From Octopus sinensis (Eukaryota): DNA of 64,000 nt. Numbering within the stretch: the stretch's first letter is position 1; every line of letters starts with the position of its first letter. The position numbers and the translations under genes are program-made. Of the stretch, positions 1-64,000 are shown piece after piece. The stretch is taken from contig NC_043004.1 in the NCBI RefSeq assembly GCF_006345805.1, positions 29,326,001-29,390,000 of the forward strand. The letters run 5' to 3'. Below the pieces are notes generated by a model. That model ran no database searches. It was not told the DNA's origin and was given only the letters and a program-made list of their open reading frames with translations.

Positions 1-1
1 C

Positions 2-32
<31 letters not shown>

Positions 33-699
33 GTGTTTCCCTAAAACTTGAGAACTACACATTCAAATTTTACACATGCCTCACTTAGGGTCCGGGGAGT
101 GTCATCGGCAAAAATTCAACTTCTTGCCTAGAGCGAGCCCATAGCAATATCATATCTTCTCCACTATTTCAGTATTACGTGTTAAAAGTGAAACAAAAAT
201 ATTTCTCTATTTTATGTCAGATGCTTTCACTTTAGCAATAAAAATAATAGTAACAATTGAATTATATGTGGTAAGTAATAATTAAAATCAAACTAAAGTA
301 TAATATAATTGTAACATACAAAAGTAAAAATAGCAATTGGTATAAAATTGCATCAATGATTTGAACTTGAATAAGTGGTTTCACATGAATGGGAATAAAT
401 TAAAAATATAATTAGCGTGCAGAAATAGAATAGTCCAGATGGATAATAAAAAATTAAATAAAAGAAAAGACTATTGTCTATAAAGTATACAATGAAGAGA
501 AAAAAGAAGAGCTAACAATTCCAGTCTGTTATATATTTTGAGTATTGTTATCACTAGCGATATCAAGATATAACTTTGTATTTTGCATTTTATGTGTAGA
601 TGTATATATATAGATGTACATGTAATATGTACACATATATATACACATATATACATGCACTAGCACTATGACCCAGCAACGACGGGTCTTTAATGCTAG
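1..699 (+). mobile_element. 3' part of a putative non-autonomous Helitron-like element
   Basis: (CTGT)n at 1-30, and a terminal GC hairpin GACCC..GGGTC (670-688) followed 7 nt later by CTAG|T (696-700). This is the usual Helitron 3' architecture. Confidence 0.4.
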
Positions 700-711
700 T
701 TTTTCTATAAA

Positions 712-846
712 TAGGTACAGACATGCCTATGTGGTTAAGAAGCTCGCTTTGCAGCCACGGGCTTTTGAGTTCTACTATAATCACGACCAATGCCTTGTTA
801 GTAAATTTGGTAAACGGAAACTCTGTAGAAGCCTGTCGTGTGTGTA

Positions 847-892
<46 letters not shown>

Positions 893-1147
893 TGAGTGAG
901 TGAGTGAGGGAGAGAGAGAGGGGTATTTTGTGCATGTTTGTGCGTGTATGCGAGTGTGCCTGTGTGTGTTTGACCCTCACCATTGACTGACAACTGGTTT
1001 GGGCTTGTTGACTTCTCTGTAACAGCGGCTCGACAAAGACACCGAATGAATAAGTACCAGACTTTAAAAATCACTACTGTGATTGGTTTGTTCGATAAAA
1101 CCTTTCGATGCTGTCTTCCTCATAGCCGCAAGTAAAAGATAAAAGAT
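712..1147 (+). mobile_element. SINE family A (tRNA-derived, internal microsatellite), degenerate copy
   Basis: Colinear with copies at 4258 and 38581: tgtggttaagaagctcgc head, ggtaaacggaaact, internal (GT)n(GA)n, taagtaccag tail. Confidence 0.7.
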
Positions 1148-1852
1148 ATTTCATATATTGCTATATACTGTATATTTCTATATTGTAGCTCAAAGCTAAC
1201 AGAAATCTAGCGAGAATATAGTAGACTGCAGCAGTCGTTTTGTATTTTACTCTACGAATACTTATCCGTGTTAGGTATTGTAGAAAATTGTCGGGTCATT
1301 GAAGAGAGGAAACATAAGAAGAACAGTTGAAAGTTCAACCGATATCAATATCGATTTCTTTTCACTGGACATCAACCAAATTTTGTTATTGGGGTGTAAT
1401 CGATTGAAATGACATTACTATATGATTGGTGATTCTTTAACGTTTCTGGAGTGATGAAAATTAAAAGAAAAATATGACTGCGATCAGATTTGAACTGAGA
1501 GCGTAGAGGAACAAAGCTAAATACATCAATCTATTTAGTCCAAAGTTTTACTGTTCCTACCGATTCATCGATAGTCATTGCTATTGATCAGAAATGAAAG
1601 GCTCTCTAGTCTCAAGGAAATGTCAATTTGTGACTCATGTATTTCCTAAGTGTATTAGTGGTATATAGATATGAGGTGCAGACGTAGCTGCAATCACGTA
1701 GTTCTAGGTGTGACCTTACCTCCAGGTATATTAGACAAATGTTCTTCGAGTTGACCAATTTCTTGTATCACAGTGGACAGTTATATACAGATAGTTAGCC
1801 ACTGATGAAGTTTTACATCTATCTATCTATCCATCTATCCATCTATCTATCT

Positions 1853-3080
1853 GCGACATCTCCGGCTCTATGTAGACGACGGTGAACAGGTGTGGTCGCC
1901 GTTTGTGAGGCACGCATTCCCGCAACTCGTCTCCATGACCGAACTGCAGTCATGGATCAAAAAGAGGCCGAGGAAGGGCGAATGGCACCGCGAGTGTCGC
2001 GTTGCTCTCAAGCAACTCTGCCGTCCCGGGTCGACCTTGAGTGACTTCAACACAACCAAAGCATTCTTTAGGGGATTAGTGGAGGGGAGGTACGACGACG
2101 ATCTCGGGGCAAACCTGGGCGTAGACGAGGAATACCTGACCCGCCTGGTTCAAACGACTTTCGGCCCGGGACCTATGGACAACTTCCAGAGATCCCTGGC
2201 CTGGCGGTGCTACCGAGAAGCGCTAGCCGTTCGGGATAAGCTCTATAGGCATGGCTCGAGAAACACGGGGCCGACCTGCCCGAGATGCGGGCAGAGCGAC
2301 GAAACCGCTCTGCACGCAATCGTGCAGTGTCCAGCAATTTCCGACCTGTGGGCTTATGTCGAACGACTGCTGTCACGTGTGGGACGTGTCGGTTTATCAG
2401 CCGAGTCTATCGTTAATATCGTCACGCCTCCTTCCTTCAAACGGGAAGGAAGAGCTATTTTTATCATACTTGTGGCTACGGCGAAAGAATGCATCTGGTG
2501 GACGCGCCTGAAAGGATTAGAGACAAACACTTTCCTCTCTGGTCAATCTCTCATCAACTTCTTCAAGTATCACTTGAAGAGGAAAGTGAGAGTAGAGAGG
2601 CAAGTTTTGTCTAGTGAATGTTTTAAAAAAAGATGGGTGAATGTAGCAAGGATGGCACGTATGAATGACGAAGCCACCCTGACTATGATTCTATGAACCG
2701 TAAAAATTAATACAGAGAGTTGCTTATTTGCAAAAAAAAAAAAAAGAAATATAACATGTGACTTCATTGACCGAGGTTACCGTGGTCTTTTCCGTAGGCT
2801 TTTCTTTCCACGGGTAAACCTCACCTGTCCTCCTCTTTACACTTCATATTGACATTTCTGTGATTACGATCCCTATTGATCAACTTCTTTTTTTTCCTCT
2901 CCCCTTTTCTTTTTTCCCTCTCCTCCCTTTTTTTAATCCTCCCCTTTTTTGTCCTCTTTCTTTCCTTTTACGATCCCTTTTGATCGAAAACCAACCCCCT
3001 CTTTTTTATCCCAACAGAAAAGCTCTACCTTGTAATTTGTTCTGTCTGTGTGCAGCCCTGTGTGGCTAATAAAGAAACAT
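1853..3080 (+). mobile_element. Tx1/L1-clade LINE, 5'-truncated 3' end (ORF2 C-terminus plus T-rich 3' UTR)
   Basis: ORF 1890-2696 has a zf-RVT-like motif CPRCGQSDETALHAIVQCP. A pyrimidine-rich 3' UTR ends in AATAAAGAAAC. Homologous decayed copies lie at about 34-36 kb. Confidence 0.8.
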
Positions 3081-3086
3081 ATCTAT

Positions 3087-3221
3087 ATATATATAAGAGA
3101 ACAAGATGTACGTTACGCCGCAATAATACATGTATAAAAAATATATATAAAAATACAAAATGGGACAAGAACGCAAAACACTCAAATAGACGACACATAT
3201 TTTTATATATTTTATACATAC

Positions 3222-3285
<64 letters not shown>

Positions 3286-3480
3286 AATGTAAAAAAACAC
3301 AAACTGTGACAAGAACGCAAAACATTTAGAAGGCGATACAAAAAAAACGGACGGGACGTTCGAAGCCTTCGATCTTCAGTCAAGAACCGGATCATCTTGG
3401 CAATTTCGGCTGATTAATCTTGAGATTGCTCAAACCTGGCCAGCCCCAAAGGAAAATCTAAGCCAAGCGCATTAGATTCA
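3087..3480 (-). mobile_element. Possible Penelope-like (PLE) terminal fragment associated with (TA)n
   Basis: Repeated gacaagaacgcaaaaca segments around (TA)n, and a degenerate CTGAAGA..GAA-CGT motif on the minus strand at about 3355-3380. Confidence 0.3.
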
Positions 3481-3495
3481 TATATATATGAATCT

Positions 3496-3750
3496 AAGAT
3501 GTAAATGCAGTAAGATTTAAGAACATGAAAACCGTGTATGCGTGTGTAGATACATGTATTCGAGGGATTTCATTTTGGGTTGTAAAGTACTGACAACTGG
3601 AATTTTTATCTTATATAAAACTTTTATTACTCCTTAGCTCATAAACGAGCTCCAAAAAACCGAGTTGTTCTGTACACAGAGTATTGCCCCAATTAAAAAA
3701 AATTATATATAGATAGATAGATAGATACATAAATACATACATACATACAT

Positions 3751-3831
<81 letters not shown>

Positions 3832-4081
3832 ATGTATGTATGTATGTATCTATCTATCTATCTATATATATATCATTTTTTTTAATTGGGGCAATACTCT
3901 GTGTACAGAACAACTCGGTTTTTTGGAGCTCGTTTATGAGCTAAGGAGTAATAAAAGTTTATAGAAGATAAAAATTCCAGTTGTCAGTACTTTACAACCC
4001 AAAATGAAATCCCTCGAATACATGTATCTACACACGCATACACGGTTTTCATGTTCTTAAATCTTACTGCATTTACATCTT
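3496..4081. repeat. Near-perfect ~585-bp palindrome centred on (TA)n
   Basis: 3496-~3785 is the reverse complement of ~3795-4081, including the compound (GATA)/(CATA) microsatellite. Only a few differences are visible. Confidence 0.95.
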
Positions 4082-4257
4082 TATATCTTTTTTTCATTAT
4101 TATATGTTTTTATCTTTTGTTTGAAATATTTTGGATTTTTAATATAAACATTATTCCCATCCAATCTTATAAATCACTTTAAGCATGATTTCATTTTCGG
4201 ATGTAAAGTACTGGCAACTGGAATTTTTATCTTCTATAAATTTACATATATATATAT

Positions 4258-4404
4258 AGGCTTAGGAGTGGTTGTATGGTAAGTATCTTGCTTACCAACC
4301 ACATGGTTCCGGGTCCATGTGTCTTCTACTATAGCCTCGGGCCGACCAAAACCTTGTGAGTGGATTTGGTAGACGGAAACTGAAAGAAGCCCGTCGTATA
4401 TATG

Positions 4405-4450
<46 letters not shown>

Positions 4451-4675
4451 TGTATGTATGTATATGTATGTATGTGTGTGTATATGTTTGTGTATCTGTG
4501 TTTGTCCCCCCCCCCCAAATCGCTTGACAACCGATGCTCGTGTGTTTACGTTCCTGTAACTTAGCGGTTCGGCAAAAGAGACCGATAGAATAAGTACTAC
4601 GTTTAGAAAGAATAAGCCCTAGGGTCGATTTGCTCGACTAAAGGCGGTTCTCCAGTATGGCCGCAGTCAAAAGAG

Positions 4676-4678
<3 letters not shown>
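4258..4678 (+). mobile_element. SINE family A
   Basis: Head ggagtggttgtatggtaag, body gtcttctactatagcctcgggccgacc, internal (TATG)n, tail ggtcgatttgctcgactaaaggcgg; colinear with the reverse copy at 38581-38964. Confidence 0.85.
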
Positions 4679-4758
<80 letters not shown>

Positions 4759-6694
4759 TTTATGCAGTTGAAATTTACAGAAAAACAAAAGACGAGCAAA
4801 ACAACAAACAGGTTTATTAGTTTGACGCTCGAGAAGGTGAGAAAGTCTTAAGTGTGTGCGTGTGGATTAGGGACTGGTGACTTTGACGTGTGGATGTGTG
4901 CGTCTGTAATATGATGGTGTGGGGGTGGCGTGATGTAGTGTGGTGGTGTGGTGTGGCGGTGTTGGGGTGTGGGGGGTGAGGGTGGGGGTGGTGGAGGGGT
5001 ATCAACAGAGGGTGAAGGTTGGTAGGAGTGAAGAGAGGAAGTAGGTATCAGGACAAGAGAGGAGAGGTGGGTGAAAAGAGGAAGGGAGGAGGGGAGTCAG
5101 ATGAAGAGGAGAGGGGATTTGAGCCCATGTGGGGCAAAGGAGCGAAGAGAGAAGATTAATCTTTGCTCACGGCCAAGGCGGGAGTGCGGATGGCCCCTGT
5201 GCAATGACAATCCGAACACAAAGGTGTTGTAATGACTAAACGGTGGCCTTGCTAGGATATATATATATATATATATATATAATGAATTTATAATAAAGGA
5301 AAAGAGAGATTTACATCCAGTTTTATTCAGCAGTTATTTCTTTTCATTTGTGTACCTTCGTGTTTCTGCAGCAATCAATGCACACTACAAAATTTGCATT
5401 TTTAGGTGCCTTTATTGTTAATTGCATACATACATACATGTGGAAAGAGGAGAAAGAGAGAGAACACTGCCACGTAAATGCCTTTAGGGAAAATTTAAAT
5501 TCGATATTTTGGATGAAAATGTCCTTTTTCTAAAAATGATGAAGAAACAAGACAATGCGTCTGAGTTTTTGCAGCTTAAAATCTGAGGAAAGTGGGATCG
5601 AACATATGTCTTTTTCTCGGGAATCTATTATTGGTAGGTTGTGTATGTGTCACGTGTGTGCGAGGAGAAAGTTGTGATGTATGCAGGCCAGTGGGAATTG
5701 CTAGGTTAGCCAATGAACCTTATCCAATTCCTGCTTGTTGATGGTCGGTTTGTATTGTTTGATGGGGCTATCTTGGATAATCCACATCGCTCTAATAGTG
5801 GTAACGCTGTCTTTGACTCAGCATTTTTCACGCTACTTTTCTGTATTTTTCACCCATTTAACTCTATGGAACGGAAATTAATGGGCTTTGAAAATATAAT
5901 CTTACTAAATCAGCGAACATAGCTTCCCTTGCATAATTTTTATTTACTGGATCTAGGAGAAGGGTGCAGTGCCTACACAGGCCCTCTAAGTTTTTTGCCG
6001 TTAACGTTTTATTTTGCACCTAATCTTATCATCAATCTGTTTGTTGTGGTTATGTTTCTTCTGAATTAATCTTTAATATTTTTTCATTTGATTAAATTTT
6101 AAGTTACACTTCTTACATCGTTTGCGTGGTTGTTGTACCGTTTGTATCCTTTTTTCTTCTTATATTATTTGTCTTATTTATATCATTAGCTTTTTTGGAA
6201 AGTGAGTGGCAAATATGAAAGGCACAGTAAATTAGTCTTGCCCGAAAGAAGAGAGGCAGTAGTATTTAGAACTAGGTAACTTCAGATCTCGAAAAAATAA
6301 AAATAATGCATTGGTCAATACATTGGCCATTCCTATTTATGGCCGACACAAACGTTGTGCATGCAGTTACAAATTTAGATCTAATTTGTTCAAGTGATGC
6401 AGCTACACTCCTCAGGAAACCTTATTTTAAAAGACCGTTTGAGTAACTGAACAATGAATTAATCAATACATGAACATGGTTTAATCCAAGCCAACGAGTT
6501 TTAATACCAACAGCACAATTCTTACATAGTTCAAATACTGTTGTTATTGAAACTACTACGCTCCCAATACAAAACTGGAAGAAATAGATGGATAGATGGA
6601 ATATATTTTTTTCCAAATGGATATGAGGCTGGTGCACAAAAACTAACACTGAACCACATGTCAAGCAGTCATACATTTTGAAGATAAGTTTTTT

Positions 6695-7149
6695 GATCTT
6701 TTCAGTTTGAACGGCAGTTTTTTAAAATAATTTCCACGTAACTAAACATTTTTAAACTTCGTATACTGGTAGAATGTGTTTATAAAACATCTTTTTCTCT
6801 TGACTTTATTGAGAAAATTCTATAGTTTGTAAGATATTTGTTGTTTTTTTCTTCAATTTCTGCAATTTCAACCAATCAATGACGTCTATTGAGGTGAAAG
6901 AATGCTGTGCCGTATGAATATGTCCGTCGTTTAAGAAACAGATTGGGCTTATTTACATTTCTGAAGAAAAAAGATACCCTTCCCCCCACCCCTAACCCTA
7001 ACCCAAACCCTAACCAACCCTAACTAACCCTTACTAACCCTAACCCTAAAACAGATTGAAATGCAATATATCGATACTAGGGTCATAATTATGGGTGACA
7101 ATTTCATATGACACCGCTAGAAAAAACTGCCGTTCAAACCGAAAAGATC
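6695..7149. mobile_element. MITE/Helentron-like element with 29-bp inverted repeats and an internal (CCCTAA)n tract
   Basis: IRs at 6695-6723 and 7121-7149 with 1 mismatch, T-run flanks, and telomere-like repeats at 6990-7049. Related fragments occur at 16948-17275. Confidence 0.65.
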
Positions 7150-7712
7150 CAAGTTTTTTTTTTAAGTCAAATCCCTTATAATTTTCTAGATAATATTTTA
7201 GTAAAATGTTTCTACAACTTTTATCCAGCACAGCAGCCGACGTGTCGATCACAGAACGTGAAAGAATCGCAGCAACAAGTCTTCAGCCGAGCCAGCGAGG
7301 AAGTTTCTATGTGATAATTTGAAATAGTCGCGAATCTCTCTCAAATAATACTTTGCCGTCTTATAAAAGAAAAGAAAATAGCGGACAATGATAAACAATG
7401 ATGTGGACGATAACGGCTGAAACGCCTTTGATTATACATCTGCGCGATCAAGGTTAGACGCCTACTATTATTGCTGCTGCTGCTGCTGCTGCTGCTGCTA
7501 TGCCAGCGAGCTGGCAAGCTCGCTAGAACAAGAAAAATGTTTTACTGCCTTTCTTTTTCCGACTCTTCATTGTCTGAGTTCAAATACCTCTAAGCTCAAC
7601 TTTGCCTTTCTTGTCGAAATTGACAGAATTAAATACAATCACTTACTGGGTTTGATGGTATCGCCTACTCCATTCTCTTCGAAATTGCTGGCCTTGTAAA
7701 AAAATTACAAGG

Positions 7713-7759
<47 letters not shown>

Positions 7760-7761
<2 letters not shown>

Positions 7762-8285
7762 GAGTGAGAGAGCAGAGCATGTCATCAAAGTGACACTGGG
7801 GTACAAATATACGAAGCCCAGTATACCCATCATGACTACCCGTCTGATAAGGCTACACTAGGCACATGCATCACAACCATATGTGCGCGACATGGTGACC
7901 TCATATCAAGATAAACAGTGCATGATGTTGCAGGTGGGGCAACCCATCCCGCTCAAAAGGTCCCTGAATAAAGGTTTTTTAAGGATGTTGAACGAAACAC
8001 CCATGTTTCCAAAGGTGAATCATTCAAACCCCAAAGAATCCCTGTCAAAACATGGTTATGATGCTCCCCCACTACTTCTGCTCGTGGTCAGAGATGCACA
8101 TAACTCTAGCCACTAAGGGATATGCTCAACTGGTTAAGGTCAAACAACTGACAAGCAAATCTGTGGCATTAAGCAGAATATTTGCTGTAGTCCATCTTTT
8201 ATACCAAGACAAAACAATGTACATACCACTTCCAATTAGTTATGATCAGAAGCCATGTGAGCCACTGTCTGGTACTGCATCAGGG

Positions 8286-8287
<2 letters not shown>
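7760..8287 (-). mobile_element. Element E (~550-bp non-coding repeat embedded in TAA/TGA microsatellite), copy with a small internal deletion
   Basis: Same termini and sequence as 19498-20055 and 49948-50497. Confidence 0.9.
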
Positions 8288-8320
<33 letters not shown>

Positions 8321-8375
8321 CCATCATCACCATCATCACCATCATCCCCATCACCATCATCACCATCATCACCAC

Positions 8376-8428
<53 letters not shown>

Positions 8429-8465
8429 CCATCATCCCCATCACCATCATCACCATCATCACCAC

Positions 8466-8561
<96 letters not shown>

Positions 8562-8675
8562 CATTATTATTATTATTATTTATTGTCTTTGTACATCTTC
8601 TAACGCTGGAGATGTTCTCAGAACATAGCTACGAGCGAAATGCCGCAAAGCATTTCGTCCAATAATAATAATTAC

Positions 8676-8744
<69 letters not shown>

Positions 8745-8816
8745 CATCATCATCATCATAATCATTATTATTGTCATTATCATCATCATCATAATCATTA
8801 TTATTGTCATTATCAA

Positions 8817-8885
<69 letters not shown>

Positions 8886-8910
8886 CATTATTATTATTAT
8901 CATCATTATA
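8288..8910. repeat. Compound (CAT)n/(TAT)n microsatellites
   Basis: Read directly from the sequence; these tracts generate the poly-His/Tyr/Ile ORFs. Confidence 0.95.
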
Positions 8911-8911
8911 A

Positions 8912-9135
8912 AGGCGATGAGCTGGTCGAATCGTTAGCGCACTGGACGAAATGCTTAGCAGCATTTCGCTCGTAGCTATGTTGTGAGTTCAAATTCCGCC
9001 GAGGTCGACTTTGCCTCTCGTCCTTTCGGGGTTGATAAATTAAGGTCAGTGAAACACTGGTGTCGATATAATCCCCTAGTCCCCATCCCAACAAGTCTGA
9101 GGTCTTGTGTCTCCAGTAGAAAGGATTATTATTAT
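8912..9135 (+). mobile_element. SINE family B, (ATT)n-tailed subtype
   Basis: ggcgatgagctgg head, B-box-like gagttcaaattcc, gtcgactttgcct..ggggttgataaattaag core, tail agtagaaaggattattatt. Confidence 0.85.
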
Positions 9136-9208
9136 TTATATTATATTACCCCCATAACTACTGCTGATGCTGCAGTTGCAGCGGCTATAGTTGTTGCTCC
9201 TGCTGCTG

Positions 9209-9650
9209 TTGGCAAATATTTGACAGTTTTTTTCTAGCAGGCCGAGTGAGCATGTAAAGGATCCCTCGTCTGCTCGTGCGCAATGTAGTATACCAGAGAT
9301 TCAGGTGGTTCTACTTTGGTAAATATGAGGAACCTATACTTCACTAACGATGGCAGAATGTTTAAACGTCAGAGTTGATCGACCTTCTTGATGGGGTTTC
9401 AAGTCTCCATTTAATAAACAGATTGACACTATCTTACCCATAAATGCCGAACATGGTTAGATATCCTATCTTAATTTGATAAAGTGATTTGAATTTTCTT
9501 CTTAGAATATGAATGAATTATGAAGTTCTTTTTTTGTATTTATGGCAATATTACGTTAGTCATTAGTCATCTGAGATTGAAAAATACGTTGATTGATTAG
9601 GATTGAACTTCGTGTCACTGCGTGCCGATTTACAAGGTAAAATCTTGCGA

Positions 9651-9700
<50 letters not shown>

Positions 9701-10589
9701 GGAGAGAGAGGGACAGAAAGAAAGAGGAAGAAAAAGAGAGAGCGATAGAGAGAAAAAGAGAAAGAGAGAGACACTGAAGCTGAGGTTTATCTGGTTTTAT
9801 TAATTTTTTACTGAAGCTTAATTAAAGGAGGATCATTTAATTAAAGGAGAAAGACACTTTTCAAGGCCTCCAAGTCTGCTGGTAAAAAGGGTGGAAATTT
9901 TTCATTAGATCGGGTGTCTAGTCTAGATGTTTGTAATAGAAATGGTGGCGGCGGTGTTAAAGAAGGTGACATATTAAGTCTGTCATAAGAGAATAAACAG
10001 GAACGACTGTCCCTCCAATGCACATCCATCTACCAACTATTACTCACAATGCTTTGATTGCTACCAGGTTTTGGCAGAAGACACTTCTCTGAGATACCTT
10101 ACACTGAGATTGAACTTAAAACTATGTAGTTACGAAACAGACGTCCTACAACACAACCATGCTTGCAGAGATATATGAAGAAGTTGGACAATATTTTACA
10201 GAAAAACCGATATTCTTATCGACTGTCAGGCACTGGATCAAATACAAGAAAATTTAAACCAATAAAATCTGTTCCATTCTAGTTTATCTATTTTGGCAGC
10301 AAATACTCTTACAGCATACATAAACAAGAAAGCTTCTATGTGGAAGTCGAGTTGCTGGAAATAGCAACCTAATCTTTCTCACATTACAGAATACCATCTT
10401 AGATGACAGAGGATATGTGAACAATATAGCCTATACATAGAAAACTCTGAAGAATCACAGCTGGGAGGCCTGTCATCATAGGTCTGCTCAATCAAGGCTG
10501 ACCTAGAACTAATTAACAACAAGAATGATATGTAAATACGTATGTCCACTCACGCTCATTTACAAACATAAGTCCCTCGTTCACTATCA

Positions 10590-10633
<44 letters not shown>

Positions 10634-10724
10634 GTATGTATATAGTATCGCGCGCGCACTCACTCACACATATATGTGAATAAGTATGTATGTATGTTTA
10701 TATCTGTGTATGTATGTGTGCGAG

Positions 10725-10773
<49 letters not shown>

Positions 10774-11736
10774 ACATGTGTGTGTGTGAGAGAGAGTATG
10801 TGTGTGTATGTGTATACATGTATGTGCACGTGCGCGCACGCGTGGTTATGTTTAATATACGACCGTGATGTAGTGTTGTCTTTTTATAACTATTTTTCAT
10901 ATTCATGCATGTGTTCCATGCATTTGTTTAGAACAATGCGCACACACATTTGGTAGATGGATGCTCTTTGGAGAAACCGTCGTTCCTGTTTATTCTTTTA
11001 TGACAGACTTAATACGGCACCTTCTTTAACACCGCCGCTATCATTTCTATTACAAACATCTAGACTAGACTTCAGGTCCAAGGAAAACATCCGCCCGTCC
11101 TACCAGCAGACTTGGATGCCTGGGAAAATGTCGTAGACGTAAGCCTTTTTCTTTTAATTGAACGATCCTCCTTTTAATTAAGCGGTAGCAAAAAATTAAT
11201 GAAACTAGATAAACCTCAGCTTCAGTGTCTCTCTTTCTCTTTTTCTCTCACCCTCTCTTTCTCTCTCCCTCACAGACACACACACACACATCACATGATT
11301 TCTCCAATAAATTAGCACGCAGTGATACGATGTTCAATCCTAATCAAAGTGCGTATTTTCCCATCTCAGATGACAAATGAAAAAGGTAATATTGCCATTA
11401 ATAAAGAAAATAATAATTTATTCATACTCTTAGAAGATAATTCAATTCCCTTTATCAAATCAAAATAAAATATCTAACCATGTTCGACATTGGTGGGTAG
11501 GACAGTGTCAACTTGTTTATTAGATGGAACATTGAAATCTCATCTTGAAAATCGATCGACTGTGACGTCAAAACATTCTGCCATCGTTAGAAGAAGTATA
11601 GGTTCATCGTATTTACCAAAGTAGAACCACATGAATCTCTGATATACAGCATTTCACACGAGCCGACATACATAAAAATGTATGTATATATGCATGCTCG
11701 CTCGACCTGCTAGAAAAACTGTCAAATATTTGCCAA
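9209..11736. repeat. Old inverted duplication; arms 9209-10036 and 10950-11736
   Basis: The arms are colinear reverse complements over about 800 bp (roughly 80% identity by eye), separated by a ~900-bp spacer. Confidence 0.9.
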
Positions 11737-11999
11737 AGTATATTACACCGTCTTCAAAAAGCAACGCTACATAGTGCAATATAGTGTTAGATTTGCAATA
11801 CGGAAGACGAAGACAGGGTTGTCATGGCTGGAACGATCATAATCAGCTGAGTTCATGCTGACTTAGGAATAAACATCAAGATTGTATACTTACTTGCGCA
11901 AAAAATGCGATTGTTAAGAAATTACAGACAGGTATTTATATATACGTATATACATACGAAAACATACATACATACATACATATATACATACATACATAC

Positions 12000-13180
12000 C
12001 AGGTGTCAAAGTGCATCCTTTGACCAAGCTAATAACATCATAAGACTTGGAAGGGAGCTCCTTGAGCAACACTATTTGTCTGATAACCTAGAATGCATAC
12101 CCAAAGAAGTCGAACGACTCTAACGCCACATATGATCAGATGAATGGATGAGCTTATATGAGCGGAAGGCTATTCATGGATATGTTAATAGAAAGCTCCG
12201 TGATGATAGTAACATCGATCATCAAAGCAGTCTATCATGGACGAATAGCGGAATTACAACCCACCACTTTGAAGGGTATGCGTTTGCAATCCAGAAACAG
12301 GAAATATCAACCAGGTACCTGATGCATGAAAGGGACAGTGATGCAGGAAAAGCCGTAAAATGTGACAACTGATGCAAACTTTGTGGAGTTCACATTGAAG
12401 ATATTACCCACATCATAAGCAGTTGTCCGAAAATGTAATCACGGTATTATCTACAAATTAGACATGACGTTGTAGCTAGGACACTCTATAATGAAATCCG
12501 TCGGAAGTATAATCCCGAGGACAAAGAAATAAGAACCCACAATATGGTAGAAGCCATTGCTACTCATAATAAAAAGGAATACTAGTGGAATGTATCAGTG
12601 AAGACCACAATAAAATGTAAGTACAGCAGACCTGATATAATGATTTAGGACAGAGAAGAGAAACTGTGCACAGTTCTGGAAATTAACTGCCCAGCAGACG
12701 TTAACATAAAACTGAAGATCAGTGAAAAAGAGAACACCTACGCTGAACTATTGAGAAATCTGCTGTTGCTCTATCCAGATTACAAGTTCAGGTTTATACC
12801 TATAACTGATGGGGCCCTGTGATATGTAAAACACTGCTTGAATACCAATCTTGAGAAATTAGGCTTCTCAAAGCCAGAAAGGAGAAAGATAATTCCAATC
12901 CATCACTGAAACTGTAAAAATCTATAAAACTTTCCAGAAATTTATCATTTAAATATATATGAGCATGTCTAGATATGTAACTATATGCATGAGAATTCAT
13001 ACATAAAACATACAAATCTGCACATACATACATACATACATACATACATACATACATACATACATACATACATACCCTGTTTTTGATGTTGAAATTCCAA
13101 TGAAGGAACCTTGTATCTAGGTTAGAAACCAGTTCTTTCTCTATTAGCTAGAAATTTTGAAATAAACTGAATAATGACAT
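12000..13180 (+). mobile_element. Decayed RLE-endonuclease non-LTR retrotransposon 3' end (R2 superfamily, R4-like), bounded by (ATAC)n
   Basis: Stop-interrupted translation shows CKLC..EDITHIISSC (CCHC), RHDVVA, RPDIMI and LEINCP (PD-(D/E)xK nuclease). (ACAT)n tracts lie at both ends. Confidence 0.85.
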
Positions 13181-13207
13181 ACATACATACATACATACAT
13201 ACATACA

Positions 13208-13238
<31 letters not shown>

Positions 13239-13697
13239 GTATATATATATATCAAACATACAGACATGCGATTTTGCATTTGTTGGCTGTCTTCTCGATA
13301 CCAAATATGGTCAGCTTTTGCGCTCCTTTCCTTTTATGGTGTAGTGCCTCAACGACATGCGATGACAAAATCGTACGCCTGTTTGGAGAAAAGTGCAACA
13401 CTCCGTCTCTCTGACACTTGATCGGAAGAGACAGCTGCATTGCCCGATGGAGAACCGTAACTGCCTCCTCTTTATATTACACCTTCAATGTACATTCATG
13501 TGTGTAGAAACTAAGGAAATTGCGATATGTCACTGTCGCTGTGGTATGTGGCATCCCGATTGCCACAACGTGAAGTCTTACAATCTGTTTGTAGTTTCAA
13601 GAAGTTCGAGTCTTGAATCGTTCTGGAAACAAAGAAAAAGATACATTATTTACATAATTTACAATTGACAGATACAATTGACATCTTGTTTGTTGTT

Positions 13698-13743
13698 AGC
13701 AGAAGGTTTCGGCTGATATTCCCTCCAGCCTTCATCAGGTGTC
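13698..13743 (-). ncRNA. Degenerate hammerhead motif (inverted partner)
   Basis: Core CTGATGA, perfect stem II GGCTG/CAGCC and GAAAC are present, but stem III (ACCT) and the 3' strand of stem I are mutated. Confidence 0.5.
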
Positions 13744-13790
13744 TTGGGGAAATTTCGAACCTGGGTTTTCATTCCTAAGGTATTTATCGA

Positions 13791-13821
<31 letters not shown>

Positions 13822-13877
13822 ATAGCAACATTGAAAAATACCTTAGGAATATGAACCCAGGTTTGAAATTTCCCCAA

Positions 13878-13923
13878 GACACCTGATGAAGCCTGGAGGG
13901 TATATCAGCCGAAACGTTGTGTT
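13878..13923 (+). ncRNA. Minimal type I hammerhead ribozyme motif (PLE-type)
   Basis: Stem I GACAC/GTGTT, core CTGATGA at 13883-13889, extra A, stem II GCCTG/CAGCC (1 mismatch), GAA, palindromic stem III ACGT, U17. Confidence 0.65.
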
Positions 13924-16900
13924 AACAACAAACAAGATGAGGGCAAATATCCGTCAATTGTAAATAATTTAAATAATGTACATAATTCCTCATCTCTTAA
14001 ATATTGAACTGTATTAAAGAAAAAGATGCGATGCAAAACATGCCTGTACATGAAGCCTTCTGGTTGCAAGCGTTTGTAATGGATACACCAAGCAGTATGA
14101 AAAGAAAGCCTAGAGAGCAAATATCCACTATGCAAAATAATACAAATAAAACGCCTAACAACAGAATAACATAAACATTGAAGTAACAAACATACATCAC
14201 GTCTGTGTACATGAAAGCTACAAATAAATGCATATACTTACACAGAAACAGAGAATGACAGCAAAATAAAAAAAAATTGCTTGTAGTAGTACGGAGGGCA
14301 GAGTCAACAAGGTTCAGTGTTAAAAAAAAAATGAATTTTGGGGGCTTTCACGGTATTGATTCTATGCTGTAAATTACATTTATTGGAGTTTTGCAATAAA
14401 ACTAGGCTACAAACGCCGTCATACATATTCGCTTTTATAATCATTTTCCACGATGATGCTTTTAGTTGTAATCAATGAACAAACTTTACTAATGATAGCA
14501 AACTTAATCAATGATATAAGCAAACTTATAAACTTATTAATCAATTCCGGCAGGCATTTTTCACAGATAATCAAATCTGTCACTGGCTTTCTAATGTATA
14601 AGAACACGTAGGTATCATAATGACTTGACGGGTTACTAATCAATTAAGACAGCTGTGTGAAAACAACGGTAATAGGGTAGTAAAATGGTACAAAGTCGTG
14701 TCCATTTATTAATTTCAAATTCAATGAATGATATGGCTGAATGTTCCATAAAGTGAGTGATTCTGTAATGACCATCAACGACCACTTGGGTAATGGAACA
14801 AGATTGGCAGTGAATGAACGAGCGGAATATTTCAGTATTGCAGATACCATTTCAAGAATCAATAACTGGAAACGTGTTTTCTGACTCAGCTATTCATTCA
14901 GCACGGTGATCAATATTCACGCAAATGACCACAACTTCAGTGACTTGTAATGATATATCACAATCGTTTGATGTGAGTCAGCCGTTTGCTGTTGGAATTT
15001 TAACTTCAGCTTATCTTCACGGCTTTACGTTGCACCGACACACACAAAAGGTAACTAGGAGCCTGCTGCTTCGTCTCTTGACTGGAAAGAAACGCCAGCC
15101 AAATTTCTTTTACATCAAACTATATCGTCTTAAATAATAAATACTGAAGGATCATATGTTTTTCATATCTAGATACCCCTAACCGAACCGTAAGATCTGT
15201 AAGATCATGACTGGAATGTCTATGATCATAGCTCTACCAAATCAAGAGTGAGCTATAGCTAACCAACAGCAATATATAAAAGCTAAACAGATATCTGCCA
15301 TCATACCACCATACCTCCACCATTCATAAATAATTTCATCTATTTAGGTATTTTCACATATTAAATCAGAAATAACATACATCGGCGCTTTAATTATAAC
15401 TAGCAGGTCACGTGGAAATTCTGCGGTGTAAGTCGGCATGTTTGAAAACATTATGTTCAAATTTGTACTTTTAGATATCATTGAAATGAAAGTAGAGGTA
15501 TTGCTTATTTACCTTCTCTTAATGTTTAACTGTTATGATGTGCTTATATCTTAAGGAAATGAAAGATGAATCTAACAGCTGAAATTTATTTGTATACGAA
15601 AAAAAAAAATACAACACCTTTCGCTGTCAAACGATCACTAAGGCTCAGCCTCACCAATCGAGATTATTTTCATTTCTTTTCAGTTCAGATACCTATTTAT
15701 TTGTATGTCTCTTAACATATCCCATTTTAAGCATCTCTGTCTAGCTAGTTTCCCTTCTGCCGATGTATGTATCAGTCTACTCTCATAACACAGATAAGCA
15801 CTTAAACCTAAAATTTTAGAAAATCAATAATTACGGTGCTTCAGCATAGCCACAGTGTTCGGTCTATAACACGTAAAAGGTAAAATTTTAACATCCACAA
15901 CTATTTTCTAACTAAAATTATTTCACTTGGATTTAACTCTCTATCGGTGTATCTTTTCATGCGTTTAAAGATCTTCATCACATTGTTTCATTATGTTTTT
16001 TGTCCTATACTTTTACAAGTGTAATAACTTGTCCTGTACTTTTCCAGGTTTATAATCTTAAGAATATGACTATTCATGCTCATATTTTTCCATGTAATCC
16101 ATGATTTTTCCAGGCATTGCTGTTATAAGATAATTAATAATGTGTCAATTAATAATTTAAGATTTTGCCTTATAAAATACTGAAAGATAATATTTCAATT
16201 TTTCCATGTAAGTGGTGATAATATTTCAATTTTCTTCATGTTCAAATTTAAATATATGTTGAGATTGAATTATTTGATATTACCCATCCACACCAAATTA
16301 ATGGCAGGGATTTTTACCATGTTGTTGGTTGCACCATGGCTCACCAAAAGTTACAAATAACAAGACTCCAAAACCACCAGTAACCTAATTTTGCAATATT
16401 AGGAGGTCACAGGAATTCATTCAACGAAAAAAAATTTCCAATGATTCCGGGATTGCCCCCCCCCCACCACCACCACCACCACCTCATTTTTTCCGAACCA
16501 AAATAAGGGATTTGCGGTATTTTAGGAGGTCAGGGTGCTTGATTCCACGCAAAATTTTTTTTTTTTTTTCATAGTGAAAATCGTGGTCAATATAGAAATT
16601 GACCATAATGTTGTTATTTAGCCTCAAATCAACCTTGATACTGCAAACGTATCATCAAAGACATTCCAGCCTTCAGCAAACCGTCTTTTTAGGAATAATA
16701 TAGGACATTACGTACAATGGGCGTGTGATTTATGAAGGGGGATACATTAGCTGCTATTTTTAGCGTGTCGAGAAACCAGGTAGAGGCTCCTTCATTGGTT
16801 CGATTGCGTGATGAGATTTTTTTACACATATATGTAATATGTATATATATATCATCGGCAGAAGTTAGAGAGTAAGTCATAACCTGAGAGTTTCGTGTAT

Positions 16901-17622
16901 TGGCACTTATCAAACACAAATTTGTCCATTGTCACTCTGTAACTTGTGACGAAATAACTTCTAAAATACAAAATTTTGTCAAAAACTTTAAGAGTAAACC
17001 CTGTTCTATGTGACACATTCTACCAGTATCGGAAGTTTGAAAGTATTCAGTTTTAGAAAATTAATTAAATAATCTGTGCGTCTAATTCAATAGATCCGAA
17101 ATGGATGAAAGGCAAATTTGAACTCAGAACGTAAAGACAGACGAAATACTGCTTCTAAAATACAAAATTTTGTCAAAAACGTTAAGAATAAATTCTGTTC
17201 TATGTGACATATTCTACCAGTATCAGAAGTTTGAAAGTGTTTAGTTTTTAAAAAAAAATAATTAAATAATCCGTATGTTCAAAGTCGAGCCCGGCGAAAT
17301 TTGAACTTAAAATATAACGACAGACGAAATAACACTATGCATTTCACCCGGAGAGTTAACGATTCTGACATTAAATGTCGTAACATTTTACCTCATAACT
17401 CTTTTTCTATTAATTTTTGTTCAATGCGACTAACGATTCTGAATTCCTCGTGCATTTTTCTATCATTTAAGCTTAAAAAAAGTATATTTTTAATTTAAAA
17501 TTTAAAAAATTATGTTGCAATTTAGTTGAGAACTGAATTAGTGGTGAAACTTGGAAGCTGCTGCGATCGACGAAATGGTGAACTTAAAAATATATTCAAC
17601 CACGCTAGTGGTTGAATAATTG

Positions 17623-17671
<49 letters not shown>

Positions 17672-17695
17672 CATCATCATCATCATCATCATCAT

Positions 17696-19420
17696 AGACG
17701 TCGCACAGTATCTAATATCGTGAGGTTGTTGATTGAAGATATTGTATCTACCGGAGGTTTGAACTGTTTGTCAAGCCACATCAAGGGCCTCAGACAGTCA
17801 GTACTTTACGCAATATGCGTGCAGTTCCAAATAATGCCGACTTTTTCAATACATCTTAGATTGTAGGATATTTCTAAGGTTTTCAGATGTTCTTTCAGAT
17901 AGCTCCGATGACAATAGGGATAAGCTTTACGTTCGACTCTCGTAGCTGCCACATCTTAGTAATCTCAATTCTCAGGTCTCCATATTTATCATCTTTTTCC
18001 TTTTCTTTCTTGCTGATATGTTAATCTCCTGGCACTGCTACGTCAATTATTAGGTACTCTTGTTTGTTCCGCCTAAAGGTTACCATATCCGGTCTTATGT
18101 GCTCTAACACCTTGAAATCAAAGTTCCAGAGGATTTTTTGCCTTCCCTTTTTCGTCCATTACCTTTTTCTGGCGTATGTTGTTACCAAGCACCCGTTACC
18201 TCATATCCATACTTACGGCATAGTAGTTAGTGGAGGTTTTGGGCTACCTTGTCGTGTCTACGCTTTTACTCTTTCTGCGCAAGACTTTCACAAGCATTAA
18301 CAATGTGAGTCAAGCTTTCGACCCTCTCCCCACACATTCTGTAGATGTGTTTTGTTCTCGTGCGGTATATATTCCTTTTCACTGAGTTGGTATTCAATTC
18401 CTGGTCCTGGACCGCAATTATTAGACTTTTAGGTATTCTTTTTTAGGTCACTCTTGTTGAGCCACCTTAATGATGCTTACTGGTCTTTTAATTTGTTGGC
18501 TTCTCGGTGGAACTGACCATGTAATTCCATACGGAGTAGGGTTTCTTCTCTCTCGTTGGCTGTTCTTGATTGAAATTCATCAGCACTGTCAAGTCCATTT
18601 TTGCTAACTCTTTCTGCACTAGCTGCATATTGTAGCAGTTGTTGTTTGCTGTTCACCAAATATTCTGCCATGTTTCTTCTTTCAATGTTTATGCAGTTCC
18701 GCATGCTAATCAACCTACGTCTACCCTTATCTCTCTTCATGTAGAGCCTGTGTACATTTTCCTTAGGGTGGATGGCACCATGCATTGTCATTGTCTTTCG
18801 GATAGTGCAATCGAGTTGCTTCATCTCCACTTGTGTCCATTTCAGGGTGGGGATACTCTAGCGGACTACAACAGCTCATATGTAGACGGCAGTCACAACG
18901 TTCCTTGAGTTGGGCTTTGATTTCAAGAGAAGTTTGAGGCGCTTGAAATATGCAGTGATGAAATTGTCTTCCATTTCTTTGTGCAAGCTATTGTCCAGCA
19001 ATAGGATCTCAAGATACTTGTACCCATTATCATCCGGGTTTTCCATTCTCTCTCCGTTTGGCAATTCTATACCCCTAGAATTTACTCTTTTCCCCCGCTT
19101 TAAAGTAAGCACCATACATTTGGAGATATTGAATTCCATCCCTGTATCCTTGCTGCACATTTGCACAGTCTCAACCAACCTCTCCATTTCAAGATCTGTT
19201 TTTGCGAATAGATTTAATCATCTATGAACAGCAGGTGGTTGAGACGAAGTCCATCCTTTCTCGGCTCATAATGCAAGCTAATTTGTTGTAGGACTACAGA
19301 AAGTGGGATCAAGGCTATAACAAATAACAGAGGTGAACAAGAGTCACCTTGGAAAATACCTCTTTTGATTGTTACCTCGACTAAGTGTTGGTTGTTTCAG
19401 GAAAGACTCGTTTTCCAACT
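17696..19420 (-). mobile_element. Decayed, 5'-truncated R4/Dong-clade retrotransposon
   Basis: Fragments read KRGIFQGD, GMEFNISKC, GYKYLEIL, HPKENVHRLY..RGRRRLI and KSALFGTARILRKVL. The 3' end runs into (TGA)n(TAA)n. Confidence 0.9.
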
Positions 19421-19497
19421 CGGCGTAATCCATCATCATCATCACCATCATTATCATCATCATCATCATCGTCGTCGTCGTCGTGTTGTTGTTGTTA

Positions 19498-20055
19498 TTG
19501 AGTGAGAGAGCAGTGCATGCCATCAAAGTGACACTGGAGTAATATATACGAAACCCAATATACCCATCATGTCTACCCGTCTGATAAGGGTACACTAGGC
19601 ACATGCATCACAACCATATGTGTGCAACATGGTGACCTCATATCAAGATAAACAGTGCATGATGTTGCAGGTGGGGCCCAGTTAGAATTTTCTTCTGGTC
19701 GAGTAACACATCCCGCTCAGAAGATCCCTGAATAAGGGTTGTTTAAGGATGTTGAACGAAACACCCATGTTTCCAGAGGTGAATTATTCAAACCCCACAA
19801 AAATCCCTCTCAAAACATGGTTATGATGCTCCCCCACTACTTCTGCTCGGGATCAGAAATGCACATATCATCAGCCACTAAGGGACATGTTCAACTAGTT
19901 AAGGTCAAACAACTGACAAGCAAATCTGTGGTATTGAGCAGAATATTTGCTGTAGCCCATCTTTTATACCAAGACAAAACAATGTACATGATATCACTTC
20001 CAATCAGTTAAGATCAAAAGCCATGAGAGCCACTGCCTGGTACTGCATTAGGGCA
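19498..20055 (-). mobile_element. Element E, full-length copy
   Basis: Same termini as the other two copies; microsatellite flanks on both sides. Confidence 0.9.
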
Positions 20056-20252
20056 TTTATCATTATTATTATTATTATTATTATTACTTTTTTTTTCTTC
20101 TTTCAAATTTGCTTCCATTTCTTGCCGAGTGTCTTCCCGACTCCTAGGGCAAAGAAGCTCATAGTATACATTGGTAGGCCATTAAACCAAACTCAATAGT
20201 TCGTTCATTTTTTTTTTTAAGTTAAATTAAAATACATGAGCAGCAACAGTTC

Positions 20253-22952
20253 TCACATCGACAATGCTTTTCTCAATACGTGTGATGTACCAGTTAAGAC
20301 AATCTTTTGCACTTCTTGCAGGGATGGTAAGCCAGGGATCATTCTCATATAATTTTCGGTTCCCTTCTTGATCATTCCTAGTGCTCCTACGATCACTGGT
20401 ATTGTAACCGCCTTGAGATGCCACATTTTCTCAATTTCAATGAGTAGGTCTTTATATTTTCTGAGCTTGTCAAACTCTTTCGCTGAGATATTATGATCAC
20501 AGGGGATGCTCATGTCGATCAATAAGCAAACTTTATTGTTTTGGTCTTTCACAACAATATCTAGTTTATTGGCCTTGATGGTTCGGTCTGTATGTACTGG
20601 AAAGTCCCACAGAATGGTTACATTTTCTCCTTCAGTTACAGCCTCAGGGTGGTGATTATACCACTTGTCGGCAGTTTTGATATTGTAATGCCGACTTATT
20701 AGCCAGTGGAGATATTGGCCAACTCTGTCATGTCTTACTGGTGCTAAGACTTTACATTCAGAGATTAGGTGGTCCACTGTTTCAATCATGTCGTTGCAGA
20801 ATCGGCATTTTGGGTTCGCTCCATTTTTCATCACATTGGCCTGGTAGTTCCGGGTTAATAGGCTTTGATCTTGAGCAACCAGGATGAAACCTTCGCTCTC
20901 TGCTTTTAGCCCTGAGCTCCGTAGCCACTGATGGGTTTGCTTCTGGTCAACATCAGCTTGTTTGCTGCGGGTCACATATTTGCCGTGCAGAGGTTTCTCC
21001 TCCCACCTATCAGCCAATTGCTCGTGCGCTTTTTTCATTGCCATCATTTTCACCTTCTTTGCAACAATAGTTGCCGTACTTCCCTCGGGTTGTTCAGTTT
21101 GGGTATCCTGCACGAGATCAATAGCAAATTTTTTGCTTTCCTTTATGATAGAATGAAGCTTCTTTCGTCTCTCGTGATTTTCCACGAGCTTTAGCATCCA
21201 GTCATTCGATATTTCGAGATATTTGGCCAGTCCAATTGTGGTTGTTTTGTAAGCTAGTTCAAATTGGATCAGGCCTCGACCTCCTTGGGCTCTGGGAAGG
21301 TAAAGGCGATCTACGTCTGCCTTTGGGTGGTGCATCCTATTACAACTCAGCAGCTTGCGTATTTTCCTATCTATATTCTTTACTTCACTCATATTCCAGT
21401 TCAACACATTGTAGCTATATGTAACAACTGGAACTGCTAAGGAATTTATAGCTAACACCTTGTTACGTGCATTTAGTTCAGATTTCAGGACTGCACGAAC
21501 TCTCCTATAACATTCCTTCCTGATCTTCTCTTTCTTGCTTGCATGCTGAATACCAGAGCCTTCATTTATCCCTAAATATTTGTATGTTTGTTCTTGCTCA
21601 AGCTCTCTTATAACTGTGTCAACATCTAACACGACTGAATTTGTGGTCTTCACTTTCCCTTTCTGGAAAGTGGCCTTGGCACACTTCTCAAGTCCAAACT
21701 CCATTCCGATGTCATCGCTGAATGCTTTCACGGTGCGCAATAGGCCTTCAAGTTCATTATTGTCTTTACCATAAAGTTTTAAGTCATCCATATAAAATAG
21801 ATGGCTTATTTTTTTATTGGCAATTTTATACCCATACTCTGTTCTGTTTAATTCACTTGTGAGGGGTATTAGGGCTATGCAGAATATTAAAGGTGAAAGT
21901 GAGTCACCTTGAAAAATTCCACAGTTGATGTTTATATTTTCTGAGGCAAGTACTCCATTAGAGTGGTATAATTGGAGATTCGTATTCCACAACGACATAT
22001 TATGCTTCAGGAAGTTTGAAATCACAGGGGAAATTTTGAAGATGTCCAGCGATCTCAAGATCCATGGATGCGGTATACTGTCGAAGGCCTTTTTATAGTC
22101 AATCCATGCGGTGCTGAGATTTCTGCGCTTGTTGTGACAGTTCTCAAGGATCATACGATTGATTAGCAGTTGATCTTCGCATCCGTAAGAGCCTCGGTGG
22201 CACCCTTTTTGTTCAATGGGGAAAATATTGTTCTTCTCCATGAATGCATATGTTTTCTCCGCCAGGATAGATGTTAGGATTTTATACCTGGTGGATAGAC
22301 AGGTTATAGGCCGATAGTTTTTTGGAAGGTTGGTTTCGTTATTCTTTGGGAGTAGGTAAGTAATGCCACTTGCTAACCATTCAGGTGTTTTCTTTGGGTC
22401 TCTCATAATTCCATTGAGCAGCTGAACTAGCTTACCGTGTGCGCATGGGAGCGATGCGAGCCAGAAATTCGGCACCCTATCTTTACCGGGGGATTTCCAA
22501 TTATGAGCCTTCGTGAGTGCCTTTCTTAGGTCTGCTATTGTGATGTCTTCCCATGCTTGTTGTTGTAAATTTTGGTAGGATCCTTCAGTTTGTATAATCC
22601 AGTCTGCATTTATGTTGTACGTCTTCTTGTCACTCCAAATCCTTTTCCAAAAGTTTTGAACTTCTTCCATGGGAGAGGGGTCTTTAACGGTTACTTTCTC
22701 CTTCCCTATTTCTCTGTAGAATTTTTTGGCATTGGATGTGAACAGCTTATTTTGCTTGTAAAACTTGTTTCTCTTCTCAAATCTTCGTATTCTTTGGGCT
22801 TTTGCTTGGACTTTTTGTTTCAGCGTTTCTTTTATTGATATCAGTTCTTCTCTTGGTGAGGATCCAAATTTTCTCTTCATCTTTCTTCCTGTTCTGGATC
22901 TTACATCATTTCCACATATTATTTCATTTAATATTGATATTTCCCCTCTCAT
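20253..22952 (-). CDS. Reverse transcriptase/RLE endonuclease (C-terminal part of a frameshifted single ORF)
   Basis: 899-aa ORF with WKSPGKD, NYRPITCL, AWIDYKKAFDS, GIFQGDSLSPL, FYMDDLKLY, CRFC..ETVDHLISEC and KLDIVV..IDMS (normally PD). Confidence 0.93.
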   Translation of the reverse strand: MRGEISILNEIICGNDVRSRTGRKMKRKFGSSPREELISIKETLKQKVQAKAQRIRRFEKRNKFYKQNKLFTSNAKKFYREIGKEKVTVKDPSPMEEVQNFWKRIWSDKKTYNINADWIIQTEGSYQNLQQQAWEDITIADLRKALTKAHNWKSPGKDRVPNFWLASLPCAHGKLVQLLNGIMRDPKKTPEWLASGITYLLPKNNETNLPKNYRPITCLSTRYKILTSILAEKTYAFMEKNNIFPIEQKGCHRGSYGCEDQLLINRMILENCHNKRRNLSTAWIDYKKAFDSIPHPWILRSLDIFKISPVISNFLKHNMSLWNTNLQLYHSNGVLASENININCGIFQGDSLSPLIFCIALIPLTSELNRTEYGYKIANKKISHLFYMDDLKLYGKDNNELEGLLRTVKAFSDDIGMEFGLEKCAKATFQKGKVKTTNSVVLDVDTVIRELEQEQTYKYLGINEGSGIQHASKKEKIRKECYRRVRAVLKSELNARNKVLAINSLAVPVVTYSYNVLNWNMSEVKNIDRKIRKLLSCNRMHHPKADVDRLYLPRAQGGRGLIQFELAYKTTTIGLAKYLEISNDWMLKLVENHERRKKLHSIIKESKKFAIDLVQDTQTEQPEGSTATIVAKKVKMMAMKKAHEQLADRWEEKPLHGKYVTRSKQADVDQKQTHQWLRSSGLKAESEGFILVAQDQSLLTRNYQANVMKNGANPKCRFCNDMIETVDHLISECKVLAPVRHDRVGQYLHWLISRHYNIKTADKWYNHHPEAVTEGENVTILWDFPVHTDRTIKANKLDIVVKDQNNKVCLLIDMSIPCDHNISAKEFDKLRKYKDLLIEIEKMWHLKAVTIPVIVGALGMIKKGTENYMRMIPGLPSLQEVQKIVLTGTSHVLRKALSM

Positions 22953-23929
22953 AAATTCAATCTCTTTTTCAATTTTACTTCTCCAGGTTTGATTTCTTCC
23001 CAGGTTTGTTTTCTTTGTTTTTTCGGGGGCATACAGCTGGTTTCAATTGCCCTAGCAGAAGCGTAAATAATTTCATTTAACTCAGTAAAATCAGGTTTTA
23101 ATTCTCGTATTATTTCATTAGTTACATAGTTGCCAATTTGGATTTGTTTTTTATTTTGGTTTGTATTTGAGAGTTTATGAAGTGGTTCTCTATCATTCAT
23201 ACTGGTATGTCTTACAACTTCAAGCGTATTCAGGATTTTCTGCCTCATTTCTGCCATAGACTCTCTGTGTTCTTCAGCAAATGCGAGATCTTCAGTTACT
23301 GTTGTTTTTTCGTTTTCCTGGCTATCTTTAACAGGTACAATAGAATTTCTTGTATCTTCAGGTCTTTGCGTACTTTGGTCAGATGGCAGTCTTTCAATTA
23401 AGCCTCGTGGCGGGATATACTGTTCATCTGATTCTTCATTTCCTTTGTGTCTTATATTTATGTCATTTTCCGTTGCGTGCTTGATCGCGCTTATTTCACT
23501 GTCTGTGAGTCTGTTATTTCTAAGGATATCCCTCCTCACATTTGCTAATTTGTTCTCGTCCAAATAGGGCCTACTGTCTTGATTCCGTGTTCTCCATATA
23601 CTGTAAGAGTTTGCGGTGTGTCTCTCTTGAGATGGCCTACCTAATGCATAGTAATAAGCGTATATTACTTCTTTATACTCTTCTCGGGTCCATTTGTTCC
23701 GCTTACATTTTTCTTTCTGTGGTGGTTGTGGTGGTGAACTTGGAGGGCTCGAGTTGGGGGATTTCCCGTTCAAGTGACCATCCATGTCCGTATTCGGAGA
23801 AGAGTTTGTGCCAGTTGATGACTTTTCGATCCCAGGCTGGCTCTTCCCTGGGGGACGCGCTTCCAGATTAACCATAGGACAAGCGATTTGGTATACTGAT
23901 TTAGTTTTCCTTTTAGTTTCCAAAAACAT
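22949..23929 (-). CDS. N-terminal part of the same R4/Dong polyprotein (not a true ORF1)
   Basis: R4/Dong-like N-terminal motif; joins the RT frame if the 17-nt duplication at 22983-22999 is removed. Confidence 0.8.
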   Translation of the reverse strand: MFLETKRKTKSVYQIACPMVNLEARPPGKSQPGIEKSSTGTNSSPNTDMDGHLNGKSPNSSPPSSPPQPPQKEKCKRNKWTREEYKEVIYAYYYALGRPSQERHTANSYSIWRTRNQDSRPYLDENKLANVRRDILRNNRLTDSEISAIKHATENDINIRHKGNEESDEQYIPPRGLIERLPSDQSTQRPEDTRNSIVPVKDSQENEKTTVTEDLAFAEEHRESMAEMRQKILNTLEVVRHTSMNDREPLHKLSNTNQNKKQIQIGNYVTNEIIRELKPDFTELNEIIYASARAIETSCMPPKKQRKQTWEEIKPGEVKLKKRLNL

Positions 23930-24445
23930 TTTGGTGCTACGATAATGTTATCATTTTTTAGCTTTGATTGGCTCGTGGGGAGGCGGCCATCATTGCCGTT
24001 ACAATTATAATCGTACCATTATAGCAGCCGTAGTCGGCTTATTATTGTTATTATCATCACCATTATTATCACTATCATCATTATCACCACCATTACCATC
24101 ATCATTATCATCATCACCATCACCATCACCACCATCATTATCAATGATATTGTTTTATGTGTAGTCACAGCAGTATCTTATTATTGTTATTTTTGTTTTG
24201 TTTTGTTTTTTTTATCATTATCACCATCACAGTAGTGTCTGTCTGTCTCGTTGGCTGGCTTGGTGGTTGGCTGGCTGACTGTCTTCAACGCCAGAGTTCT
24301 TGCCTGTCAAATAATACTTTCATATTTGGTTAACAGTAGAGTGTTGGTTGAACTCTTTGAGTGTGTGTGTGTGTGTAGATAGATAGATAGTTTATCAGCA
24401 CTATTACTATCATTATTATCATCATCACCAAAAGTGATATTTAAA

Positions 24446-24448
<3 letters not shown>

Positions 24449-24476
<28 letters not shown>

Positions 24477-25452
24477 AGGTGGGGTCCTATCGGTCAAAAA
24501 AAGTTCAGATGTTTACTACTATTAGGCTTAAGAAAAATTAAGGAAGGGCTGTTCTGTATTGTTTGTGAATAGAGAAGTTGTGTTCGACCAGAGAGAATCT
24601 TAGCATCATCATTTTTTTTTTCCATGTGCGTTTGTGTTATTGCAATAAAAAGTGTTTGTATATTTCGTGTAAGGTAATATTGTGGAGGTTGAAGTTGACT
24701 TTTCTAGAGATGTTTGTATGTCCAGTTAGAAGAACGGGTGTGTTTTTACAATAAAAAGTATATGTTTACATTTATATTTGAATATTCAGGGAGGAAGCAA
24801 AGAAAAGTCAGATTTTCATAGAAAGTTTTAGGGTTTTGTAAGTCCACAAAAAGAAAAGCGTGATGTTTTTAGAGAGAAGAAAAAAAAAAGAAAAAAAAGG
24901 ATGTCTACAGAGGCAATTGTGGGTATCAAAGTTTTTAAAGCTGGTCGAATGTATGATTGAAAACTGTAGATATGTAACTTTGTAAATTTTCTTAACTTAT
25001 TTTGAAGGGCTGTTCTGTATTATTTGTGAATAGAGAAGCTGCGTTCGACCAGAGAGAATCTTAGCATCATTATTTTTTCCATGTGCGTTTGTGTTATTGC
25101 AATAAAAAGTGTTTGTATATTTCGTGCAAGGTAATATTGTGGAGGTTGAAGTTGACCCCTCTAGAGATGTTTGTATGTCCAGTTAGAAGAACAGGTGTGT
25201 TTTTGCAATAAAAAGTATATGTTTACATTTATATTTGAATATTCTGGGAGGAAGCAAAGAAAAGTCAAATTTTCATAGAAAGTTTTAGGGTTTTGCAAGT
25301 CCACAAAAAGAAAAGCGTGATGTTTTTAGAGAGAAGAAAAAAAAGGGTGCTTACAGAGGCAGTTGTGGGTATTAAAGTTTTTAAAGCCGATCGGATGTAT
25401 GTTTGAAAGCTGCAGATATGTAAATTTGTAAATTTCTTAACCCACTTTGAAG
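24449..25452 (-). mobile_element. Poly(A)-tailed retroposed fragment (possibly L1/Tx1 3' end) with a ~461-bp tandem duplication
   Basis: T-run at about 24449-24477; near-identical units at 24543-25003 and 25004-25452. Confidence 0.5.
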
Positions 25453-25635
25453 AGAATTTCAAATACTCACGAGGTATTGTAGATGTTCCAGTCTTTGAGA
25501 GTTATTTTTCCCCGTTGCTAAACTGGCCCATATTAGTGTTTCTATGGCTTTCGGCCACCGAACTGTCAGAGCAGTGAGGAACACGTCCAGCCGCTGTCAA
25601 GGCTGGCGCTCTTATTCTTATTCTTATTCTTATTC

Positions 25636-25672
<37 letters not shown>

Positions 25673-25725
25673 CATCATCATCATTATTATTACTACTATT
25701 GTTATTACTATAACCATTATTATAT

Positions 25726-25945
25726 AGACGGCGAGCTGGCAGAATCATTACACGCTGGACGAAATGCTGAGCGGTGTTTTGCCCGTCGCTACGTTATGAG
25801 TTCAAATTCCACCGAGATCGACTTTTCCTTTCATCATTTTGGGGTCAATAAATTAAGTATCAGTGAAACACTGTGAACGATGTAATCAACTCGTCCCCTC
25901 CCCCAAAATGTCAGGCCTTGTGCCTTTAGTAGAAAAGATTATTAT
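25726..25945 (+). mobile_element. SINE family B, (ATT)n-tailed subtype
   Basis: Colinear with the copy at 8912; preceded and followed by (TAT)/(TGT) repeats. Confidence 0.85.
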
Positions 25946-27816
25946 TGTTGTTGTTGTTGTTGTTGTTTCAATTTTATGTGCAAGTATGAGTGTATACACA
26001 AATACACCACGTTAATAATGGGACCCTTGAGCAGGGGACAAGGAAGCTCCAGCGTTGTATCATTACAGTGATTTGCTTTTGTTCCTCTTTGTTTAGAATT
26101 CGAAGTTTGCCTCATTGGCTTAGCTTTTCATTCTTAGAGGGCAGATAAAATAAGTGCCAGACATACATTGGGTTTGATTCAGTTGACTATATATCCACTA
26201 TAGAATATTTTTTGTTTCTCACTCTGACGTAAGAACTGTGTTTGTGTATGTGTGCGGGCGCGCGTGCTCATAAAATACTCCTACTACATTCCAAGTAGAT
26301 CTAACCCAACTCATATTATTCATTCTTCAACTTCCCACGCAGCTTTGCACCAATTTAAGATTTTTGTTTGAGTATGCAATATACATAGCTATTTTGGATT
26401 ATCTCTAAGAAAGTTCAACGACAATGTACATCACATTGAATCACAATAAAATCCACTTAATCTCCTTCTCCAGATTGCAAATTCCATTACAGCCTAGTTA
26501 GTCTTATCTAGTTAATACGTTACATATTGCAACTGTTTTCCGTTCAGATTAAAAAATAGAATCTACTGTCAGTAAAATGTTTCTATTCATTGAAGTTAGT
26601 CACAAGATAAATATTAAGGTATAATGTTCATTGCCATACATGCTTCTTCTTGTGTCCAAATAATTTCCGATCATCTTGTTATTATTATCATCGATTCAAG
26701 GAAGGAAAAGAGAGAAAAGGAACAAACAAAGAGGAGGAGTACAGTACCTGTTGCACTGCAATTCCATAACTATAACCCGGGCTAGTCTTTCATTTATATT
26801 GCTTTCTTTGTTTCGGTTTAAAATTTCAAATTGATAAAACTAAAACATTTCAAACGAAATCTAATATTCAAAGGTAAAAATGAAATAAGTTTCAGGACTT
26901 TAGGTATTTTCATTTTTTTCTTCTTTTTTCCTTTTCGAAATTTCATTTTTAAGTTATTAAAATTGTGAGTACTGAAGTAAATAAACTATAGAATATTACA
27001 TCCTTTACAAAAAAAAATCTGAAATATAGCGTGATATCCACCATGAGATCTCGATAAGTAGTCTTCACAACACATCACATCATCAGATTTAATGAAGTAA
27101 CCTTTACAACACAATGATGTCACATAAGGTCTTCACACATACTTTTCACAACATCGCTATAAACAACAATTATAAGTACAAATTCTGTCAAATAACCAAA
27201 ATATATCGAAATTTTTATACTTTTGTTGTATTTTATATTGAAGATATGTTACATAATACATAAGTTTTGCCGTTATCCCCTCTATCTGAAAAAGGGAAAG
27301 CAACAAAAATAAACACTGTCTGAAGACTAATCGCTCTAGGATAAAGAAGTGGAAAGGATTAAATTGCTTTGAAGAATAATCAAATATGTTTCTTTGCGCT
27401 ACAAGATGGAAAATTATTAATCGATTATTTCGGAGGATGGAGGGATCCTATAAGTGAAAAAATCAGCATGAAAATAAATTTACTTTACATTTTTGTTGTA
27501 TTTGCTTCCAGATTATAGTTATGAAAGATTCCATCACGAAATATCTTTGGATATATGAAATGGTAGCCTTTGATATAACTGTTCAAGTCAGTCTTAATGT
27601 ATTCATCTCTTATTCTTAATAGAAACTACTTTTAGATCAAGTCACTTGATCTCCAATACAAATTTGAAATATCTCTTCCATAAAACGGATCAGACGAGAA
27701 TTAAGCTGGAGTGGATATATACATACAGGCGCGCGCGCGTGCGTGTTGTATACATATATATATATATATTTAAATATGTGGAGTGATGAATAATGTTTTC
27801 TTTTGTTTAATTTCAG

Positions 27817-27881
27817 ATTACGCAATTTAAGGTGGCAGAGATGGAATGTGAGCTTTCATGCCTTTCCCAGTGGCCCCAAAG
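27817..27881 (+). other. Candidate 65-nt orphan exon
   Basis: Polypyrimidine tract ending TTTCAG| and a donor AAG|GTGAGA; two frames are open. Confidence 0.3.
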
Positions 27882-28658
27882 GTGAGAGTGAAATACAGTC
27901 ACCCCAAATGAAGATTAAAATCACGACGGTTACCTTTTACTTTATAATGTTCCCTGTGGGTGGTGGATAATGTAGTCAATATGAAAAATAACTGCTAATG
28001 TAAATATAAGTATAAACGCAAAGGAGGAGAATTATAGAATGAACTACCTTCAGAACATGTCGGATTCATTGATATCAGAGTAACGAAAGGCAATGTCAAC
28101 CCCGGGCAGATTTCTATCATTATTTATTCCTCAGTAATATTTCAGTATGTGATTAGAGTTCAATGTTCAATATTTCGACTGGAGACTGATAACGTTGCAC
28201 AGTGTATAAAAGTTAAATTATAATTAATAAAATATTTCATGCACCACCAGTGAACATGCTACGACAGCATCTAAGCTCTCAACCAGTTGAATCTATAAAT
28301 TTGATCTCGATTCCTCGGTGTAGATATTTTACTGCACTTAGGCTACTGAAGCAATTCGGAAAGACATGAATGTCCCAATTTTCCATTTCTATTACCCATT
28401 CTAAAATTGAAATACTGCACCTATGAAAAAAACGTTATAACTAGATATAAAGATATAAATTATGTTGTCAGTATTCACTTACCGTCTTGACAACATGATT
28501 AAGACACGATAATCGATAAAGATAACGTGACGACAGAGGTACTTTATTAAGAAAATAACCATCTGAAACTATTTTTAGTGGCTTGAAACAAAATATTGTT
28601 TTCTTGAAATAAAAATCACTGGATTCAATCATTTCTCAATAATTCTATTTCCTTCACA

Positions 28659-28884
28659 GAGGAAGTTTAGACTAATGGCTCAAGCGCGAGAGACAATCAG
28701 AATTTAGATTAAGAATTCAACTCTTGAGGACTATCAGTTTAGATTGACAATTCAAGCAGGGAGGATTAGAAGAGTTTATATTAACAGTTCAAGCCCAGAA
28801 GGCAATCAGAATTTAAATAAATGGTTTAAGCCCGGAAGATTATCAGAGTTTAGACTAACAGCTCATGTTCAGAAGACTATCAGG
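28659..28884. repeat. Degenerate ~37-bp minisatellite, about 6 copies
   Basis: Recurring agagtttagactaacagttcaagcccagaagactatc-like unit. Confidence 0.75.
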
Positions 28885-28949
28885 GATAGTCAAAATGTTA
28901 GAATTCAGGAAACAATATGAAAATAGAATTTAATTTAAATCTTCCGAAT

Positions 28950-30046
28950 GAAAATAACCTTGTTTTATCTTTGATTATATTTCCCTATGAGGCGTTATGG
29001 TAAGGTCCTTTGTGAAGCATTATCGTAAAATCCACCTCGTGTATTTGTCATTGCAGTTTACGATAATCAATACAAAGTATTTCGCTATAGAGCTTATTGT
29101 CATTTTCACCAGTTCTTTAGCAATAGGATTTGTGAAGCTAACTATAAATTTAATAACATTTTGTCATTCCAATTTAGGTAGCACAAATCCCTTGAAATAG
29201 TTGTTGAGCAACCTACGATCAGTCTGACTGAGTAGACGTCTGCTGATAGTAGATAGTCAGTCGATCAATAAACGTTGCCGGATGTCTAACACTTCATATG
29301 TATCATGCCATCACCTAGATGAGGACTATATTGCATATACTTAATGTGCAATGATTTATTACATGAGGCGATGAATCTTCACTAAGACATGTTGCATTTT
29401 GTACACTGTACAGTCTATTTTTGTATAACTCTTATGTACTGTTTGTAAATAGAGCAGATATGATATGAATTGTTATTCTCGTCGGCGAGAAATAGTTCAT
29501 GATCCTCTGTATTTAACTCTGGTTTTGTGCAATCCTGACTGAATTTGAATTTAGTACTGTTGATGATACTGCTATTTTTGGTTTGTGGTTTGTGTTTTGT
29601 TATGTTAATACAGTTAAGTAGGGAAGAACAAGCTCTTGAGATGATGGTGGAACAGTATTCTGGAGTTACTTTGTTTCGAGTTATTTTGTTTCTAAATGAC
29701 TAATATTTCATCTTTTATTTCCTTTAGTTTTCTATTAAAGTCGGTAAGGATTAATCAGATTGTTTTGTATGTTCTTTGAGCTCTCTTTGTTCCGTCATTT
29801 TAACTTCATAGATATTGACATCGGCGACAACTATGATTGTCACACGCTGACGAGAGGTCAATACCTCGAAACTCGAGTCCGTGTGTATCATAAGTTGAAG
29901 ACGGGAAGGATGACTTCCCTTTGCAAATACTGACAGGACACAGATAGTGTGTCTATGGCCAGCTGGAGGAGTGTGTCCTCCTGGGGCTAAAAACTACAGT
30001 AGCATCCACCCTTAGGGGTTAGCCATATTGAAATGGCAAAAATACG

Positions 30047-30050
<4 letters not shown>
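28950..30050 (-). mobile_element. Putative decayed 5' part of an RTE-clade LINE (5' UTR plus APE endonuclease remnant)
   Basis: Minus-strand remnants VQNATCLSEDS and SIAKYFVLIIVNCN resemble APE motifs. The 5' UTR start is shared with 51812-51920. Confidence 0.4.
29828..29897 (+). ncRNA. Canonical type I hammerhead ribozyme
   Basis: Stem I CACACG/CGTGTG plus extension TATGAT/ATCATA and CAAC/GTTG, core CTGACGA at 29847-29853, stem II GAGG-TCAATA-CCTC, GAAA, palindromic stem III ACTCGAGT, GUC cleavage triplet (cut at 29879/29880). Confidence 0.88.
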
Positions 30051-30125
<75 letters not shown>

Positions 30126-30127
30126 TA

Positions 30128-30290
30128 CACTTCACCAATTGACAACTGGTATTGGTTTATGTCCCCATAACTAAGCGGCACGACAAAAGAACCGATACAA
30201 TAAGTACCAGTAAAAAAAAAAGTCAGTACTGGGGTCTGGGGTTGATTTGTTCGACTAAACCCTTCGAGGAGGTGCTCCAGCATGGCTACA
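30128..30290 (+). mobile_element. SINE family A, 3' fragment
   Basis: ttgacaactgg..taagtaccag..ttgatttgttcgactaaac..gtgctccagcatggc. Confidence 0.75.
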
Positions 30291-30508
30291 TGTTCTCTGT
30301 ATAAAAACAGAATTTTCGAACTCCAGTCAGAAGCAAAGCAGTTGCGACATGGCCCTACGTCTTTCTATCTTAATTAACTTTTTAAAATAAGATAAATCTG
30401 TGAAAACGGGTAGCCTTTAAAACTAAACCATCTAAAAGACTTCTAGTGCATTTTCAGCTTTTTTTTCTATATTTCTACTTATTTGGAATATAATAACTTT
30501 GTTTTGTG

Positions 30509-30553
<45 letters not shown>

Positions 30554-30568
30554 TGTGTGTGTGTGTGT

Positions 30569-30605
<37 letters not shown>

Positions 30606-30613
30606 GTGTGTGC

Positions 30614-30681
<68 letters not shown>

Positions 30682-31802
30682 GCGAATGTTATCGCTAATT
30701 GGCTATTTCCATTACTTTGAGGCATTGAAATTAGTACTATTGGACGATAGTTGGTAGGGTCAGAGGAGTTCCTTTTATTGTTTATGGGATACACTAACAT
30801 GTTTTCAAAACTAAGAATATATACCAAAGAGAGAGAGAGAGATAGAGGGAGAGGGAGAGAGAGTTAAAGAGAAAGGGGGAGAGAGAAGCATGTGATGTAT
30901 TTGTTAAGTACAGGATATGCAATATTAGAGAACAAGTGTTTGTTAACTGGTTGTTGTTATATATTTATTATAAACACAACGCAATGTTTATGACGGAATT
31001 CGAACTGGTTGCCGTCTACTGCTGACACCTACAACTCTGTGATATGTCATTTTATCAGAGCATAATATTCACTCCCATTCATTTTCCATTTACTTTCTAT
31101 CTTTTATTTTTTCTTACTTTTCGCTTTTGTTTTGCTTTTGTTTGTTTTTTGTTTGTTTGTTTGTTTTTTGTTTTTGTGGGGTGGGAGTATTTTGTTTTCT
31201 TTTGTTTTCTTTTGGCTTTTTACTAGTTACAATCGTTTAGAGGGAAGAAATAGGCCAGTTGTTTACAATATTAGATTACAAGTTTTAATGCCTAAATATA
31301 AATTTAAGTGACCTCAAACTGAAATGTAACAGAGAAATTGATAGTAGTAATAGCAGTAACAGCATTAAAAGCAGTAGTGTTTCTTCAGAGACGTAGTAAT
31401 AGTAGTAATAGTAGTAAGAGCATTAAAAGCAGTAGTGTTTCTTCCATCAGAGACGGAGGTGTCATACTATTTACATCTGTTTTCTCTCTGGTAAGACCTA
31501 ATATTTTTAAATCTTTCATTTCGATTTCTCCTTATTTTTTCCTTCCTATTGTCTTGTTATCTTTATACTCCGTGTTTTATAAATGCAGAACACCGAAAAT
31601 CAGTGGAGTGGTGGAGATGTACTACTTTATTACATTGTTTTATGTTCTGACTTCAAATACCGACCAGATCCATTTTAACTTTTTCCTTACTGGGTTTTAT
31701 TCTTACTACTTCTCTTTTTTAAACATCATTTAAGTACTGGGTTTCATTATATTAACTATACAGTTCCCCCAAAATGTGTGTCCTTGTGCCGATGTTACGA
31801 AA

Positions 31803-31884
<82 letters not shown>

Positions 31885-31885
<1 letters not shown>

Positions 31886-32040
31886 GGCAGTGACCTAGAA
31901 GAGTTGTTAGCACACCGGGCGAAATGCTTAGCGGCATTTCGCCCGTCCTTACGTTTCTGAATTCAAATGCCGGTTGACTTTGCCTTTTATCCTTTTGGAG
32001 TTGAATTAAGTGCCAGTTAGGAACTGGGGTCGATGCAATA
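31885..32040 (+). mobile_element. SINE family B, partial
   Basis: gttagcacaccgggcgaaatgcttagcggcatttcg..gactttgcctttt..ctggggtcgatg. Confidence 0.75.
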
Positions 32041-32149
32041 GGAGAAAGTTTTATGTTGGCTTTCGTAGAGGGTTATAGGTGAGCAAAAAAGGAAAACACT
32101 GGATTTTCATGAAAATCAACAGACTGGTTTATTCTGGAGAACTTTCGCG

Positions 32150-33325
32150 TATTATCATTATTTATCTTGTTGAAACGCAGCAACTTCCCTGCAGAATGTC
32201 CACAATTGGTAGACTACGGTAACGCTTTTCATTCCGATTTTGATAACTCTGCGGAAGAATGGAACAGTTCCAAGCAACACTGTTTTCTGTAGATGTTTTG
32301 CATTCACATTTACTCCTATCTTTTTATTCCGATATTTGAGCTTGTTACTTATAATACCCATGGCTACAATAACAATAGAGATCACACCTACCTTTAATGG
32401 CTACAGTCTTTTTTCCCTCTTCAAGTCATCATATCTCACCTGTTTCTTTTCATTTTCTTTTTTGTCACTGTCATCACCAGGGCATACTTCTATGATTAAA
32501 CAGATGTTTTTCCTCTTAATTAATTACCTCAATATCATTACATCTTGCAGTATCTTTATTTTCTCATTCGTGCCCATTCCACGTCTTTACTCTCTCTAAT
32601 CCATACTTATCACACAACTCCTTGTAACTCATTCTTGCAACTTTATTGTATTTTCTTTTGTATTACTTTGTGCTAGCTTCGTATACACATTTACAATATG
32701 CCAAACAGTTTCACCTTCATCAACTCACAATCTGCATTTGTTACTTTCAATTGTATTATCAATCCTGCATTTGGCGTAATTTGCCCTTAAGTGTTTGTTC
32801 TTGCGCACCTTCCATCGGCGTCTCATTTCAGCTCACCCCTCTCGTAATCTACCCGTACATATTTTTCATTCCATTTTCTTTCATTTTCATTATTCCTTTT
32901 TTCTCTTTGTTTTTGTATTATTTTGTCCCCCAAACAAGAGTCAGCCCTGTCTATGGCAAATATAAACAACTTCCACAGCTGATTAGCCCTCGCCCACCTT
33001 TGTGTCTGATTCGATACAGCCTGTCAATGTAGCTCTTCAGGAATAATGTGCCGTGCATTGTGAGTAGTTTTCTAAATTTTCTGTCTAACGACTGTAATTC
33101 TGCTTTCCTCCAAATGTTAATACATTTCAATATATAATTCAATAATTCAATTTGCCCATGTATTGATTACTTGAAACTTATTTCTTCCATTCAGTTTTAA
33201 CTGCTGCACCAGTCAAAGTCTTTGGAGAAACTTTTTGATTCGTTTCTTTTCCATCACTGCATCACCTCCAATATGCTCAGATATTTATACTCAGCATCAG
33301 CCATCCTTTTCATTATTTCTTCTAA
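32150..33325 (-). mobile_element. Strongly decayed R4/Dong-clade fragment
   Basis: LDRKFRKLLTMHG..YIDRLY..KGGRGLI and LQKTVLLGT remnants match the 20-23 kb element. Confidence 0.8.
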
Positions 33326-33330
33326 TGAAA

Positions 33331-33558
33331 GTGACGAACAGGCAGAATCGCTTGCACACCAGGCTAAATGCTTGGCAGAATTTCGTCTGCCTTTATGTTC
33401 TGGGTTCAAATTCCAATGAGGTCAATGAGGTCAACTTTGTCTTTCTTCCTTTCGAAATCGATTAAATAAGTACCAGTTGAATACTGAGGTTGATGTAATC
33501 GATTTACACCCATCTCCTTAAAATTTCAAGCCTTGAACCTATGGCAGAAATGATTATT
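33331..33558 (+). mobile_element. SINE family B, degenerate
   Basis: Colinear with the other family B copies. Confidence 0.75.
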
Positions 33559-34159
33559 TCCTCTGATGGTAGTATACGTCACGAATATTACTCCACATTT
33601 TTTAAAATCAAATTCCATTTCGATGTCCTTGCTAAAACAATGATTAACTAAAGAACTAACTTCGGCTCCGTCCTTATTATACAGCTTTGAAATTATCCAT
33701 AAATAATAAATGGTTGATATTTCGCTGTTTTCCTTTAAGCTTATATCCAGATGTTACTTTTCTCAGTATCAATGATAAAGGAATTATTCATAAAACAAAA
33801 AGTAAAGTAGATAAACTATCTCCTTGAAAAATCTCTCTCTTCATTCTTAATGTTTCTAGGTTTTATCCACATGATGTGAGCTCAGATTTTCAACTATTAT
33901 ACTTTTTTTTCTTTCTTTTTTTTTGTTTGAAGTATCCTTAAAACAGTCCTGTTCACTCAATAGTTGTCCACTCAGGAATCTCCCAATTTTCGTTGACCAG
34001 TGTATTAAGCTCATCTGTTATTCTTTTACGATAACCTGTCAGCTTCACTGCTCAATACTTTTGAACACCATCAGATCCAGCTGCTTTCTAGTTACTCATC
34101 ATCCTATTTGTCTCATATTTTCTTTTTCTGTTGTGAACAAGAAACAGACTCCTTTAAAT

Positions 34160-35260
34160 TTTGGTCCGAAATCCAAGTGATTTGACCTGGACCTCCAAGT
34201 GGACAAGAACTGGTTGGGGCGGGAGTGTCGAGTATGGTAGCCAATCTCAACTAGAAATGGACAGAGAGGAAATTGTCCCTGAAGGATCAGACTGGGTGGC
34301 CAATGTGTACATCGCTTCTGTCATCTACTACCGCCTGACTGCCATCCCTTGTCCTGTTTAACGACTGACCAAGCTGGAGCACTTGTTCTTCTGCTTTCTG
34401 TGTAAGGGACGTGTTCCGTTCTTCAGTTGACCCATCTGCTGTCAACAGCTGTTGAGTGGAGTTCTGGGCATGCTGTGACTAATGATACGCAGACATGCGT
34501 TGAGGCTGCGGCTTTCGGCAGCTTGTCTCACTGACGGAGCACTATTCCTGAATCAAGTGTAGACTGAGAAAGGGCGCTTGATACCTGGAGTGTCAACAAG
34601 CGCTCATAGCGCTCTGCCAGTGGGACAATGCGGTCGGTAGAAGTTCCGCATTGGAATTCTATAGGAGATTAGTAGCGAGTAAGAGCGACGTTGTCCTCAG
34701 CGTAACTCTGGGAGAACATTCGGGCCAGAGCCTGTGGATAATTTCCGGAAATCCCTGGCCTGGCAGTGTTACCGAGGAGCTCTACCGGTTCGAGTCAAGT
34801 TGTACAGGCACAGAAGCGTTGTTAGACGAACATGTTCGAGATGTGCCCAGTGTCTGGGCATTGCTGACTTGTAGAGGTCTGTCGAACAGCTGTTGAAAGA
34901 ACTGAAAACAGATACTTTCCTCTAAAATTTATTGTTCGAATTTATATTGTTCAATGTTATTGCTTTTTTACTCTATACACGCACTATATGTAAATCTCCA
35001 CTGCCCTTCGCATTCTATCGTCCTCTGTTTTTGTGTACGGCTCTTGTGGCCAATCAAGAAATAATTACTGTCATCATCATTATCATCATTATCATCCTTC
35101 ATTTGCACATTGATGATCTTGTTGACACTGGATCGCTTAATTTACTTCGTATCAAGTTGTGTTATCTCAAATAAACAGTACATTCCACAGGATACTTGCT
35201 GTGACCAAAAGTAGTCGTAATACCGGGTTAGAATGGGCCGAAGTTAGAAGGATGGCCAAC
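34160..35260 (+). mobile_element. Decayed Tx1-like fragment
   Basis: ttctataggagattagtagcgagtaagagcgacg and gtcgaacagctg align to positions 2040-2375 of the Tx1 copy. Confidence 0.55.
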
Positions 35261-35399
35261 TTCACCCAAAAATAGACTGAGAAGAAGCCACACCTAAAAG
35301 GCTGAGCCGACGTAAAGAATAACATTGTCTCAGTGATAATTTACCAACCAGCTGTCATGCCTAGTCCCAGTCTTTCTGTTGAGGGGTGTCTGTTTCACT

Positions 35400-36500
35400 G
35401 GCCAAGTGGTTCATATGTTGCCAGTACCTTTTACAAGACAGGTTCGACATGCTGTAGTAGCTGATACACAAAAATGCGCTGAGGCTGCTCCACTTGTAGA
35501 GATTTCTGAACGGTGAAGTGAATAAATATGGTCTCCCTTGAAAGGCGAAGCACCTTTTTCTGCAGCTCTTCTCTTTGACGGAGCTACAGTCCTGAAGGTC
35601 AAGAACAAGCAAAAATTGAACGCATAGCATCTGGAATATCGTCAAGCGCTCAACGCCCTCTACCAGCCGGGCAATGCGATCAGCGAAACTTTCAGCTTAG
35701 CAATATATAGGAGATTAGTGGTGGATAAGAGTGATGATGTCCTCGGGAATCTGTAGGTCGCGACCAGAACGAAATAGCTGGTCTGTTTCGGAAGACTTTC
35801 AAGTTGGTAACTACTGTGAAGTGCTTCTAGAAATCTTTGGCCTGGCATTACCGGTTCGGGAAAAACCCAGCCAGCTCGAAACTACTGCCACGTGGAACTG
35901 ACTGAGATGCACGAAACTATAATGTACATACTCGTGCAGTGTGCAAATATTGCTGAGTTGAAGTGTAATGTTGATAAGATGTTGTCGCATGTAGGACGAA
36001 GCCAGGTGTCGGCTGAATCTATTGTGAAAATGTCTTTATCGCCTTCCATTAATAAGGCTAAGCAGCAGTGTTCCTTTCTGTGTTACCTATGGTGAAAGAG
36101 GTTATGTGGTGAAGAAGTTCGAAAGGATTGAAGATGAGTGCGGTCCTCTTCGGTCAAAGCCTCGTCGACATTTTCAAGTTCCTCTTGAAAAGGGAATTGA
36201 GAGTAGAGAGACAAAAGCTTTTCTTCAGTAGGTGACTGTGGCAAATGAATTGGACTACTTTAATAAATTTCTTAGGTTGGAAACGAATTGAGTGAAGGCT
36301 TGTATCCTTGGTGATCAGAGTGGTTTTAGACGTGTGGGCACAAAACTGATGCTCTTCTGTATCAAAAGAAATGTATCATCCATTTATTCATATATTTTGC
36401 ATATGTATACTTTTCATCTCATTATTCCATCCCCCTTTTATCCTTCACTCGATGTTATGGAAATCCCTCTTACAAACTGTAACCTATCTATGTAATGTTT
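35400..36500 (+). mobile_element. Decayed Tx1-like fragment
   Basis: ETIMYILVQC..LSHVGRSQVSAESIV is homologous to ETALHAIVQC..LSRVGRVGLSAESIV. Confidence 0.75.
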
Positions 36501-36577
36501 CCCTCACTAGACGCCCCTGTGGCATATAAAGGAAATCATTATTATCATCGTTATCATTATCATTGTCGTTATTATTT

Positions 36578-36795
36578 AAGGCGACGAGCTGGCAGAATCG
36601 TTAGCACGCCGGGCAAAATGTTTAGGACATTTCGTCTATCTTTACGTCCTGAGTTCGAATTCCACCGAGGTCAACTTTCCCTTTCAACCTTTCGGGGTCA
36701 ATGAAATAAGTACCAGTTACGCACTAGAGTCTGTATAAGAGACTAGCCCCTCCTCGCAAATTTCAGGCCTTGTTCCTTTAATAGAAAGGATTGTC
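36578..36795 (+). mobile_element. SINE family B, (ATT)n-tailed subtype
   Basis: Full head, core and caggccttg..agaaaggatt tail. Confidence 0.85.
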
Positions 36796-37397
36796 ATTGT
36801 CGTTATTATCAACATTATATTTTTCAACTGTTTTATACGTATCTACCAGATACTGATATATGCACATTATTATCATTTGGGAATATACAACTGACTGTTT
36901 ATTACTAGAGCAGTTTCGCTTTGACCTGGTTAGTAGTTTATTGTATCTGGTGTCTATGAGTTTATTGTACCTGGTGTTTTATTTCGTGAATAGAATATGC
37001 TCAGTGCAAGTCGCATTATTTTGTTAGACGATGGTGTGGTTCGTATGTCTTACGTGACAGGTGTTAATTATTTTAGTGTTTACGGACAAGTGGAGTATGT
37101 GATGCAAGGGTTGTCTTACATTGAATTTCTAGTATCAGTTTTTTATTGGGTGTTTTGTCGTGTTCTTTTATTTGGTTGTTGTCGACTATACAAAAGGGGT
37201 GGCGGACATAGGGTACGGCGCATATCTACTTCTCAATGTCTGGGTTTTGTATGTGCAGAATTTCTAATAGAGACATTTGTTACTGACACACCTTATCTAT
37301 ACACAGATATTTAACTAAATATTCATTAAAATGATATAACGTAGATTAATTTATAGTTACTGCACTATTTTCCTCTTCTTTATTTTACAAACGTGGA

Positions 37398-37445
<48 letters not shown>

Positions 37446-37452
37446 TGTGTGC

Positions 37453-37499
<47 letters not shown>

Positions 37500-38580
37500 T
37501 GTGTGGAGGGAGGGAGAGATAGAGTTTACTATGCAAAAAGAGTGGTTCAGTGTTCTGGTTAAATACCTGTAAATTTGGAAGTCTGGATAATGCGGATGAC
37601 CGCTAGGTGGCTTTTGTAGGAAGACAAATTTAATTTGAAATCATGTGAGCGGTGTTGATATGCATGAGTTCCATTTTGCACACTGCTATGAAATGCCGTG
37701 AGAGGAGGAAATGAAATGGCTCTTGTATTTTATTGTTCATTGTTACTGTAAAATCATATTGCTCAACAAATATTCTTTACTTGTGGGACACGTGGATATT
37801 TCACGGAATTAATGGTAAACTTACGGGGATGTTACTGGAAACTTTATCCAAAAAACCTGAAAGCGTAACTTGTGTTTGTATCAAATGATAATTGATCATC
37901 CTTAGAATACGATGATTACTTAATGCACTTTATATATACACTTTATACACTTTATGCACAATTTTATGCACTTAATATGCAGCACTCTTCCTCTTTCTCT
38001 CTTACTCTTTGCCTTGCACTCTTTTTCTCTCTCCTTTTTCTTTTGTTCTTCGCCTTTCATTTCAACTAATTTCGTGAAAGCGTAACAGACGGGTTAAGTA
38101 ACGGACAAAAAAACTTACTTCAAAAAGAAAATTATATATTTCACTCACCAGCATCTCTCCCTCCCAATACTCCCATCCCCCTTCAACTAATCACCTTGAA
38201 GCGTTACGGACGGGCTAAGTAACGGAGTGACAAGCAGAATTATTATAAGGTAATTTCATACATTAATACACTGAAATATAAAATTTACCACTAGAAATAT
38301 CAGTTTATATTCGATTGTGTAACAACGCACAAAGAAAAAGAAACACGAAATACTGACGGAAAAAAATCATGCTGTTGCATGAACCGTAACCTTCTGCCAG
38401 TATGTAAAACCTGTCTGCCGTGAGGTTTGTTTCATTTGATGTGACAATTATTCTTCTATTGTTCTGTATCCCAATGAAGTCATCACCTTCCTATTAACAC
38501 TCGATCATCCTATTATTGATGTACAAGCACGGCTGAGCAGAATCCGGTTCACAGTGCTTTGCAAAACCGGTTTATCTTTT

Positions 38581-38964
38581 ATCTTTTACTTGTTTCAATC
38601 ATTAGACTGCGATTATGTTGGGGCACCGCCTTGAAATTTTAGTCAAATAAATCGACCCCAATGCTTATTTTCTTTTTTAAACCTGGTATTTATTCTATCG
38701 GTTACTCTGCCGAACCGCTAAGTTATGGGCACCGGTTGTCAAGCGGTGATGGAGGACAAACACAGACACAAAGACACACATAGATATACATACATATATA
38801 CGACGTGTTTCTTTCAGTTTACGTCAACCAAATCCATTCACAGGGCTTTGGTCGGCCCGAGGCTATAGTAGAAGACACTTGCCCAAGATGCCACGCAGTA
38901 GGACTGGACCCGGAACATTGTGGTTGGGAAGCAAGCTTCTTACCACACAGCCACTCCTGCGCCT
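38581..38964 (-). mobile_element. SINE family A, full-length
   Basis: The reverse complement starts aggcgcaggagtggctgtgtggtaagaagcttgc and is colinear with the copy at 4258. Confidence 0.88.
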
Positions 38965-39409
38965 GAAAATCCTTTTGTTAACTTTGGTGACAGGTATTTG
39001 TGATTTCGCTGTAGCAAAATTTGCCACATTTATTTCCGAGGTTAACACTTTTGCCATAATTTTTACGGAAAGTATTTACGCCGTAAACTTTTTTACTGTC
39101 GGGTATTTTAGTCACATTACTTAAAATGCACAAAAATGTACCATTTAAAAAAAAAAAACTTATACAGATTAAATACTTTTGTTCTTTAAACAGCTTTATC
39201 ATGATTAGATATTTTTCTTGTTTTAATTCGAAGTCTGTTTGTGAGAAACAGTGGACTTTGTTTGTTTGTTTAAGAAAGAAATAACAATGATAACGCAGAA
39301 TAGCTAATAATTTCTGTTAATAATTCAGTTAGATCAACCTTTTTCTACGTTTTGCTGCCTTTTGTCTTTACATTTGATGAACAAGCTTCTTTGTTTCTAT
39401 CAATTTGTA

Positions 39410-39631
39410 CGAGGCAGTGCTGAAACTTTTCTAGCTTTAAGAGTGATGCAAAAGGCCTGGTTGGAGGCTCAAACTTCCGAGTTCTTTTACAGGGCTTAGG
39501 GAAAAAAATGTGAAGGACCTCTGCAATAATTGTGCGAATCTGTGAGGGCAATATGCTGAATAAAATCATAATTAACTGACCTTCCTGAAATTTCTTTTAA
39601 CCAAAGCCAGGGAATTTTCAGCAACCCTTCG
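39410..39631 (+). mobile_element. Mariner-derived MITE (222 bp)
   Basis: TA flanks, imperfect ~29-bp TIRs (cgaggcagtgctgaaac.. / ..ttttcagcaacccttcg), and an internal remnant of the transposase C-terminus (..GQYAE*). Confidence 0.8.
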
Positions 39632-39765
39632 TAATTTCAATAAGTAAGGTACTTTTTTAAATATTCAATAGTTTCTTTAATGTTTTAAAAGGTAAGTGTA
39701 GGAAATGTACGAGTACTTATATATAACTATCTATATATTAATACTTAGGCGTATGTGTGTGTGTG

Positions 39766-39830
<65 letters not shown>

Positions 39831-42591
39831 TCCCACTTCTCTTTCTCTCGCTTTGCGTTTGTCCCACGATACTTATATGCTATCGCCTCTGTATGTTTGT
39901 GACTCTTCGAAGTATTGATTTTGTCCACCTCTCTGTTTACCTCCTTTCACCCCACAATACTCACACTTATCATCGTAGCTATATTTATATACAGTTTAGT
40001 TCTTTGACGTATTGCCCCTATTCATCTCACAACTTCACTCCATCCTCGTAACTATATCTCTATATGTAGTAAATTAGAATATTGTGCCTATATACCTTCT
40101 ACTCCAACTTTCTGATCTTTCTTCTTTCAGGCTTGCTTAGTTTCTTACTATCTGCCTCTATTCAACTTTCTTAGACAGATTTCTCTATTGACTCATTATT
40201 TTAATTGCATTTTTAAAATTTTCTTTCGTGTCCTCATTTTCACACGAGCAACAAGAGCGACAAGATACTATTTTCTCACTTCTCACACCAAATAAATTTT
40301 ATTATTATTATTCTGAACTTTATATTTATTCAGTGATATTTACCGGCGCAGACTATGACCTACTTCTAAGAAATCCCAAATGCCGCTTGATAATTATTAA
40401 CGTAATAGGTAATAATAACATGGAAAAATGCTCATTTTTTAAAGTGAAATTAGAGTAGAAGCACTGGTATTTATATTTCTTAATAATTCATTATTATCGA
40501 GGTTAAATTAATTAGACTTTCCGTAGTATTAGGCTTAATGTACAAGGTTAATTATAGTATTGCTTTCATAATTGGACACATTCATTCTTCACATACTTTT
40601 GCAATAATTTAGTAATTTCTTTCATTTAATAGCATATATCGTAATTATGACATGTATTCGACCCTAGATTGTAGGAATTTTGTCATTTCTGTTGACTGCC
40701 ATGCATGCATTCAAACAACTGAGACGTTTTGACTTCAAGCCAATGAAAAGTTGAAGTGGATGCATGGTTCAGCAGAAGAGTTATTTAATTATTACACGGT
40801 GATGGTAGAACATTCAAAAATGTTATTATGCAATAACAATGTCTTCTTTATTTATATCATTGATTTGCTGCTCTTAAAACTATACACTCTATTTCTTTTT
40901 ATTATATAAAACACTTTTGTTTTTGTATCAATTTATTTGCCTGTTTCCGTATAGATTATTTTAAAGTTTAATTTTAAATATATTAATTGCTATAAAGCAG
41001 TCCACACTTCATTATATATGTTTGTATCTTAACAACAACACAGCCAAGTCCATTCAATAAGGAAAATATACGATTCAATAACAAAAAAAATTTCGTAATT
41101 TATTTGATATACAACTTTCCTATATCGCCGACATTTTTGAATAGTTATCGATATTTTACTGCTGAATTGAGAAATTTTTTAATACAAAACTTTTGGTTAG
41201 GTTTAGGCACTTATCCAGCACTATGTATAAGTATGAAGTCTGTTAATTGTATGTTGTGAAGCTGTGAACACGTAAAGTGGGATTGCATACCGATAATGCA
41301 GAATTTGAAGATGCCTCGGGAAGAGAGAATGTAATATATGTGTCATTAATAATGGTAATAAACATGTGTTTTAAATGATAAATGAATTGCTGAGACTGCT
41401 GTATATTAAGCGAACATTAGCAATGATGATTGATATAGATTTTGGGTGAGAAAACCATTATAGAAATTTATCTTTGTAACAACATTGCCGAATGGTTTAA
41501 TCTGAATATAGAGAACTATTTGTTTTAAAGCTCGCGACATGTAATTCACTGCAGGATAACTTCATAATTAACACACATAAAGACATCGATTCAAGCACTC
41601 GCACGTGTGCATGAAAGTCTTCCGTTTGCAGCTCAGAAGACATTCAAAGTACCCGCCTCCTCCTCGGTTCCACAAGCGAGTACTGAAGAAGTACTTATCC
41701 CAGCAACAGCTAAGAAGCACTACTCCCATTGTCTCATAAACTCTCACTACACTCTCTTCTGCTAGAAACTACACATATACTCCTGCCAGAGTACGCATAC
41801 ATTATTTTGTAAATATATTAGAGAATATATCTTCTTTGTTTTGACAAAGAACTATTCTTGAAATATAGAGCTTCTTTCTTTCGCTCACAATGTCACAAAT
41901 GCGGTACTTTTGCTTTGCTGTTCTTTATTTTATTGCAATTCTATTTTATCGACCTTTGACACATACCTCACAAAGTAGCTGTTCGATACTATAGTTATTA
42001 GATAATGGTTTTTCAGTTTTTCATCTGAATTCGTACAAAATGTAAGTTTTAGGTAGTGGGTCCTAAATGCCGTTATAAATTTCTTTTCTTGTATTTAAGA
42101 TCGCTTAATTACCAATTTAACAATAGTTAACTACTAGAACAGCAACTAACGTTAAATTACTTCCTCTCAGGCAAAAGTTTAGCATTCTCTTGATTCAATC
42201 TGTTCATTAGCTATTTTTCAAAGAAATGAAGGCGAACGTTGTCACTTCATTTTGCCTGCTTCTCTATTCTTTCATATTTTGTTTGCCTAAGTTCAATCTG
42301 TCGAAGGTTTTTCCATCAGCTCTGATTAATAATTAAAATGTAGTTGCTTCGTGATAGTTTCCACACACTCACCCCCTTCTTCTACTCGTCTTCCTTTTTC
42401 GCACTTGTGTTCGATAGCAAGATAATTAGGGCTTATTTCGATGTAAAGAAATTATGCATATGAAATTCAATATAGCATGGAATATTATCAAAATTTATTT
42501 TCATCAATTCTTTTAGTAATGCCTAACGTCCTCCCATACATCTTTTACAGTAAAGGTCCATGCTTCTTTATTTATCTTTTAGTAAGGTTAC

Positions 42592-42655
<64 letters not shown>

Positions 42656-42920
42656 GAATATTATTCCAAACTTACAGCGAAAAATTCAATTTAGAAATAC
42701 TAAATCAAATTTCTTTCACAAAATATAACATATATATATATATGTATATAACAAAATAGAATGAAAACTACAGAAGACTCGTATTATATGGTTAAAGAAT
42801 ATATTTAAATCATCATGTTAGGGAAATGTTATAAAATTTTGTAATGACATTGTTTTTGGAAAAATAACCCGTTTCATATTTTCTTTCCAAATTTCTTTTG
42901 ATTTTATATGTTATGATATA

Positions 42921-43748
42921 CAGGGTGCACCATAAAGAAATCCTGATTATTTAAATAAGTCATTAAAAATTTCAAGGCGACTGGAAAGGTGCAAGAAAAT
43001 GGCAGAGGAGAATCAGAAAACTAGTGACAATGTCTTTGTCTATTCGGACGAAAAGATATTCACTGTGGAGGCCGTAGTGAACACCTTGAATGAGAGAATT
43101 TTGGCCACGAAGTCGGATGCTGTTTTCGAAGGCGTCCGTAAGGTATTTCGCTGAATGAAACCCACCGGAATGATGGTTTGGGCGGCAGTGTCATCCGACG
43201 GTGGAATATCTCCTTTGATGTTCATTAAAGAGGGGACGAAAGTCAATTCGGCAATTTACGTGAAAATGTTAGAGGATAATGTTTTGCTATGGGTGACCGA
43301 AGCATTTGGAGATAATTAGGTGCTCATGCAAGACGTCGCTCCTTTTCATACGTCCAAAGGGACACAGCAGTGGTGCAGGAGCTATTTCAGCAGATTCTAG
43401 GACAAAAATGTGTGCACCCTCTCCAGCTCAGACGTCAACCCTAAAGAGTTCGCTATTTGGTCCAGTCTAGAAAGTGGTGATTCAAGAGTTTCCTGCAAAA
43501 ATATCACTACTCTGAAGAAAGCCTTAGTCGTGTCATGAGATTGTTTAAGTGAAGTCATCCAGAGTTCGTGTGCCTCTGTTCTCGACTGTTTTCGGGCGAT
43601 TGTGAAGACTAAAGGCGGACATGTTGAATGAAACGTATCTTAATGTTACATGACCATATTTAATAAAATCTTAAAGAACTATGTTTTTACGTCCTTTACT
43701 AAACATTATGACTAAAAATCAACCGGGAATTCTTTACGGCGAACCCTG
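42921..43748 (+). mobile_element. Internally deleted Tc1/mariner element, maT/DD37D-type
   Basis: TA target duplication, CAGGGT.. TIRs, SDEKIFTVE, VWAAVS, QDVAPFH, 37 residues to NPKEF, and several stops. Confidence 0.88.
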
Positions 43749-44489
43749 TACAGACTAAATCGCAAGGATAATAATACATCCCGTCCTTATTAAGAGAAGA
43801 CGGGGCTGATAATTTGTATATAAAATTATAGAGTCGTTGATGGTCGTGTCAATGCCATTCGATGTCTCTATGGGAAAAATATTTCACGACAGCCCAGTCG
43901 ATATAGCTTTGTATGAATATCCTTAAGAAATACAGATTATCACAGTCACTCCGAGTTATGAAAAACAGACATTGGCCTCTCGTTTTTGAACTGTAGTATA
44001 AAAGAATAGAGAAAATTCCATTTATCACCAAAATCATTTCTATAACCCTCCAAAACAGTTGGCTTTTAATATAGTATTTCAAGCTATATCAACAGCTAAT
44101 ATACAATTTTACCGTTAAAATCAATTTTAGCGAAAGGAATTAATATTGTATGAGCAAGTCTACATAGTTCCTGTGTTAGACAGAAAAAAAGTTTAATATA
44201 GAATTCGGTGTAGTTTTATGTTTATGCATATATTTGCGATAATGAAACAATCAATATATATTCTTCTATATACTTTGCAGCCACTATTTCTATAGAAATA
44301 CTTTCTTTAGGAGATACTTGAGTTATCGTAGAACTTCTCTACATAATGTTGACTTCTGACAAAATGTGGGGAACAAATCAATAACGAAAAGGAATTTCGT
44401 AGCAACTAAATTAGATTGGCAGGTGCTATTACATAGACAGTAATTGATTACAAATTTATAACGGGGAAATAATTTGAATTATACGCATT

Positions 44490-44830
44490 GCAATATAACA
44501 ATCGCTTGAACAAGGATTATGTTACGACAATCATTTCAATATAGCAATCATTACAATAAAACAATCATTACAATATAAATATCATTATAATATAACAGCC
44601 ATTAGAAAATAACAATCATGGGAATATAAAAATCGCTGGAAAAAAACAATTGTTTAAATATAACAATCATTGCAATATAACAATCTTTAAAATTTAAATC
44701 ACTCGAATATAACAATCAATATAACAATCATTATAATATAACCATCACTGGAATATAACAATTATGAGAATATAATAACCATTACAAATGGCAATCATCA
44801 TAATATAACAATCATTACAATATAATAAAC
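44490..44830. repeat. Degenerate ~17-bp minisatellite (ACAATATAACAATCATT-like)
   Basis: Recurrent caatataacaatcatt units. Confidence 0.75.
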
Positions 44831-44910
44831 GTTGTAAGATGTAGATGTTTTAGCCTCAATTATGAATATACAACGTACCATTAAAAGTTAGTATTACACA
44901 TAAATGGAGA

Positions 44911-44949
<39 letters not shown>

Positions 44950-47189
44950 ATTAGAACTTGAGTCAGTTCTGACGATGATAATCCTTGTTGCTTGATCACT
45001 GAATTATCTACTAATGGAATCATAGTGTGCGCGGTTGAGTATTCCACTGTTTCATGTGTATCGTGGAGAACCGGCATGATGCAATCTACGACAAAACTTG
45101 CTAACACATTCCAGATGGGTTTCTATACAGCTGCTGTCTGTTTTTATGTAGTATATCTGGGTTCATTTGTCAGATGAAGTCTAAATATGCATCAAATCAA
45201 ACCTACTAAAACGCTTCAGCTTACCAATGCAAGTGAATTAATCACTTGCCATTTGTACCGCATGTTTTCATCAGTAAACTGTACCTCTTTGTAGAGCGTA
45301 TTCACAGCTCAGTACCTATTTACTTTGAAATGTCCTATATCAAAGAGGTTGGGCATCTCAAAGCTCAATGAGATAGGCCGCCTATATTAAAAGTTCTCTT
45401 ATAGACTTTGACTTCTGTACAAATGTTAAAATGTTAAAAATATGTCCGATAACATCTAATCGTATTACTGTTCCTTAAAGCTGACTTAATGGGTTATACA
45501 ACTGTTCTTTAAAAGTAACTTAACGGAATATAATATATGATTGTTTCTTACAGATGAGTTAATACATTGTACTGTGTAAATATTCTTTACGGGTGCCCTA
45601 ATCGACTGAACTGTTCCAGTTTCTTATAAATGTATAAATACTAACATTGTTCATACAAAGGACAATAAAGACGACTAAACAGTATATTTAGTATCGATAT
45701 TCACTTTACTAGAAAATAAGGAATCTGATCCTTATAGTACAGGTAGCATCTTAGATGCAACAGTTAGCAAAACATTACAGAAAACTTGACACATCAAACA
45801 TTTATTCATTATTCATGCAAATGTTCATTATACATTTAACAATTCAGATAACTACTCATTATGCAAAAGTTAACTATTAGGGCAGTTGTCCATATACTAC
45901 TGCTAACTCAAACAGTTTTTCATTATACAGCTGTTATCAACTCAGACTGATGTTTATTATACTACTATATATAGTATATATGTGTGTGTGTCTATACATG
46001 CACAAACATATACACGTACATACACTTAAACAACACACGTATTTTCACGATATATTTATATATTGGTATTGGTATTGGCATCCTTTCTGTCTCGGGAGAC
46101 AATGGAGTTGCGCATGAAGTAGTCTAGTCCGGCTTTTATATTTCATGTCCTGATACATTTCCTGCTGTGGCTGTGTAGTCCTATCCCGGACAAACACTCC
46201 CTCTGGCAGGTACCGCAAATGTAGCGAAGACTGTTCCTGGCTGGTTGTAGTGCCATAGTCTCTTGTTTACGTCTCTTCCTTTCTTTCCATTTCTCCTCTC
46301 TCTCTCTCTCTCTGTCACTCCTTTGTATTCCCTCTTTTACGGTACGTCGCCATTCTCCACGGTTGCCGGCAACTGCCTCCCAACCGCTAATATATATTTA
46401 TAGAAAATATAGAAAATATTAAAAAACACAATAATTAAAACAAAATATAATTGAAATAAATACGTGAAAGTTTTTCTACTTAAGTTAATTTGGTTGCTCC
46501 ACGATCCCGTTCCCTGAATCTTAACTGTGCAACCGAAACCGCAATTGAGAATTTTTTGAGATATTTGGTATTGTAAAATACAATCTTTTTGAGGATATTT
46601 CTTTTTAAACTCGATATAATATTTTAATTTTACTAGTAATCTATCTTTTACGTGTAATCTATGATCGGAACCTATTTGGTTTTGTGTCATCCTAACCTTT
46701 TGCGAGAGTCTCTGACGCCAGAGAAGGGTAATTTTATCTGGTGACTGTTTGATTTCCGAACAACGGTGAATTATAGTTTGTCTTCGTTTTCACATTTTCT
46801 TCGTCATGTTCTCGGGGAGAAATCTAAAAGAAATTGATCCTCACCAATTTTCATAGTTTTATGTCAAGTCATAATTTCAGTGATTTATTTCTTTTCTTTG
46901 CTCCTTTCATATTTTCACCGAAGGTTTGAGAATTTTCATCTGTAAACTTTACCTTATTGCATGATGAAAGTGCTGTAAGTACAGGCAGGTGCTGTTGGGG
47001 CTTGAGGTATTTGCTTATCTATTTGTCGTATGCTTTGGAAATATAAACAAACAACATCAATTGTGTGGGAGTTTTTTTCAAATTAAGTCAGTGAAATATC
47101 ACATTTGAATGCTATGAAAGATGTAGTTATAGTTGATTGATTAAGTGGTTAGTTAATTGGTCGGTTGGGTGTTTCGTTAAACAGTTGGT

Positions 47190-47770
47190 TAGTTGGTTAC
47201 TTGCTAACTTGGGTAATTGGTTGCTTGGTTGACTGGTTGGTTGGCTGGTTGACTGGCTGGTTGGTTGGTTGGTTGGTTGGTTGGCTGGTTGGTTGGTTGG
47301 TTGGTTGGTTGGTTGGTTGGTTGGTTGGTTGGTTGACTGGCTGACTGGTTGATTGGTTGGTTGATTGGTTGACTGGCTGGTTGATTGGTTGGTTGGTTGG
47401 TTGGTTGGTTGGTTGGTTGGCTGGTTGGTTGGCTGGCTGATTGGTTGATTGGTTGGTTGATCGGTTGACTGGTTGGTTGGTTGGTTGGTTGGTTGGTTTG
47501 TCGGCTGGCTGATTGGTTGATTGGTTGGCTGGTTGGTTGACTGACTGGCTGGTTGATTGGTTGGTTGATTGGTTGACTGGCTGGTTGGTTGGTTGGTTGG
47601 TTGGTTGGTTGGTTGGTTGGTTGGTTGGTTGGTTGGTTGGTTGGTTGGTTGACTGGCTGGTTGGTTGGTTGGTTGGTTGGTTGGTTGGTTGGTTGGTTGG
47701 CTGGTTGGCTGGTTGGTTGGCTGGTTGGTTGGTTGGTTGGTTGGTTGGTTGGTTGGTTGGTTGGTTGGTC
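47190..47770. repeat. Long (GGTT)n tract with GACT/GGCT/GATT variants
   Basis: Read directly; generates the spurious (NQPT)n and (LVGW)n ORFs. Confidence 0.95.
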
Positions 47771-48379
47771 AGAAGGTCGGTCGGTCGATTAAACCACAAT
47801 GATGTAAGATTTAGAAATATATTTCCTAACTCTACACTGTAAAATTGACAATAAAAGTATGGCAGTTGGAATATTGATTCTCAAAATGTCAGATTGGCTG
47901 CAGATTTTACGGAGACATCGCAACAACAACATTAATTTATGCAATATCTGATAATATAGTAACTAACAAAACCAATAATGGAAGCAATATAAATCGCCAG
48001 CGATAGAAAATTTAGAATAATTAAAACCGTAGTCGACTGCGGTAGCAGCGGCGTCGACTGCTGGGACAGCGTGGTTAGTGGTGAGGACGACAAAGATATA
48101 GCGCAAGCAAAAGAAAAAATCATATTCAAAATAATGATGACGGTAATAATTATATTGAAATGGATGATGATGAGGGGGAGGAAGAGGAGGAGGACACGTT
48201 TGATGATGATGACGGTTCAGAAGATGATTGATATTCAAGTTCGTCATCGTCATCATCATCATCACCATCTTCATCAACATTGTCGTCGTCATCATCATCA
48301 TCATCATCATAAAAAGAACTGGTGTCAAAATATTACTTGAATTACACATACTGACATCCTAAATGAAAATGCTATTGTT

Positions 48380-48428
<49 letters not shown>

Positions 48429-48821
48429 GTATACAATAAATATGTGTGTCCGTGTTTAATTATACTATGCAATATGTATAGACGTATTAATGGATATACG
48501 AGTAAATGTTTATAAAAGCAATGACAGATCATAAAAGGGTTACCAGTTGTACGCTCCTAGTATCCTTTTAGATAGCTCGATCAGGTGGGAATATACAGGA
48601 TAACAGACAGAAAATTTCGGAGTAAATTCAAATTTGAGGAAAAGCAGAGATAATTACAACAAATTCTTTTTGGATGGGTTTCATTTTGTTCATGACTGAA
48701 CTGGCTGAAGGGTGAGAAAAGTTGCTTCACAATCATGTGCTTATGTGTTCAATCCATCAACGCGGCACCTCCTACTGATGTATTCCGCAATAAACGTTCG
48801 TGTAATTCGGTAAATAAAAGC

Positions 48822-48866
<45 letters not shown>

Positions 48867-49904
48867 ATTATTTAGTTTCTTCTATATATGACTGGACTAG
48901 AATAGTGAGTGATGTAGTGTTTCTCTGTAAGACGAAGTTGCAGAACTTTCATTCATTGCTAAATGATTGTGTCTTTTTTGTTATTCATGTGATTGCTTCT
49001 TCGTCTTTTGATTCTTAAATATACTTTAAAAGGTCTATAACCTTCTCAACGTTGTGACTGCGGAATGAACTGTAGTGCAGATATAGGTGGCTTTTGAAGA
49101 ATGATCTGTTTGTACCTTGTGGTCTGTTGGTACATTGCAGATAGAAACATCACCATGTGAAGGCGCATTGTAAACAAATGTCGCTTTTTAGACATGGTAT
49201 ACAATGCCTTTTAGGGGACGGACTTTCGTTTTTACTTCGGCGATTGAATATCGGCATCTTTCGATATATGCTTGCAATATTTTTTGCCTTCTGATGCTTA
49301 ATGTCATTTCATGTTTTTCATGCAGTCATAACTTACTTTTCAGCGTTTCTAGCAAAATTTGTGGTTGTTCGAAAATGTCTTCCCCTTAGAAACAGAAAAA
49401 TGTGTTGTAACACTAAACTTTTGACAAATGTTGTATGGTGGGTTATAGCATATAACATTTCTCGTCCGGTTAGTTTCATAGCAGTTGCTACTTGTTTTCC
49501 CTAAGTAGTTGATTCTTCCTTGATAAACCCTCACTGTTGTACTCTACGCCTTTATTAAACGTGGATTTGTTGCTGGTGGGGTAGTGTATTTATCGTCTTT
49601 CTGGTGCTGAGGATACACGTTTTTAACATCCGTTGGGAGGAGACAGCCTAAATGTAGATATAAAACGGGATGCTACTAATTTCCTTATTTTTCAAGGTTA
49701 GAAGATTACTTTATATTTAATCATTTAATGGTTCTCTACAAGACATTGTGTGACCATCATCGCAGCACTGCTTTCGTATCTGGAACAGGTGCAGCCGTTT
49801 ACACCCAATAATTTTGACCATTAACTTCTTTGAAGACCCAACGCATATCTGTACTAGTTATGCGCAGGTGATGGAATGTTTACCATTATACATTCGCCGC
49901 CTCA

Positions 49905-49947
<43 letters not shown>

Positions 49948-49949
<2 letters not shown>

Positions 49950-50495
49950 CCCTGATGCAGTACCAGGCAGTGGCTCTCATGGCTTCTGATCTTAACTGAT
50001 CGGAAGTGTTATCATGTACATTGTTTTGTCTTGATGGGCTACAGCAAATATTCTGCTCAACACCACAGATTTGCTTGTCAGTTGTTTGACCTTAACCAGT
50101 TGAGCATGTCCCTTAGTGGCTGACGATATGTGCATCTCTGATCACGAGCAGAAGTAGTTGGGGGAACATCATAGCCATGTGTTGAGAGGGATTCTTTGGG
50201 GTTTGACTAATTCACCTCTGGAAACATGGGTGGTTCTTTCAACATCCTTAAACAACCCTTATTCAGGGACCTTTTGAGCGGGATGGGCTACTCAACCTGA
50301 AGAAAATTCTAACTGGGCCCCACCTGCAAGGTCATGTGCTGTTTATCTTGATATGGGATCACCATGTCGCGCACTTATGGTTGTGATGCATGTGCCTTGT
50401 GTACCCTTATCAGACGGGTAGTCATGATGGGTATACTGGGCTTTCGTATATTTTACCCCAGTGTCACTTTGATGGCATACACTGCTCTCTCACTC

Positions 50496-50497
<2 letters not shown>
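49948..50497 (+). mobile_element. Element E, full-length copy
   Basis: Starts tgccctgatgcagtacc and ends ctctcactcaa; (AAT)n on both sides. Confidence 0.9.
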
Positions 50498-50533
<36 letters not shown>

Positions 50534-50573
50534 CAACAACAACAACAACAACAACAGCAGCAGCAGCAGCAGC

Positions 50574-50639
<66 letters not shown>

Positions 50640-50831
50640 AATAATAATAACTGAGATTGGTTCGTGTACATGGTTATACATTTTTTATAATTGATATGAA
50701 TATTTATGAAACGTATCTACTTCTCCGTGAATGAGATTGTGTAAAGATGAAAACATAATATACGCGCGGAATTTTCTTGTGTATAAATGTATGTGTTCTC
50801 ATGATTGTATGAACATTATGATGTACGTGCG

Positions 50832-50884
<53 letters not shown>

Positions 50885-52623
50885 GTGTTTTACATGTTTT
50901 CTGGTAAAGATATACGCCTGCAAAACAGTATCTTTACATCTACCCTTTAGATGACCAGGTGAAGAAATTCCGAAAGTGTGTGTATACATGTGTGGAGAGA
51001 GAGAAAGAAAGAGAGAAAGAAGATAGACGGGGTACAGAGAGAATAGTGAATGAAAGATAGGAAGAGAAAAATAGCAAGACATAGGGGGAAAATGGTAATA
51101 CAGTGAAAGTGATAGAAAGTTATTGAAGTGAGATTGATTCGTTAGATTAAATTCTCGCTTTAATTTATGAGCTGTAATGTGAAAAAGGTTGGGTGTGAGA
51201 TGTTACATATTTGCAATAGCTACAGCTCTTGTAGAAACAAGCAGATGATGTATATACATGCGTGTTTATTAACCGAAAATCGAACTAGAGCTATGCTACC
51301 AATCCCAAGATAACTTTAGAGATAAAAACTATAAAAATAGACAACAAACTTCGAGGCATATACTAGAACTGATGTAATAAACAACGATACGAACCAACGA
51401 AAAAGTTACTTAACAGGAAATTTAAACAAGTTTCCACACCATCTGAAAATAAAACACAACGATGAAATTGTAATATGTAATAGTAGGAGCAAAATGGCCG
51501 TTATTGAAATATGAATATATTACAAAATCAATAATATATTATATGACTATTGTAAATTTATCAAAATTATGAAAGATAACACTGCGCGATTAAAATTAAA
51601 CTCACCAAATTAATTACTGAAGCAAACGCACATATATCAGTTATTAATTTTCAATACAATCTAGTGAATTGTAAGTAACCCTCTCCTAACAATAATATCT
51701 CCCTCATCAATACAATAACATTCACGAACGTTAAACAGCAAGACAGAATAATTAAACTATATACAGTGGAGATATTTAATATATACACCTAATATAACAT
51801 AAGAGGGATCAGCCATCTGAATGTGGCTAGGGTCAGGGCGGGGTGGTGGGGGTGTTACTGATGCATTTAGCCCCAGGCAAACATCGACGTCACCAGAAGA
51901 GCTGACACCATCTCGGTGTCAAGAAAATCATAAGTATAGTAAGAAACATCACAGCAAAATCGATCCCGCTGGTCCGTATAATTTGTGTTACCCTGTACTG
52001 CTTAGGAGACAGCCTCTTCATCTTGTTGGAGAGAGTAGCAGTGAGTTCTTCACTCGGGTCTATTTTAACAACATTGTAAATGGTCAACGTTGAAAACATG
52101 ACTTTTTAAACATCAACTACCAGTGGATACCATTAGATGTATCCGGTATATCGATGATGTGTTCATTGAGATACAATACCCAGTATCTACATATCTATAT
52201 TATGCTTTAATGATAGAATTGATTAACGTGTTATCAAATACCCATGAAATAATTCACATGTAACAAGCAATTGATAATAAGAAGAAGAATAAAACATTAT
52301 AATATTACAAAAACCCCATAATTAAAATCTTCTTCAACTTGAAACCACAAACCTGACAACTACAAGATTATTTCAGATAATTAATGCAACATACACATTT
52401 CAATAAAAACATGGAAGTTATAAACTTCAAAACTGAAAGTGTTACATACGTCTCTCTATTTTTATTAAATTTTTACAAGTTATTTCATGTAATTTTACGT
52501 ATCAGTCATCAATGTAATATATTTGGAAGATAAACTGGGCAATATTTCCACAAATATAAACAGAAGTACACACACACAAACATATTATATTATATTACAT
52601 TATATTATGTTACATTGTATTGC

Positions 52624-53011
52624 TGGAGGCACAATGGCCCAGTGGTTAGGGCAGCGGACTCGCGGTCATAGGATCGCGATTTCGATTCCCAGACCGGGCG
52701 TTGTGAGTGTTTATTGAGCGAAAACACTTAAAGCTCCACGACGCTCCGGCAGGGGATGGTGGTGATCCCTGCTGTACTCTTTCACCACAACTTTCTCTCA
52801 CTCTTACTTCCTGTTTCTGTTGTACCTGTATTTCAAAGGACCGGCCTTGTCACTCTCTGTGTCACGCTGAATATCTCCGAGAACTACGTTAAGGTTACAC
52901 GTGTCTGTGGAGTGCTCAGCCACTTACACGTTAATTTCACGAGCAGGCTGTTCCGTTGATTCGGATCAACCGGAACCGTCGTCGTCGTAACCGACGGAGT
53001 GCTTCCACTCC
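52624..53011 (+). mobile_element. SINE family C with a 12-bp TSD
   Basis: tRNA-like head (TGGCCCAGTGG, TTCGATTCCC); flanking direct repeat ACATTGTATTGC at 52612-52623 and 53012-53023. Confidence 0.88.
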
Positions 53012-53029
53012 ACATTGTATTGCATTGTA

Positions 53030-53140
53030 TGGCCTAGTGGTTAGGGTATTACGCTCATGATCGACAGATCGTCGGTTTCATTCTCGGACTGGGTAGCGCG
53101 TTGTGTGGGGACACTTCATTTCACATTACTTTAGTGTTGT
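53030..53140 (+). mobile_element. SINE family D head fragment
   Basis: tggcctagtggttaggg A-box-like head followed by gcgttgtg..gacacttcatttcac. Confidence 0.55.
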
Positions 53141-53552
53141 GTGGTAACCAGCAAAACGAAGAACAGACTCTCCGTTTCCTCTGCGTCTCATAAAAGGAGA
53201 CTAAAAGAGTTTGAGGTAGGATTTGCACTCCAACCTCGCAAGATACTCACCAGCAACGACTAGGAGGGTTGTCGCCAGAGTAGTGCAAAGGTGTCATCTG
53301 CCAGGAGTAGGGAATCACCCAACAAGTGGTGGATGTAGTGATGTGCTGTTAGAGCGCATGCCCCCATACTACTACTACTGCTACTGCTGTTATCACTGCT
53401 ACTGCTGCTGCTGCTGCTACTACTACTACTACTACTACTGCTACACACACGCACACACTCATACACACACACACACACATATATATATGTATGTATGTAT
53501 GTATATGATATATATTGTAAGCTTAGATATCCGTTGTAGGTGAATATACCTT

Positions 53553-53746
53553 TTTGTGTACTACCCACAAGGGGCTAAACACAGAGGGGACAAACAAGGA
53601 CAGACAAACGGATTAAGTCTATTACATCGACCACAGGATGAAAGGCAAAGTCGACCTCGGCGGGATTTGAACTCAGAACGTAACGGCAGACGAAATACGG
53701 CTACGCACTTCACCCGGCGTGCTAACGGTTCTGCCAGCTCACCACC
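53553..53746 (-). mobile_element. SINE family B with a Tx1-like 3' tail and 19-bp TSD
   Basis: TTGTAGGTGAATATACCTT at 53534-53552 and 53747-53765; family B head and core. Confidence 0.9.
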
Positions 53747-53879
53747 TTGTAGGTGAATATACCTTGGTATCATGTACCGCCCTCTTGCTGTTTAAGTGCT
53801 TATATAGTCTCAAACAGGGGCAGAGAACCTCTTGCCCAGCCCATGCATCACCCTAATGCAATAGCTTTAGTGAGAAGGA

Positions 53880-54040
53880 GCTGCACCTCCACTAGGCAGG
53901 CACTCATTTCCAGCTGAGTGAACAGGAGCAAATTGAAATGATTTATCTTGCTCAAAGACTCAACACGTCGTCTGGTTCAGGAATCACCCCACCACCTTAT
54001 GACTGTGTGCCCGACATCATAACCAAGAGTCAACGCGTCG
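53880..54040 (-). mobile_element. SINE family D fragment (CORE-like central motif)
   Basis: cagctgagtgaacaggagc..gaaatgatttatcttgctcaaagac resembles the reverse of a CORE-type cttgggcaag motif. Confidence 0.5.
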
Positions 54041-55299
54041 TGATTTATACATATATATTGTGTGTATGTATGCATGCAGGTACAGATATGTGTATGTGTG
54101 TGTTTGTGTGTGTGTGTTTGTGTGTGTGTGTGTATGTGTGTGTACACAAAAATAATACTGAGTCGATAGATGGAAGAACAAGAAGTTTGTGTGAAGTTGC
54201 AAATACAGAAAATTCGTCGTTACGACAAACGACAGAAAAGATTATATTTGAGCCAAGTGTGTCGACTAGAACGGTAGCTGTAAGTGGTGTACTTTCTACT
54301 AACCAGCTGGCTTAAGTTGTGTCATATCCACTGCTGTCGCTGTCGCATTCTGTTGCCGTTGTTGAGTGTTGTAAGTTTGTGCAGCCGTTATCTTGGCCGT
54401 CTTACGGTCACTGATCAGCTTGTGAGTAAACAAACTATATATAGCAACTGCCAAAAGGTGTCAAGGATAACAAAAACTGGTAAAGGCGTTCCTGGCCATA
54501 CTAGCTACTGATAAAAGGCTAGTTCTTCACGTCAATGGGTTAGTCGTTTGCAGGCGTCATTAAACCTTGACAGTATCCCGTTTATTGTTATTTACTTATA
54601 TCTAAATATGAAGACAATAACTCGGGTTCGATTCCGAGGCAGTGAGATGGTGTTTGGGACTTTGCAAAATATTCCTACTACACACACACGCACATGCGCT
54701 CGCGAACACACACACACACACACACATACAAACATAAGTGTGTATAATATTAAAAAAAAAATAGTGTCCGATAAATTTATTATTGCTGTGCATAACAGAT
54801 ATGAAATAATTCTTTATTTCTTTGAGAATTTCCAGAAGGTTTACTGTATACTATCAAATGTAAAGTTACAGAGAAATAAGTGATTTCTGTTTACATCACA
54901 ATATTCAGTAACCCTCAAATATGCTCTGTTACCGCTTCATCGAAGTTTACAGACTCAGACAGAGAGACAACGAGCCTCAAATGTCTTCGTCTTAGAAAAA
55001 CAAACATAATAGAGGGAAACGAACCCAACTGTATAGTGACTCGGTTAACTGCGACGTTAAGTTTTACTCCATAACACATGTTGTTTATTGTTTAGTAATA
55101 GTTCGGTCGATCAACCTATAATATAAAATATTCCTGCTATAGGCTGTGAACTGTCTTCCTTTATTTAAGACAGTAGGTCGTGATTTAAAGGATAGTTGGC
55201 TGCTATTTCTAGCAGATCAAGTGACCGTGTAAAGACTCTACCATTGCTTCTGGATTCAAAGCAATAAAGATATTTTCATTATAATCTCACATCTTGTGC

Positions 55300-55692
55300 C
55301 TTGTTGATACGAGTCCATGACATTCTACATCATCCGGTTGTACTGTTTGCTTGGATTCCTGAGATTTTCTGTCGCCTTCCAGTTTTGTAGTTCATCATAT
55401 TCGGCAGGTCAGAGGGGTTGCAGTTTATGTCGTCACAAACTTGCTTGCTATAGGTCTTGGTTTGTCATCTCCTGGAAGCTTTTTCTTGTGTAGGCTTCCA
55501 CAAAAGAACTTCACTAACAATTTCATCTTTAGCTCTCCAGCAATGCCCGTCAAATCTGACTCTACGCTTTTTGATATCTGATACTGAACGACGGTTCACA
55601 TACAATCGCTCATTGGTCAAACAATTTCTCCAAATGACATTCAAAACCACATTTAGCAAGCAAGTGTAGGCACCATCCAATTTTCTTTCCAA
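55300..55692 (-). mobile_element. RTE-clade LINE 3' fragment
   Basis: LDGAYTCLL..W....TNERLY..RRVRFDGHCWR....VLLWKP is a typical RTE post-RT region. Confidence 0.8.
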
Positions 55693-55708
55693 TTTTATAT
55701 ATATATAT

Positions 55709-55906
55709 AGTTAATCCAAACATGAACAAAGAGAAAACTAAACAACGCGAGGATGTGGAATAAGTACAGTGTTATTGGACGCTGAGGAAAGGAAAGAAAG
55801 AAGGAGGATTTCACGTTTCGAGCGGAGATCTTCGTCAGAAATATAGAAAATGTCCAAAGAAGGGAAGACAGAGAAAGAAAATCGCCAACGATTCACACGC
55901 GGTCAC
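55709..55906 (-). mobile_element. PLE-like terminal repeat family with a degenerate hammerhead (55808-55842)
   Basis: Homologous to 62126-62331; carries CTGACGA..CTC GAAACGT and abuts (TA)n. Confidence 0.65.
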
Positions 55907-56024
55907 TTGTGTGTATATATAAGAATATGGGTGTGTGTATACATGTATGGGAGAATTAAATGCGTGAGAATATGTGTTTAAACGTATCTATACACGTTTA
56001 ACTTATATATATATACATATTTAA

Positions 56025-56099
<75 letters not shown>

Positions 56100-57684
56100 C
56101 ATATATATATATGCAGGGTGTGTATTTATACAGAGTGCATCATGATTTTGAGGTCTCCTTCTTCTAACTTCTTTTTTACCTTACTTTTCAAATAAATAAT
56201 GTCAGCCGTCAGGTTGACTCAGCAAATAAAAAGACACGCAGTAATCGTTGCCTTAAAAGGCACGGCTAAGTGATACAGAAATAGCTCTGTATCATTTGAC
56301 CTGTATTTTGAAATGTATTAACTAAGGTAGATTTTGCGTTTAGAATGTATTTCCTATTACATATTACGTAATAATATGAAATGAATATATGTTTTCAAAA
56401 TATCAGTATGACTTCATTTTAATAAAATTGTTATTTGCACCGTATACAGTAAGATCTGGAACGAATATTTGCATATTTATTCTTAATACATCGAGGCAGA
56501 TTCAGAGGCAAAATATGCTAGTAGCTGTCAAAAAAGAAAAGATGCCTTTTATAACGATAGTGTGTTCAACACACTCGGCTCATTGGCGTACAGAATGCTG
56601 GTACTCTGGTGTTTGACATGTGTCTCATCACTCAGAAGTACGCCGGACCTCCGAGTTTAGCCAAGCCACTGGCCTTTGTTTATACTTTCAATGTTTGCTG
56701 ATCGGTAGTTATATCTGCTAATCGATATAAAAAATCGTTATTCGCATCGCGTACAGAGAGATCTTGAACGAATAGTTGTATTTTTCTTCTTAATACGTCT
56801 AGGTGGGTTCAACATGCGTGTGTGTGTGCGCACGCACGTGTAAAAACAATAATAAAAAGAAGATGCACTATTTCCTTTATATTGCAGTTAATTCAAAAAG
56901 CACGTTATTACAATAAAATCATTTCCAAATACGTTATTATATATTCCAAAATATATATTCAAAATGCATTGCTTCAATCATATCATTTCAAGGTTACGTA
57001 TTCCAAACTACATTTTTCTCATTCACATCATTTCAAAACATAGTATTACACACTCCAAAGTACATAATTACAAAACTAAATCATTATTCCAAAGTATATA
57101 ACTACAAACCGGTTTCACTTCTCATAGCTGATACTAATTACGATATTAATTACGATGTGTAATGGCTGCTTACTAGTCTTAATATAGTGCGTCTACTTGT
57201 AGTGACCTTGTTATAGACTCACTAGGTAACAAGGTAGGTAGTATTACATACGTCACGACACAAATTACGTTAGTATGTACATGTGCTTCTACTATTCAAG
57301 AAAATATGAGAAAACATATTCTATAAATTTTGTTAAATGAATTAAAAATCAATGCCAATAACTGGTTAACGATTTTAAATTGGTTTATAGAGTGGTAACG
57401 TAATGCTAGATGATTTTGGATCCGACACTCTGACGATTCTGCGTACCAGCAGGTACATTCTTCGAAAGCCAAATCATCTCTCTACTGATTCACACCACTA
57501 AATACGAAACTAGACCAATCCTTCCTCTGTATGAACGTATTATTTAAAATATATCATGCTACTTGTTAACGGTTTCCTGTTATATCATTGTGTACTGGAG
57601 TGATAAATATTAATTATTCATTTCCATCAAAATAACAGCTCGCAAAATCGAACTTGTCTATTTTTTCTGGGCTTTTTTTTTTTC

Positions 57685-57769
57685 AGATAGAATCTTACGA
57701 TTATCTCGTTAGTGTGGCGATTATCTTCTTATAAAAGCCTCCAGATAATTCCCACAATCTATGAGATAA
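57685..57769 (+). promoter_or_regulatory. GATA-site cluster around a TATA-like box
   Basis: WGATAR at 57685, 57701(-), 57721(-), 57743 and 57764; TATAAAA at 57730-57736; about 450 bp upstream of the SDR start codon. Confidence 0.3.
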
Positions 57770-58182
57770 TGTCGGCTGCTGTGCAATTGGCATTCTTAAA
57801 ATAGAATGATTTAATAACTTTGTTAAAAAAGAATGTTATTTTTATATGAACATTGTTTAACTTTAAATTAAATATGACAATTGCAGATCTGTTATCTAAT
57901 TTAGACAAGAATAGCCGAAAGACATTTTTCTAACTACATCTTCCACTTGGTTTTCCAAAAGCCAACTTATTTCAGAAGTTAATGCTTTGAAGTTTTTTCA
58001 CATAGCTAATCTTTTCGCTATAGTAGTCCATTAACTGATTATTTTTATTTCTGAAAATAAGAATGAAACTAATCAGTTAATCTTTTCTTCCGGCAATTAG
58101 GTTTGATTTTTGTATCGACATTTACACCTCCTTTACCACTTTGGGTTTCATAAATTTTTTATTTAATTTTCAGCAAAAGAAA

Positions 58183-58519
58183 ATGTTTTGTACAACATGC
58201 GAAATACTTTCGGGTGCATTGATTGTGATAACTGCCTATCTGCTCTTCCAATGGTTTCTTCGGACACTTAAAGTTGGAGATTTCAATCAGAAATATGTGT
58301 TAGTCACTGGTTGTGATACAGGTTTCGGTAATATGCTGGCCAAACAACTGGATGAACTTGGTTTTAATGTATTTGCTGCTTGCCTAACTAAAGAAGGGGT
58401 CGCAGATCTCCGTGGCTGCTGCACACAAAAGCTAGAAGCATTTTTGATGAATGTTACTAAGAAAGAAGAAATTGAAAAGGCTGAAAAATTGGTCAGATCT
58501 AGACTTCCAGATGATAAAG
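58183..58519 (+). CDS. SDR9C-family dehydrogenase (RDH16/HSD17B6/BDH1-like), coding exon 1
   Basis: Hydrophobic N-terminus, VLVTGCDTGFG (TGxxxGxG), upstream acceptor TTTCAG|58174, phase-1 donor AAAG|GTAACA. Confidence 0.9.
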
Positions 58520-58755
58520 GTAACATAGAACTTCCAACTAAGTAATTTTGTCATTGCTTTCGCTTTTAGTTTTTATAATTTCTGTTTTAAATGCGCATCT
58601 CTATCAATGTGTATATGTATTTCTGTGTGTATGTATGGGTTTGTGTGTATGTGTGTGTATTTATTGAATATTTTTGCGTGCTCGTGTGTGTGTGTGTGTG
58701 CGTTCATGTATATGTGTGTTTTCCGTGTTATCAATAGTTATTATCTTCACTTCAG

Positions 58756-59017
58756 GTTTGTGGGCTTTGGTTAACAATGCTGGCGTCTTGGGTACATTTT
58801 TGTTCCCAGAATGTATGACTCGGAAACATTATGATGAAGTTATGGATGTAAACATATATGGAACGATAGGTGTTACAACAGCCTTTTTGCCTTTACTCCG
58901 CGTGTCAAGGGGAAGAATTGTGAACGTATCTAGTATCTTCGGAAAAGTTACACCTTCTACATGCATACCATACTGTATATCAAAACATGCAGTTGAATCT
59001 TATTCAAACGGCCTCAG
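58756..59017 (+). CDS. SDR9C-family dehydrogenase, coding exon 2
   Basis: Acceptor TTCAG|, GLWALVNNAG, NVSS, catalytic YCISK, phase-2 donor CTCAG|GTAAAT; length 262 fits the phases. Confidence 0.93.
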
Positions 59018-59343
59018 GTAAATAAATAAGATTTTCATCTATCTCCTTGGAATTTTTATAGATTTATTTTCGTAAAAATGTATTATATATTTTATCCCGA
59101 AAAATAAATGCTTGCAATTTTAGATATTCGAATCACGTATTGTAATTGAATTACTTTCTCTATATCATCGATAAAGCATTAATAAATTCTCTCCTTTACA
59201 CTAATGCAAGTAGTGTAGATTACTTTTGTATCTCTAAAATAGCAAGAATAGGAATATAGCAACACAGAAAAACTTAACAATAACTTTGCAAACAAAAAAT
59301 AACATTTGATGCGTAAAACATTTAAAACATCTTCTTTATCCAG

Positions 59344-59507
59344 ATGTGCTTTAATAATACAGAATGTAACTGTGCATATAATACAACCAGGAGGCTTTGC
59401 GACCAATTTGACGTCATTTGAAACAATCGAAAGGAGAGCAATCCGAGATTTTGAAGCTTCTCCCATTGAGGTTCAACAATACTATGGTAAAAAAGCCTTT
59501 GATCACT
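59344..59507 (+). CDS. SDR9C-family dehydrogenase, coding exon 3
   Basis: Acceptor TTATCCAG|, VTVHIIQPGGFATNL, donor CACT|GTAAGT; length 164 fits the phases. Confidence 0.9.
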
Positions 59508-60577
59508 GTAAGTACACTGCTGGATTATATTTCATATACGTAGTGCAAGAATCTATGACAGTATCAAGAAAATTTTCGTTTTGTTAGCTTCGATTGAGTT
59601 TATATCCAGTGATTAGACAGATCTGCTTAATTGTCTACTTTTAAAAAGTAATTATTGGTCACCATTGTTAACGATTTAGGATAAGTGATATCAAACATTC
59701 GATTCAAATGGTGCGGACCAGTTTCAAAGCATAATATTCTGATCGTTAATGACCTTCATTCAAAATATAGATCGGTTGATGACACTCTAAATTTGTTTCA
59801 TCGGGTTATCCTTTGAATGAACCAAAAATGTAGCATGCAGCAACGCGTGAATTACTGAACTTTCCCGGAAAACACACAACTACAGAAGAAAAACCGATTC
59901 AGCGATACTCTTCCTTCAACAATAGATAACGATCCAAAACGTCATAGGATCGAATGTCGCTTAAATAATATATAAATCACAAGAAACAGGTAATCTCCTA
60001 AAATGAATACCGTTTGTAAAATAACAATAAATTCATTCAATGTTACGAGACATTACTAAATAGATTACAGTTTAAACATACTTAATGAGCTTTAACTGTG
60101 ATCTTTACCTTTCTATGCTTATTGCAATACCAGCCTTTGAAATGTAACATATCCAAAATGAAATATATTGAAAAATGCTATATGTTTAAGAATCTATTTA
60201 GTTTCTGTTGAAATCGTTGAAATAACGAGCCAAATTTAAAGACGGTGTATATCAGATTTGGTGGAGAAAAGGAGAAGAGAAATGATGATTACTCTCTTGT
60301 TCACAGAGTACTCTTTTTAAATCTGGACATTCAGCTAATTGAGAAGCTTTCCAGCGCCGAGTAAGTTTACTTGCGTTATTGTTCCGGCTCTCTTAGCTCT
60401 GGTTTTATATCCTAGCAATGTTAGCTTTAACTTTATTCCTTCGGAGTCGATAAATAAATGCCAGTCAAATACTGAAGTCGATTGCTCCTCTCCTTTTTTT
60501 CTCACAGAATTTCATGTAGGGCCAAGAAATCATCTTTCCCATCACAGCCCTACCAGTCGTATCCCCACCACCAACGT

Positions 60578-60975
60578 GGAGGCGCAATGGCCCAATGGTT
60601 AGGGCAGCGGACTCGCGGTCGGAGGATCGCGGTTTCGATTCCCAAACCGGGCGTTGTGTGTGTTTATTGAGCGAAAACACCTAAAGCTCCACGAGTCTCC
60701 GGCAGGGGGTGGTGGCGACCCCTGTTGTACTCTTTCGCCCCAACTTTCTCTCACTCTTTCTTCCTATTTCTTGTCCCCGACTTCCTACGCAACTTCTGAG
60801 CCTGGATGCGCATTCATCCATCCGTCGATGCTCTCGGTGCGGGGGTTGGTCTGCTTTCTCTTCTGTGGGTCTTACGAATAGCAAAGGACTACGTTTCGGA
60901 CTTCTCCCATCTTGCGAGCTCCTAGACGAAGACCGTTCGCTCAACACCAACAGCAACAGCAACAACCAACAACAA
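60578..60975 (+). mobile_element. SINE family C head and body with a different 3' tail ending in (CAA)n
   Basis: The first ~190 bp match 52624; the sequence is unrelated afterwards. Confidence 0.8.
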
Positions 60976-61279
60976 TACTGTTTTTGATTTAGGACAACCA
61001 ATAACTAACATTACTATGTAACTAAACTGATTATTCTAAGTCTGTTCATCTTCCCTTTTCTCCTCTTCTTTTTTTTATTTCTAACTTATTCTTTTTATTT
61101 ATATTTCTCTTTATCTTTTATTTCTCTTTTTTACTTCTCTCTTCTTTTTCTAAAGTGTCACTTGATTCATTCATTCTACCCTACCTCTCTTTCATTGGCT
61201 CATTTATTCCTTCGACTTCCTTCACTTTTTCTTTCCTTTCTTTACTTTTTCCTCATTTACTTTGTTTCTGTGTATCTTA

Positions 61280-61285
61280 CTTTAT

Positions 61286-61379
<94 letters not shown>

Positions 61380-61423
61380 ATATACACACACAAACACATT
61401 TATATTGATATGTGTATGTATGC

Positions 61424-61501
<78 letters not shown>

Positions 61502-61545
61502 ATATACACACACAAACACATTTATATTGATATGTGTATGTATGC

Positions 61546-61593
<48 letters not shown>

Positions 61594-61600
61594 TTATATA
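61280..61600. repeat. Tandem ~120-bp units spaced by (TA)n
   Basis: tgtatgtatatatacacacacaaacacatttatattgatatgtgtatgtatgcatg occurs twice. Confidence 0.85.
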
Positions 61601-62048
61601 TTTAAACATATACTAGCACACACATTTTCACATTCGCACAAAAACACAAAGTGTGCGTGTGTCCTTGTGTCTATATTCAATATATTCTTGCTGGGTATTT
61701 CCCCCACTCCTATACTTTATAATCAATTTTCTCATAGTAAAGCGAACATTTCACTGAATCATTATAGCTATGTTGGTTCTCATCTACCAACAACACTTAA
61801 TCTAGATTTACGCTTGATGGAGAAAAGTAAATCCATAAGACATTGAAGTAAATTGTATTGATGTCTACATCCGCAACTTAGGGTCCGTAAGTAATAGACT
61901 GGAGCAGTGGTTTGGTGGTTGTGTAATATTGATGTCTCTATGGATGGATGTAGATATAAACAAATAGATGTTCAGCGAATGAATCGAAATTTCTGCGTTC
62001 AAAGCGCTTATCATTTTTATTTTGTCATTGGGTTGCATAATTTCTCTC

Positions 62049-62125
<77 letters not shown>

Positions 62126-62126
<1 letters not shown>

Positions 62127-62327
62127 GTTAATCCAAACATGAAAGCACAAAAAAAAACACAACAACGCGAGGACGTGGAACAAATATAGTAATATTGGAC
62201 GCTCAGGAAAGAAGGAAAGAAGGAGGGTCTACGTTTCGAGCGGAGCTCTTCGTCGGAAACATAGGAGAAGGAAAGATCCAGAGAAGGGAAAACAGAGGAA
62301 AAAAATCGCCAACGATACACACACGGT

Positions 62328-62331
<4 letters not shown>
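62126..62331 (-). mobile_element. PLE-like terminal repeat family with a hammerhead-like motif (62226-62260)
   Basis: Homologous to 55709-55906; CCGACGA-A-GAG-ctccg-CTC-GAA-ACGT-A; between (TA)n tracts. Confidence 0.65.
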
Positions 62332-62390
<59 letters not shown>

Positions 62391-62396
62391 GGTGTA

Positions 62397-62452
<56 letters not shown>

Positions 62453-62495
62453 TGGAATGGACTAAGCGGAATAGGAGCGTACAAGAGGATGGAAA

Positions 62496-62540
62496 GTGTC
62501 GCTGAAGAGGTCACAGATGTGTGACGAAAGATTTCGGACA
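62496..62540 (+). ncRNA. Hammerhead-like motif
   Basis: CTGAAGA at 62502-62508, perfect 6-bp stem II GTCACA-gatg-TGTGAC, GAAA; stems III and I are imperfect. Confidence 0.5.
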
Positions 62541-62656
62541 ATAGACATGAGTTAAACTAAAAACAGTAATAAACGAGTGACGAACGAATATATATTGTGC
62601 ATGCGTTTATTTGGGGAAAAAATGACCCTCCCGAAATAAGACAATATGTGAATTTT

Positions 62657-62706
<50 letters not shown>

Positions 62707-62712
<6 letters not shown>

Positions 62713-63185
62713 AGGGAAGATATTGATATTAATAAATTAAAACCAGTGGCTTAACATATTTAAAAAATCCAAAGATTAAAAATTATATTACACACAAAAT
62801 TAAGAGGAAGACTACAAAAGTGGACTCCTAATATGCTAAATGTAGACGTCAAATCGCCTTACCACGAATGTTCTGAACAAAAATTTCAGCAAAACGCCTG
62901 GATGTAAAAATGAGCTAGGGAAATGAAAATATACCAAATAAAAAACAATTACCTACGTACCAATGGTTTCACTTGTTAAAATTTACGAATATAAATATCT
63001 GCAGGCTCATCGGCGTAGTCTGTCGCTTTCAAAACACAATTTCCAGAACTAGACAAAACTCTATATTTGGCATATTAGGTGTCCACTTTGATGGTCATTC
63101 CTCTAAATTTTGTATATAATATTTTTTATAAATATGCTAAGCCACTGGTTTTAATTGATTAATATCGATTTCTATCCTCATTATT
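62707..63185. repeat. Degenerate inverted repeat, arms about 62707-62850 and 63060-63185
   Basis: attaaaaccagtggctta / taagccactggttttaatt and aaagtggac / gtccacttt pair up. Confidence 0.7.
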
Positions 63186-63267
63186 TAATTTTTAAATAAC
63201 AATATTCTCTAACCGGTAAATTAGCTGCAGAAATTTATTAACTGCAGAGTTATTTCCGGCCTATATA

Positions 63268-63332
<65 letters not shown>

Positions 63333-63545
63333 AAGCAGAGATGGCAGAATCGTTAGTACCCTGGCTAAATATTTAGCGGCGTTTCGTCAGTCTTTACGTT
63401 CTGAGTTCAAACTCTACCGAGGTCGACTTTGCCTTTCATCCTTTCGGGATCGTTAAAATAAGTGCCAGTGAAACACGGAGGTCGATGTAATCGGCTAGTC
63501 CCCTCCCACAAAATTTCAGGTCTTGTGCCTTTACTAGAAAAGGCA
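63333..63545 (+). mobile_element. SINE family B
   Basis: Head, core and tail colinear with the other family B copies; follows (TAG)n. Confidence 0.85.
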
Positions 63546-63569
63546 TGATGTATGTGCGTATGTGTGTGC

Positions 63570-63622
<53 letters not shown>

Positions 63623-64000
63623 TGTGTGTACGTGATTGTAATTTATGCACGTCCACAAATTAGCACGCATGTCGCTTCAATTTTAGGAGGACATTCGTCA
63701 ACAACCTATCTGGGTTTTGTCAACTTATTTTCTTTCCGAGGCACCCGCGGATAGCGGCAAAATTCTATTTTCAGCCATAGCTTTTAGCCATGAAAAATAT
63801 CAGCCATAGCTTTTTGACGGCGTCTAACAAAAGAGAAATAAGATAAAGAGAAGTGGAAGAAGGAGGCAGAGAGTTTCACGGGAAAGACAAAGTGAGAGAG
63901 GGAGAGAGAGAGAGTAAGTGATGACGTTCATAAAAAATAAAATGTGAAATGTTTGGGGGTTTTTTCGCCCAAATTTGACGTCGATATTACTTAGATTGGT

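What the first reader, a model, noticed from the sequence alone, without database searches (positions are those of the whole stretch)
29828..29897. Intact type I hammerhead ribozyme with tertiary-contact architecture
Seen in the sequence: CAAC-TATGAT-TGT-CACACG | CTGACGA | GAGG-TCAATA-CCTC | GAA | ACTCGAGT | C^ | CGTGTG-T-ATCATA-A-GTTG. Every core nucleotide is canonical and the cleavage triplet is GUC. Stem I is 6 bp, then an asymmetric UGU/U internal loop, then 6+4 bp more. Established knowledge: natural fast hammerheads use a contact between a stem I bulge and loop II (Schistosoma Sm-alpha has loop II CAAAUA; here it is UCAAUA). Short palindromic stem III is typical of metazoan/PLE hammerheads that can act as dimers. 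Inference: this copy is probably catalytically competent, whereas the surrounding element is riddled with stops.
Basis: partly seen in the sequence, partly recalled or inferred. Interest (0 to 1): 0.9.

Follow-up and report, generated by a model that had tools for sequence, protein, structure and literature searches.

The report
Lone hammerhead ribozyme in octopus DNA
The sequence is a complete, textbook animal-type (type I) hammerhead self-cutting RNA motif, sitting as one isolated copy in repeat-rich intergenic DNA of Octopus sinensis. It is most likely a stray copy of a small ribozyme-carrying retroelement, so it is a real but ordinary member of a well-known class.

Summary
The motif is at 29828-29897 (+) exactly as described. 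All core nucleotides are canonical and the cleavage triplet is GUC, with the cut between 29879 and 29880. Helix I is 6 bp, then a UGU/U internal loop, then 6+4 more bp. Helix II is 4 bp with loop UCAAUA. Helix III is 2 bp with the palindromic tetraloop UCGA.

Rfam Hammerhead_1 scores it 32.2 bits, just under the gathering cut-off of 34 (E=4.6e-6 in a 701-nt scan). My own descriptor finds only this site in the window and none as good in 500 shuffles.

The window is Octopus sinensis CM016866.1:29,326,001-29,390,000. The ribozyme lies about 28 kb upstream of the RDH7 gene, among LINE and SINE debris.

There is no Pfam domain in six frames of 27.8-30.05 kb, no second hammerhead, no tandem unit and no paralogue in the window or in about 140 kb of other octopus DNA.

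The ribozyme heads a roughly 235-nt stretch that is richer in G+C and strongly structured, and that ends at a (TA)n microsatellite. The best reading is a solitary monomer or 3'-terminal fragment of a retrozyme-type or Penelope-dependent element. Catalysis, the tertiary contact and covariation remain untested. It is a new member of a known kind and of low interest.

The parts
29828..29840 (+). Helix I, distal 5' strand (CAAC, UAUGAU), followed by the 5' side of the internal loop (UGU, 29838-29840), the candidate 'loop 1'
   Evidence: Sequence. Distal pairs have probabilities of 0.85-1.0, except the innermost at 0.49. The duplex with 29886-29897 is -7.4 kcal/mol.
29841..29846 (+). Helix I, proximal 5' strand (CACACG, positions 2.6-2.1)
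   Evidence: Rfam alignment and descriptor hit.
29847..29853 (+). Catalytic core C3 U4 G5 A6 C7 G8 A9 (CUGACGA)
29854..29867 (+). Helix II (GAGG/CCUC, with G10.1-C11.1) and loop II UCAAUA. A fifth U-A pair closing a CAAU tetraloop is possible.
   Evidence: (AAUA of the loop matches the consensus).
29868..29870 (+). Core G12 A13 A14
29871..29878 (+). Helix III, ACUCGAGU: A15.1-U16.1 and C-G closed by the palindromic tetraloop UCGA. The 8-nt palindrome can form an intermolecular 8-bp helix in a dimer.
   Evidence: The cofold minimum-energy structure uses it as an 8-bp intermolecular helix.
29879..29880 (+). C17 (29879) and C1.1 (29880). The predicted self-cleavage site lies between them (GUC^C).
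   Evidence: Follows from hammerhead numbering applied. Not tested experimentally.
29880..29897 (+). Helix I 3' strand: CGUGUG (1.1-1.6), U (3' side of the internal loop), AUCAUA, a bulged A, then GUUG
29898..30049 (+). Structured downstream domain richer in G+C (47% against 32-33% upstream). Hairpins at 29903-29919, 29936-29954, 29965-29981 (nested in 29956-29989), 30008-30019 and 30022-30037. Taken to be the rest of the ribozyme-bearing unit.
   Evidence: Composition. Fold of 29880-30049 is -58.5 kcal/mol, z=-3.0, and 0 of 200 shuffles fold as well. Helices listed.
30050..30125 (.). (TA)n microsatellite abutting the 3' end of the unit. Candidate insertion target.
   Evidence: In 13.3-42.6 kb the only (TA)n runs of six or more units are here and at 27755-27769.

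Best explanation
This is a solitary genomic copy of a short, non-coding, hammerhead-bearing retroelement of the animal 'retrozyme' / Penelope-dependent kind. The copy is about 235 nt (roughly 29815-30049): a canonical type I hammerhead followed by about 150 nt of hairpins. It was inserted next to a (TA)n microsatellite in intergenic, repeat-rich DNA of Octopus sinensis.

Inferred mechanism, from the family literature: elements of this kind are transcribed as multimers or read-through RNAs. The hammerhead folds, helix I docks on loop II, and the 2'-OH of C17 attacks its 3' phosphate. That cuts GUC^C and gives unit-length RNAs with 2',3'-cyclic phosphate and 5'-OH ends. These RNAs can be circularised by a host ligase, copied by a Penelope-like reverse transcriptase, and inserted.

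This copy carries both sides of the scissile bond. Its template was therefore an uncleaved, multimeric or religated (circular) RNA.

As a lone monomer it has no partner ribozyme in cis. If transcribed at all, it would have to cleave as a monomer on its 2-bp helix III, or as an intermolecular dimer through the ACUCGAGU palindrome. It probably has no function for the host.

Shown: the motif, its integrity, its isolation, the structured G+C-richer unit and the (TA)n junction. Inferred: the retroelement origin, the unit boundaries, and any catalysis.
For: - Motif: intact, canonical, and far beyond chance.
- Architecture: matches the published definition of canonical metazoan type I hammerheads (6-bp helix I, 4-bp helix II, 1-2-bp helix III with a small palindromic loop; PMC4209133). 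A '2 bp plus tetraloop' helix III is described as typical of invertebrate retrozyme hammerheads (PMC7229834).
- Unit size: the G+C step from 0.32 to 0.47 at about 29815 and the strongly structured 152 nt downstream (z=-3.0) delimit about 235 nt. Reported retrozyme units are 170-400 nt, and coral units are 220-240 bp.
- Junction: the unit ends at (TA)n. Penelope-like elements carry their hammerhead near the 3' end of the insertion unit and prefer microsatellite targets (PMC8557442; PMC11167929).
- Solitary copies are normal: monomeric, dispersed copies are reported for retrozyme families, which are related to Penelope pLTRs (bioRxiv 10.64898/2026.07.22.740005). An independent animal family with the same ACUCGAGU helix III occurs as one copy per contig in 16 metagenome contigs.
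- Cephalopod precedent: cephalopod genomes hold Penelope elements, and 235 Rfam Hammerhead_1 loci were reported in the giant squid (PMC6962438).
- No coding capacity around the ribozyme.
Against: - No second copy of the unit or of its flanks was found in the window, in about 140 kb of other Octopus DNA, or as ORF-level relatives in two protein collections. Repeat-family membership is therefore inferred, not shown.
- The defining tandem arrangement of retrozymes is absent.
- Unit boundaries rest only on composition and folding. No target-site duplication was found, and a candidate junction repeat was not significant (p about 0.14).
- The unit's G+C (47%) is slightly above the '<45%' quoted for animal retrozymes.
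- (TA)n runs are common in this window, at about 13 loci per 64 kb. Adjacency is only modestly unlikely by chance (about 3%, my estimate from that count).
Confidence: 0.5

Rival explanations
1. It is the 3'-terminal piece (pseudo-LTR fragment) of a severely 5'-truncated autonomous Penelope-like element, not a dedicated non-autonomous element. Target-primed reverse transcription started about 170 nt downstream of the hammerhead cut site and stopped just upstream of helix I.
For: The hammerhead lies 152-170 nt from the (TA)n junction. In the Anolis Poseidon element the cut site lies about 85-90 nt upstream of the internal reverse-transcription start that defines the insertion end (PMC11167929). 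Penelope elements favour microsatellite targets. Penelope elements exist in cephalopods. Retrozymes and pLTRs are phylogenetically intertwined.
Against: There is no RT or GIY-YIG remnant in six frames of 27801-30050, and none visible on the + strand of 25900-27800 or 30126-33600 (by eye). Metazoan Penelope hammerheads are usually 'minimal': no helix III, helix II of 7-8 bp, helix I of 4-5 bp, and no loop contacts (PMC4209133; PMC6155905). This one is canonical. No inverted or tandem partial copy typical of Penelope insertions was found.
Confidence: 0.25
2. It is a domesticated, host-functional hammerhead, for example one that processes a long non-coding RNA or a distant gene's transcript, like the amniote intronic HH9/HH10 ribozymes. 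In that case selection keeps it intact.
For: Every core position and all three helices are intact even though the copy is solitary and sits in otherwise decaying repeat DNA. Non-coding DNA differs by about 4% between O. sinensis and O. vulgaris and by 8-14% between O. sinensis and O. bimaculoides, so an old neutral copy would be expected to have taken hits.
Against: No host exon was seen within about 28 kb. The nearest recognised gene, RDH7, starts at 58.2 kb. There is no evidence of transcription or of orthologous conservation, because the orthologous sites could not be reached with the tools. Intactness is equally explained by a recent insertion.
Confidence: 0.07
3. It belongs to an Sm-alpha-like, RNA polymerase III-driven SINE that carries a hammerhead.
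For: Sm-alpha of Schistosoma is the classic dispersed, non-autonomous carrier of a canonical type I hammerhead. tRNA-derived SINEs are abundant in this window.
Against: No tRNA-like structure was found in the window. No B-box match (GGTTCGANNCC, up to 1 mismatch) lies within 4.8 kb of the ribozyme. The SINE fragment at 30130-30290 lies beyond the (TA)n and belongs to a different repeat.
Confidence: 0.05
4. It is a chance match with no evolutionary relationship to hammerheads.
For: The Rfam score is below the gathering threshold. A relaxed descriptor does throw up AT-rich look-alikes in other Octopus DNA (L020 3611-3667) that Rfam does not support.
Against: E=4.6e-6 covers all 4227 families in 1.4 kb searched. 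By my arithmetic that is about 1e-9 for this one family, or on the order of 1e-3 to 1e-2 chance hits in a genome of a few Gb. None of 500 shuffles gave a hit as good. There is also a 10-bp helix I extension and a consensus-like loop II.
Confidence: 0.02

Closest known systems
Canonical metazoan type I hammerhead ribozymes (Rfam RF00163; Schistosoma Sm-alpha, newt satellite 2, animal non-LTR retrozymes)
   Same: Identical core and GUC cleavage triplet. Helix I of 6 bp followed by an internal loop and a distal extension. Helix II of 4 bp with a 6-nt loop ending AAUA. Helix III of 2 bp with a palindromic tetraloop, able to extend in a dimer.
   Different: It scores 1.8 bits under the Rfam gathering cut-off. 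Loop II is UCAAUA rather than CAAAUA. The helix I internal loop is small and asymmetric (UGU/U). It is a single copy, not a tandem array.
Animal non-LTR retrozymes (Cervera & de la Pena 2020, PMC7229834)
   Same: Non-coding, highly structured unit of about 235 nt headed by a canonical type I hammerhead, in an invertebrate genome. Monomeric derivatives of such families are reported.
   Different: There is no tandem repeat, no second hammerhead within at least 29 kb on either side, and no evidence of circular RNA. G+C is 47% against the '<45%' quoted.
Penelope-like element pseudo-LTR hammerheads (Cervera & de la Pena 2014; Craig et al. 2021; Frangieh et al. 2024)
   Same: The hammerhead lies a short distance upstream of the 3' end of the insertion unit. 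The unit abuts a microsatellite target. The helix III region is palindromic.
   Different: No RT/GIY-YIG open reading frame was found nearby. The ribozyme is canonical, not the 'minimal' variant usual in metazoan Penelope elements.
Dispersed hammerhead family in metagenome contigs Ga0126336/Ga0099820 (L001-L016)
   Same: Type I, 6-bp proximal helix I, 4-5-bp helix II with a 4-6-nt loop, the same ACUCGAGU helix III and GUC triplet, and one copy per contig.
   Different: Helices I and II, loop II and the flanks are unrelated in sequence. Similarity among its copies extends several hundred nt on both sides. The host animal is unknown.
Amniote intronic hammerheads HH9/HH10
   Same: Single-copy genomic type I hammerheads of the Schistosoma-like kind.
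   Different: Those are intronic and ultraconserved. Here no host gene and no conservation have been shown, and the best Rfam match within the hammerhead clan is Hammerhead_1.

Membership tests
Hammerhead ribozyme, type I (canonical metazoan form; Rfam RF00163) | Conserved core C3 U4 G5 A6 N7 G8 A9 ... G12 A13 A14, A15.1-U16.1, H17 (not G) | tested here: met
   CUGACGA at 29847-29853, GAA at 29868-29870, A29871-U29878, C29879.
Hammerhead ribozyme, type I (canonical metazoan form; Rfam RF00163) | Three helices around the core, with helix I open-ended (type I topology) and a G10.1-C11.1 pair | tested here: met
   Helix I is 6 bp plus a 10-bp extension, helix II is 4-5 bp starting G-C, and helix III is 2 bp plus a tetraloop.
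Hammerhead ribozyme, type I (canonical metazoan form; Rfam RF00163) | Helix I about 6 bp, helix II about 4 bp, helix III 1-2 bp capped by a 2-4-nt palindromic loop (PMC4209133) | tested here: met
   The values here are 6 bp, 4 bp, and 2 bp plus UCGA.
Hammerhead ribozyme, type I (canonical metazoan form; Rfam RF00163) | Score at or above Rfam's curated gathering threshold | tested here: not met
   32.2 bits against 34. It is a near miss with full-length alignment to the model.
Hammerhead ribozyme, type I (canonical metazoan form; Rfam RF00163) | Loop I / loop II nucleotides that make the tertiary contact | tested here: inconclusive
   An internal loop (UGU/U) sits 6 bp from the core, and a 6-nt loop II shares AAUA with the consensus. 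No homologues and no 3D method were available to test the contact.
Hammerhead ribozyme, type I (canonical metazoan form; Rfam RF00163) | Covariation in the helices among homologues | not testable with these tools
   No homologue was found in the window, in about 140 kb of Octopus loci, in the metagenome, viral or prokaryote collections, or in the protein collections. Eukaryotic genomes cannot be searched by DNA here.
Hammerhead ribozyme, type I (canonical metazoan form; Rfam RF00163) | Site-specific self-cleavage | not testable with these tools
   Only energy models were run. The monomer hammerhead fold is -16.3 kcal/mol against -23.1 for the minimum-energy alternative. The dimer minimum-energy structure is the hammerhead fold.
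Animal non-LTR retrozyme | Tandem repeats (two or more units), each unit with a hammerhead | tested here: not met
   There is one hammerhead in 64 kb and no direct repeat of the unit.
Animal non-LTR retrozyme | Non-coding unit of about 170-400 nt with compact secondary structure | tested here: inconclusive
   A unit of about 235 nt is suggested by the G+C step and by the fold z-score of -3.0. The boundaries are not confirmed by paralogues.
Animal non-LTR retrozyme | Expression as linear and circular RNAs | not testable with these tools
   No transcriptome access. No ORF-level trace was found in collections that include transcriptome assemblies, which is only weak negative evidence.
Penelope-like element (pLTR hammerhead) | Adjacent ORF encoding a telomerase-like RT and a GIY-YIG endonuclease | tested here: not met
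   No Pfam hit in six frames of 27801-30050. Nothing RT- or EN-like is seen on the + strand in 25900-27800 or 30126-33600 (by eye).
Penelope-like element (pLTR hammerhead) | Hammerhead near the 3' end of the insertion unit, and insertion into a microsatellite | tested here: met
   The cut site is 170 nt from a (TA)n tract. The significance is modest, because (TA)n tracts are frequent here.
Penelope-like element (pLTR hammerhead) | 'Minimal' hammerhead architecture usual in metazoan Penelope elements (no helix III, long helix II, short helix I) | tested here: not met
   The motif is canonical.
Sm-alpha-like SINE | Internal RNA polymerase III promoter (tRNA-like head with A and B boxes) | tested here: not met
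   ARAGORN found none. The nearest B-box-like match is at 34787.

The most novel reading that the evidence does not exclude
The copy may represent a still-active cephalopod retrozyme family with canonical, fast type I hammerheads that standard Rfam annotation misses because they score just under threshold, and that produces abundant small circular RNAs in octopus tissues. Alternatively, this particular locus may be a conserved, host-used self-cleaving RNA. Nothing found here excludes either reading. The motif is flawless, the unit is compactly folded, and no orthologue or transcriptome could be examined.
Probability: 0.12. Interest if true: 0.5.

Novelty: new member of a known kind. Interest (0 to 1): 0.22.

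Why it matters
Type I hammerheads in animal genomes are well documented, in their thousands, as parts of retrozymes, Sm-alpha-like elements and Penelope-like elements. 235 Rfam hammerhead loci have already been reported for a squid genome. One more intact copy in an octopus therefore changes little.

Its modest value is practical:
- It is a clean, sub-threshold example showing that default Rfam annotation, and filtered E-value scans of long sequences, can miss perfect hammerheads.
- It gives a seed (hammerhead plus a 150-nt structured tail next to (TA)n) for defining a possible octopus retrozyme or Penelope-dependent family and testing whether cephalopods make ribozyme-derived circular RNAs.

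Tried and rejected
- **Second hammerhead or tandem unit.** The pattern search found one other core match, at 13680-13738 (-), which has no helices and fails the descriptor. There is no direct or inverted repeat of the unit.
- **Partial second unit at the right end.** I tested whether 29812-29825 repeats at 30025-30037. The local alignment score was reached by 14-15% of controls, so I rejected it.
- **Coding remnant around the ribozyme.** Pfam on six frames of 27801-30050 gave nothing relevant. Listing the open segments shows only opposite-strand LINE pieces.
- **Relatives by DNA pattern.** A pattern allowing any helix II gave 0 hits in viral contigs and 16 metagenome contigs of an unrelated family. 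A helix II/loop II-specific pattern gave 0 hits in prokaryote genome contigs and in viral contigs.
- **Relatives through accidental ORFs over the element.** A composite six-frame peptide gave no hit at E<=10. The 80-aa antisense frame searched against 1.84 billion representatives gave no hit.
- **More Octopus DNA.** Five loci (about 140 kb beyond the window) from O. sinensis, O. bimaculoides and O. vulgaris contain no copy of the unit. They contain only an AT-rich descriptor look-alike that Rfam does not support.
- **Orthologous site.** It could not be reached. The nearest usable anchor gene is 28 kb away and flanks are limited to 10 kb. The LINE ORF in the window is not on record, and its relatives are at most 65% identical.
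- **Pol III SINE head.** There is no tRNA-like structure and no B box nearby.
- **(TA)n on both sides of a 2.27-kb stretch (27755 and 30051) as a sign of a larger insertion.** This is suggestive but unsupported: nothing in between looks like an element, and I dropped it as evidence.
Full report
**Observation.** Mapped to standard hammerhead numbering:
- Core strand C3-A9 is CUGACGA (29847-29853).
- Helix II is GAGG/CCUC with the conserved G10.1-C11.1 pair and loop UCAAUA (29854-29867).
- G12 A13 A14 is 29868-29870.
- Helix III is ACUCGAGU (29871-29878): A15.1-U16.1 plus C-G, closed by the palindromic tetraloop UCGA.
- C17 is 29879, and the predicted cut falls between 29879 and 29880.
- Helix I is CACACG/CGUGUG. 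It is followed by an asymmetric UGU/U internal loop, then six more pairs, a bulged A and four more pairs.

**Is it more than chance?** Rfam's default scan of the window reports nothing. A permissive scan of 29500-30200 aligns the entire Hammerhead_1 model (positions 1-45) to 29841-29885 at 32.2 bits. The gathering score is 34. The E-value is 4.6e-6 for that search over all 4227 families. The whole-window permissive scan did not list it at all, which is a filter effect.

I wrote a descriptor requiring the exact core, A15.1-U16.1, H17 and three helices. It finds only this site in 64 kb on both strands. Of 500 dinucleotide-preserving shuffles, three gave a hit with helix I of 5 bp or more. None gave a hit with helix I of 6 bp or more and helix II of 4 bp or more.

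The 10-bp distal extension of helix I lies outside the Rfam model and adds further support. A duplex this stable occurs in about 3% of same-spaced flank pairs in this microsatellite-rich window.

**Folding.** Nearest-neighbour folding of the 70-mer keeps the whole of helix I. Distal pair probabilities are 0.85-1.0, except the innermost distal pair at 0.49. The model prefers an inactive pairing of the core (-23.1 kcal/mol) to the hammerhead secondary structure (-16.3 kcal/mol). Such models ignore the core's non-canonical pairs and the loop contact, so this is not evidence against activity. It does show that helix III is marginal.

Two copies co-folded give a minimum-energy structure of -50.9 kcal/mol, against -46.2 for two monomers. 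That structure is exactly two hammerheads joined by an 8-bp intermolecular ACUCGAGU helix III.
- The literature says short palindromic helix III motifs work best as dimers (PMC4209133; PMC6155905).
- It also says that invertebrate retrozyme hammerheads with 2 bp plus a tetraloop cleave efficiently as single motifs (PMC7229834).

**Where it sits.** The locus returned for Octopus sinensis retinol dehydrogenase 7 is NCBI GCA_006345805.1, CM016866.1:29,374,183-29,401,602. It matches window 48183-64000 at 100% over 15,818 nt. The window is therefore CM016866.1:29,326,001-29,390,000, and the ribozyme is at 29,355,828-29,355,897.

The RDH7 coding exons begin at about 58.2 kb. No other host exon is apparent, so the ribozyme is about 28 kb upstream of the nearest recognised gene. 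The surroundings contain:
- microsatellites;
- tRNA-derived SINE copies;
- LINE fragments on the opposite strand (30435-30863, 32954-33753);
- a nearly intact LINE at 20253-23929.

**The 'surrounding element'.** I could not find one. Six-frame translation of 27801-30050 gives no Pfam domain at E<=10, apart from one irrelevant weak match. The + strand of 25900-27800 and 30126-33600 shows only short, low-complexity open stretches. The 2.25 kb around the ribozyme has no other copy in the window. There is no second hammerhead and no tandem or inverted copy.

What the sequence does show is a step in G+C from 0.32 (29400-29814) to 0.47 (29815-30049). It also shows a downstream 152 nt that fold into a series of perfect hairpins. 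For 29880-30049 the fold is -58.5 kcal/mol with z=-3.0, and none of 200 shuffles folds as well. This stretch ends directly at a 76-nt (TA)n tract. I take about 29815-30049 (about 235 nt) as the ribozyme-bearing unit. These boundaries are inferred.

**Search for relatives.** Eukaryotic genomes cannot be searched by DNA with the tools available, so I tried indirect routes.
- A pattern fixing the core and helix III but leaving helix II free found nothing in viral contigs. It found 16 metagenome contigs.
- Those 16 carry one dispersed family, GAGCAA-CUGAUGAG-GUUC-ACUGAA-GAAC-CGAAAC-UCGA-GUC-UUGCUU. It has the same type and the same helix III, but it is otherwise unrelated to the octopus sequence. 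It shows that solitary, non-tandem copies of canonical type I hammerheads are normal in at least one other animal genome.
- A helix II/loop II-specific pattern found nothing in prokaryote genome contigs or viral contigs.
- Peptides read through the element in all six frames found nothing in the 5.8-billion-cluster collection. The 80-aa antisense frame found nothing among 1.84 billion representatives.
- Five further Octopus loci, about 140 kb from three species, contain no copy.

**Comparison with what is known.** Cervera & de la Pena (2014) define the canonical metazoan type I hammerhead as helix I of 6 bp and helix II of 4 bp interacting through loop nucleotides, with helix III of 1-2 bp capped by a 2-4-nt palindromic loop. 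This motif fits on every count. Such canonical motifs are carried by three kinds of element:
- tandem 'non-LTR retrozymes' of 170-400 nt that are expressed as circular RNAs;
- Sm-alpha-like elements;
- as monomeric derivatives, families now argued to descend from Penelope pseudo-LTRs.

Penelope-like elements place their hammerhead near the 3' end of the insertion unit and favour microsatellite targets. Their metazoan ribozymes, however, are usually 'minimal'. Cephalopod genomes contain Penelope elements, and 235 Rfam Hammerhead_1 loci were reported for the giant squid.

**Verdict on mechanism.**
- Most likely (about 0.5): a solitary monomer of a retrozyme-type, Penelope-dependent non-autonomous element. 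Both sides of the scissile bond are present, so its template RNA was uncleaved, multimeric or circular. As a lone copy it lacks a cis partner. If transcribed, it would depend on monomeric activity or an intermolecular dimer.
- Close rival (about 0.25): the extreme 3' end of a 5'-truncated autonomous Penelope element.
- Domesticated host ribozyme: about 0.07.
- Pol III SINE: about 0.05.
- Chance: about 0.02.

Retrozyme membership fails the tandem test. Penelope membership fails the ORF test and the minimal-motif test. Hammerhead type I membership passes every sequence and structure test, except that the score is 1.8 bits under Rfam's threshold.

**Novelty and interest.** This is a new member of a known kind. 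It is a clean example, and a useful seed for a cephalopod family search, but a specialist would not be surprised. Interest is 0.22.

**What would settle it.** A genome-wide copy census with a covariation test, inspection of the orthologous sites in O. vulgaris and O. bimaculoides, RNA end-mapping at 29879/29880, and an in vitro cleavage assay of monomer against dimer with core and loop mutants.

Noticed in passing
window 20253-23929 (-): Nearly intact non-LTR retrotransposon. ORFs of 326 aa and 899 aa overlap by 4 nt (one frame change). Relatives are single proteins of about 1200 aa with PF00078, and the best identity in the protein collection is only 65%. The exact ORF is not on record. By eye the C-terminus has a Cys/His motif and a D..D..K-like stretch suggesting a restriction-like endonuclease type.
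   Followed up: partly
window 58180-59600 (+), continuing past the window end: Exons of retinol dehydrogenase 7 (SDR family) of Octopus sinensis. This anchored the window to CM016866.1:29,326,001-29,390,000. The O. bimaculoides orthologous locus (L018) is 86-93% identical in alignable non-coding DNA.
   Followed up: yes
L020 3611-3667 (+) and L021 6831-6887 (+): A second hammerhead-descriptor match upstream of an RDH7-like gene in O. sinensis, and its O. vulgaris orthologue: UUCUA CUGAAGA GGAA-17nt-UUCC GAA AUUGAUUCAAU A UAGAA. It is AT-rich, and no Rfam hammerhead hit appears at E<=10. The two species differ only in loop II and just beyond helix I, but they are about 96% identical there, so this is uninformative. 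Probably chance.
   Followed up: partly
L001-L016 (metagenome contigs Ga0126336_*, Ga0099820_1041535): A dispersed family of canonical type I hammerheads with the same ACUCGAGU helix III, one per contig. Similarity among copies extends several hundred nt on both sides, and there is no adjacent Penelope-like ORF. Presumably host-animal DNA in a host-associated metagenome. The host was not identified.
   Followed up: partly
window 28664-28883: Six copies of a 37-nt tandem repeat (65-70% identity between the 74-nt repeat blocks), about 1 kb upstream of the ribozyme. No link to it was found.
   Followed up: no
window 25777-25955, 31639-31821, 33392-33570, 36630-36807: Copies of a tRNA-derived SINE (B-box-like GAGTTCGAATTCC, ...AATAAGTACCAGT...) ending in tri-nucleotide microsatellites. 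A fragment of another SINE lies at 30130-30290, just beyond the (TA)n.
   Followed up: no
window 24543-24989 and 25004-25435: A direct duplication of about 460 nt, 88-96% identical.
   Followed up: no
window 47130-47880 (-): A long 12-nt minisatellite that reads as PTNQ repeats in all three frames of the - strand. It creates spurious ORFs of 190-230 aa.
   Followed up: no
window 29841-29885 (method note): The Rfam 'evalue' scan of the whole 64-kb window did not list the hammerhead that scores 32.2 bits when only 701 nt are scanned. Sub-threshold ribozymes can be lost to the speed filters in long inputs.
   Followed up: yes
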